A DNA stretch of 64,000 bases, from positions 35,650,001 to 35,714,000 of the forward strand of contig OZ287754.1 in the NCBI GenBank assembly GCA_965649765.1, in the 5' to 3' direction. Positions 1 to 64,000 of this stretch are shown piece after piece; the stretch's first letter is position 1; each line of letters starts with the position of its first letter. The notes under the pieces are model-generated. The model worked only from the letters and a program-made list of their open reading frames with translations. It searched no databases and had not been told where the DNA came from. This stretch comes from Bispira polyomma. Lineage: Eukaryota. Both the position numbers and the translations under genes were made by a program.

Positions 1-1727
1 TTAGGGTCAAACCATTGCCTATAGTTCAGCAAAATCCAAGTATAATAAAGACAGATAATTGAAAACTGAACAGAAAATTACAGAATTGAAAAACAAACTT
101 ATAGAGGCTTGTCACACAAATAAAGAGGATACAGTAATTGAGTTATAAGGTGAATTAGAGGTAGGTAAGTCAGATAGAAAAAGAGTTAAGAGCAATTTGG
201 GAGCCCAAATTAAAGGCATCAATTTTAAGATCCAAAACTCAATACTATGAAGAAGGGGAAAAAGCAACAAACTTTTTTTGTAATCTGGAGAAAAGAAACT
301 ATATTAGTAAAGTCATAAATAAATTAAACTTTGATGGAAAAATCATTGTGAAATGTTCTGAAATACTCCCAGAACTACGGAAGAGTATAAGGGCCACATT
401 AATTTTTTTTTGATTTGTCGACTTAGTATCTTGAAAAATCGACTTCCTATCTCGATTTATCGAGATACTTAGTCGGCAAATCAAAAAAAATAATTTAAAT
501 GTGGCCCTTCTACTCTTCCGTACAGAACAGAAGCATTATTATAAAAAAATCTACAGTCCCAAAATCTCCAGTAGTGAGACAAAGTAGTGCTAAATTCCTA
601 AAATATAATAATCTAGTAAAATTAGATGAATTGGAAAAAAAAAAATTGTGGCAAAGTCAAATCATTAACAATTAGGTCAGAGAAGTAATAAAAAATATAA
701 GGAATAATAAAACTCCCAGGTCTGATGGTTTCCCTGTGGAGTTTACAAAAAAAAGTGAACTGTTCGTCATGCAAAAACAAGGTATCATCATGTGTCTACC
801 TAAGGAAACAAACAAAAACAAAATATTTGAAAAACAAAAGGCCAGTTTTACTCTTAAATATAGATTACAAAATCCTGTCAGGTGTTTTAGCTCAAAGACT
901 AAAGAGAGTTCTAAGGTAATAGCAGATTCATAGAAAGGATTCTTGAAAGGTAGATATATTGGTGAAAATGTAAAATTGGTCTACGATATCATGTCTGAAC
1001 TCAATTTGTTACATAGAAAAGGTTTTATTTTGTTACTGGATTTTCGACTCTTTAGAGTGGAAATATATAAATGAGGTTCTTAGAGTATACAATTTTGTAG
1101 AAAATTTCATGATGTGGTTCATTACTTTTTACTTCAATTTATGCAGCTGTGTCATCGACAATGCCCACTTCTCAAAAAAATTTAAACAAGCAAGAGGTTG
1201 TAGACAGAGTGACCCTCTTTGTCTCTACATTTTTATATTGGCCATTGAAGCCCCAGCCATGGAGATTAAATTAAATAAGGAGGTAAAAGATATAATATTG
1301 GGAGACAAAAGTTTTAAGCTGTGGCAAAATGCAGATGATAGTTTTCTGTTGCAAGATGGGTTAGAAAGCTCCATGAGAAAAAGTCTAAATTTTTTTAGTA
1401 AATTCTACTTGTGCTCTGGCCTGAAATTAAATTATAACAAAACTGTAGTAGTGTGTTTAGGTACTAATAAATTTTCAACACAGACATTGTGCAGTGATTT
1501 AGAACCTAAATTGGCAAGCTTTACACTACTTGGCATTGATTTCAGTAGTGACATCAACTTCATGATAAATAAAAAATTACAACTCAAAAATTCTGGTAAT
1601 AGAAAATACTTTGAATGGCTATAAAAAGCGTAAATTATCGATAATCTGGAATGATAGAAAACCAAGAATAGTACTCCCCTAACTTGAGAAAGATATTCTA
1701 GATGGTGGTCTAAAGTTAACAAATCTC
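1..1727 (+). pseudogene. Degraded L1/Tx1-clade LINE ORF2 (reverse transcriptase) fragment
   Basis: Motifs across frameshifts: EEGEKATNFF, NNKTP.SDGFPVEF, RPVLLLNIDYKIL, GFLKGRYIGEN, RGCRQSDPL, QNADD, SGLKLN, ending LDGGLKLTNL at ~1727. Confidence 0.85.
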
Positions 1728-3861
1728 GGCTCGAATTTTGATGATCTCTAGTACTATCAGTCCATCTGGACAGTAAATCTGCAACTTTGTTTTTTGCCCC
1801 CAGATTATAAATAACTTTAATGTCTATATCAAATTTGCTGGCAAGCATATAAATGTTTTTGGTATACATAGCTAAGGTGGGTCCCTTGTGCGTCCATTTT
1901 GCAAACACTAACCACGGCATGGTTATCATATTTAACCAAAACATGTCTATTCTGCCACACACTAGCCCAAAGTTTAATAGCCACAAGTATGTTGAAAATT
2001 TCTAGGTATGCTATATTAAATTCAGTCATATGTGCAGGAATTTTAAGCTGGTATACTTGATTTTGATACACACCCCCCATGTCGGTTAGGCACGTGTCCA
2101 ACTCCAACTGAGCTGTGACGAGCATGTGTGAGAAAAATGACACCCCATTGAATTGTTCCAGAAACATAGCAAACCAATTGAGATCCCTTCTAAATTCATG
2201 ATCTAAGTTTATGTGTTTACTGGTGTGATTATCTCTTAATGTTTGCAACATGAGATTCAAAAACACCCTGGCATATCTTATGCATTTGGCGACATAAAGT
2301 AAAAGACCCAGCAAAGATTGTAATTCACGTTTTGTGAATACCTTTTTGGTTTGCCATATTTTACATATGTTTTGTGATCTCTTGCAATTTATCCGGGGGA
2401 ATCGAGGTGGTAAATTTTTTCGTATTAATTATAATACCAAGGCACACCAGAGAGGTACTAGACTGTACTAGTTTTTTCTTGCTTACAGTCATACCTAGTT
2501 CTGCCAATAATTCCTGTAATCTGACATACGTTTTGAAATTTGTTAAAAAATTGTGCTGCCGTTTTGGTATCCGAACAGCAGTAATTTATCAATATAGTAT
2601 TCGCTCCATTTAAATCACAACAGATCAATATCACCAAGGTTTACAGGGACATACCTGAATACCCTGCTGACGTCCACTTTAAATATATGACATTCTTTAC
2701 CCAGTTTTACTACTTCCTGCGTCAAACTATCAACTGATGGATAAGACAATATAAATTCCGTGCCTAGATAGGAAGTTGGTGAAACTCCAGCATTTACCGA
2801 ATAGCCTTGTGGCCAACTAAGATCCACAATTACCCTTCTATTTTCCGAATTGGCTTTGTTGCGTGTCATTAAGGGGGAGCAATGTAAGTTACTAGTGGGA
2901 GGTTCCTTAAAGGAACCCAACATGGCCACCAACGTACATTCTTTTTTCATATAGAAATTGACGTGAGATGGAAATTCAGTAGCTGACTTGTGGTTGTTAC
3001 CCTCATAGCGAGTTATAATTTCTCCACAGAAGTCTAACAGAAATCCATATTTAATTAGCAGTGACAACTGGTGATCACAGTAGTTTTCCAAATACTTGTC
3101 CCACGCTTTGGTGTTTAATTGAGATTTAACTTGTAACTTGAGGCCATTAAAATTAAATCTACCATCTGCCCTAACACGTCTATGCATTTCTAATATGTCT
3201 AACTCCTCAACTATTTGTTCAACTTCATTGTTAACTTTAATAAAATCAGAGAGAGGTGTGAACCCATAAGCCACATCAGTTTGTGCCTGCCAACTTTAAT
3301 AGGTATTGTTATCCTTGGCCAAGTCCAACGATAGCCCTTTATTTATCCTCTGTTTCAGTTCCCAAGTATATTTATCAGAAGACCTAATGCATTCACTGCC
3401 ATTGTCCTCCCCATAATTGTCTTTCCAGTACATGGGCCCTTAGGCCAAGAGGTGGCAGTATTCTCACCATGCCTCTGTCCCTTTGTCTTGGCTTTATGCC
3501 TTTTGTGACCATTGTTTCCACCTGTGTGCACAATGTCACTTGGTGTGTCAACTTTTTCCGGCCCAGTGCCTCTGGAGCTCCCGCCTTCCTCACTAAGCCT
3601 GACAGCTGAATTGTTTGTGTTTGGCATTTGCCTGTCATTTTCTGTATTGGAAATCTCAGGTTGAATGTTCCCCCCTTCACCCATTGTTACCTCCCCGCCT
3701 ACCCCAATGCTGAGAACCTATTGTGAAGTGGGAGGGACCCCTTTGTTTGGATTTGTTCACACCACTTTCTGTGTTTTTGTTCTGTCCCTTTTGTATCCCT
3801 TTCACTCTTGTTCTTAACCAGACTTTTTTTAGCCACAACTAATTTGGGGTTATTACTGGCC
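1728..3861 (-). mobile_element. Ngaro-type YR retrotransposon 0, pol part (RT/RNase H), decayed and 3'-truncated
   Basis: ORFs 2615-3274 (HCSPLMTR..RRVIVDLSWP, KVDVSRVFR), 1829-2314 (RDLNWF, ELDTCL, YDNHAVV) and NKVADLLSR in 1432-1986; no YR follows. Confidence 0.85.
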
Positions 3862-4342
3862 CAGTGCCCTACCCTAGAAGCTATATGACACGGGCAAGTA
3901 AAAAGGCAGAGTTGGGGATATTAGATTAATGCATCTATGTTATATCTAACATTTATTTACATACTATGTTAAGAGGGCCACCCTACCACCAAGAGATTAA
4001 AATGAGAAAAGTTTAGGGTGACCTTAGCCTTAGGATTTTCAGATTAAGGTTGGGAAATTTTTTAGTTTAAGGTAGCCCTAGCTTGAAATAAGGGTTACCT
4101 CAAAGTGAGTTTAAGAAAGTGAGTTTAAGGTTACCTTAGCCTAAAACTTATGGTTAGGTAAGGTAGATTGAAAATTTGAATTAGGAGGTAACCTTAGTTT
4201 CAGTTAAGGTTGCCAAAGTATATTTATTACATGTAATGAATTGATTTAAGATGAAATAAGGTGGTAAGGTGGCCCAAAAGATTTATGTTTAACATTTAAG
4301 TATATATTAATATTGTAAAAGGTATGTAAATAGAGCCCCAAA
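3862..4342 (-). repeat. Element 1 terminal repeat B2
   Basis: Near-identical to 5473-5960 (cagtgccctaccctagaagct...gagccccaaa). Confidence 0.95.
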
Positions 4343-5261
4343 AAAGGGTAAAATGAAATTTAAGACTATGGTGACTAGCTAAAACACTAAAAAGCTGCTC
4401 GAATAAAGTCCATGAGTAGCGAAAATTAAAACCTTACACCCTTAGCACATACAATAACCATAGCCATGGGAAACATGCATACAGACAAATAGTAGGAAAT
4501 CGAGTTGATCTTTTCTTTTCAGGAGAGAGTCCATGCTGTGCCAGAGGTCTCTTCCTGGACACCATAGCTGAGCCATGCATGCCATACGCCTGAAACTACA
4601 TACTTAGCGTTTAATATGTGTCTACATAGTCACATCACATGAACCTACATGACCAAACACTGTATATACTCAATACACTACACTAGTAACAACTTAGAAG
4701 TTGTGCATTTACACTGCAATCATTAACATTAACTTAACCATAATTAATACAACATTATACTGATAAGTGCACGCACAGCAACCACCAGGTCGGGCGCAAG
4801 ATCCGCACCTGGATACTATACATATTAATGACATTGTAACACTGGTTAAATAATACCTCATGCCCTGCATGAAGGGAAAACAACATTATAAGAAAACACT
4901 GAAAGATATACGTGAAGGGCAATGCCCTGAAAACAAAAATGTAAAACACAGTTGATGACAACAAAAGGGGATCCACCTCAACAGCAAGCAGCTACCTAAA
5001 AGAAACCGTGGCCCAATAGGGGCCCTGGAGTTACCCAGTAAAGATGGGAGACAGGTCACCTGGAGTCCCAGAAGGCACCCAAGGGGTCGAGACTGTGAAG
5101 GCCAGCAGTAATGCATAACTCAGGGCCCACAGCCCCGGTCCCCCACCCCCCTGCACCAAGGTGTAAAGGGGGACTTAAGGAAGCCCAGGGACAGCAGCAA
5201 CGCTCCAACGGACGTGCGAATAGCTGAAAACTGCAGAGGCAGTAGTAGGGGAGTGGGTGGG

Positions 5262-5960
5262 AAATAAAAGTAAAAATTAAAAGATGGCGTTGTTGCCTAT
5301 TTGACTTCAATGTAAAAAGTGATGGTTCTGTAGAAAGAGCAGGAAAAGCCGGGGTCAATTAGTACACACTGACGAATAAGAAGAGGGGTTCATAGGTCAT
5401 GAACCCAGAGGGTAAGTTAAGGAAAATACCGGTTAGCACTGAACTAACTAGCCCCTGCGGGTCTACCTCGCACAGTGCCCTACCCTAGAAGCTAATATGG
5501 TATAAGACACGGGTAAGTAAAAAGGCAGAGTTGGGGATATTAGTTTAATGCATCTATGTTATATCTAACATTTATTTACATACTATGTTAAGAGGGCCAC
5601 CCTACCACCAAGAGATTAAAATAAGAAAAGTTTAGGGTGACCTTAGCCTTAGGATTTTCAGATTAAGGTTGGGAAAATTTTTAGCTTAAGGTAACCCTAG
5701 CTTAAAGTAAGGGTTACCTCAAAGTGAGTTTAAGAAAGTGAGTTTAAGGTTACCTTAGCCTAAAACTTATGGTTAGGTAAGGTAGATTGAAAATTTGAAT
5801 TAGGAGGTAACCTTAGTTTCAGTTAAGGTTGCCAAAGTATATTTATTACATGTAATGAATTGATTTAAGATGAAATAAGGTGGTAAGGTGGCCCAAAAGA
5901 TTTATGTTTAACATTTAAGTATATATTAATATTGTAAAGGTATGTAAATAGAGCCCCAAA
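5262..5960 (-). repeat. Element 1 internal B1-A2 junction (A2 5262-5476, B1 5473-5960)
   Basis: Direct copies of 10785-10999 and 3862-4342 abut here, overlapping at CAGT (5473-5476). Confidence 0.95.
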
Positions 5961-5966
5961 GCCCAA

Positions 5967-6969
5967 TTAGGAGGTAGTGGGATTGGAGAGTAGAGCTTTG
6001 AAAGGCAGGGCCACCTGCTCAGAGGCATTGTGGTCCTAAACGATATACTTCCACACACAATTCGAGGTCCAAGTGCCATGACTCTGAATATCTTGGATTG
6101 GTACATTACTGTTAAAGGCTAAAGTGGCACCTGAACGACGGAAGGTGTGGAAGGATATAGCCGATTGCTGTAAACCCAGTCGGGTAAGTATGAGAGAGAG
6201 GTTTTTTTCTAATCTGGGAATCTATCATAGGAGACCATTTTTGGGCTTTTTTGAATTGAAAAAGGGGGGAGTTTTTATGTCCTGGGGTAATTGCTAATAA
6301 GATTCTTGTGGCTGCCACTGGGCAGAGGGATGAACCATTCAATGTGGGAATTTTTAGGACTTTTACGACATTTTTAGCCTGCAACGTTTTAGACCATTTT
6401 ATTATGATATGCAGGCCGGGGGGGGGGGGGGGGGGCAAATAACACGTCCCCCCAAGCTAGTTGTACTAGAGGAGAGAATTGGCCAACCGCATGAGGAACC
6501 AAATTAGATATTCTTAAAAAGGAGAAAAATGCAATTAGGTACACTGCTTTGAAAACTAACCCCATGTATATGCTATCACAGGTGTGCACAATTTGTTGCA
6601 GAAGTGGGATGTCTATAATGGCTTTAATTTTAGCCCTAAAGGAATTGTTTAACACCAAGGCTTTTTGGTAATATTTGATTCTGGGATCTGCAAAAGCCCC
6701 CACATCAAGGCCGTATAGGGCCATTTTGGCTTTAATCGCCGACAAGTAATTGGCTATAGATGGAGAGGAAACATTATTGACCACCAGTAGTTCTAAGAAA
6801 GCCAGAATGATTAATGGAGAAATAAGCTGAGGCCTGACCTGAGTAAAACTGCAGAAGGCTAAGAAAATCCTAAACATATTTGTGTAAGCCCGCTCAGTGG
6901 CTGGTCTAAAAGCTTGGTGGGTTCTGTGTGAGGCTTGAGTAGCTATACGTCTTAACTTTGAGGGTACAT
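5967..6969 (-). pseudogene. Tyrosine recombinase of element 1 (frameshifted)
   Basis: FFSFLRISNLVP, IIIKWSKT, CPV, HTFRRSGA and HGTW.S.CVW.YI spread over ORFs 6389-6877, 6112-6438 and downstream frames. Confidence 0.9.
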
Positions 6970-6977
6970 CTGTAAAA

Positions 6978-9513
6978 TTAAATAGACCAATCTATTTCTA
7001 GCATGCTAGGTCGAACCTTGAGCCATTGGGGGTTAGGAATCAATTCTTCTAACTTTTGGTCACTGCCTGTGGTGATTGCCATCTAGATAGCAGATCAGCC
7101 ACAGTATTTAATCTACCCAATATATGAATTGTCTTAAGGCTGATGTCAGCAGAAGCCACCTCCATAAATATGTTTCTGGCAATAGCTGCTAATGTAAGGT
7201 CTCTTGTTTTGCCTGAGTTCAAGATTATAACTACAGCAGCATTGTCGCATTGAAGTATAAGTCTTTTGCCTGCCCAGGTGGATTTCCAGAGCCTAATAGC
7301 CACCAGGATATTAAGCATTTCAAGGTGGACTATGGTCATATTTTGGTAGCCTAGAAGAATCGAAAATTCATATACTTCGTCTTTACAACGCCCCCCCCAA
7401 CCCTTGAAGGCAAGCGTCTAACTGAATACAATCAGTGGTAGGCTCATGCTCGAAGAAGGCTTTGCCATTAAATTTTGGTAGAAATTTTGTGAACCAGTTT
7501 ATGTCCTGGAAAAATTCTGGTGTGAGCTGAATCTTCTGACTGGCTCCTACTGATCTTAGGACGTCTAACATACGGTTCAAAAACAACCTTGAGACTCTTA
7601 CACATTTTGAAATATAGAGAAGTTTGCCCAAGAGGGACTGTAATTCTCGCTTAGTGCATACTTTTTTGTTTTGCCAGTCTTGAATTAGGGCATTGATATC
7701 CTTCTCATCCGGAAGGGAGACTGTTAGATCTACCGTATTGACTAATACACCCAGACATATGACTGCAGTGCTGGGATGCACCAGCTTTTTGTGACTGAGA
7801 GCAAAACCTAGTTCTTGTAATAGGTTATACAGTAGGTCAAATGAACGCTTGCTTTCAGTGACGTCACCAAAACTGATTACGTCGTCGATGTAGTTGGTGG
7901 CGTCACAGCCATGATTTTTCATAATATACCTGACTGCGTCACTTAGGCGTTGGAAAATGGCGCTCCCAAGCCCAAATCCGAAGGGTAGACATGAGTCTAC
8001 ATAGTATTTTTCTAATTTTAGTCCTAACAAGTTGTAGTCAGCCGGGTCCATCTTCACGTGACGGAACGCCCGACTGACGTCAATTTTACAGAGTAACATT
8101 CCTCTGCCTAAACGGGCAATTTTGCTAGTAATAGTATCAATAGTAGGAAGGGTGAGGGCAAAAGCAGTATCCAAATAGTTGTCCTTGGCTATGTGGAAAG
8201 CTTAAGTCTATTATGACTCTCCGATGAGCCCCACCCGGTTTCTCTCTAGTCATAAAGGGTGAAATGTGGAGGTCTTTAATTGGAACACTTTCAAAAGGTC
8301 CCAGCATGGCACCAAATTTTGTTTCTTCGTTTAGGTACGTCTTGACGTCATCCGGATACTGGGTCGCGAATTGGTGATTTTTCTCTATGTGCGAGAGCTT
8401 ACTGCCTTTTTGAAAGTCAAGGGGGAAACCGTAGCGAATTAAGAAAGGGAGCTGTTTGTCCCAATAATGGACTAGGTATTTTTCCCAAACATCCGGATTT
8501 AATTCAGATTTTATTTCTATCTGAGGGCCCATAAAATTGGGACAATTTTGGTCTTTAATAACGCTATGTAGCTCAAGCAAGGTGTTGTTTGATTTAACTC
8601 GTTTATCTGTTATGGGAAGTCGAAGCTTACCAAGTGGTATAAAACCATATTTATCCGAGTTTTAGTCATTCCACTGCTGGAACTGAGGTTCATCCTTTGC
8701 TTGTTTAATTAGATCCCGTGTTTTAGGTTTTACTTGCAATTCCAAGTCATACTTATCTAATTTGGGTACATTGCAATTTTTCCCCACTTTAGTATTTGCT
8801 TGGAATTGTACACCTTGTGTACTACCACCATTGTCAGTACTGGGAGTATGTAGGTCGGTAATATCACTGGCCAGGCTACCCTTAGAGGAACCATTGTCCT
8901 GCAGGAGTGCAAATTTGTTACTTGTGGGTGTGACCCATTGTTGTGTGCTGGTTGAGGGGCATTTTTGGACTTTGTGGACAGGTTGACACTTATTAGTGAT
9001 TACTTGCCCTCCTTCAGGGCTGTTCAGGCCACTAAATTTATCCTTGACACAAACCTTTGTTGGTTCCTGGCGAGTGATATTAATTAGGTTGTGAGCGCCT
9101 ACATGGCTTTGTGATTTCAGGGTTTTGGGCCTGTGTCTTTGTACACGAGTAATGGTTTTTTGGGGGAAAATTCCCCCAGGGCCATTGTTTGGTCCGCCTG
9201 AAATTTTGTTAGTGGTTACATCTTTCAACACATGCAACATATATTCATGTTTATACAGTGGTTTCACACATTTACTATTGATATCATTATTTACAAGTTT
9301 GCCTGTTTTAACAATATCAGCATAGGACTTGTTTTGATTCCTAGCCCAATCTGTTTTCCAGCAAGTGCTGCCATACTGATCCTTACTACTATATACAGTT
9401 CTAGTATGAAACTTAGACACAGTACTAGAATAACCCTTGTTAACCCAGTCTGTTGCAGCTTCAGAAGATGAGTGAGTTGGCACTGCAATACTGCAGTGCC
9501 TTACTCGTTTTTT
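6978..9513 (-). pseudogene. Pol (RT + RNase H) of element 1, with stops and frameshifts
   Basis: KIDVSRAFRHV, LPFG, NYIDD, LDACLQGLG, HLEMLN, CDNAAVV, VADLLSR, ending IDWSI*; no methyltransferase domain seen. Confidence 0.9.
9479..9513 (-). promoter_or_regulatory. Predicted -1 ribosomal frameshift signal (gag to pol), element 1
   Basis: A AAA AAC in the gag frame, 6-nt spacer GAGTAA, perfect 9-bp stem GGCACTGCA-GTAT-TGCAGTGCC; pol lies in the -1 frame. Confidence 0.8.
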
Positions 9514-10475
9514 GTTGAGCTTTTGCAACAATCTTTACTGGGATGAGAGTATGAGCAACCAATTTTATGACATTCACTACAGACATGACTGTATGTTACT
9601 CCTCTAGTCTCATGCTCACCTTTGTGAGGGCAAGTACCCTTTTGGTAGTATCTACAAGGAATTGGCTTCTCATGACTTTTCTTGGGGTTGCTATTACTGG
9701 TTTGAGTTTGACTTATTATTTTTTGAGCATGAGCCCTTCTTATTCGATCCAACTTATGGGAATCTCCCCACGACACTTTCCCTTCCTCCATCTTGCACAA
9801 AAGCACAGCATGGCTGCCCTTAGCAGAGGCCTAAGAAAAGTCATGAGAGTCTTCCATGAGATCAGCTAAGTACTCTAACATATTATTTTTAGTATCAATG
9901 TCAGACTCTTCCGTAGCAATGCTGGCAAAACCAGCCACCCATTGAGACATAGAAAGGGAGTCATAAGAGACTCTAGATTTATTCTGTCCCCCTAGTATGT
10001 AACTTTGCGGCCAGGATACTTTGTTCTTAACCCAAACTGTCTCCGTGCCTCCACGTTGTGACTTGCACGTACCTGATTCATTAACCTGGACTAGCTCCTT
10101 TAAGCGTGAGTCGACAGCAGTCTGCAGGGATTGGGATGTTCTCAAGGTCTGCAAGGTCGGGACCAATAACTCCTCTAGCTGGGCTGCCTGGGACTTCTGG
10201 ACAGGACTATCCAGACTCGGAGTTGCCCCCGAGAACTGGGCTCTATGTTCCCTGTGATCAACCTTTTCTTCAACCTTCGAAATTCGACTACTTAAAGCTT
10301 TCAGTTCGGTGAGTATTTGCAAGTTAATTTCGGTTGAGGTCACACCATCACTAGGAACAGAGTTCTGCGTTTCTACCTCTTCTTCCACCGAAGTATTACC
10401 GGTACAGTTATCGTTTATAGGTTTAGCGTGGGCAACGCCACATTTAGAACAGTCATACTGTTTTCTTGGCGCCAT
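9501..10475 (-). pseudogene. Gag-like ORF1 of element 1 (one in-frame stop)
   Basis: MAPRKQYDCSKCGVAHAKPINDNC N-terminal finger; C-terminal CRYYQKGTCPHKGEH..HVCSEC..HPSKDC; ORFs 9831-10571 and 9501-9806 share a frame. Confidence 0.85.
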
Positions 10476-10784
10476 GGCCTCTAAGTAAATACAAAGAACT
10501 CGTACCTTAGATACCTGCAGATATATGTATAGGGAGGATATAGTGAACTCCAAGAGTAAAATAAGAAGCAATTAAGCCAATTTTGAATTGATACGTCCCT
10601 ATACTAGCGCTCGGTCGAGCATATATTCGCAAGACTCTAAAGTGTGAGTCGACACATAAAACAGCAGCAAGTCCGTGATTCCTTCCTTAGTATGCAGTAT
10701 CTCACAGTAAATCCTTTGGTAACATTCCAGAGTTCATGTACATATAAAAGTCACATTAAAGTGTAAGTATAAAACGTAAAAATA

Positions 10785-10999
10785 AAATAAAAGTAAAAAT
10801 TTAAAGATGGCGTTGTTGCCTATTTGACTTCAATGTAAAAAGTGATGGTTCTGTAGAAAGAGCGGGAAAAGCCGGGGTCAATTAGTACACACTGACGAAT
10901 AAGAAGAGGGGTTCATAGGTCATGAACCCAGAAGGTAAGTTAAGGAAAATACCGGTTAGCACTGAACTAACTAGCCCCTGCGGGTCTACCCTGCACAGT
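10785..10999 (-). repeat. Element 1 terminal repeat A1
   Basis: Near-identical to 5262-5476. Confidence 0.95.
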
Positions 11000-12440
11000 A
11001 GACTAAAGTTGGTATTAATACTACTGTTTGAACTACTTCACTATGTGTAACAGAAGCATTTCTGCCCCTATAATACCTACACATCTTTTGTACAAAAGAT
11101 TTTGAAAACAGTTCCATATCACAAAATTATGTGTTATATACAAATCTAGTACATACATTATCATTTACATTTTTGTCCACTGCATTTATGCAATGGCCCC
11201 TCAGTTTTATACTACTTTTTTGGGACACGAGCTACTTTTATGATTACCCTCGAAGGTTTCACACGCATGTTTGTAAAACTGTGCACCTGTTTTGTGGCTA
11301 GTGGAATGTTTGCACGTCCCCTCCTGAAAGTAGCAACATGTAACAGATCCCTGTTTGAAATTTTTCTTTTGATTATTTTGCAAACTACGCCCCCCATGCT
11401 GTTAACAATTTGACTAGGGTTAATGTGCCTCTGGGCATGTGCTCTGTGTATTCTGTCTACCTTTTCAATTTCTGACCATTTTAACTTATCCATTTCCATA
11501 TTCGTGAGCACAACTGCATGGCGAGCCTTGGCAGCCTCCCAAGAAAAATCCTGGCCGTTCTCCATTAGGTTTGCCATGTGGTCGAGCATGGCTGTTTTAT
11601 TTTCCTGCGATTTCTCGTCCTGGATTATCCGGGTAAACCCACAGACCCATTTTACAACAGTTAGCTCGTCATAGCTGGGACGTGCCTTGGCACTGCCTGA
11701 TAGAACATCATTCTGTGGCCACTCCACAGTCTGTTTAACCAAGACTTCCGACCCACCCTCCCCTTTGGGATTTTGTCTTACTTTTTGAGGGATTGTCATT
11801 AATTTGCCTTAACTCTTTCAGCCTTTGCTCGTCCTGTGTCTTAATTTGGACATTTTGTTTAAGAAATTCAATATTTGGGACGATGCTGGTCTCAGGTATC
11901 TTGGCACTCTTTCGACTATCGCCCAAGTTTACAGAACTAGAATCAGAAACTATATTTATACAAGCCTGTTTGTTTGAATTTCCTGCCATCGCTGCATCGG
12001 TGAACTGAACCCGCTGGTTTACCTTCTGCATGGCTTAGTTTATAGACTGTAATTGTTTCAGTTTTGCTTCTAAAACTGATGTCTCCCCACCAGTCGAATC
12101 CGAATCCAGCGGGTCCACCCTAAACGAGTCAGCACTGGTGTTACCCAAAGATACATCCAAAGCAGTACAATTTCTCCCAACTGGCCGTTGGTGTTTATCA
12201 AGACATTTGGAGCAATAAACGGTACTAACACGTAGCATCACTACAGAGTATGTTCAAAAGCTACTAAAGTGATAAAAATCAGAGAATAAAAGCACATAAA
12301 TCCAAAAGTGCTACCACGTTTATATTTTAAACAATGCTCCCTGTTCGGTAAACTTCGGAAAAAGGGGGGAGAATTTGAAAGGGAAGAGGCTTTTATACTG
12401 CCGCAATAAAGCCTAGTTAATTAGTTACCGTTAGTAAGAC
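11000..12440 (-). mobile_element. Ngaro-type element 0, gag part (split from its pol by insertion of element 1)
   Basis: CSKCLDKHQRPVGRNC finger (12035-12241), KSQRGG, WPQ..LSG..RPSYDEL, FSWEAAKARHAVVL (11212-11799); same strand as 1728-3861. 5' end approximate. Confidence 0.8.
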
Positions 12441-12479
12441 TTTCAAAAATCACTGTAAATTGCATCTCATTTGATTCAG

Positions 12480-12900
12480 TTTGATTCAATATTTTCTAAA
12501 TAGGTTTTGTTAGACCTCAATAACTTCTTCTTGTTTATTTAGTCGTTCTTTTATATCATCAAATTTTGTTAATGTTTCTTCATTTGCATTATTTGTCAAG
12601 GCACTTTCCCATAACCCCAACTCATCCTTAAGATTTTCCTACATATTTTCTTGTTTTTTTTCTTTACTTTTGTTGCATAATAATATAATATTTTAGATTT
12701 CATATTTAATAATTTCCCAAATTAATTGTTTACTTGGCATATCTTTATCATTGTTATTATTGAATAATGTCGAATGATTTGTGTCATGTGAAAAGTATAC
12801 ATCATTTGTTCTCCAATCATTTATCTATTCAGTTTCATTTTCGTTTGAACTACATGTTTCTTGAAAACAATACTGTGTCAATATGCATACTTTTCACCTA
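12480..12900 (-). pseudogene. Possible L1/Tx1 ORF2 remnant (post-endonuclease region)
   Basis: Minus strand reads QLIWEIIKYEI.., resembling the WE.IK motif; heavily decayed. Confidence 0.35.
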
Positions 12901-14368
12901 ATGAAATAATCTTAATTTCTTTGACCTATCATTTAATCCACATACATGTAAGGACAAAAAAGAAAATGCACATTCATTTATCACTACTATTCATGTTGTT
13001 TCATTGCTTGTTTGGTAAAACTAAACTAAAAACAGACTATTAAACCTACTAAGTTCACCTCAGCATACCACAATTCACAAGCATAACACATACTTAACAC
13101 AAACAACACAAATAAGTACCAGTACAAAAAACAATGCCACACTGTCCCGGAACATATTAGCAATAATATTCTTCACTATATTAGTACATTATGCTTTCCT
13201 GCTGGTATACATCTTTAGTCTTAAATATAATCAGTGGAATTAATTAAAACGGTTTCTACCTCTACGGCATAGCCGGTTACCCATGTTCTGCAGAACTTGG
13301 ACAAACTTGAGAGAATGTGTGAAAATGCTCATTTGCATATTATTAATATTAATATAACGTCTTCTCAAGTTTTCTCAAGTTCATGAGGCATTCTCACCAG
13401 TTTGAGTCCCGGCTAAGCCCCAGCAGAGCCCAGGTCTGGAGCCATCCTTATAAGTTCTATACAAGTTCGCCCAAGGCGTTCTTGAGACGTTCTCACAAGT
13501 TTGTCCAGGTTCAAACCCCGGCGATGCCCCGCCTATGCCCCAACCATAACAGTTTGCGCAAGTTCTCAGTTGCCTCACAAGTTCTCTCAGTTCTCCCAGG
13601 TTTTATCACGACCACACAAGTTTGAGTTCCTACCAAGCTAGGTCCTCACAAGGTCATGCCCCGGTCTTAAGAGGTTCTCGCACATTCTACAGAATCATAT
13701 AAATAGCAAGCTCCAGGACAAGCTCATCCTCACAACGCATCTAGAAGTCAGAGTGAACACACCTATGCAGATTCTACACTGAGATTCTACATTTCATTTT
13801 TCTACATTTTCATACTGTGCATTATATAGATATAGATAGATCCCCCTGTGGGTCCGGGGAAGTAAAATAGGCCCAACGTATCCTCCAGCGTGTCATAAGA
13901 GGCGACTAATTGGGGGCAACCTGTTTGCCATGGGTTGCGGTCCATGTCAGTGGAAGAGAGGGTCCTGGTTGTTGAGCCGATACCTTGCTGCGGCATTGAG
14001 GAGGCAATACACAGCTTTGGCCTCAATTTCATTTAGACGGATAGTTAAGATGGCCTGGCTTAACCAATCGGCTGGTAGTGCCAAGCCCTAATGCTCCAAA
14101 TTAAATGATGTTTTGTTGTTCGTGAATGTTTATATCGTTGTTTTGTTAGTTTTATTCTGCTGTTATCTGGTTTGTGCTTTTGTTTGGAGTATCTAGAAGG
14201 CGGCTGCTTAACAGGTCAATTGAGGTTCACTTTTAGTGGGCTTTGAGTATACTGCTAATGTATCTCTGGTACCTGTGTGCTGGGCTTAGCCCCACACAAT
14301 TCGGTATCCTCTTGTTGGGCTCGAAGGGTGGGTGGAGATTATTGGCAGTGAATATTAACTATTTAACC

Positions 14369-15241
14369 ATGGCATCACAAAATCAAACAGATGGTAGGAA
14401 AAGGACTCGACCCACGAATTACCAAGGAATTATGACTTTGGAAACTGGTATTGCTTGTTCTTGGCCTCAATTTTTACTCTTGCAAGGTTCTGATACAGAA
14501 AATTTCCAACTGAAACTTTCACCTTTTGCTGTTAATAAGGCCATTTTATCTGTTTTGGGCACTGAACCTATCAACATCAAAAAACTAAGATCAGGAAATA
14601 TTCTAGTTGAGGTAGATAAAGTAAAGCAAAGTGACAAACTTTTGAAAACAACAAAATTGGACTTGACAATGGACTACTCCATACCTATCAGCGTAACCCC
14701 TCACAATACTTTGAATACAAAGAAAAGAGTGATAAGATGTCCAGATATTAAAGAATGTGCAGATGAGGAAATATTAGAAGGTTTGCAATCTGAGGTTGTT
14801 GTAAAATTGGACCGAATAACCATTTTTAGAGAGGGCGAAAGAAGGTGTACTGGGACTTTTATATTGACTTTTGCATGCCAAGTTCTGCCAAAATACATCA
14901 GGGTGGGTTATTTGCGAGTGCCTGTGTCAGTGTTTGTTCCAAATCCAATGAGGTGCTTCAGATGCCAAAAATTTGGTCATACAAAATTTACATGTAGAAG
15001 AAAGGAAGTGTGCCCAAAATGTGGTAGTGAGAATCATACAGATATACATGAATGTGAAAATGATGCCAAGTGTATTAATTGTGAGGGAAATCATGCAGCT
15101 ACTGACAAAACTTGCCCAAAATGGAAAGAAGAAAAAGGAATCCATAAAATCAAAACTGAAAGAGGTATATCTAAAACAGAAGCAAAGAAACAAATATCAA
15201 TATTTAATAGTGTGAAAACATCATATGCACAAAATAAGTAA
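14369..15241 (+). CDS. LINE ORF1 gag-like nucleic-acid chaperone (probably prematurely ended)
   Basis: LSPFAVNK, KKLRSGNILVE, PNPMRCFRCQKFGH..C, CPKCGSENH, CINCEGNH, CPKW. Confidence 0.85.
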   Translation: MASQNQTDGRKRTRPTNYQGIMTLETGIACSWPQFLLLQGSDTENFQLKLSPFAVNKAILSVLGTEPINIKKLRSGNILVEVDKVKQSDKLLKTTKLDLTMDYSIPISVTPHNTLNTKKRVIRCPDIKECADEEILEGLQSEVVVKLDRITIFREGERRCTGTFILTFACQVLPKYIRVGYLRVPVSVFVPNPMRCFRCQKFGHTKFTCRRKEVCPKCGSENHTDIHECENDAKCINCEGNHAATDKTCPKWKEEKGIHKIKTERGISKTEAKKQISIFNSVKTSYAQNK

Positions 15242-18200
15242 CAAAATCGGTGACACTTACTCCAAAGAAACTCAGACAGATATGACTTGGCCAGAAACAT
15301 TAAAAAGTCCCAAAAAACTACCACAAGCAACAAATGAAAAGGATTCAAAAGTAGTTTTAAACAAAGTTACATCTTCAAGTCAAACTGAAGCAACCAAATC
15401 ACAAAATGAATCAGTCAAAGTGACAAATAACCAGAGTAAGGTAATTCTTAATAGAAACCTAGCTGTCAAAACTTGAAACAGAAATTCAAAAGGGTCAAAT
15501 GATCTTATTAAACAATATAATAAACAAGATACTCTATACTCAGATGGTGAGGATGATAATGAAATGATGGTTGATCTACCACCACAAAATAATAGAGGAA
15601 GACCCCGGAGTCAAAATTGTAAACAAAATTAAATAATTAAACCAAACCAAAAACACATTATCCAGTGGAACTGTCGTGGCTATAAGCCAAAATTTTGAAA
15701 TTAAACATTTAATTTCTGATTTTAGTCCATACATTTTAGCTTTGCAGAAAACATATTTTAAAGACAACGATAATTACAAATTGAGAGGCTTTGATCACTA
15801 TTGTTTCAATAGTGTTTCAGGAGTTAATGGAAGAGTATTTGGAGGTTGCTCATTATTTGTTAAAAAGGTGTGCCACATGAAGTAATCTCCTTAACTACAC
15901 AGTTACAAGCCGTAGCAGTTAAAGTATCCCTACACAAAACCATAACTCTATGTTGTATATATATTCCACCAAGTTGTACAGTTGCACAGAAAAACTTGGA
16001 TAATTTAGTCAATGAACTGCCACAACCATATATATTAATAGGGGACTTTAATGCCCATAATGAGTTGTGGGGTTTAAATCACTGTGATAGTAGAGGAAAA
16101 AAGATTGAGCATATGTTAGACTCACCTGGTGTTTGTTTACTCAGTGACTATTCTCCTACATATCTACATCCAGCTACAGGATCTTTAACTGCAATAGATT
16201 TATCAATATGTTCCAGTTCAATATTCCTTGACTTTACTTGGAAAGTTCACAGTGACCAATGTGGTAGTGATCATTTCCCAATTCTAATCAATATAGTTAA
16301 AAATATACCAAGAGACAATGTACCCCGTTGGAACATTAAAAAGGCTGATTGGGTAAAATATCAGCTACATTGCTCACTTGAAATTAATAGACATACATTT
16401 CAAAATTTGATTGACAAGTTTCCTGTTTTTATGAGTAAATTGAATGACACAGCCACAAAAAGTATACATAAAATCCTCAGGACAGTCCACTGGTAGTTTT
16501 AAACCATGGTTTAATGATGAATGTAAAAGGGTCCTAAAAGCTCGTCAGAAAGCCCTAGATAAATGCCGAATAAATCCAACATCGGCAAATATAAATGAAT
16601 ATAGAAACTGCAGGGCTAAGGCTCGGAGTGTAATTAAAGCAGCCAAAAAAAAACTCCTGGAAGGAAAACATATCGAAACTAAATACAAATACTTCAGCCA
16701 ATAAGGTATGGAAAATGCTTAGGAAAATAAATGGGAGGCAAAATAATACATCAGTAAGACATCTAGTAAACACTGATGGAACTAAAATAACAGAAAGAGG
16801 AGATATAGCAAATATGTTGGCTCAAGAAATAAGCAAAAATCCAGCAGTAAGAATTACTCTGTTAAGTTTCAGAAATATCAGGAAAAGGCTGAAAAAGAAA
16901 AGCTTAATTTTGCATCAAGAAACCATGAAAATTATAACATGGAGTTCAATATATCAGAATTAATAGATGCATTAAAAAAGTCTCATGACACAGCCACAGG
17001 GCCTGATGAAATACATTATTAATTACTTGAGCATTTACCAAGGGATTCACTTATGGTACTATTAGAAATATTTAATGAAATATGGATAACTGGTGAAATC
17101 CCTGAATGCTGGAAAGAAGCAACTATTATACCCATTCCTAAGCCTGGTAAAGACCCACAAAACCCATCCAATTACTGTCCCATATCTTTGACGAGCTGCT
17201 TGTGCAAGACCATGGAAAGAATGATAAATGCAAGAGTGGTTTGGTTTCTTGAAAAAAAACAACATTTTAAGTGTACATCAAAGTGGTTTTGGAAGGTAGA
17301 ACGACAACAGATCAATTAGTTCAACTTGAATCTTTAATTAAAGATTCATTTTTAAAAGGCAACCATGTAGTTTCAGTATTTTTTGATCTGGAAAAAGCAT
17401 ATGATACTGTTTGGAAATATGGTGTTGCCAGAGATTTGTATAAGGTAGGGCTTCGTGGTAGAATTCCTGTTTTTATTCAGAATTTTTTATCCAATAGAGT
17501 TTTTAAAGTTTGTCTAGGATCAGTTTATTCAGATATGCACAATCAAGAAATGGGTGTTCCTCAAGGAAGTATCCTTGCTGTTACTTTGTTCATTTTAAAA
17601 ATCAATAGCATAAGTGATATTATTCCATCCAACTTTGAAAAGTCTCTCTTTGTTGATGACCTTTCAATAACATATAGCTCAAATAATGTGGCCTCTATAG
17701 AGAGACAATTACAGCTATGTCTGAATAAAATTGAAAAATGGGCTGATGAAAATGGTTTTAAATTTTCTAAAACTAAAACAGTATGCATGCACTTCTGTAA
17801 CAAAAGAAGACTCCATCTAGATCCTACATTGACATTATATGGCACTCAGATACCTGTAGTAACACAAACAAAGTTTCTTGGCATTATACTTGATAACAAG
17901 TTGAATTTAAAGCACATATTGACTATGTGCGTAAGAAATGTGATAAAGCAATGAATTTATTAAAAGTAGTCTCAAAAATGGATTGGGGTGCCGACAGAAG
18001 TGTACTACTAAGGATGTATCGATCTTTTGTTAGATCAAGTATGGAATATGGTTGTGCAGTTTTTAGCTCTGCCCGTAACTCTTATTTGAGAAAATTGGAA
18101 CCCATTCAAAACCAGGGCTTAAGAATATGCCTTCAGGACTTCTCCAATGCAAAGCTTATATGTAGAAGCTAATGAACCACCATTATACCTGAGATTTCAT

Positions 18201-18722
18201 AAACTGTGTGTTCAGTATGCAATAAAGTTGAGAAGTAATCCTCAAAATCCAACCTATGAAGTAGTATATAATCCTCAGTATCTTCTTCACTGCCACAAAG
18301 TAGCATGGCTAGTCAGCCGCGGAAATGCTATACTTTACTGCACTTCTATTTTCAAACTACTTGCTTATCACAGTCACTTCTCACCCCAACGCTGCATTCA
18401 GATAACACCTCCACTCTCCATTTCCCGCCTTTCTTATATTCTCACTGATAAGTCAGAAGACAAATCTCTCTTACTCTCCCCAGCACTTTGGCGCCCTTTC
18501 TATGATAAGCTCATTATTAAGTCAGAAATCAAACTAACAACATCAAAAATCTTAAGCTATCAGCGGCCATATTGGAAATTTTTATACATTATCACAAAAA
18601 TTTTTTATACATTATCACTAAAAATGCTTAAGTGTTTATTATTTTACAAAATTACAACAAGTTTCACACAGAGGATAATACTGTGCATCTTTTAAGCTAA
18701 TTTGTGTGGATATTACTTAAAA

Positions 18723-19905
18723 ATGGGTAGAGGAAAAAAAAAACTCTATTGAAACAGCCTCATGTACTAGATGTGAAATCTTTCATACACGACCAGTAGG
18801 AAATCGCTGCAAACGAACCACAGACACAAGAGATGATGGTCTTCTCCAGCCTAGTTTTGATAGTGATGATCAAAGCAGTGTTTCTGAAGCAAGTGGCCAA
18901 GTTAGCAGTGAAAAATTCTATCGTGAGGCATACACCACACAGCAGAATATGATGGAAACCCTGTTATCTACAGTCTCCAAGCTACAAGAAGACGTTTCAG
19001 ATCTCAAATTTGGAAAGATGGAGACCAACCGTGTGTCGCCTCATAACGCAACCCGAGATCCTCACACTTCACTAGGACTTCATGACAGTCAGAGAGATCA
19101 CACTGCCAGCGCGTTCGCAACTCATCCTCTCGCCACAGATTCTCCCTCACGTCACCTCACTAGTTCACAGAGCCGGTATGATCACGAAGCCACTCAACGT
19201 GCGTTCAAAGATACCATTCTCCCGACTCCCGAAGTGCTGAAGCAGTCGTCCCTCATACAGAACGAGGTCTCCAAACGACTAGTGAGATATGAAGCCTGGG
19301 CCACAGATGAGAGCATTCAAGGTAAGCTCACTACCAAGCGAAAATCTGGGCGCTATAATACCTCTGAATTATGTGTATCTGACCCCATGAAGCGGTGGCC
19401 GAACGAGGCCTGCTTATCTGGTGTTAGCAAAAAGCGTGTATCTTTTGATGAATTGTCAGTCTCACAGTTCGCTGCTGGCCAGATCCAAAATATTCTTGAG
19501 GTTAAGAATCCTGATATTTCACGAGCCATGCTCTCCCAACTAGCAGACACCCTCAAAGATGCCTCCAACATCTCTTGGGAGATTGCTCGTGGAGCATATG
19601 CCAGTAATATGCATGATATTGAAGAGGGTCGTTTGAGTTGGATGAACGACACAAAATGGAATATGAATCGGCTTTCTTATTCTCAAGCCCTCATATCCCG
19701 TACTACCACACCTTCGACTAGTTCGTTTTCTGCTTCATCTTCAAACAAAAATGAAATGCCTTGCAGGCGTTACCAAAAAAATGACTGCCAACACCAGAAA
19801 GATCATGAGGGCAATAGCATTACATCTCGACATATCTGTGCCAACTGTTTTCGACTACTCACCTTAAGTCCACTTCTGATGTTGTTATTAACCATTGTGT
19901 GCTGA
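18723..19905 (+). pseudogene. Gag-like ORF1 of element 2
   Basis: N-terminal CTRCEIFHTRPVGNRC finger, WPNE, SFDELS, SWEIARGA, C-terminal CRRYQKNDCQHQKDH..HICANC; one early frameshift. Confidence 0.85.
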
Positions 19906-22575
19906 CAGGAAGTTGTGATTTAACCAGTGGTACTAATAAGCAAATTTGTAAGAAAAACAGTTTTAAGAATGATTTCATAAATAATTTTAGTTGTCAACTT
20001 AATGAGTCAATTACTCAATTGAGTTATAGTGATGCCAGTAAGACATCTCAAGCATTACCTGGCAGTGTTTCCCTTAATGACTTATGCAGACAAGAATTGC
20101 CTGTTAAAGTGAACGTTATGAACTCTGTTCAGTGTGATAATTATGGTCAAAAACCATCAACTGTCTTTCATACAGTAGACGTTTATATTAGCACCAGTAA
20201 TTTTAAGTCTGATTGTCTAACTTATTGCTATATCGTTTGTCATGATGAGTCATGTATTTCAGCTGTATACAAATGGACTTATGGCCTAAATATGTGGTAC
20301 TTACAACAAACTCCCTATACACTGGATCACATATGGCCATTATCCTATGTGAACACCACTTGTACCACAACACTACGTCACACTCAACCAAATCAGTCAA
20401 AAAACCGTGCAAAACATAATGTGGCACATACACACAAAAAATTTGGACAAACTTTCTATTATACAGATATCATTGACAAAATTTGCAAATCAAATCTTCA
20501 ACACCAGAGCAATTCAGATTGTAACCATCAAGCCCACCTACCCCTTGAGCATCAAATTAATCAAGGTAATGCACTAGTGCATAATCACAAGTTTATGAGT
20601 CAAAAACCTATATTAGTGCAAAATGAAACGTCTATGATTCAAAAACTTATATTAGTGCATAATGGAAATTCTAGGATTTAAAAACCTATATTACTGCACA
20701 ATGATACTTCTGTGATACAAAAACCTATATTAGTGCACAATGAAGATTCTATTATTCAAAAACCTACATTTGCGCATAATGATGACATCATGATTAATGA
20801 CATCTTACCACTTCAATCATCAGACACTAATGTGGACAATGTCACACATGAATCCTGTCTTATTTCTAGAGACAGAACTTGTGGTTTCATACCACACAGA
20901 CAGAACAGTTTTAAATTTGTGGGTCCAGACAGACAAGAAGTTCTTATAAATTCTTATGACAAACTCATTGAGATTGCAGACATTGTTAAGAACTCTGGAT
21001 TTCCCAACTATAAACAAGCCAGAATACCGCTTAAGAGTACTCTCAAAGTGGAATATTGGAAGAAATACCTGACAGATTATCCTGACAACATCATATTACA
21101 ATATATTGAATCTGGATTTCCAATTTCATTGTATGATAGAGATAGACTGACAGTCAAAAATATTAAGAACCATTACTCAGCAAAAACTTTTCCAGAAGCT
21201 GTGGACAGATATTTTGTCACAGAACTCGAACGAGGCACCCTAGTGGGCTCAGCTACTTCTGACCTTCACCCTGATATACACTGCTCTCCACTTTTGACTG
21301 TACCTAAAGACACTGACAAGCACCGTCTTATATTAAATCTTTCTCACCCAGCAGGCTACTCTGTAAATGACTGTACCATTAAGTCAAAGTACGACACAAT
21401 CGACTTCACTTTGAAATTACCCACTATTGACCAAATAACTCACAAAATTACGGATATAGGACCTAAGGCGACCTTAGCAAAGGTGGATGTTGCGCACGCA
21501 TTTAGGAACCTAAGAATAGATCCTTATGACTGTTTGAAGCTGGGTTATATATGGAAAGACCAGCGTTTTATTGACTTAAGTCTGACTTTTGGTCTCACTT
21601 ATGGTACTGCTGCTTTTATGATGACCTCAGTTTGTGTTACTTACATCATGAAACAAAAAGCTTTCACAGTTATGAATTATAAAGACGATTTTTTGCTCAT
21701 AGAACACAAAGATAAGGCCACCTTAGCCTACGAAACTTTACAACAAATACTAACAGACTTAGGTCTTCCTATTAACCCCAGTAAGTTAGTACCTCCCAGC
21801 AAGCGGGTCACATGTATGGGCATTGTTATAGACATCCAACAAGAAACCCTCAGTATAGATGAGGAAAAATTCAATTCAATTCACAATACTTGCCTGGAGT
21901 TCAAATACCTGGGGAAAGTTAGGAAACAGAAGTACCAGTCGTTACTCGGCAAGCTACTGTATAGACATCGCTGTATCAAACCTTCTCAGATTTTTATGAA
22001 CAGAATGCTTGCTTTACTACATCAGTCTACAAGTCGTAAAATTATCATTCTAAACGATGAATTTCATAAAGACTTACAGTGGTTCCTGCTTTTTCTAAAG
22101 CAGTTCAATGGTACTTGCAAGTACAGATACTTAAACCAAGATAATGACATTTTATTACAGGTTGACGCCTGCTTATCAGGCATAGGGAGCATTTCAGATG
22201 ACAAAGTGTTCAAGGTTGCTCTCCCTTCCTTCATGACTGACAATTTTTCCATTGTACATTTTGAAATGGTCAGTGTTTTAATAGCCTTAAAGCTATGGGG
22301 CCATGAATGGGGAAACAAAAAAATTAAGATACAATCTGACAACATGGCTGTGGTGGCTGTTGTGCAGTCTTCTAAAACCAGAGATGATTATCTCGGGCTA
22401 TGCCTCCGAAATATACGGCAAATCTGTGCTACCAAAAATATTGACTTAAATATCAGCGTTATCTCGGTGGTAAGAATCAATGCATCATGCTGATTGTGTA
22501 AAAACTATTATTATGGGCAACTTCATCTTGTATGACGTCCCAATTGACTTTTTTACCCTTGACAGTTATATATAA
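19899..22575 (+). pseudogene. Pol (RT + RNase H) of element 2
   Basis: 593-aa ORF 20712-22493: HCSPL, KVDVAHAFRNL, LTFGL, NYKDD (mutated YxDD), VDACLSG, SDNMAVV. Confidence 0.9.
20572..20790 (+). repeat. 39-bp coding tandem repeat (QKPILVHNExSxI, ~5-6 units) in the pol N-terminus
   Basis: Repeated caaaaacctatattagtgcacaatga units. Confidence 0.85.
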
Positions 22576-22581
22576 TTACAG

Positions 22582-23548
22582 ACACTCCCTTACCTGCCAC
22601 TTCACTGGTACAAGATGCCTTTAGATGTTTAGAACAGAGTCACAGACCAAGAACACAGAAACAGTATGACAACCAGTTTTGATTGTTTCTGAGTTTCACA
22701 ATTTATTATGACTTACAACAGACTTTTAGTTTCAACAGTAACATAGCTTTCTTTGAATTCTTGACTCAATCAGGAATTTCTCACAAAGTCGTCACAAATT
22801 ACCTCTCAGCTTTAAGACACAAAACCAAAGTGTTGAACATTCAGAACACTGGGCTTTATGATCTTAGATTACCTTTATACACCAGATCCTTAGAGATCAC
22901 TTCCAAGTATACACCCAAGGTCAAAGGGGTTTTTGACTTAACTCAGCTCTTACAAATTTCTCAAGCATGTGAGCAACTTCAGTATCCCGAGTTATTTGGG
23001 ACAGCTTTTCTGTTTGCATTTTTTGGTTTTTTAAGAATATCAAATTTGACCCCCTCTTCAGGTATCCCCTTTGACCCCACTAGACATCTCACAAGGTCAG
23101 ATATCTTATTTGCTCCTCCTAGTATTCACTTAATTATAAAATGGTCCAAAACAAATCAGGCTAGGACTTCTCCTGATATCATACAATTACCTTCACTCAG
23201 CAATTCTTGGCTGTGTCCTGTTAGGGCTGCAAAGTCCCTTTTTCAAAAATATCCACTTGGACCCATGGATCCTCTTTTAGGAAATCCTTCAAACACAGGT
23301 CTTTGCTTAACTGACAACAAGTTAAGATCTATATTAAAACTTATCATTAATCAGCTAAACATTCCCACTGAAGGTCATTCTTTTCAATGTTTCAGGCGCT
23401 CTGGCGCCTCCTTAGCCTTCAACTCCAGCACATACAAAAACATGGGTGCTGGAAGTCAGATGCAGTGTGGACTTACTTAAAAAATACCTCTCACGCTTCT
23501 TCTATCATCCCTACCACCTTTGCTTCTATTGTCTCTTCCAAATTTTAG
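22582..23548 (+). pseudogene. Tyrosine recombinase of element 2
   Basis: AFFGFLRISNL, IKWSKTNQ, CPV, HSFQCFRRSGA, then HGCWKSDAVWTYL after a frameshift. Confidence 0.9.
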
Positions 23549-24111
23549 TTTGGCTTTGGCATGTTAAAACTTTAGTTCTTATCTAAAATTTTCTGTATAG
23601 TTGTACATAGAAGCTAAACATTTATAAACTAAAGATTTATAAATAAATATCCCAAACTGCATCTGACCTCTTACCTTTCAAAACCTCACACAGAAGGTCA
23701 AACTACCATCTTATGACCTTGACCTCAAACTCATTTCATTCGGCTGTCTTCGTCACTGCCACGAAGTAGCATGGCTAGTCAGCCGCGGAAATGCTATACT
23801 TTACTGTACTTCTATTTTCAAACTACTTGCTTATCACAGTCACTCCTCACCCCAATGCTGTATTCAGATAACACCTCCACTCTCCATTTCCCGCCTTTCT
23901 TATACTCTCACTGATAAGTCAGAAGACAAATCTCTCTTACTCTCCCCAGCACTTTGGCGCCCTTTCTATGATAAGCTCATTATTAAGTCAGAAATCAAAC
24001 TAACAACATCAAAAATCTCCCAACCCTCCTCCCTTGTACATATTTGTAGAATATCTAAGGATTGTGGGTTTAACACTCACTTCTTTGCCTTAGGGCTTTA
24101 ATTCTTGTTTA

Positions 24112-24389
24112 AGCTATGATTGGTTATTTTTACCATATTGCTTTATCCTTTATGTTTAGCTATGATTGGTTATATTTACCATATTGCTACAGTAGCATTT
24201 TAATTTTAGTTATCACTGGTTATATTTACCATATTGCTGTACTAGCATGTTATTTTATTTTGTAGTTATCATTGGTTATATTTACCATATTGCTTTATTT
24301 TCTTATTTTTAGCTATGATTGGTTATTCTTACCATATTGCTACTAGCATTCTATTCTTAGTCATCATTGGTTATATTTACCATGTTGCT
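24112..24389 (+). repeat. Array of six 31-bp quasi-palindromic repeats with 15-25-bp linkers in the A2-B2 spacer of element 2
   Basis: AGYTATSATTGGTTATATTTACCATATTGCT-like units start at 24112, 24158, 24208, 24264, 24311 and 24359. Confidence 0.9.
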
Positions 24390-26099
24390 TTGTCTATGAA
24401 TTCCTTTACTCTTATATTTTATCTTATGTGTTGGGTTTTTAAACCCTTTACTTGCTTATTGGCATGTTAAAATTTTAGTTCTTATCTAAAATTTTCTGTA
24501 TAGTTGTACATAGAAGCTAAACATTTATAAACTAAAGATTTATAAATAAATATCCCAAACTGCATCTGACCTCTTACCTTTCAAAACCTCACACACAAGG
24601 TCAAACTACCATCTTATGACCTTGACCTCAAACTCATTTCATTCGGCTGCATAGATAAATATGAAAATAAACAATCTGCTATAAGATCATTTGGGCATCG
24701 TATTAAGGCAGACTTAGCTGCTGTCTGTCCTCGGTTGAATTTAATTCAGACTGTGTCATTGCCAGAAGACCCCCCCTGGACTATAAAAAAAAACACACAT
24801 TGGTTACTACTTGGCACAAAATAAAAAACATATAGGAGACGATTATTTATTTCAAAGTCTCTTTAGCCAGTTGATCAACTGTTATTCTGACCACAGGGCA
24901 ATATATCCTGATGGTTCTGAAGATAAAAACAAAGTAGCTGCAGCAGCAACATTAAATGACCTCAGTGCCCAAGTTAGATTACCTGGCAATGCTAGTATAT
25001 TCACAGCTGAATTGCAGGCTCTGAAAATGGCATTTAACATTATTAAAAATTGTGAGGGGTTAAAGTTTATTGTATTTACTGACTCTCTAGCTAGTCTGAA
25101 ATCCATTGACGGCAATAACTGTGATCATCCCTATTTACAGGATATTTAAAAGGTATTTAATCAGTGTTTGTCAGTGAACAAAAAAGTAGTTTTAGCATGG
25201 GTTCCTAGTCATGTAGGTATTGAGGGCAATGAAGTGGCAGACAAGCTTGCCAAACAAGCATTGAATTTTAACATTATAGACTTGAAAGTCCCCTATACAG
25301 ACTTTAAAGTTAATGTAAATTATGTTTTTAAACAAAAGTGGCAAGCCCAATGGAATGCGTGTCCTGATAACAAACTATTTCAAATAAACCCTACAGTTGG
25401 AGATTTTAATTTTTGGACGGGTTTATCTCATAGGGAAGAAATAGTTATTACTCGAGCCTGAACAGGACACACCTAGTTTACACACAGTTATCTGCTGAAA
25501 GGTGAGGATATCCCCTGATGCATTCCATGTCATTGTCCCGATACAGTCAGGCATATTTTATTAGACTGTATAGACCTACATGACATTCGGAAAAATCATT
25601 TTAATGTTAATAATATGAAAGATTTATTAAATGGAAATAGTATTTTTAATTATTTAAAAGAATGTGCTTTGTTTTATAAGTTTTAAGCTATAGTTAAGTA
25701 ATTTATTCTGTTAATAACAGCTAATTTATTGTGTTGTCTGTGGTTTCTTTGTTTTTTATAGTCTAGTCTTGTTTGTAGTATTGTTATATTTATATTTTGT
25801 ATTTATTTGTTATATTTTAAATTTTTTGTATTTCATTCTCTGATCTAGTTATTGTTGCGTTTGTTTAATGTTAATGTTGTTTGTATATATTTAGTTAATG
25901 TATTTATTAATTTTAATAGTGCAGTGTAACACTACGGTGATTTTGCACTTAAATTTTTAACTTAAACTTAGATATAGATAGATATATAGATAGATGGGGA
26001 GATGGATATATGGGGAGATAGATAGATAGTGATTCATTGAGTTATTTTTGTAAACATTTGTTCAATCTGTTCTTGTATTTTTAGCTCTAGATGAATGGC

Positions 26100-27387
26100 C
26101 CAAATGACCAGCAACTCCAACTTCTGCAGGCACACCTGAACCTCCAACAGGTGATAAGGATTCGCCAAAACCAAGTGGTTCTCTATGTCCATATGAGGCA
26201 GCGTGCGGGAGTGAGGCGCCACAGGAGATTCTGGATAAGGCTGTGATTACTCAGAAGGCCCGTCTATGGCCACCATGAAAGCCTGCTGGCCGAGCTGCGC
26301 CTGGAAGATCTTCAGGCCTTAAAAACCACATCAGGATGGAGCCTGCTCCATTCGATGAAGTGCCGGTGAGGGTGACTCCACTTATAGAGAAGGAGACAAC
26401 CTTTTTACTCTCACCAATCTCTCCTGGCTTAAAGCTTTCCCTGACCTTGAGGTATCTGGCCACTGGAGACTCCTATGCAAACATGCAGTATAACTTCCGT
26501 GTAGCCAAGAACACAATCTGCTTGTTCGTCCCACTGTTGTGTGAGGCCATCTATTCCTCTTACAAGCAAGAAGTCCTGAAGTGTCCAGACAACCCCCAGG
26601 ATTGGAAGCAGAAGGAGGAAGATTTCGCCAAGCAGTGGAACTTCCCACATGCAGTGGGTGCCTTGGACAGGAAGCATGTCTCGGTCCAGTGCTCCCCCAA
26701 CTCTGGCTCATTACATTACAATTACAAGGGTTTTTACTCCATAATAATACTTGAGTTAGTGGATGGAGACTACAAATTTCTCTGGGTAGATGTGGGGTGA
26801 AATGGCAGCTGTTCTGACGCACAGATTTTCAACGGGTCAGACCTCAAGGTAGCCGTGGAGGGGGATACTTTTGGGTTACCACAGGCAGACAAACTACCAG
26901 GTGACGACAGGCCCACACCTTACTTCATGCTGGCAGATGATGCATTTTCTTTGAAGACCTGGCTTAAGAAGCCCTTCAGTGGCAGGCATCTACATCGTGA
27001 AGAAAGCATCTTCAACTACAGATTGTCAAGGGCCAGGCGTGTGGTTGAGAATGCCTTCAGGATACTCGCCAACCGGTTCAGATGTCTTCTGACAATCATG
27101 CCCCAGGTACCACCTCCTGTCACCAGCATCGTGTTAGCCTGTGTGACACTCCACAACATCCTCAGGCACAGATATAGAGAAGTACACCAGGAACTGCTCG
27201 ACCACGAAGATGACCAGCACAGGCTTGTTTGTGGTGCATGGAGGAATGACCAAGAGTTGGTAAACATGAAGATGAACCTAGCTAAAGGTGGGAATGCGGC
27301 CAGTCAGGCAAGAAAGAGGCACTCTACCTGCATCATTACATGAACTTAGTGGCCGTTTCGGTTCCCTGGTAAGAGAATATGATTTAA
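26100..27387 (+). pseudogene. Harbinger (HARBI1-like) DDE transposase, disrupted
   Basis: RRFWI, LSLTLRYLATGDSY, WNFPHAVGALDRKHV, YNYKGFYSI, LADDAF, FNYRLSRARRVVENAFRIL..RF, LHN; in-frame stops and frameshifts. Confidence 0.9.
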
Positions 27388-28393
27388 GTTCCTCTACCTA
27401 ATGTCATTGTAATTGTATTTGACATTGTAATTGTATAGTGATTCAATAGTTCAATAATATTGTAATTTATTAAAGTCAACATTGTAATTGTATAGTGATT
27501 CGATGTTTTTCTCTTTTTCATGTAGGTGATACTATGATTATAGATCTCAAAGGTCTAGATAATGTTGTTCAGTATTACTTTTGTCTTTTACATTTAAAGA
27601 TGTTCCATAAAGCTCCCCACACTCCCAGGTCCAGGTCAATGTCAAGGTCAACATGGGCATATAACTGCCAACATTAACACTTTATTGAGATTCAAACCCA
27701 AGACCTCAGAGATTGTCATTGTTGTCAGTCGGTGGTTTATAATTGGTTTCCTCCTCCAGTACAATTGGTTTCCTCCTCCAGTACAGTTGGTTTTCAATTG
27801 CAGTGCTGTTGGTTAGTGAAAATCTCACCTAAGCATACAATACTCATACATACATACATTCATGCATACAACTCATTCAAAAGATAAATGCAATTTTTAT
27901 GGTTTTTATTATTTTTCTGACATTAACTGAAACAAACGGGCATTCAGTGCTCTGACCTGCAGTTTAAGAGGAATGACTTTTGAGAAAGAAAAACCAGCAG
28001 CTGGGATATATTCTTTTAATCTATACTACACATATATTTAACTAATTAAATTATAAGATATGATATAAGCCCACCTTAGTTAGAACTTTAAGGTTAGTCT
28101 AAGTTCACCTTAGGGGTGACTTCAAAGCGACTACTTTAAGGTTAACGTAACTTTAGTTTGACTTTAAGTTAGCATAATTTAAGGTAACCTTAAGCAATTC
28201 ACATACTTACTGAGACTTTTAGTTTAACAGAATTTAAGATAACATTAACAAAATTACATATTTCAATTGGCCTAAGCCTTACATGCGTCTAGTTAAGGTT
28301 ATTAAAAGTTTTGACTAGAAGGTGACCTTAAAAGATACAATATTTACATTTTATATATTATAGTAAAAAGAGACAATAACCACCAAGGCCCAA

Positions 28394-29390
28394 CTAGGAA
28401 GTAGGAAGTGGGTTGAGAAGAGATTGTAGGGCGAGGGCGACCTGGTCAGAGGCCGAATGGTCCTGTGTGATGTATCGCCACACACATTCAGGGGACCAGA
28501 TGCCCTGACTTTGAATGTCTTGTAATGGAACATGAGCATTAAAGGCTAAGGTCGCCCCAGAGCGACGGCATGTATGAAATGTGATATTTGATTGATCCTT
28601 GTTTAATCTAACTAGAATGTCTTTCAAGTTTTTGCAAATCTTAGTATCTGTTAGGGTGAACCACTGAGTGTCACTTTTGACTTGAAAGAATGGGGAATTT
28701 TTATTTCCCGGTGTTATTGCCAGGAGCGTTTTTAGGGCTTTAACAGGGTAGATAATTTGATGTTGCAGTATGGGTATTTTAATCACTTTAATGGTGTTTC
28801 TGGACTGTAGGGTTTTGGTCCATTTGATTATGATATGGGCACCTGGTGGGGCGAGAATGATATCAGCCCTAGCCAGTTGCTGCAATGGTGAGTATTCACT
28901 GAGCGTGAGGAACCAGATTCGAGATTTGCAAGAAGGAAAAGAAAGCTAATAAGTAGGCTGATTTGTAGACTTGGCTCATATACATGGAGTCACAAACTAA
29001 TGCTATGTTTTGCAATAAATTAATATCAATGACGCCATTCAGTTTGGCCTTAAATGGTGTATGTAACACGAGGGCTTTTTGGAAATACTTGATTCTCTGA
29101 TCCGAGAAGGCAGTTACTTGTACGCCATACAGTGACATATAAGCTTTTATAGCCGAGAAGTAATTTGCCACTGAGGTGTGAGATGTATTATTTACTACTA
29201 GCACTTCCAAAAAGGCCAGAATTGATGTAGGTGTGATATTATATATACAAATGTTTGCAAAACAGCAGAAAGCTAGAAATACTCTGAACATGGCTGTGTA
29301 GGCGTTTTGTGTGGAAGGACGAAAGGCCTGGTGTGCTCGCTTAACTGCGCTGCCTGCTAATTTCAGGACCCAGGTAGGGGAAGCTGACAT
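28394..29390 (-). pseudogene. Tyrosine recombinase of element 3
   Basis: ORFs 28896-29390 and 28394-28885, homologous to element 1 YR; catalytic-region substitutions (LQISN, SQGIW). Confidence 0.9.
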
Positions 29391-29398
29391 TTTTAAGA

Positions 29399-31492
29399 CT
29401 ATATAGACCAGTCTAGTTGTAAGAAGTCATCATGGACCTGTAGCCAGATGGGAATTGTAACTAACCTGTTTCTATCAGTGGTAATAGCCCTAAAAAGCAA
29501 GTCAGCTATATTGTTTCTTTTACCCAGAATATGTACAGTCCTTAGTTCTATGTCTGCTTTTGCAGCTTCCATGAAAATGTTTCTGGTCATTGCAGCCAGA
29601 GTGAGATCATAGGTATTGCCTGAATTTAAAATAGAAACTACTGCTTGGTTATCACAGTGAACTAGTAGTTTTTTGCCCGACCATTGGTCTTTCCAGAGCC
29701 TAATGGATCCTAGAATATTCAACATTTCAAGATGCACAATAGTGTAATTTCTGTAACCCAGAGGGATTTGTTTGGTAAAAATTTGATTGTTGCAACAAGC
29801 ACCCAGTCCTTGCAAACATGCATGTAAGTGTACCTGATCTGTTACTGGTCTATGCTCGAAGAAAGCCATACCATTGAATGATGTCATGAAGGTGTTAAAC
29901 CAGTTTAAATCCTGGTGAATATTAATGTCTAACTTAATGTCTAGAGAATTTTGAGAGCCCCTAAGGGTATCCAACATTCTGTTTAAATAAGCTCCTGAGT
30001 TCTTTACACATTTGGAAATATATAATAATGAACCAAGTAATGATTGAAGCTATCGTTTAGTACAACTTTTCTTGGTTCTCCAACCTTGACATATTTGTTT
30101 TATTTCATCCAATCTGTCATCCGGAATCGAAACAGTAAAGTCTTCAGTATTGACTAACACTCCAAAGCAGATTACCTTGGTACTAGGGGCCACTTCTTTC
30201 TTTTTGCTCATTGCAAAACCTAATTTACCAAATATTTCTTTTAATTTCTCAAATGATTCAAATATTTTGCCAGGCAGACCGTATTTGACGTCATTGATAA
30301 AATTTATGACATCATGACCCTGTGACGTCATGATGAGCCGAATCGCGTCACTGAGCCTTTGAAAAATTGCACTTCCGTGGCGATAGCTGAACGGAAGACA
30401 CGTGTCAATATGGTAGTCATTTAACTGTAAGCCTAATAGATCATAATCGGCTGGGTCAATTTTTACGTGCCTAAAAGCACGACTGATATCTAGTTTATAC
30501 AAAAGCGCCCCTTTGCCTAGTTTAACCACGTTTCTTGTGATGTCATCGACCGTGGGCAATGTAAGTATGAACGGTGTTTCCAGATACTAATCTTTATTTA
30601 TGGCTGAGTTTACTGCATGCCCTTGTGGGCAACTTAGATCAATAATCACTCTTCTATGTTTAGCTTCTGGTTTAGGGCGCGTCGTGAATTGTGACATGTG
30701 CAGTTCGGATAAGGGGGGGTTCCTTGAAGGGACCAATAATCGCCCCGAATTCTTTCTCTTCTTTCAAATAAGCTTTGATGTCGTCTTGAAACTGGGTAGC
30801 TGAACTATGATTATCATCTTTGTTCTCAAGGGGGACAATTTCTGTTAAAGTCTAAAGGAAAACCAAATTTGAGTAAATGGATAAGTTGGGTTTCCCAGTA
30901 ATCACCCAATAGCTTTTCCCATTGTAAGTCATGCAGTTGTGAAGCCACTGGTATTTGGGCTCCCAAGAAATTTGGACATTTTTGTTTTTTCACTAACTTA
31001 TGTAATTCAAGAGGATCGTTTGAGTGTGAACTTGCCTTTACTTCATTGTCGCTTAAGTGTGAACTTGCCTTTACCTCAGGGAGTTTTAGCTCACGTAACG
31101 GAATGAAACCAAATTTTTCCTTATTCTGCTTGTTCCACTTTTGGAACAAAGAATTGCCTTCCACTTTATCGACTACCTCTCTGTGTTTTCTTTTTACCAT
31201 ATTCCAATACATTTCTATTTACATCTGAGCGACATTTGGAGGGCTGTTTGTGGCCTGAATGTGCAACTTTTACATGAAATTTCTCTCTATTTCTGTTACC
31301 AAAGTTCTGTTTTACAACCTGGGCATACGATTTGTTATTGAACCTGGTCCAGTCGGCCCTCCAGTGGTTGCTACACAAATTTAATACATTTGATTTATTT
31401 ACAACTCTACCAGAACAGTATTGTTTATGATCATTAAAGATTTTTCTGTAATTTTTTGACACTGCTGTACTGCAGTGCCCTACTCGTTTTTT
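29399..31492 (-). pseudogene. Pol (RT/RNase H) of element 3
   Basis: KLDISRAFRHV, NFIND, HCDNQAVV, LDWSI*. Confidence 0.88.
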
Positions 31493-32530
31493 ACACTACT
31501 TTCACCAAATTTAACTGTTGAGTTTCTATGATGGTCCTTAGAGGCATGTGAGAATTTCTTACCAAAAGTATGGCAAGTGGCACAAATGTGCAGATAAGTC
31601 TACCCTTTGGTTTCATGATGTATCTTATGAGGACATGATCCTTTCTGAAAATACTTACAGGGAAAGCCCTTTTCGTTACTTTTTTGCCTATTCGAACCTT
31701 GATATGCGGCATTACCCCCTGTATTGACCACTTTCTGAGCATGAGCCCTTCTGATCCAATCAATTTTTGCAGTTCCATCCCATGAAACTTTCCCCTCTTC
31801 CAAGCGACAAAGCAAAACAGCGTGGCTGCCTTTGGCTGCCGGCCATGAAATATCGTTACAATCATCCATCAAATCTTGAGCATATTCTAGCATAGCATTT
31901 TTGATTTCTATGTTCTTCTCATCCCTGACTATAGAGCCAAAGCCAGATACCCACTGTGTCATCGAAAGGCTGTCTTAGGTGGTTCTAGATTTTGTAGTGC
32001 CGCCAAGAATATGATTTTGTGTCCATGCCACCTAACGCTTAACCCAAACAGTTTTGGATCCGCCCCTTTGGGATTTGAAGTTACCTTTGTCTGTGAGTCC
32101 GGCGAGGTCTCGCAGCCTTGAATCCACTGCTTGCTGTAAGTAGTCTGACGTCTTGAGGGTGGTTAGTGAAGGCACCAGTATGTCGTCTGTCTCTGACATA
32201 GGTAGGGGTGCTGGCTGAGCCGTCATCACAGGAGTTGTGGCAGGTACTATGGGCTGCATAGACGTGGCTGGAACAGGAAACAGGGTTAAAGCGGCTGCTC
32301 CTGCAATTTACAACACTATTTCTTTCTGATTGTTTGACACGTTTCTCCATAGTCGACATACGACCACTTAGTCCTTTAAGTTCCTCTAGAATACAGAGAT
32401 TTATAGCCGCAGTAGCAGTGTCATTCTGTTCATTAGTGTCAGTTTGTTTAGTAAACGGACAATTGTCATTAATGGGTTTTTTATGACTATTTTTGCACGC
32501 CCGACAGTCATAATGGGCACGAGGTGCCAT
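31480..32530 (-). pseudogene. Gag-like ORF1 of element 3
   Basis: MAPRAHYDCRACKNSHKKPINDNC, KSQRGG, WPAAKGSHAVLLC, CKYFQKGSCPH. Confidence 0.85.
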
Positions 32531-33056
32531 CTTTGCAAATATACAAATACACACAAATGCTTTGGTATGTGCGGATCTTAAGGTTGAAGTTGTTATGATT
32601 TATAAATGAATTGTTGTAAATTTCAAATAATAGTGAAAACAGCCCTCAACCGTAGCCCTAACTAGAGAGCAAGATTTGCATGTGTCAAAGCAAGTTTGAA
32701 CAATAAACTCCAGTCAAGTGCCTGCCAGCTTCACTTTCCAGTCCAGCAATCACTCATTCTCTTACTACAATATATGTGAAGACTCGGTTACATAAAGATG
32801 AATGAAAAGACATACAATGAAAGAGTTATGTAAAAATGTAAAAATAAAGTAAAAATATTTGAAAGTTTTAAGATGGCGTTCTGCCCTTTCAAGTTCTTAA
32901 TTTAAAGTGAGGTTGGGTAGAAATTAGTGGCAAATGTGAGAGAAAGTAGGCCAACTGCTGACGAATTTGTAACTAAGGTCAAGCTAACCAGAATAGTTTT
33001 AGCAATATAATTTAAGGTGTGCACTGAACTCACTAACCCCGTTGGGTTAATTAGGA

Positions 33057-33345
33057 CATTGTGCACCTATTTTAAAACCAACAGGCATTTATTGTGCCAC
33101 TGTCTTTGAAACCAACAGGCATCCAGTGTGTCTCTATTTTGAAACTAACAGGCATTCATTGTGTCCCTATTTTGAAACCAACAGGCATCTAGTGTGCCTC
33201 TATTTTGAAACCAACAGGCATTTAGTGTGCCCCTAATATGAAACCAACAGGCATTTATTGTGCCACTGTCTTTGAAACCAACAGGCATTTATTGTGCCTC
33301 TGTCTTTAAAACCAACAGGCATTTAGTGTGCCTCTATTTTGAAGC
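33057..33345. repeat. 33-bp minisatellite (~9 units), with a further partial unit at 27929-27944
   Basis: Tandem tttgaaaccaacaggcatttagtgtgcctctat-like units. Confidence 0.9.
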
Positions 33346-33379
33346 TACCTGACATTTACTTACAGACTTACTGATAGCC

Positions 33380-33870
33380 TTATGACTACAAATGACTTAT
33401 GATTAGGGAAAATTTACAGAGTTGACTGCCATCACACCGGGTGATGCAGACTGGTACGGTCCTAGATATTATGCATAACATCCACTTTAGATGGGTTGGA
33501 CATTTTTCCTGTGATGGAGAGGTTGCGAGAAGATTACAAGACATGAAACGGTAAGTCTGAAACTTCAACTTCAAAACTAACAAGCATTTACTTATGGTTC
33601 ATCATTACTGATTACATATGACTACAAATGATTACTTATGATTGAGGAAAATTTACAGAGTTGACTGGCATCACAACAGTTGATGCGGACTGACACGGTC
33701 TTGGACTTCATGCGGAACATCCACACTAGAAGTGTTGGACCTTTTTCGTATGATGGAGAGGTTGCGAGAAGATTGGAAGATATGAAACAGTAAGTCTGAA
33801 ACTTCAACTTCGAAACTAACAAGCATTTACTTATGGTTCATCATTACTGATTATTTATGACTACTAATGA
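33380..33870. repeat. ~237-bp tandem duplication (2 copies)
   Basis: tatgactacaaatga...aagcatttacttatggttcatcattactgatta occurs twice and explains the twin ORFs 33386-33583 and 33622-33822. Confidence 0.85.
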
Positions 33871-34184
33871 CTTATGACTTATGTATATACTTATGACTTA
33901 TGTATTATTTCTTATAAATTAATAATAATTATGTATTAAAGATGATTTACAGCCTTGTGTGTTTGGAGGAACTTCAGTCTGAAGGTGCCCATGCTTCAGA
34001 CTGACATGTAAAAAAAATCTAGTTGCCTGGAATCTGAGGTCCACTTTGGTGAAGATCTTTGACTGGGATGCAACTATGATGCAACCCACCCCCTAGCATC
34101 CGGAGGCAAGGAGCATAACTCCCTTCGACCCTTCACCCAATGAAGCCGTTAGGATATAGGATATACGGAACATTTTGAACCATC

Positions 34185-34975
34185 AGTCTATCTCTATCAT
34201 AAAGTAAAATTGGAAAGCCAAATTCAATGTATTGTAGTATGATATTGTCAGGATAATCTGTCAAATATTTCTTTCAATTTTCAACTTTGAGGTTACTCTT
34301 AAGAGGTATCCTAACTGGTTTATAGTTGCAAACTCCAGAGTTCTTAAAAATGTCAGGTTGTCATAAGAATTTATGTGAACTTCTTGTCTGTCTGGGTCCA
34401 CAAATTGGAAGTTATTCTGTCTGTGTGGTATGAAACCATAAGCTCTGTCCCTAGAAATAAGAAGGGACTTATGTTTGACATTGTCCATACTAGTGCCTGA
34501 TGATGCAACTGGCAAAATGTCAATAATCATGACGTCTTCATTATGCACTAATGTAGGTTTTTGAATCATAGAGTTTTTATTTTACACTAATATAGGGTTT
34601 TGAACCATAACGTTGTCATTATGCACTATTGCATTTTCTTGGTTCATTTGATACTTAATGGGTAAGTGTGCCTGATGATTACAGTCTGAATAGTTCTGGT
34701 GTTGAAAATTTGATTTGCAAATCTTGTCAATGATATATGTATAATAAAAAGTTTGTCAAATAATTTTTGTATGTGTATTATGCTTTGAACGAATTTGAAT
34801 CGAACGAGTGTATTGTAAGATTGTGGCACAACTGGTTTTCACATAAGATAATGGCCATATATGATACAGTGTATAGGGGGTTTGTTGTAAGTACCACATA
34901 TCATACCAATAAGTCCATTTGTATACACCTGAAATACATGAATCATCATGACAAACAAAAGTTATGATATGCAAA
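34185..34975 (-). mobile_element. Internal pol fragment of an element-2-family Ngaro copy
   Basis: VCHDDSCISGVYKWTY and ISRDRAYGFIPHRQNNF match element 2 at ~20230-21100. Confidence 0.85.
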
Positions 34976-36179
34976 CTTGTAATTTAGTTGTTACTGACCT
35001 CATGAGTGTATTAATGTTCATGTACCATCATAAAATCTAATTTCCAAAGTTACCTGTACATTAGGCAGACATTGTCTGCACCAGTTCAACAGACAAAAAG
35101 GCCTTGTTGTCGCCTCCTTGTCGCATTGATGTGGTATTAAGTTCACACTTCAAAGTCATAATCCCTCATAAAAACAGAGACTTATCTTTTATCTGCCTTA
35201 TTGTCCCCTCCATGTCTGGTATTGTCTCCTCTTGTCACCCCTGTGTCACCTATTTGACTTGGTTTTATTCAGTAGATAATAAGCTTACATTTGGTACCTC
35301 ACAAGTGACTAAAATATGAAAAATTGAAATCATGTTGTCACAAATTACTGGTTTGCGTAACTCTGAAGGTATCTAAGAACATGGAGGCCAAATGAAGTTC
35401 ATTCCAATTTATGCAATGTTAACATTTAAATTCATGTTTAGGACACTACAGGGTACCATATAAATATCAAGTTGGAGTTATGTGTTGGAGGGGTGTGTGC
35501 CAACGGTAGCCCACGCCCTATAATACTTGCAAATATATCTCAGTCCAACATATAAATATTGTGTGTATAAAAGTTAGCATAGAGGAGTTCATACCTTTGA
35601 TTATGTGTTATAGATCTGTTGAAATTAAACCTGTACTTTGTAATGTGGACGTTACTTAAGTAAAGGGTATTTCAAGCAGCAAACACGCACCTAATATACA
35701 TGAAATGAAGGAGTTGTGTGGTGGTGAAACGCCTTGGTTTTTGCTAGATTCTTGTGATTATGGCGCATAAATGACTTGACACCACTTAAAGGATACAGCA
35801 CAGTCGTTATCCTACCAACAAAACCAGTCCTTAAAAGTATAACGAAACTCAAAACTTCTTTCGAACAGACGGTAGGAAGTTAAGCCATTGCACATGGAGA
35901 TAAATAATGCACTTGTTAATATTTGTTCTAGAAGATATTGCAATGTCGAAGACCAAATGAACAAATCTGAGTTTTAATATCCACACCGCTTATTATTACT
36001 GAACATTTCGAAAGCACTTCAACTATAGAAAGCTCCAAGTGCTGTACAATGTTATAGCAAATAGTCAATATATACAAGATTTGTACAAGATATATTAAAA
36101 ATTATAAAAAGGAGATTTTGTCCCAATGCTATATAACAATGTTTTCAGTGTTTTTTTTTTAAAATTCCGTAGGAAGTCT

Positions 36180-36868
36180 ATGTCCTTTCAGGTAACCTAT
36201 TCCATAACTCAGGAATACAATTTTCAAAACATCTGTCTATGAACTTTGACTTAGTGCTTGTTTAACAAAATTGAACACCACAAGAGAAGCAGGTGTAGTG
36301 AAAGGAGAACTTGAGTCGGAGATCTGTCAGATAAGACAGGGATTGTCCCTTGATAGAGTTAAAGATCATAACTAGGTTTATGAATAGGATTCTCTTCCAG
36401 TTCGGAAGCAGAAGTAATACTTTAGGTTTGTCTTCATTCAATTGGAGCATATTAGCCAACATCTACTTTAAATATAAAGAATGCAATCTTCTAGATAAAT
36501 ACAATTCCCTTTCGTATCACTATATAGTTTGGAACTAAGATATAGTTGTGTGTCTTCAGTATAAAAGTGATGATTCATCCTGCGCTTCTTCAAAATATCT
36601 TCCAAAGGAGTGATACATTGTAAATAGAATTGATCTCAACACTGTGGAACACCAAAACAAAAAGTAATTGACTGAGAAAAATACCCCCCATCTTGACCGT
36701 CTGAGCCCTGCCTCTGATGTCTAATGCTGACCAGTAATGCCAAAACGCTTGTCCATAAGGGAAAGGAGAATATGATAATCTAAAGTATCGAAGGCTGCAC
36801 TAAGGTCAAGAAGCACCAAACCAACCATGCACTTATTGTGAAGGCACAAGAGAATGTCATTTTAAAAA
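36180..36868 (-). pseudogene. L2/Crack-type LINE RT fragments
   Basis: Minus strand NDILLCLHNKCMVGLVLLDLSAAFDTLDY, YHSFG..FEEAQDE..FY.EDTQLY, MLANMLQLNEDK. Confidence 0.75.
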
Positions 36869-37238
36869 TTGGTCTTCCATGTTTGCAGTGTGTTATTTTG
36901 TTGCCGACCATGGGTTTATGTAGCAAAGACAACAAATATGTTCACTTTGTTAGGATCATTGTTGTTGTTGGAAATGGCTTGGATAAGCTATAGCTTAATG
37001 TCCTGAAAAGCAATTAAATTATATGTTCTTCATCACATCATTTTTATTCCATAGTAAAAATTAACAAAGGAAAAAACATATATCAGTAGCAATCTGTACC
37101 ATGCTTTAATTAATTGAGTCACTAAATGTCTTGAATTTATATTATATGTGAATCCAAGTTGAAAGTTAAGCCAATTACACTTTGAAACATGATGCAAAAT
37201 GCTAACTGTTTCATTGATAAAACACTGGAATCTTCTTA

Positions 37239-37282
37239 TCACTTCTTGCCGTGTCCATTCCAGTCAGCTATCTTTTTCATCA
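37239..37282 (-). CDS. DH31: DH31 alternative terminal exon b: VMKKIADWNGH-GKK*
   Basis: ctaat branch-like site and tttatctatgttttag| phase 1; same 44-nt coding length as exon a; amidation signal GKK; AATAAA at 37048-37043. Confidence 0.8.
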
Positions 37283-38224
37283 CTAAAACATAGATAAACT
37301 GGTTAAAATTAGTTCTGATTTACAAAGACTAGTTTCGAGAATCATAGAAGTATATGTTGTTTTGGGATATCCAATATACAATAATTTATTGTGAAATGAT
37401 CTACACAAGATAACTCTAAATATTATCACAAAAATAATTAAGCGTAGAAATATCATAAATATGTTTAATATTATAGTAGTAGAGGTAATGTACACAATAT
37501 TCATCACATTTAAGTATTCAAAAGCAAAGTGTTAGTTAATACAGTTAAACACTGGGAAGTAGGATAGGGTGTTAAGCAGACAACATACAACACAGATATA
37601 CTAAAGTACTAGCATTGTTAGTTAATATAACTGCGTATCTACAAAGAGGTTTTGTGTATTAGGCAAACAATGTTAAATAGAAGAGATTGTAGCATGTGGG
37701 TCATTTTTACACTATAAGGGATGAGCATCTCTCATATCTAGCAAAGTATCTGTATCAAAAATTGAGATGCTGTTCAGACTGCGCGCCTCTTTGTATTCAA
37801 GCCTGAGACTCCAGACAGGGTAGAGATTTCACAATCTTATATCTAAAATATGTGATGTATAACATCTGCTTAGTTATTGACCGGAGTAACAGATGAAGTT
37901 ATTGTATAAATAACACAGTACTTACCATATATTACTAATTTAGTGGTATCATTGCAAACAACACAACTAGAAATTTGGTCCCGAAAACATTATTCAATCT
38001 GTCAGTGCTAACCACTTTTAGTATAAAATAGGAATAAAAATGGTTTAAAATTTTATTATCGGAAACATAGACTTTAGTTAAAATCACAAATGCTGCAAAC
38101 TTTTAAAATCATAAACACATTTAATTGAGTCTTTGTAATAATAATTCAGGTTTTCAGAATGTTCTGTTGTCCAGATTTCCACAGTATTCATCTAGTGGTC
38201 ACTGATCACATGTACTGGGTGAAC

Positions 38225-38268
38225 TTATTTTCTACCAGGACCATTCCAGTTAGCTGCCTGCTTTAAAG
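38225..38268 (-). CDS. DH31: DH31 terminal exon a: ALKQAANWNGP-GRK*
   Basis: ttacacttgtag| phase 1; amidation signal GRK; AATAAA at 38057-38052. Confidence 0.93.
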
Positions 38269-38312
38269 CTACAAGTGTAAGAAATCAACTTAAATCAAAT
38301 GTTCTAACGTAT

Positions 38313-38850
38313 ACTGTGGTCACACTGAGAAGGTCCGTGTTTACGTTTGCTTCATTTTAAACGTAAGCAAACGGAAATAAACAAAGTGATAATTTGGTAA
38401 AAAGTAGCAAAAAGTTAATGTATGGGTGTATTGTACACATTCTGTACACGTTTGTACACACATTTAACATGTTTTAATAGCCGTTTTAATTAAGTTTGTA
38501 TCCTTAACCACATTTTAAAATACATAAGTCACGTTCTAAACACGTTTTGATCTCATTCTTTTTATGTAAAATATTATTTGAATGTATACATTTTACTACT
38601 GTCCTTTAAATCATATATACATTGAATACGTGTCATACGTTACCCGCACCAACTGTTTCCAAAAACAGTCGAAATGAACTTAAATTTTGAGCAGCATTAA
38701 TTTTGACATTAAGGAACCATCTTACTCACGCATGCTTACATTTACTTAAGAACAATACGTTCACTACGCAAATGCCTACGTTTAACTTGCGTATGCTATT
38801 TTAGACATTTGTTGTACGTGATCGAAATATACGGCCACTGTGACCACGGC
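38313..38850. mobile_element. Harbinger-like MITE in the DH31 intron
   Basis: Imperfect TIRs actgtggtcacactg and cactgtgaccacggc; TSD unclear. Confidence 0.55.
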
Positions 38851-39133
38851 ATAAGTGTCTGGGCTGATAAGATCTTAAAATAGCAACTATGGCTTGTTAA
38901 AATTTTTGCCCTTGAATTCACTTGTTTGGGTCTCGCTATCAAATAGTATTTTGGTAAAAACACAAATTCAAACCATCGATAGCTGATTATATGACCTGTT
39001 TTTATTCCAGTGTAGTCTTTTTATTAGAGTTTGAAAGATGAAAAGTTTACTATAAGCGAGAGTTGGAGTCTAACATTAGCTGAAACTTTCTTTCCAACAT
39101 TTATGAGATATAGTAATTAAGTATAAAGCTCAC

Positions 39134-39207
39134 CCATGAGTTTTGAGCCAACACTGTGGGCTACTCCATACCTGCCCCCATAGCCTGCGTCAAACCTTCT
39201 CTTTTGT
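39134..39207 (-). CDS. DH31: DH31 coding exon 3 (KR and N-terminal 21 aa of the mature peptide)
   Basis: tttccttacag| QKRRFDAGYGGRYGVAHSVGSKLM G|gtgagc; 74 nt, phase 2-1. Confidence 0.93.
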
Positions 39208-41666
39208 CTGTAAGGAAACATTCAGGAAACAAGGGCTTTACAACAATGACATAGTTATGTATATATTCCTCATGTGTGTACCACTTTCTGTTGTTCATAC
39301 TGTTGTTTGCCCTTGAGCATAGGATAGAAAGCAGTCTGGTATGGAAATACCATAATGCTATTGAGTCAAGCACCAGATATTGTCCTAGCCATAACAAGGA
39401 ATCAGTGAGCTGGTGCTCACATATCTGCGATGTTAATGTTAAAGACGGTTTTGCGATGGTCTTGGGACGGTCTTGAGACGGTTTTGATTGGTTGCAATGT
39501 GTTGTAGTATATGTGTAACAAGAATAAAGTGACCACTGAAAAGAAGATGGAGTTTTATTGCCCAACTTGTTTATACAAAACATCTTATGATTTTCCTCAC
39601 AGCTTTTACTTCATCAAATATATATTACCCTACTTAAACAGTACTTTTACGCCATTTCATTTCAATATTTTGAAATTATGACAAAAGTTGAATGGAAATC
39701 TTAGCCTTTAACAACAAAGTAAATATTTTTAGAACGAATAAATACTTTTGCATCTTCTGTCGAAATGTTAGGCAATTATTTAGATTAATAACTGCGAAAT
39801 AACATATTTTATATGTTTTGGTAGCTCACAAAAGTTGGGTTTATTTACCTAAAACTTCATCTTGATTGTTTAGGGTCAGTCTTTTAGAATGAAGCGATTT
39901 TATTGGTTACGGTATCAGCGATTCTGATTGGCTGATCACACACACGTGACGGTTCTAAGCATAATAATAATAAATATTATGTTATATGGTCAAGACATGG
40001 ACTTAAGGAAGTGGATATTAGGAAAGAAAATTGAAGGGATTAATATACAGGTAAATTTTAGAAATGCTATTGTATATTTGTATGACAAAATGAGTTTATC
40101 TTACTTTCTTGTGTTCTGAAATCTTTATAAAACAGCTTGCTTTTTTACTTCAGAGAATAGAACGTCATGGTATTTACGGCTGATCAGCTGATTATTGTTT
40201 TAAAAAAAATGCATGGACTTCTATGTAGCGAAATTGGATGGAAAATGCTTAAACGAGATTGTTTACGACTACATATTTTTAATCCGCCAATCAGGGAGCT
40301 CGCATATCTGTGTACTCAAGATATTGCCTTGGATTATATATAACTATATAACTATATAACGATACATTTGAAGCACATGGCCAATGAAAGAAAAATATTT
40401 TGCTAGGATTCTGTCTTTGACAGGGGCGGTATTGATATATTTGCAGAATAAGGAAATAACATGAAGATATAGGGTAAAATATTGTTTCTTACTTCTTTTC
40501 AGTTTTCCGTTCATTTCCTTTCGTTTTATTTGATGTAAACTTCCTTGCTTATGTATACACACAGCATTGTCAATTTCGGGTGAAGGTCGTTGGAGAATTG
40601 ATTGGCGGATTAAAAAATCAATTAATATTGTTAAAATGTCTCACCTTTGAACTTAATGTGCACGCGCATTGGAAACGGCCCTGATTTTCAGCCAATCACC
40701 GTCTCGCGTGATATAATGAGGTCGGTCGCCATTTTTTATTGTTGTTTTACATATTAGTTAATGCCACAAATGTGGCCATTTGAAAGCTATTGAAGTCTTG
40801 CCAACTAAAGCAATTTTAATGGATTAAAGCAACTATATGTGCATAATAGGTAATATATATATAAATACATTTAAGGGTCCATCTATTCAGATTTCCATCC
40901 ATCTTGCTTTCCTACTAATAATAAAGCATTTCTCAATTTTTGTAACGTATGTAGTTGAATTTATGTACAAGTACTGGGTATCTGAAATACTTATAAAAAA
41001 AAAACAATGTAGTGTGCCGACGTCTAGCGGTCAAAAGCAAAGTTAGGAAAGCGTGTGTTCTCGCAAGTTAGAAGAAATTACATATATCAGTATAGTGTAT
41101 ATATTTCATATATATTTGTGCAAACCCATGCTTTTCCTTGTATATCTATATAAGTTGACATGTCTGTTGAAGCGAGGAAAGATATAAGGAAAAATGCGGT
41201 AATTACGAGACCAAAGTATTAAACGTATTAATCGAACAAATAATATAAATAATACATATATTCTAACATGGTCCTCGTTCTTAGTACCAAACAGTCTTAA
41301 GTAAGAAAATGAAGTAAAAATGATATAAGCAGATGGTAGAAGGTGCTGTCCTCATGATTGGATTTCACTAGACGGCGTTATCTATGATGTAAACATCTCT
41401 GATAATAACTATACGTATTCACACACACATATATATATACATATGGAATACATATTTGACAATAATGGTAAAACAGGTTGAAACATTTATACAATGACTG
41501 TCTGCATGTGGTATATATTTATTATTCAAAAGGCATTTAGTGGGTGGTCAATCTAGATTAAGCTAGAGATCTACAGGATAAAACTGCCGTCTGAAAATTG
41601 TACAAAATACATCATGCAAAACAGAAGTGTTACAATCCAAACATATTCACACCACTCACACCCAAT

Positions 41667-41853
41667 AAAGAAGTAACTGTTGGTACCAATGAACATCCAC
41701 CGTAGCATTTGTTATTCACTTTATTACCACTGAAGAAGTAACTGTTGGTACCACTAAACATTCACCATACGATTTGTTATTTACTGTATTACCAGTAAAG
41801 AAGTAACTGTTGGTACCACTGAACATTCACCATATGATTTGTTATTTACTTTA
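41667..41853. repeat. 65-bp tandem repeat, ~3 units
   Basis: aagtaactgttggtacca at 41671, 41736 and 41801. Confidence 0.9.
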
Positions 41854-44800
41854 ATATCTAAAAATTGGTGATCCTTATTTATTCATTCAATACCGCTGGT
41901 ACTAGGGTGGCTGGTTTATTGAATTAATGCGTCACAACAGATAGACAAACACAATAACAACTATTACAACATTTCTATATTGATACAATACACCGTGTGT
42001 GGGAATGGTACTTTAATACAGATATGTAACAAAACATTCAGGTACATAAGCCCTACTATTTTATTAGGGATTGATTAGGTATTACAACATGATATTCTGG
42101 GCATAGTGTCAAATGTTCACTTGTGTTGCACAAAAAGCTGAGTTAATTTCTACTATATAAGGGCAGATTAGTAGGATGTATGCATAAAGCAAGCATTATT
42201 TTCTTGTCAGTTTGAGATAACTTTCATCTTGAAATTATGTATTTGTTCTTATATTAGATTTATGATGTGTAGTTAAAATTTCTATAATGTCAACATATCT
42301 GGATCCATTAGAGGCTGTGTTAGCATGCAATCACAATTGTCACAAGGGTCTTCTTTCACATTGGTATTTTCTATTATTCATACCCATAGCTGATGAAAAT
42401 TAAAAGTAAACCGAATCAGTTTGATTATGTTTTCATAGAACTTGTGGAATAATTAACATGTTTTCAATGTTACTCTTTTTTTCCAATACAGCTGTAACTA
42501 TAAAAAGCTCCGTTTAAAGATCATATATTTTTGTCATTTTAAAAGCTTACAGATGTGACGCCGATATGAATTGCCGAAATGAAATAATATTTGAAAGAAT
42601 TTCATGATATTTAATTTTCTGAATGTGAGATAATGCAACATCACAATGTCACATGAGGTGGACTGTTTATCCCCAAAATTACAAAAATGGTGAATTATTG
42701 TATATATATATATTACTACTGTTTCTGCTTTGTGTTTAGACAAAGACAATTAACCACTATCTAAATATATATCCTTGTCATGTCGTGATGGATTGTAAAT
42801 TAGTTATGTAACACAAACACATGGTTGAGAGAAATCCCCGATTATTGCCCAAACGAATCAATAGATATGAGTCTGCAATTAATGCTTGATTTCATCAATA
42901 TGTGCACATGTACTGCCAGAATATGAAATTGATTTCTTAACTGCCAGTGTTGGTAAATACAGGTAAAATTAATTACCACTTGTTTATTGCCACTTGTCTA
43001 TTGGCGGTCTGTATGCCAGTTGTCTCTTGCAAATTGTCTATTGGCAGAAATTCTGCAACTTGTCCATTACTACTTGCCCAAAGGCAGTCTTTGTGCCACT
43101 TGCCAGTTGTTTACTACTACTTGGCAGCCTTTATGCCACAGAATATAAGCCGCCAACTCACTCTGTATAATTGCAGTTATTATTAAGTATATTGTTCAGA
43201 TATAATTGCAATATCAAAAGTATAACTGTGCATCTTATTTTTAAGATTAGTATTCACATAACATTGGTTGGGTGTACATTTGTAAATGCAATATATTGTC
43301 AAACTTGCAAAGTAGACTACTCTCAAAGAATAACCAGTGTTATGAATGCACCTAGTCTGTCTATAATTGTACTTCGTAATATACCTGAAATACTTTGAGG
43401 TTAAAACCATTAGTTTATCTATAAGTTAAATCAAATTTGAAAGAGAGAAGAGAACCTAGATAATACACGACTATCACTGTGTGCATCTACAACCCAATTT
43501 GTAGTCACAAAAAAGGTGCCGCTAATATGGTTAGTTTGGTATTCAATAACACTTTTTTATATTTTCTGTCCTCACTTAAAACTTTTTGTACCATTGTCTT
43601 TTGACTCAATCTTTAAACCATACAGACAACTTGTTCCGTTCCATGTCTATTATGTTGGAGATCACAAGACCAACCCGAGTAAGCGACTATTGGGTCAATA
43701 AGTGAGGGTTGTCGTTATATGCAAGTTTGACTAGGTGTGTTAGTATACTAAATAGTGATAAACCCACACACTTGTGGACTTCAAAGCTACAGTTACTTCT
43801 CTGCTGTGTGTGAGAAACAAGTTCAAAGAATGGTGTAACATTTGGTAGTAAGTTTCCGTAAATCGTTTTGGTCATATCATATTGGTTTTGGATGTAATTC
43901 TACTTGACTCTTTCCAAAGTGTGTGAGTAACATTTACAAAAGGGTATATGCTAATTAGGTTAGTATATGTAAAATGGGAAGCCATGTTCTTAGTCGAAAA
44001 GGTTAGTACATGACTCATCATGTTAGTGCTACTACAACTTATGAGGCCAGAAATTCACAAACTCTCTTTATGGTTATGACTGATAGTCAACAGTTTGTAT
44101 CCACACCTCTCATTGGCTAAGATACAAGTTTGAAAGAGTATTTGTGAACAACCAGCCTGTCATATAGGGCCTCTTTTATACCTTCCCACTTTAGACCCAA
44201 CATTTTGTTCATATCAGAGGTGTCTCTTTGCCGTTTGTCTGTTTGTCGTTTGCCAACATCAACAAGCCTAAAAATGTTGCTGACATTAATAAAAGTTCTT
44301 TCATTTTTTACGCAAAGGATTGATACAACTTCACTAATGTAACATGCTATGTTCAATTTACATTCCAGGAGTCATTGTTATATCCAGTTATACATATTAA
44401 TACATGAACCAATGACAGACAGAACAAGTAGTTGGAGGCAACTGTGGTGAAACTGACAAAACACATTCATTATCAGACCTAAAACCAAGCTATCATGTTT
44501 TCCTTTCGATAAAATCAAGTTATAAAATATAGGACCGATTCAGTTTACTTTATTTCTAAAAAAAACACTGTTTTAAGTTCAGGTTGTATTTCACTACACC
44601 AAACGAAAATATTTACGTATAACAGAATTTATTATGTGCTAATAACACTAGTAATACTTAAATTCATCAATGATCAAAATGTGTAAAATCCTATATCCAT
44701 TTCTTTCTAATACTCTATTAGCGGTTAAGACCAAAGCACTGGAAATTGCTTGTTTATCCCTCTGATTTTACATCCTACTTATGATATGATGTTGTGGCAA

Positions 44801-44857
44801 CAAGTCACATTATGGTACAGCCATGACATATAAGGTAACAGTAAATCCAGTACTTAC

Positions 44858-44947
44858 TGTTGAGTTGAAATTTGTTCTTGGAGTTGATCTACCAAACCTT
44901 CTAATACATCTAAGGTAAGCACGGGATAGTCCACTTCCCTCTTTGAC
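44858..44947 (-). CDS. DH31: DH31 coding exon 2 (RSKR site and acidic propeptide)
   Basis: 90 nt, phase 2-2; acceptor tatgtttacaaag|, donor CA|gtaagt; the junction creates the furin-type site RSKR. Confidence 0.75.
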
Positions 44948-45397
44948 CTTTGTAAACATATAATATGGTACATTAGGGATAAAATAGGCGAGGATTGTTC
45001 ATAACTTAGTCAACCTGTATCTGAAATGTTAACAATTTAAGGTGCTAATGGTTAGAATTATGACTGGGTAATTATAAGTAAATATGAACCTAATCAACCA
45101 TAACATTAAGTCCTCTACCACATTGAGCACTGTAGAATATAATGGTATGTATGCAGCTGTTGAAAGTAACCTCTTCTACCCGAGGCTATACTAATGGCAA
45201 TACAATAAAGTATTGACACACTGAATACATTTAAGAATATTACATAGGATACCTAATATGATAAACATATATAATTTACCATCTAACAACATTTAGTCTT
45301 GGCAGTGGTGGGTTGATAGTACACTTTTTTGTGAGAACATTTGTTTACCCAACATATCCCATGCTGTACTTTGACGTCTACTAAAGGGTATCTGCAG

Positions 45398-45727
45398 TTT
45401 ACAATATGCTCTTACTTCTACCTCCAGATCGTCTTTTATTTACACGTGTCACTTTACAATATGCTCTTACTTCTACCTCTAGGTCGTATTTTATTTACAA
45501 GTGTCAATTTACAATATGCTCTTACTTCTACCTCCAGATCATCTTTTATTTACAAGTGTTACTTTACAATATGCTCTTACTTTTACCTCTAGGTCGTCTT
45601 TTATTTACAAGTGTCACTTTACAATATGCTCTTACTTCTACCTCTAGCTCGTCTTTTATTTACAAGTGTCACTTTACAATATACTCTTACTTTTACCTCT
45701 AGGTCGTCTTTTATTTACGCGTGTCAC
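45398..45727. repeat. 55-bp minisatellite, 6 units
   Basis: tttacaatatgctcttacttctacctctaggtcgtcttttatttacaagtgtcac-like units; source of ORFs 45341-45702. Confidence 0.95.
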
Positions 45728-45789
45728 TGCACTTAAATGTCTTGTTCAAGACGTATTGAAACATATGTTTGGAGAATACTATCAGGGGC

Positions 45790-48170
45790 AGTGTTAAGGC
45801 ATTGCCCTTGTCAGTCCTTCATGACCTTAAATTTGTGAGGGTACCAGTCTTAACACAGGTAAAAATAAGGTCGAGTCATCAGTAAACAACCCCTATGTTG
45901 CTAAGTGGAAATTAAGGTGAATCAATCTGATTGGCTAAGAACAGTAAGCAAAGTAATTTATTAGTAAACATAAGTCAGTTTGAAATTAGCCACAGACAAG
46001 TATGGCAGGAGAAAATTTTCTGTTCTGTTGTTTTGTTTTTGATACTTTTCATATTTTACAAACTGTTTATTTTATTATACATGCAACAATTACACAAGGA
46101 CTTATTCTAGTATCTTAGTGTTTTATGGAAACGTTGGAACTGACTCATCACTGACAGTGTTTATGGTTCACAGCTACTCTCAGACAGCCACAGGCTTGGT
46201 TTAGCCCTCAGGCTGGCAATTGAGAGACGTTCCAAACTGTATTACTTCTTTGTTCAGTAGTCAAAAGTTGTCAAACGAGTTAGAAACCAAGAACTGGAGT
46301 GGCCAGAAAGTAGCGCTGTGTGCTTGTCTTTATCTCTTTTTAGTGACTCAAATGCTAAAAACTTGCAACATAAATAAAAGTGGCACAATCAAAAGCATTG
46401 TGTAAAAAGTGCAGCGAACCGACACATGCCACCAACAGGAAAAAATGTAATAGACACATACATGTTATTTCAGACAGTGAAATAATGGAGGAAACCCGTG
46501 TGGTAAAGGACAGTTACTAAACACGGGGGCTCGAGGCGGAAAGAAGAAGGCAGCAGGAGCAGGCAAAGATGACCAGGACAACATACAGAAACGGATCTTG
46601 CTGCAGTTACAGAAAGTGAACGTGAGACTGGGTGCTGTCGAAGACAGGGTCAGGGAGTCCAGCACAAGTCGTCACAAGGGGAAGAAAAGAACTGGAAAGT
46701 TAAGTAGAACTGTGTTAAATCAAAAACTAAGTAACAGTGATAGTTCAGATAGTGAGTCCTCAGATGAGGAACAAGTGTTACCAAGTTTGTCAACGTTGAG
46801 AAGCTCTGCTTCATTTCAGCGCAGGGTCGATGGTAGACTAAGGGAGCTAGAGAAAGACAGTCAAAGTACAGGTACTGATAATGCAGGTAAAATCAAATCA
46901 AAAAGAGGTGGTCCAGTGGAGGTAATAGTAAAAAATAAGGTAGCGTGGCCTCATGAGGCAATACTAGGGGGGGTCACCAGAAACAGGTAACATATGACCA
47001 GTTGTCCTTATCTCAGTGGGTGCAAGGTTTCTTTTAAAACATTATAGGGGAGTCAGACAGTGAGAAGAAAGAGAAAATGGTTATGTATATGGCAGACTTA
47101 ATGGAAGATGCCACTGATTTTACATGACAAGACGCTAAAGCAGCTCATGCTGTCTTGCTATGTGAAATGGAAAGGGGTACACTTTCTTGGCACGATTCTA
47201 CTAGAATTAACAGAATTCATGGAGCACATGCTCAAAAGACAGGCTTGACAGAAGACATTATCGGTATACCCCAATGGGTTTGTTGTGCGGCCATGAAGCG
47301 TATCTAATTGTGGTTTGAATTTGGATATTTAACATCCACTCTAGTACCTGTTTAGGTTATATTGGGACGGGTAGTTGGAAACGCTGGAGGAAACACTGCA
47401 TACAGTTGATCAAGGTTCTGCACTGAAACCAGCAGCCCACAGTAAGGAACTACCACCTTTCCCACATAGGCATCGACGGGATTAGAACTCACGCCGCCCA
47501 GAGGTGAGAGACCAGTGATTGTGAAGCGCAATGCTTGCCAACCACTAGGCCACCGCGGCCTCGCGTCTAATTGTGGTACAAGGTCATAAATGGTGGAATT
47601 TTCTTGGGCATTAGATTGTGATATAACTTTTACATTTACTACTGGTGAACAGGTTTTTAGTAGTAAGAATAATTTTGTCTATGGTCCTTGGTAATTTTAA
47701 TCATAACTAATGTTGAGGTTTTTTTCTGTATATAATATTACATTTAAAATTAGAACAATTGTAAAAGTTGAGGTCAGCTGGGTCTTCAAATATTGACATC
47801 TTTAAGTCGTAATTAACCCCTTGCAGTTAGGGTAATCTTAAATTGATTCAGTTCACTTCACTATGGTGACCCATCAAGTTAGGGTCACCCTCACAAATTG
47901 GGTGTAGGTGTAGTCGTTATTTTAGCTAAGATCACCTTTAACTCAAACTAGTTTAAGTTCAGACTTAAACTCAACTATTTAAGTTTAATTTTAAACCTAA
48001 AATTTAAAGAAGTTTATAGGACATACGTGGTCTCAACTTAGTTTCAAATTATGGTAACCTTAAATATTTGTATCAGATTTGTTCTCGAAATGTACATAGT
48101 CAGTAGTTTAGATTATATATTTTACATTTTTGCATACACATTTTATCTAATAAAAGTATGTACCCTCGTG
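45790..48170 (+). mobile_element. Internally deleted Ngaro element 4 (gag and B-like end; pol and YR not seen)
   Basis: CKKC..H.PPTGKKC finger, KSKRGGPVEV..WPHEAILGG, AKAAHAVLLCEME, AHAQK to ~47237; B-type GGTNACC motifs at 47820-48065. Ends approximate. Confidence 0.7.
47315..47565 (-). mobile_element. tRNA-derived SINE
   Basis: A box ggtggcctagtgg, B box gagttctaatccc; TSD tctaattgtggt at 47303-47314 and 47566-47577. Confidence 0.88.
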
Positions 48171-48475
48171 GATTTTTTTTTTTTTTATTCCTGAATTGGG
48201 AGTGTGGGGGGACTGGACGCCTTTTGAAGAATGTCCATAAAACTATTTAAAGGGAGGACCAGATAATGATTTGCGGTGACTAATTAATTTATATGAATAT
48301 AGGTAGTAGTGATATAATGAGCTGAGGAGGATGTTTTATGATCTATAAAACCCAAGCAGTATGCATTGTCATTGAAGTGTCATTACATTTAATAAAGTAA
48401 ATATTTAAAGAAGCATTGTTAATTTAATTTCAATTTTCATTCAAAAATAATGTTTTAGTTGGGTTGGGTTTTATA

Positions 48476-48579
48476 ATAGATAAACACCTCATGGCACTCA
48501 CATTATGTGAACTTAATGGGTACTCGGGCCTAAAGAGCCTTAAGTTTACATAATGTAGTGCCACTTAGTGTTTATCTAT
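48476..48579. repeat. ~100-bp palindrome (foldback mini-element)
   Basis: atagataaacac..tggcact.acattatgtgaacttaa pairs with ttaagtttacataatgt.agtgcca..gtgtttatctat. Confidence 0.8.
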
Positions 48580-49234
48580 ATAATAACACTTACTATGATA
48601 AGATCTGTCTGTGTCATTTTGTATTGGGTCACGACTTTGGGTGAAAAATTACATACAAATCAGGGAATTACTTTAACTAGCACCAAAGTAAGGTTACAAA
48701 GACAAATTTTGTAGCTTTCCATTGAAATACATAGGGCTTTTAGAAATATATGTAGTGTTCCACATTAACAAGTGGATAACATGTGTGATATTTTTTTTTA
48801 ACATGATTAAAATCGTGTCAAAATTAAATAATATCCAGATTATAATCAGTGGAATAATAATTCTGTATTCATCATAGTGCCTGTGTGTTTATGGTGACAA
48901 AGATTTGTCCTTTTATTAAATAAGTAGCATAAAAAGATGCGTAGTTAAATGAGTACAATCATGATATCGATAGGGTTTGTAATAGTGAGCATGACAAAGA
49001 CTTTGCACCCTTTCCCACAACCTCTCAAAGTCATGATTTCAATGGCATTCTCACCACATTGTAGCACTGAATATAGTGGCCTCATTAAACAAATCCCGTG
49101 ATGGACCAACTTTTCTACGCAAGAAAACCAGGCCAGTCAAAGTGACAGTACCCAGCACCAAGAGTCTGCAAAACCCTGTACCTCACAATTCACAAAATCT
49201 GCATATTGACCAACAAACAGCATATGACTTTCCC

Positions 49235-51870
49235 CAGCTAATCTCTATATGTCAGTGGAATGTTATTGGTCCAGAAAGAAACTGTGATCTTAGACAGGGA
49301 GTTATAAATGACATAAATCCTGAAATCGTGTGTTTAGTGAAAACTCACTTTGGCAAAAGAAGAAAATTTTTGTTTTCCTGATTATATTTGGATAGGTAAT
49401 AACAATGATACGGTAAACTCTGATGCACCTAAACCTTCTTTTTTAAATTATTAAAAAACAATATGATGGTATATTGTTGTCCCCATGTCCAGGTGGTCAG
49501 GGAGTTGGACTGATGATCTGAACATTAATTAATACTCTGAGTACCAGATGAAGGTAGATATATGCATTAAGTATAAATACCAAAATACCAAATATTCGTG
49601 GTTTTGCATAAAAACCAGTTGTTTACTTTTTACTTGTTATCACCAGAAAACTCCATGTGGAAGTGTCAAAATATTTTGTACATTTATATACATGTTCCTT
49701 TGGTGAAGAGAATATGAACTATAACCAGAAATATATCATATTAAAAAAAGAACTTGTATTAATAAAGGAAAAAATGCAAGGTAGCGCCTCAGTGTTAACA
49801 GGGTCAGTTTTAGGGGACCAGACTGCTACTATTATGGAATGGCTTGTTTAGCTATATAAGCCATCCTCCCTAAATTTTCCCACCTTTTAACTAGTGTTTA
49901 CGGTTTCGAAGCAGTGCAAAAATGCAGGCTATTTAATTTGGGTGACGAAAAATATTTGATATGTTTACATGTTTTATTTTGTAGTATTTTACTACCTTCT
50001 TTACTCTAGTCATGTCGGGAATTAAACACGTGCATTGCCCTAAATGTTTTGTAAAACACTAGAGGCCTGTTGGCAGGAATTGTACTGCTATGGTGAATAT
50101 TTCTAAGGGGGTAAGCGTTTGCCCGAGTGAGGCGGACTAGCTGGATACTGCTCCTGATGGTGACATTGTGTCAACAGCTATTCTTAAAACAGCTACACTC
50201 GATGAGTTAAGTAATGGAGCAAATGGACCAGCGGGTACAACTCACGGGGGCAGCTTTAGCTCAGAACAACACCAGTAAACAGGCCAGTAATTATAGTACT
50301 AATACTTCTGCTTCTGTAGACCTAGTTACCAGCCCCATGGGTAGTAGTAGCGAAGCTCTGGCCAGTAGTATTGTCCCCAGGGTTGATTTCTTAAAACAAA
50401 ATGTTCAGATACAGACAAAAATCGAACAGCGACTAACAGTGTTAAAGAACTTTAACGAACCCTCCCAAGGTAACATTAAATCTCAAAGGCTATGGGGTAC
50501 TAAAGTACTAGTAAAAAAAGGACTAGATTGGCCCGAAAATCACATATTAACGGGGTGTTCCAAACTCAGCCTAGCTACAACGACCTTTCGTTAGTGCAGT
50601 GGGTATGTGAATTTATACAAATTTTGCAAGATGAGAAATCTGAGAGATTAAAAATGCTAGAATAGTGCATATGGGTAACTTGATGGAGGATGCGAACGAT
50701 TTCTCCTGGGAGGCAGGCAAGGCTTGTCAAGTCAAACTTAGCTAGCTCAATATTGAAAAGGTTGATCGAATCCAGAAAAGACTTTTAATTGGGTGACAGA
50801 GATTTACTGATGTATAAATTACTTCACTATGAAATTAATGGTAAATAATAGAAAGCTTTATAGTTTCTCTATAATAACACTATGTCATATATAAATAAAA
50901 TGTTAACAGATTGGTTTCAGGTAACATCTTGGACAAGGGGATAATCTGTCGCCAGCACTATCATATGTCTACATACATGAACTTGTCAAAGCGTTAAATA
51001 ATCAAAAATTGGTATAAATTTTGATGTGTAATACCTCTCTCGATACAATATATGATTAGTGCTTCAAATAGAAACTTAACTTTAATATTGACAAATCGAA
51101 ACTCGGACCATCTGGAAAGAAACTTTCTGATTATATATTCCCTTATGGCAGTGTTAACTTAGAATGTAGTCGGGAATATAAGTACCGTGGGATTTACCTG
51201 GATAAAAATGTAAGTTTAAATTAATATATAAAAAAATATTGTTCATCAGGTTGGGCTTACAAAAAAGCCAGTCAATGTGATAATATCTCAAATAGGGCAA
51301 TAATATATTTTCTTGGATTAGTTATCGTAAATATTTATGTATGTTAAGATTCTACATCAAATTGGTCATAAGATATAGGTGAAGTTTTAAAAACTCTGAA
51401 GATGTCTGATATACTTGGAAAAATGGATGAAAAATGGATAGAAATAGACATAAATAAACAAAAATATATATTTTTGTGAGACTATAAAAACTCTAGCTCA
51501 CAAGATATGCGTGATATTTTTTCAATTATGAATATGTCTAATATTTATGAATCCCGAACTATGGTAGATATTAAAAGAGTACCAAAAGATGCAAATACTG
51601 ATACTTATAGGAAATTACATGTGTAAGAAAGATTATGTTTAGTATGTAAAAATAAAGACATTAAAAATGAAATAAATTTTCTTTGTAACTGTGTTGCTTA
51701 TCAAGCTTCTAGGAAAGGTTATAGAATATAATACAACAAAATTTTACATCACTTTTCAGCAATTTTAGATGCTGAAATTTTTAACATAATATTGATGTCA
51801 TTTGAAAAACAATTTGTATTATATTTAGCTGATTTCTGGAAAATGAGGCAAAATATACTTTGTAAATAAA
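49235..51870 (+). pseudogene. Highly decayed LINE (AP-endonuclease start and C-terminal remnants) interrupted by an Ngaro fragment
   Basis: ISICQWNVIG..INPEIVCLVKTH near 49240-49350; YKYRGIYLD near 51180; Cys-containing tail near 51640-51710. Confidence 0.5.
49780..50780 (+). mobile_element. Ngaro gag fragment 5 (element-0 family)
   Basis: HCPKCFVKH*RPVGRNC and IVPRVDFLKQNVQIQTKIEQRL, matching 11735-12241. Confidence 0.85.
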
Positions 51871-52509
51871 TATTTCTGTATCATATGTACTTGTTTATGT
51901 GTATGTATGTACAGGTATGTGTATTTATATGCATAAATATAGAGATATCTATACATCTATATGTGTACCTATATATACTATAAGTAATATTTCCAGCTTC
52001 TATTTAGTAAACAAAGTATATATGTGTCAAACTATTAAGTTTAACCAGTGCCATTAGGATTGTAGAAACAAGTGACTCATAAGCCTATTTAAGTTGGACA
52101 ATTTATATGTATTGCATATTATCCATGTCACTATTAGATAGATTTATATATATATAAACACAAATATATGTCTAACTGAGAGAATATATAGTTGTTGAAT
52201 AACGTAATAAGATGCTATGGATTGATACCTTCATCAATTAGGCTCTGATGGTATGATACACACTAATATTAATACAGGACTCCTTTAGGTCAGGACTTTA
52301 ATCACCTTCCTGATCTGATGCTGATATTTCCTTAAACTAGACTCTTACAAAGGTCTACTTGAAAATTCATTTTCTGTCAAATGCACCTGGTCAGTAAAAA
52401 ATATATTTACAAAACGGAAACCTGCCTGGCTTCTGAAAACCTTCTATATTTACTAAGTGAAAGACTTACCTGCCAAGTGAATATGCACTTATTAAACTGA
52501 TGAACATAC

Positions 52510-52601
52510 CTGGCTACAGAATATGCATTTACAAAACTGAGATGGGATGACACCAGCATACAGCACACGAAAGATGCGAAGATCTTCATATACAGACTCA
52601 T
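52510..52601 (-). CDS. DH31: DH31 coding exon 1 (signal peptide)
   Basis: Acceptor tgtattttacag| (exon starts 52610), ATG at 52601, hydrophobic MKIFASFVCCMLVSSHLSFVNA, donor AG|gtatgt (phase 2). Confidence 0.8.
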
Positions 52602-52948
52602 TGTGGAAATCTGTAAAATACAGACACTAAACAGGTTAAACGTTAGGATTCTGAAGGTCAAATCATTACAGCTTTGTAAACTTGAGGCTCAGTTGTCTTG
52701 TAATGGGAATTCTGTGATATGTCTCCCATTATTTATATTACTGCGTTGTTTCTGGAGGGAAGCATGGTATGGACTAACAAGCCTGATATTATAACACATA
52801 ACATACACACAACACACATAATTTAAATGTGTTTTAAATTTAAGGGTGTGTTCTCTAAAATCCGATAGTCATGTCAATATGGTTACTATTTCGTATCCAA
52901 GATTAGAACCTTGGAAAGGACATATTTATGATATAAGTTGGTCTAGAT

Positions 52949-53918
52949 GGTGTCCGTTGATTTTGCCACACAATGATTTTGCCAGATAATGATTTTGCCA
53001 CACTTTTTACAGGGGGTATGATTTTGCCCTATTACCCCTTCATTTTGCCACACTTTTTCCCCTATTATCCATTAATTTTGCCACACTTTTTGGGGAGAGT
53101 TATAATACTAACATTACTTTTTGAAAAAAAAAATTATATTCCAGGTAATAAAAAAAGTCCCTTTGTACAGATAATAAACTTTATTTTTACAATATTTTGC
53201 TACACTTTTTTGACAGTTTATTACACAGAAAAAGAATAAGCACTTTATAGTTATCTGAGGGAAATTATAAATTAAAGAGTTTCTAAAGATTAATCACTTT
53301 CTCTTATCCACTGTGGTATTGTTAAATTGCAATAAACAGTTACTGAATGTTTCTTTTTTACTTTGTCTCACACATAATAACAGGGAATCAACAAAAGGTG
53401 ATTAACTTTACAAAGCAGTTATCTGAGAAAAGTAAATAAATCAAAAGCTCTTTGATAAACACTTTCCTGAGCAGTTATTTAAGAAAATTAATGAATCAAA
53501 GGCTCATAGAAAATTCATAAATCAAAGGCTCTTTGAGAAACAGTTTCCTGAGCAGTTGTCTGAGAGAACTAAATCAAAGGCTCTTTCAGAAACAGTTACA
53601 GTATCTTTTATTAGATCTACATCAAAGGAAAATAAGTGATACACACATGGCTTCTCTATAAGACCAATGGTTTCTCCACTTTGGTTAGCTAAAGGGATTA
53701 CTTATGATATTTTCATCAAAGGAAATGTAAAAACTTTTACTTTTCACTCTACCATAACATATCCTTTTAAAAAAAAGAATTTTAAAAACACTTTTAAAAT
53801 ATATTAAAAAAAAAGTGTGGCAAAATCAAGGGGTAATAGGGCAAAATCATACCCCCTGTAAAAAGTGTGGCAAAATCATTGTGTGGTAAAATCATGTGTG
53901 GCAAAATCATAGGGAATC
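52949..53918. mobile_element. Non-autonomous MULE/Mutator-type element
   Basis: 9-bp TSD ggtctagat (52940-52948, 53919-53927); long TIRs built of gattttgccaca units. Confidence 0.85.
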
Positions 53919-53989
53919 GGTCTAGATGACCTTGGGCTTGGAAGTGTTTACTTTATTACAGTCTTACAAGCTTTCAGTGACAATACGTT

Positions 53990-54230
53990 ATAAATTGCAC
54001 AGATTATAATTTGTTAGCCCAGATTATAAATTATGTGTACGGTTTATAATCTGTGAGTACGAATTAGAAACTGTGCACACGGTTTAAAGTCTATACTGAC
54101 AGTTTGTTGTGTGCACAGATTATAAACTATGCACGCAGTTTACTAAACTGTGATCACAGTTTATAATATGTGAGCACAGTTTAATAATCTGAGCACAGTT
54201 TAATAATACGTGAGCACGAATTAATCTGGG
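53990..54230. repeat. Degenerate ~21-bp tandem repeat
   Basis: Repeated (t)gtg(a/c)(g/a)cacagtttataa-like units. Confidence 0.7.
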
Positions 54231-55127
54231 TAAAAATGTTTACAAAGTACATGGTCCATATCAAGTATTACAAGATAAAAACTAAAACCACAAATATTGC
54301 CACAACTCTGACGGCCATTTTACGTCCGACCAAATTTACAATGTTTTCTTCCACCAAATACTCTGATGTCCTTGATAAAACCCAATATGTTGAAAGTCCC
54401 CACCTGGGTCAAAACACACTCAATAATTTTGACCCTTACCTACAGATGTTGACACCTTGTTGACCCAGTTAAGACATGCAAATATAATCAAGAGTTAAAA
54501 CATGTGCCACCTTTCCATAGTTCAAGTTATGGGAGCTGGAGATAGGTGCTGCAGATTTATTCGGCAAAGCCCATTTGTAAACACTAAACGTTCTATTATC
54601 ATGATAGAAATGTTCTTGATACACCTGAAAACACTTGGTTGCCATACTAATGAGATGATGCCATTTGTCCTTGTGATCGAATAGGCTGATGGTGAGCACT
54701 GTTATATCTTGATTTTAGTGTTAAACTATTTGCTACCGGACCTACTCCACAGTGAATTGCTGCATCCTTCCGCCAAATGTCATGCAGATGGTTTTAGTAG
54801 TTGTAATGTAAGGTAATAAGCAACAATTAAACCGCCAGCCTTCTTAGTTGTACACAAAATGATATGCTATGTGGAAGATCAAACTGACGCCGTTATTATC
54901 ACAACAGTCTTTGGGTTCTGTGGCATTCTTAATTAAAAATGAAACATTTCGCCAGTTTCAATCAGAAACATATACTAGAAGATGCTATACAAGCAAGAGT
55001 AAGAGTTTGTATCTAGTATTAAGTTTACTAATGATACCAGATTTTTGTAGTAGGTGTGTTTTCATAACCTTATACACTAAATGTCTCCTATTAATTGATG
55101 TTCATGTTTTTGTGTAATGTTATACTG

Positions 55128-55833
55128 GGCCTGTATTCACTAAAGTTCTTATACTTAGAATAAGAATTTTTAGTGTTCACTAAAGTTCTTATACTTAGAA
55201 TTTTTGCTTATTCTCAGAAAAATTTCTAAGAATGACCTTTAATTTTAAGAATGGTCAAGACCTTACTTAAGTTAAGAAAATGACAGAGCCGTATGCGTTG
55301 TTATACTAATAATTAGAATCATTGTTATGCTTAGAATAAGAATCATTCTTATACTTAGAAAATTTTCGATTCTAGGAATTTTTTATTCTTATACTTAGAA
55401 TAAGAATTTTCTTAGCTGAGAGTTGCACAAAAGAATGCCATGTCTTTTCCTCAACGTAAGTAAGGTCTTGACCATTCTTAGAATCAAAGCTCATTCTTAG
55501 AAATTTTTCTAAGAATAAGCAAAAATGTATGAGATGTATGTATAAATGAAAAGTATAAGAATTTTTCTAAGAATAATTATAAGTATAAGAATATTTTTAA
55601 GTATAAGAACTTCAGTGAATACCAAAAATTCTTATTCTAATTATCAGAACTTTAGTGAATACATCCCCTGGCATTCTTATGTATTGCTTTTCACAATTCT
55701 TAGTTGAAAAATTCTTATTTTAAGAATAAGAAAAACAAAATTCTTAAAATAGTAAATTTTCTAAGTATAAAAATGATTCTTATTCTTGGTATAAGAATTA
55801 TTCTAAGTATAAGAACTTTAGTGAATACGTGCC
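55128..55833. mobile_element. Foldback Harbinger-type MITE (55128-55667, CTG TSD) plus an extra right arm to 55833
   Basis: TIR ggcctgtattcactaaagttct pairs with agaactttagtgaatacatccc; CTG at 55125-55127 and 55668-55670; internal inverted blocks. Confidence 0.75.
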
Positions 55834-57037
55834 CAGGCCTCTCTCTAATTATACAACGTGATTTAAACATTTTTCTCAGATTATAAATCAGCTATAATGA
55901 TGTTCCATGTACAACAAGTGGGGCGCTCAGTAGAGTACATACTTCCACCCACCACCCACAGTCATTATTGCTCCCTAACATTTAATTTAAATCGATTCAG
56001 TAGTTGAATGTAATTGTCTTCTACTGCATTATGGATTTCTAACACATATATTTTAGGGATCTTCTATAGAACAATATACAATTCGATAAACAAAGAATAG
56101 TCCCAAAATACATATCAAGTCGTAACTAAGAATACAGCATATCATGAACACGATGCTTAAATTTAAGTTTTCTTCTGTGACTGGAAAGTGTTTCTTTTGC
56201 TCTGAACTTAAAACAAAGGAAAGAAACACAACCTGATTGGTGTAGGTAACCTTTAGAATTAGAGCAAAATAGATAGCCAAACCTTGTACATACAAGTAAC
56301 CTTTAGATGGGAGCTATAAAGATAGCCAAACCTTGTACATACAATATAGTAGATTAACCCAGAATCTCTGCTCTAACACAAACATATAGATATGAGTAAC
56401 ACAAGCACAACCCAGGTTGTACATGTGATGTACATTTCAGAGAGTGGGACGGCTAGATTTCAGATACACTCCATAACCAAATTCATTTTCCTGTTGTGAT
56501 CACAAAATAAGATCTTAAATTAGTGACTGACATTTCAAATGTAAAACCAGAATACAGAACCGACTAGTGTCAATGGTGTTTATGTGTGAGTATTTGATTT
56601 AGTAACCACAAACACGCTTTAGTGTGCTAACCATGAACTACACCATTTCCTGATACACAGAGCCTGCAGTTGTCGGTGTGTTTTCGGAATTATCAAAGAA
56701 AAGCCAGAGGATTACTCTTGTTTGTGATACTGAATAAGTAGATATAATGTAGTGGAAATTAATGAAAACAAAGTCCACATCAATAATTAAACACTGTTAA
56801 ACTAGTAGCACACCACAACATATGTCCATCGTTAACAACATATAAACAAGACCAATATATAAGAGGAAGGAACATAACTGGAGTATATGCGGTACACAAT
56901 GTAGAATATAGGTAGAATGATTAAACTAGATTTGTTGCTTCATTATGTGCAAAATGTTCATATTAAATACACATGCTGCATTTTTTTTATTGAGATTGAC
57001 ATTTAACAAAACATAACTAATCAAAATAGGGTTTTAC

Positions 57038-57250
57038 CTTTAGCTGAAATCTTGTGTGTCAAGGAGTTATCTGATGTATTAGTTGAGCTGTGTGTGTCCC
57101 CTGAAGCTCGTCCTGTATGGCTGTGTGTGTGAGCTGTGTGTTTCCTCTGAAGCTCGTCCTTTGTGGCCTTGTCACCCTAGTGCTGTGTGTCAAACTACTT
57201 TTCCCTGTAAGTCTGCTCTGATCTCTGTGGTTAAGAGTTCACACCTTATA
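57038..57250 (-). promoter_or_regulatory. Putative DH31 core promoter and non-coding first exon
   Basis: TATAAG at 57250-57245; Inr-like TCAGA with its A 31 nt downstream (57219); donor AAG|gtaaaa at 57038/57037. Confidence 0.55.
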
Positions 57251-58459
57251 TTAACCCTACCACACAATACAATAAACATTTAAAATACAGCCTACCGACT
57301 CTTATGTTTAAAATAACTGTAGTATCCAACCATTGGAATTGTAATATTTTCTGTTTGGTTTGATCATAATAAGTAAGCAAATTTAAATAATAAATCGCCA
57401 AAACGAGTGGGCTATTTGCACGAATCAATAATTTTGATGGGGCACAAGTTGGTAGCATTACAGTGGAATGGAGAGCGTATGCAATCCTTAATAGGTTCCA
57501 ACTCTTTTTATTAGCCTTTCCAAAGACTCATTTGACTAAACTAGTAAGTGATAGATTCGGCATTCGAACAGAGGGACAAATCCAAGCTCTGAAACATACA
57601 TGTCGACCAAAAAAGGCAGTTAGTAAGGGTCTTATAGAAATCACTACATATTTATGCTATGTGACAGTTTCATGAACAAAACTTCAAATATGATACCATT
57701 CCACTTTCAGACACTTGACTCCTTACTTGACTCAAAGTTAAAACAATCTAAAAACAACTATAAAACAATCTCTGATTGATCATATAATCATTAAAGAAAG
57801 AAGGGTCTTAGCGTTAGAGACACAACCAATCGTGGTATAAATAGGGTAATAACCCAATGAGGGAGAAACATATAACTGGTGAAATATGTAGGAGAAGCAT
57901 AACTGGCGAACGGGAGACTGGTTTCCTTTTCCAAAGACACTGGGCCTGCTCTAGGCTAGGCCTTGACTGTGGTCCCGTCCACAGCTCTGTGTGTGTCGCG
58001 TGGGAGAGCTCCTGAGATGGACCTCTGCTCTTTGGTGACTTTACAAAAACACCACCCTCTCAGTCTATTGTCAGTGACATCCATACCAATGGAGGCTGAA
58101 TACCAGCAAATTAGCCTTTGCTTTGCTAACGTTTTCAAGTCACACAGATTCCGAGAAAGGGAGACGTTTACTTTTACATAGAGTGTGTGTATACCTTGGA
58201 GAGAGAACAAGCCACTTAAAGAGAGCTTGGTTCATGTAGTTTATGAATAATATCTGGAAAACTTCCAAAGGGGATATGGGAGGGGGCGAAGTGTCGGGGG
58301 TGGGTGGGTGGGTGTAAAACATGTAGTGGAGGGGGGGGGGGGGGGGTTGATAACATCTGAAATTGTATGAAGCACCTATACCCACTCTGCATTAAAACTT
58401 CATTTCAGTTTTAATCTTAGATATTTGATGGAATAAAGGAAACAGTACATACACTCTAG

Positions 58460-60217
58460 ATTCCTTCCGCCTTCCCAACGATACATCACTTCAATCCTCC
58501 AGCCCCAGGATATAAGGTTTGTAACCTGTTTCATTTTAGTACACTGTCAGAGCTTGAAGTTCTGAAACTCATCAAATCCTCTACTATTAAATCTTGTGAC
58601 TTAGATCCCATCCCAGCAGTTATACTGAGTCAATGTCTTGACATTCTTGTCACACCCATAACAAATATATTAAATTTTTCTCTTCGGGATGGTGTTTTTC
58701 CCACCTGTTTCAAGACGGCAAATGTAACTCCCTTGATTAAAAAACAAGGGCTTGATAAAAACCAGCTCAAAAACTACAGACCGGTGTCAAACCTCAGCTT
58801 CGTCTCAAAAGTCATCGAGAAAGCTGTAGCTAAACAAATTTCTGACCACCTTAATAGACAAAACATTGAAAATCGCTACCAGTCTGCTTATAGAAAATTT
58901 CACTCTACAGAAAGTGCCCTTTTTTCCATCAGCAATGATATCAATCTTGCACTGGACCGCAACGACACAGTGGCCCTCACCCTTCTGGATCTCTCAGCTG
59001 CATTTGACACTATTGATCATGTCCTGCTCTGCGACACTCTCAAGCAGTGGTTCGGTATAAATGGCAGTGTCCTTAAATGGATCAGATCCTACCTTACTCT
59101 TAGGGCACTAAGAATTAAACCAGATGATCACCTATCATCTTCCATAAAGCTACCATATGCAGTATCCCAGGGATCCGTTCTTGGCCCTCTACTTTTCACC
59201 CTTTATACACATCCTCTTAGCACTGTCATCAATAAACACAATATAAAACACCACATGTATGCAGACGACACTCAAGTCTATCTCTCACTCAATCCACAAA
59301 ATGCAAATACTAACATAGACCTACTTGCAGACTGTCTGTCTGATGTCCAGGCATGGATGAACTACTCTGACAAAACAGAATTCAACCTCATAGGAAACAA
59401 GAAAAATAGTGAACTCCTAAAATCTTTGTTTCCCATCTCCCTGCATGGAAAGGACATACTACCTACCCAAAATGCTAAAAACCTGGGTGTCACTTTTGAT
59501 TCAGCTTTTTCATTTGATACTCATTTTGCCAACTTCTGTCGCTCCTGCTATTACCACATACGCGACATCAAAAGAATCAGAAACCACTTGTCCATGGACA
59601 CAGCGATAACTGTGGCAAATGCCCTTGTGAGTGGCCGCCTCGGCTACTGCAATTCTCTCTTGTACGGAGCAAACAAGTCAGGCATTGAAGGGCTCCAGTC
59701 CATCCAAAACTACCTATGTAGGGTCATTTTTCGCCTGGGTTGTCGCACAGACGTCACTCCTTACCTCAAAAAATTACACTGGTTGCCCATACAATCTTAA
59801 ATATTGTTTAAGATTCACGTTACCACTTTTAAGGCTGTAGTCACTCAAAAGCCACCCTACCTTGCCTCCCTTCTTTCCTTCAGTAACCGCAAGAGAGGCA
59901 ACAGACTCTCTGTCACTTCGGTCAGACCAATCAGAAAGGCGGGTTTCAGAGCGTTCTCCATTGCAGCTCCACAGTTATGGAACAGTCTCCCAGTTGACCT
60001 CAGATCAGTTGACACACTTATCGGTTTTAGGAAAAAGCTTAAAACCTATCTTTTTAATCTTGCCTACCCACCTTAGCTTTCCTCGTGCACGCTCCCACTT
60101 CCTTCCTTACGACTTTGCAATTTTCATGGACTTAATGATTGGACTAATTATTCTGCTGTTGCGCTTTAGAAGATGCCTAGCATCAATAAAGCGCGTTAAA
60201 AATCTATAATAATAATA
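58460..60217 (+). mobile_element. 5'-truncated L2/Crack-clade LINE
   Basis: KSCDLDPIP, NYRPVSNLSF, LDLSAAFDT, QGSVLGP, YADDTQ, LHWLP, AAPQLWNSLP..FRKKLKTYLF; (TAA)n tail at 60206-60217. Confidence 0.92.
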
Positions 60218-62164
60218 GATAGAGTGCATACCTCTGCCAATGCAACACAAAATATGGGAACATTCCATCTATATCAATCGGCTAAGACAGTTAATGTGGC
60301 CCATGTCTGGCCATTCCTCCACAAAATGTTAGAGATAAATAGACTTTCTGCCCTACTTTTGGCACATGTGAAACTGGTGTTCACCAATTTTTAGAATTTG
60401 TATCCAATTTCATATATGACAAGTAAAAAGGACATGAGCTAAATAAGTCAATTGTTTTAGAAAAGGTCTTTCTTGTTTTATTAACACAATATACAGCTTT
60501 GATTCCAAAATGAAAGGTCGTGTGATTGTTGGCTTTCATTGCAGTTGCGTGTTATTTATGTTCTTACATTGTCACAATTTTGAAAGGTTGATAATGAATT
60601 ATTACCCTCATTTTTGAGGTTGTAGTGTGAAACATCATTTGGACTGAAGGGTTTCTGCAACTTTTGCAATCTCTAGCCAACTAACTCTGCACTCTCATCA
60701 TTGGATGGCAGAATACAAGAGATTGTAACGTTAAAGTTCGGCTGTTTAATTTTAGTTTTTTTGTCATATAAAGAGTTAGGATGTTAGTAAATGACAAATG
60801 AAAGATCAAAGGGGGCATTAATATGTTTGCTGTCACAATTAAAGCTAAACTGATCCTCAAATTTTAGCTTGTCGTTCATACCCATGTTGATTAGTTAGAC
60901 TTCTGCTACTTTCAATATGACCAGTTTACTTCATGAAATAGAAAAAATACATCCATCAATGCCTTTAATAAACAGCAAGCTTGTTTTCACTGCAACCTGC
61001 GCGATGTCATCAGATTATTGTTACATTTCCTAACAAAGTGGCATTTGCTTGAGAGAATCCTGATTACTGCAGTTTAAGCACACAAAAAGAATAATTATAA
61101 CTCCAACACATCTGAACAGATCCCCATTGACAAGCGGTTGAGGCAAACAGAATTAAGTTAACTGGATCAGACTTGAGTGGTCCTTTTTCACTGAATAGCT
61201 CATCCACGTGGACAATGGTCATTCATAATGGAGGAACATTAGATGGACTATTGATATGCTATTTAGTGTTTTTATGTCATTAGCCTTTCTTAGACTGTCC
61301 TTAATAAGATGATTTATATGTTTGCGAAATGTTGGAGTCATCAATGCCTTCTTGGTAAAGTGGTTCACTTTTTGTTAGTTTTATGGAGAATTTGTAGGAT
61401 GCTCATGTGCAAACAAGAAAACTATAAAGCAGTTTGCTTCGGTACATTTTTAGGGACACAATGCATTAGTTGTTTTTCAGCTGGATAACTGTGGCTGGAT
61501 CTTGGCCCTTGAGTAGGCTAGTGGGCACTCTAGATTTACGGTGGATCAGAATAGACAGAGACAGGGGCTTCTCTACCCCCCGCCCCCCCCCCCCCCCCCC
61601 ACACACACACTTTGGACGGGTGGAGGATTGATTCCTAATTAACTCTTACACTTTTATGTATGTTAGTGGTTTTAAGGTTCATAGTGATGTTCGCATCATG
61701 GACATTAACATTTTAGTTAGGGAGACCTCTGTGTTTTTATATTAACTAAAATTGTATCACATTGCTTAAACTTGCATATAAATAAATCTAGCTAGTTTTA
61801 ATAATATCATTATTGTGTTTTTATTTGTGTTTTTATATTAACTAAAATTGTATCACAATGCTTAAACTTGTATGTAAATAAATCTAGCTAGTGTTAATAA
61901 TATCAATATTGTGTGACCTTTTCATAGACCAGTAACAGACAAACTTTAGAATTAAGTGCACGCCTTTAAGGGATGGCTTTGGACATCTGAACATTACATA
62001 TCTATAAATGTTATTTGTAGTGGGAGTGAGTATATGGACTGGTATAGCATGGAACATGCAATAGTTTGGGGAACAGTCAATATAAAAAATATTCCAATAG
62101 TATATCATCTAGATGACATTTGTTTACAGATTAGTCCTGCTAGACTACAAAATAGCATAGAAAT

Positions 62165-63297
62165 TCTGAAATTCGGGGTGCCGCAAGGGTGTGTGCTTGG
62201 ACCACTCCTATTTTCATTATATACTACACCCCTTAGCAAAATTGTTTCCTCCTATTCTTCTCTGAAGTATCACTTCTATGCAGATGATACACAGATTTAC
62301 GTGCACCTTACTCCTAATACATCATTTGGTGCCCTGGAAGTCCTTCAGAAATGCTTAGCAGATGTTCAAAATTGGATGCCGCTAAATAAGGTCAAGCTAA
62401 ATCCTGCTAAAACCGAATTCATATTGTTTGGATCGGGCACTCAACGTGCTGAACTGTCAAATTCTTTTCCTGCAAACATTCTTGGGACACTGTTATCCCC
62501 AACTGATAAAGTGAGGAACCTGGGAGTTTTGTTTGACAGTGATTTTTCATTTTCCAGTCATATCCAATCAGTGTGCAAGTCATGCTTCATTGGTCTCAGA
62601 GACCTTAGGAGAATCAGGAGGTACCTTCCAAAATCGGTTGCAATAACGGCAGCAAATGCTCTGGTTAGTAGCAGACTGGACTACTGCAATTCATTGTATT
62701 GCAGCTTGACCATAAAGGACATAAAGAAATTGCAATGCATCCAGAACTCATTGGCACGTCTGGTCAGTTGTTCTGCTCAGCTTTCAAATGCTTCACCGAT
62801 TCTGAAGTCACTCTACTGGCTCCCTGTTAGGTATCGTGTGTTTTTAAAACTGCTACAATAGTATATAGATTTCTCGATTCAGGTTTGCCTAAATGCTTTG
62901 AACCACACTTGAGTCACTACAAGTGCAATGTCAACACCAGGAGAGCTGCTCCCAAAAATAGATTGCTTCTTGTTCCAAAATATAAGTCCAAAGTACACAA
63001 GTCAAAGGTTCACTTTGATAAAAGTTTTGCAAATGATGCCCCTACCCTATGGAATAGTTTGCCTCAACACATTAGGACAGCTCCGTCCCTGTATTCCTTC
63101 CGGCGCAGTTTAAAGACCTATCTGCTCAATGATGCATTCCCTCCATAGTCTCTTTCCCATTCTTGGTGGACGTATTGATGACGACTTCCTTCTGTCTCTC
63201 ACCTATGTTTTTTGACTCTGGCTGTGGTTATTTTGCGCCTTAGAATTTGTTACAACGAAAATAAGCGCTAAAAAAAAAGTCTGATATATATTATTAT
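62165..63297 (+). mobile_element. 5'-truncated L2/Crack-clade LINE (second family)
   Basis: GVPQGCVLGP, YADDTQ, KLNPAKTE, SSRLDYCNSL, APTLWNSLP..FRRSLKTYL; 3' end aagcgct...tattattat. Confidence 0.9.
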
Positions 63298-64000
63298 AGA
63301 CAATCCATGCTGGTTCTAAGATGATAAAACCATGCCAGACATATATTTGTCTATTTGATTGTAGATGTACCACCCTATAAGCTGCCTCCTGGGCATACCA
63401 TGCATTTAGTCCAGGTACTAAACATGCCTCCTCTAATATGTGCATTTTGTTGGTGGCCTATTGCTGTATTCAAGGTTGACCTGAGCTTCACCTTTATTTC
63501 TATTACCAGTTCCTGTAGTTTCAGTGGTTAACAGTATGCACACCAAGCTCTATAGCTACTTTTTAGCAATGAAGGTTTAACTGTCCCTTCCCTGTACATC
63601 CCAGGCTTTTCTGACCGAAGAATAAAATATTTACAAAAGGACATTTGTACTTAACTGACCTTTCAGATCAAATTGTATTCACCAATAAGTGCATTGGCCA
63701 GGTTTTAATTTGTTGTTTGTAAGCTTGTTGCTTTGTTGTCTTTATTTTGCTTCACAATTTCACCACTCTACCAGCTAACCAGGGGTGATATTATTTTTGC
63801 GCTGTTAATTTGCATTTTCTTTTAAAATGGTCTAGTAGCAGTCCAGAAATCCGGGGAGAGTTTTACAAATCACTAGTTTGGGCATCTTCCCCTTTGTCCA
63901 GTAGAATGCTGTTAGAAGCATATTAATTGCTTATATATATATAAATATTAACTATTTTACTTGTCTATGTAAGTTTGCTTTAAATTAGGGACAATATGTA

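What the first reader, a model, noticed from the sequence alone, without database searches (positions are those of the whole stretch)
37239..39207. DH31 gene with a duplicated last exon: two predicted hormones sharing one N-terminus
Seen: a phase-1 intron cuts the mature peptide after RFDAGYGGRYGVAHSVGSKLM. Two downstream exons ~1 kb apart have the same phase and the same 44-nt coding length, each with its own acceptor, amidation signal, stop and AATAAA: exon a ALKQAANWNGP-GRK* (38268-38225) and exon b VMKKIADWNGH-GKK* (37282-37239). They differ at many nucleotides yet keep A(D/N)WNG-x-G-basic-basic-stop, which suggests selection. Known: DH31 and calcitonin peptides end in a conserved Pro-amide, and vertebrate CT/CGRP arise by alternative 3' exon use. 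Inference: this gene makes a second, His-amidated DH31 variant with possibly different receptor preference. I know of no description of this arrangement.
Basis: partly seen in the sequence, partly recalled or inferred. Interest (0 to 1): 0.9.

Follow-up and report, generated by a model that had tools for sequence, protein, structure and literature searches.

The report
Worm hormone gene, two alternative endings
A worm gene for the calcitonin-like hormone DH31 carries an old, intact second copy of its last exon, so it probably makes two hormones with the same front two-thirds and different tails, one of which lacks the family's near-universal final proline; splicing into the second copy has not yet been shown.

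Summary
Observation confirmed. The window holds a complete annelid-type DH31 gene with coding exons at 52601, 44947 and 39207 and two 44-nt last exons, a (38268-38225) and b (37282-37239). Either gives a 99-aa precursor and a 31-residue amidated peptide sharing residues 1-20.

Exon b looks selected: synonymous sites between a and b are saturated (pS 0.93), replacement sites are not (pN 0.25, p=0.0008), the flanks no longer align, and the motif occurs only twice in 1.035 Gb. The intron inside the peptide is ancestral, but five annotated relatives have one last exon, and no retrieved DH31 ends in His. A second, divergent DH31 gene lies 87 kb away.

Best reading (0.65) is alternative last exons yielding a Pro-amide and a His-amide hormone. 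The mechanism is known from CHH/ITP and, more loosely, CT/CGRP and beetle DH37/47. I found no report of it within DH31. Changed receptor preference is inference.

The parts
52510..52601 (-). Coding exon 1: predicted start codon and signal peptide, phase-2 donor (a 5' UTR exon probably lies further upstream)
   Evidence: Hydrophobicity and donor scan, sequence, frame continuity. Predicted, not transcript-confirmed.
44858..44947 (-). Coding exon 2: KR site and acidic helical propeptide, phases 2/2 (AAG acceptor)
   Evidence: Weak tblastn hit with the propeptide exon of locus L023; frame continuity; same exon position in five annotated relatives.
39134..39207 (-). Coding exon 3: KRR cleavage site and residues 1-20 of mature DH31, shared by both isoforms; phases 2/1
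   Evidence: (83% identity to full-length precursor P0015).
38225..38268 (-). Last exon a, coding part: residues 21-31 ending in Pro, then G-R-K-stop (canonical DH31)
38052..38057 (-). AATAAA 168 nt after the stop of exon a, followed by a U-rich stretch: candidate proximal poly(A) signal
   Evidence: weak by itself.
37239..37282 (-). Last exon b, coding part: residues 21-31 ending in His, then G-K-K-stop (variant)
37043..37110 (-). ATTAAA (37110) and AATAAA (37048) after exon b: candidate distal poly(A) signals
   Evidence: weak by itself.

Best explanation
The gene uses mutually exclusive last exons. SHOWN: a four-coding-exon DH31 gene whose ancestral phase-1 intron splits the mature peptide after residue 20, and an old tandem duplicate of the last exon with an intact acceptor, frame, amidation signal and stop. 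INFERRED: the donor at 39134 is joined either to 38268, with 3' end formation near 38057, or, skipping exon a, to 37282. Both mRNAs encode a 99-aa precursor. KRR cleavage, trimming of the basic residues and amidation from Gly (standard prohormone processing, from general knowledge) give two 31-mers identical in residues 1-20 and different at 6 of residues 21-31. In class B GPCR ligands the C-terminal part docks on the extracellular domain and the N-terminal part activates, so isoform b most likely keeps the activating segment and has altered affinity or receptor range. This last step is the least certain.
For: Synonymous differences 7.5 of 8.1 sites against replacement differences 8.5 of 33.9, Fisher p=0.0008. 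Intron and UTR flanks no longer align (p 0.13-0.73). A simulation with b neutral since duplication reproduced the intact exon plus this divergence in at most 0.1% of runs at any age, while a constrained b matched the divergence in 28-36%. b keeps the ancestral Asp27 that a has lost. A decaying copy of the same exon in another worm transcript shows the opposite signature: 89% nucleotide identity with premature stops (L070). No upstream half-gene remnant lies between a and b. Precedent: CHH/CHH-L and ITP/ITP-L (PMC2841656), whose isoforms act on different receptors (10.1101/2024.02.07.579245). C-terminal residue and amide sit in the receptor pocket for CGRP and adrenomedullin (PMC4504005).
Against: No RNA, peptide or receptor data. 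No second last exon within about 10 kb in Capitella, Owenia, Paralvinella, Ridgeia or Lineus, nor in two metagenome loci with long flanks. No His-ending DH31 among 24 retrieved C-terminal halves (23 Pro, 1 Leu) or in a search seeded with exon b. b alters near-invariant positions A21, A25 and P31. The statistics rest on 14 codons, and the simulation parameters are assumed. Swapping only the last residue did not swap receptor preference for CGRP and adrenomedullin (PMC4504005), and RAMPs are not found in protostomes (PMC12638048).
Confidence: 0.65

Rival explanations
1. Exon b was a functional alternative exon for a long time but is now silent or used only at noise level, and is starting to decay.
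For: Changes at near-invariant residues including P31; no transcript seen; no ortholog of b found.
Against: No disabling change in the acceptor, frame, Gly, basic pair or stop. Under neutrality only about 18% of copies stay intact after 0.1 substitutions per site and 5% after 0.2, so loss of function would have to be recent.
Confidence: 0.18
2. Exon b is what remains of a tandem copy of the whole gene or of a multi-exon unit whose upstream exons were deleted. Selection acted while it was part of that copy; it may or may not have been captured as an alternative exon since.
For: DH31 duplications are common in these worms: a second gene 87 kb away, a tandem three-exon unit giving two peptides in one precursor in L023, and two paralog types in gutless-worm-type loci.
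Against: No exon-2-like or exon-3-like remnant in the 940 nt between a and b. The only borderline match (p=0.035) lies downstream of b, inside a reverse-transcriptase remnant.
Confidence: 0.1
3. Exons a and b are used in series through a weak phase-1 GT inside exon a (just after the Pro codon), giving one longer His-amidated peptide rather than two alternatives.
For: A GT in the right phase exists there (read directly from the sequence), and tandem use of duplicated exons is known in echinoderm calcitonin genes (PMC12638048).
Against: The site (GTAGAA) matches the donor consensus poorly at +4 and +5, and exon a keeps its own amidation signal and stop.
Confidence: 0.04
4. Exon b is a chance match, an assembly artefact or a pseudo-exon that never functioned.
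For: The exon is only 44 nt and it was noticed because it looks intact.
Against: Two pattern hits genome-wide; single-copy region; 61% identity with unalignable flanks rules out an allelic duplicate; neutral simulation at most 0.001.
Confidence: 0.03

Closest known systems
Annelid DH31 (Platynereis dumerilii, Capitella teleta P0017, Urechis P0031, Owenia P0034)
   Same: Cys-free 31-mer after a basic site, near-identical sequence for isoform a, same four coding exons and the same phase-1 intron inside the peptide.
   Different: The five annotated relatives examined as genomic DNA have one last exon, and the named precursors all end in Pro-amide. Here there is a second last exon ending in His. 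Most relatives also have a tail after the basic residues, which is absent here and in Urechis and Owenia.
Crustacean CHH/CHH-L and insect ITP/ITP-L
   Same: An intron interrupts the mature peptide, and a tandem exon duplication supplies alternative C-terminal parts to a shared N-terminus (PMC2841656). This is the closest mechanism.
   Different: Unrelated peptide family (72-78 aa, disulfide-bonded). One isoform is amidated and the other is longer and not amidated. The arrangement is ancient and proven by transcripts and peptides. Here both forms are amidated, equal in length, apparently lineage-restricted and unproven.
Vertebrate calcitonin/CGRP alternative 3' exon use; echinoderm CT1/CT2 splicing
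   Same: Same hormone superfamily; alternative splicing diversifies the peptide; CGRP also lacks the C-terminal Pro (PMC12638048).
   Different: There each exon encodes a complete mature peptide, so only the prepro-region is shared. Here the switch lies inside the mature peptide.
Beetle DH37/DH47, allatostatin CCC and DH31 splice forms (PMC6585902)
   Same: Duplicated or added last coding exons give alternative neuropeptides from one gene, including the DH31 gene.
   Different: For DH37/DH47 and DH31 the alternative exons hold whole peptides, and the beetle DH31 alternatives are not DH31-like.

Membership tests
DH31 (protostome calcitonin-like, Cys-free) | Precursor with signal peptide, propeptide, basic cleavage site and a single C-terminal peptide | tested here: met
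   Predicted exons give a stop-free 99-aa frame with either last exon; the signal peptide is judged by hydrophobicity only.
DH31 (protostome calcitonin-like, Cys-free) | Mature peptide of about 31 residues without the calcitonin cysteine pair | tested here: met
   31 residues between KRR and the amide-donor Gly for both isoforms, no Cys (definition in PMC3890597).
DH31 (protostome calcitonin-like, Cys-free) | Sequence similarity to named DH31 precursors | tested here: met
   Exon 3 is 83% identical to P0015; a profile including window exons retrieves Capitella, Urechis DH31, Owenia and nemertean precursors; compare Platynereis DH31.
DH31 (protostome calcitonin-like, Cys-free) | C-terminal Pro-amide, isoform a | tested here: met
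   P-G-R-K-stop.
DH31 (protostome calcitonin-like, Cys-free) | C-terminal Pro-amide, isoform b | tested here: not met
   H-G-K-K-stop; 23 of 24 relatives have Pro and none His. Isoform b is therefore filed as a DH31-derived variant, not a canonical member.
DH31 (protostome calcitonin-like, Cys-free) | Pfam PF27927 (DH2-like) match | tested here: inconclusive
   The local Pfam copy hits neither the single exons nor the full-length relatives P0015 and P0016; PF27927 is precomputed for the relatives. The joined model was not searched.
DH31 (protostome calcitonin-like, Cys-free) | Activates a DH31/calcitonin-type class B receptor | not testable with these tools
   Needs a receptor assay.
CHH/ITP-type split-peptide alternative exon design (mechanism, not homology) | Intron inside the mature peptide and tandem duplicated downstream exons of the same phase and similar length | tested here: met
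CHH/ITP-type split-peptide alternative exon design (mechanism, not homology) | Both transcripts or peptides demonstrated, with distinct expression or receptors | not testable with these tools
Calcitonin/CGRP-type alternative terminal exons | Each alternative exon encodes a complete mature peptide | tested here: not met
   Exons a and b encode only residues 21-31.
Calcitonin/CGRP-type alternative terminal exons | Proximal and distal terminal exons with their own poly(A) sites | tested here: inconclusive
   Hexamers are present after both exons, but the chance rate is 23% per 200 nt.

The most novel reading that the evidence does not exclude
Exon b is used in a tissue- or stage-specific way and yields a His-amide DH31 that keeps the activating N-terminal segment but docks on a different receptor, for example a second class B calcitonin/PDF-type receptor or the rhodopsin-type DH31 receptor 2 known from Platynereis. 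This would be a splice-built ligand switch inside a calcitonin-family hormone, convergent with the loss of Pro-amide in CGRP.
Probability: 0.25. Interest if true: 0.75.

Novelty: new variant of a known kind. Interest (0 to 1): 0.5.

Why it matters
If exon b is used, this worm has a natural matched pair of hormones with one N-terminal segment and two C-terminal segments. Which of the two lophotrochozoan DH31/calcitonin receptor groups pairs with which peptide is stated as open (PMC8557429), Platynereis DH31 activates both a class B and a rhodopsin-type receptor (same paper), and DH31/CT peptides also activate PDF receptors (PMC12638048). The pair, together with the divergent peptide from the neighbouring second gene, would test directly whether the C-terminal half sets receptor choice in animals that lack RAMPs. 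It also shows that the Pro-amide taken as a family hallmark can be given up, and that standard annotation could miss such 44-nt exons. A specialist would find it a neat new case rather than a new principle.

Tried and rejected
It did not call the stretch human-like and told me to go on with other tools. I went on using these coordinates by reference in other tools.

The joined (spliced) model was not sent to any search tool. Searches were exon by exon, or by alignments with exons as separate referenced rows; joining was done only inside a script to check frame and length.

Alignment A1 misplaced the short exons and was discarded. The exon 2 propeptide gave no BLAST alignment to P0015, so exon 2 rests on phase, position, frame and a weak hit to L023.

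Rejected: haplotype or assembly duplicate; recent duplication (synonymous sites saturated, flanks unalignable); a hidden third gene between a and b (no suitable exon); exon b copied from the second gene (its peptide is closer to a: pN 0.25 against 0.48); AATAAA as strong support. An in-frame-shifted CAG 16 nt upstream of the exon b acceptor would give a non-amidated product if used; it lies very close to the likely branch points and I consider it unlikely, but did not test it. Genome and viral contig scans were not run, since a short pattern would give mostly chance hits. Ten or fewer paper searches of an open-access library cannot prove that the arrangement is undescribed.

Full report
Observation. 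On the minus strand, exon 39207-39134 encodes a KRR site and 20 residues of a DH31-like peptide and ends at a phase-1 GTGAG donor. Two 44-nt exons follow, a at 38268-38225 and b at 37282-37239. Each has a TAG acceptor, eleven peptide codons, Gly, two basic residues and a stop. A loose scan for such exons over 264 kb of surrounding genome gave 7 hits, of which three are DH31 last exons. The codon pattern shared by a and b occurs twice in the 1.035-Gb assembly and never in the reversed control. The a-b stretch is single-copy. Poly(A) hexamers follow both exons but are common in this AT-rich DNA (23% per 200 nt).

The whole gene. Upstream I found a propeptide exon at 44947-44858 and a signal-peptide exon at 52601-52510. 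With intron phases 2, 2, 1 the frame is open with either last exon, giving 99-aa precursors and 31-residue mature peptides (checked only inside a script, the joined model was not searched). These two upstream exons are predictions. Exon 3 is 83% identical to a full-length precursor from an RNA assembly, and isoform a closely matches Platynereis and Capitella DH31, more than nemertean, brachiopod or chiton DH31. The animal is therefore most likely an annelid (inference; earlier scan notes say the same). A second DH31 gene lies 87 kb away on the opposite strand, tail to tail, with the same phases and its own 44-nt last exon ending in Pro-Gly-Lys-Lys. A genome-wide profile search found no third gene. 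Apart from ORFs that look like mobile elements, I recognised no gene between the two (not examined in detail).

Is exon b under selection? a and b differ at 17 of 44 nt. Synonymous sites are saturated (7.5 of 8.1) and replacement sites are not (8.5 of 33.9; Fisher p=0.0008), while introns and UTRs align no better than shuffles. In simulation, a copy neutral since duplication matched the intact structure and this divergence in at most 0.1% of runs at any age; a constrained copy matched the divergence in 28-36%. The parameters are assumed and only 14 codons are available, so this is a likelihood ratio of the order of a hundred, not proof. A useful contrast is L070, a transcript from another worm with recent internal copies of the same exon: 89% identical at the nucleotide level but broken by stops. 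The test does not exclude an exon that worked until recently. Exon b keeps K23, A26, D27, W28, N29, G30 and the amidation signal, but changes A21, A25 and P31, which are conserved in 23-24 of 24 relatives. That fits either a new function or relaxed selection.

Relatives. The phase-1 intron inside the peptide is ancestral: it is present in all 34 metagenome loci found and in Capitella, Owenia, Paralvinella, Ridgeia and the nemertean Lineus. None of these five has a second last exon within about 10 kb, nor do two metagenome loci with 7-10 kb of downstream DNA. No His-ending DH31 appeared among full-length precursors or in a search seeded with exon b. Duplication of DH31 parts recurs in worms: L023 has a tandem three-exon unit giving two DH31 peptides in one reading frame, and several loci show a second paralog with a divergent C-terminal half.

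Mechanism. The most likely reading (0.65) is alternative last exon use. The proximal choice splices to 38268 and ends near 38057. The distal choice skips exon a and splices to 37282. Standard processing would give two amidated 31-mers identical in residues 1-20. In calcitonin-family peptides the C-terminal turn, last residue and amide occupy a pocket on the receptor's extracellular domain (PMC4504005), so b should alter affinity or receptor range while keeping the N-terminal segment. The same paper shows that the last residue alone did not swap selectivity, and RAMPs are not found in protostomes (PMC12638048), so a receptor switch is a hypothesis. Rivals: a recently silenced exon (0.18), a remnant of a larger tandem copy (0.10), serial use through a weak internal donor (0.04), chance or artefact (0.03).

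Comparison with what is known. Isoform a meets every DH31 feature I could test. Isoform b fails the Pro-amide feature and is best called a DH31-derived variant. It works like CHH/CHH-L and ITP/ITP-L, where an intron splits the mature peptide and a duplicated exon supplies alternative C-termini (PMC2841656), with different receptors reported for the isoforms (10.1101/2024.02.07.579245). Vertebrate CT/CGRP and sea cucumber CT1/CT2, and beetle DH37/DH47 and DH31 splice forms (PMC6585902), swap whole peptides; beetle allatostatin CCC also has a duplicated last coding exon. My paper searches found no annelid DH31 isoforms, within the limits of an open-access library.

Verdict. The feature is real and probably functional. 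It is a new variant of a known kind: new for the DH31/calcitonin family as far as I could find, but with a well-described precedent in another neuropeptide family and without expression evidence. Interest 0.5; about 0.75 if a receptor switch were shown (probability about 0.25).

Noticed in passing
G000:C7:35587676-35600512 (+); L002:1497-1570 and 1997-2040: A second, divergent DH31 gene 87 kb from the first, tail to tail, with four coding exons in the same phases. It gives a 91-aa precursor and a 31-residue Pro-amide peptide with a strongly changed C-terminal half.
   Followed up: partly
L023:4535-6413: In an unidentified animal contig from a metagenome, a three-exon unit is tandemly duplicated so that one reading frame holds two DH31 peptides.
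   Followed up: partly
L070:588-790: A worm DH31 transcript with three internal copies (about 80 nt apart) of the last-exon coding part; the second and third carry premature stops.
   Followed up: partly
L025, L035, L047, L050 versus L029, L034, L042: JGI metagenome loci (from memory, gutless marine worm samples; not verified) show two DH31 paralog types, one with a divergent C-terminal half that still ends in Pro.
   Followed up: partly
window 38131-38121 and 37120-37110 (approximately, minus strand): An identical 11-mer sits at or beside the ATTAAA in the 3' UTRs of both exon a and exon b; chance probability about 0.055. It may be a duplication remnant or a 3'-end element.
   Followed up: partly
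window 36000-36900 (minus strand): Degenerate reverse-transcriptase (LINE-like) remnant just downstream of exon b, recognised by eye from the translation.
   Followed up: no
window 1800-10600, 18900-23500, 28400-32600, 14200-18700, 26300-27400, 58700-62900: ORFs that look like DIRS-type tyrosine-recombinase retrotransposons, LINE elements and a Harbinger-like transposase (recognised from the translations, not tested).
   Followed up: no
P0036, P0037, P0041: DH31-like precursors with a strongly changed N-terminal half but a canonical C-terminal half; P0041 ends in Leu rather than Pro, the only non-Pro ending retrieved.
   Followed up: no
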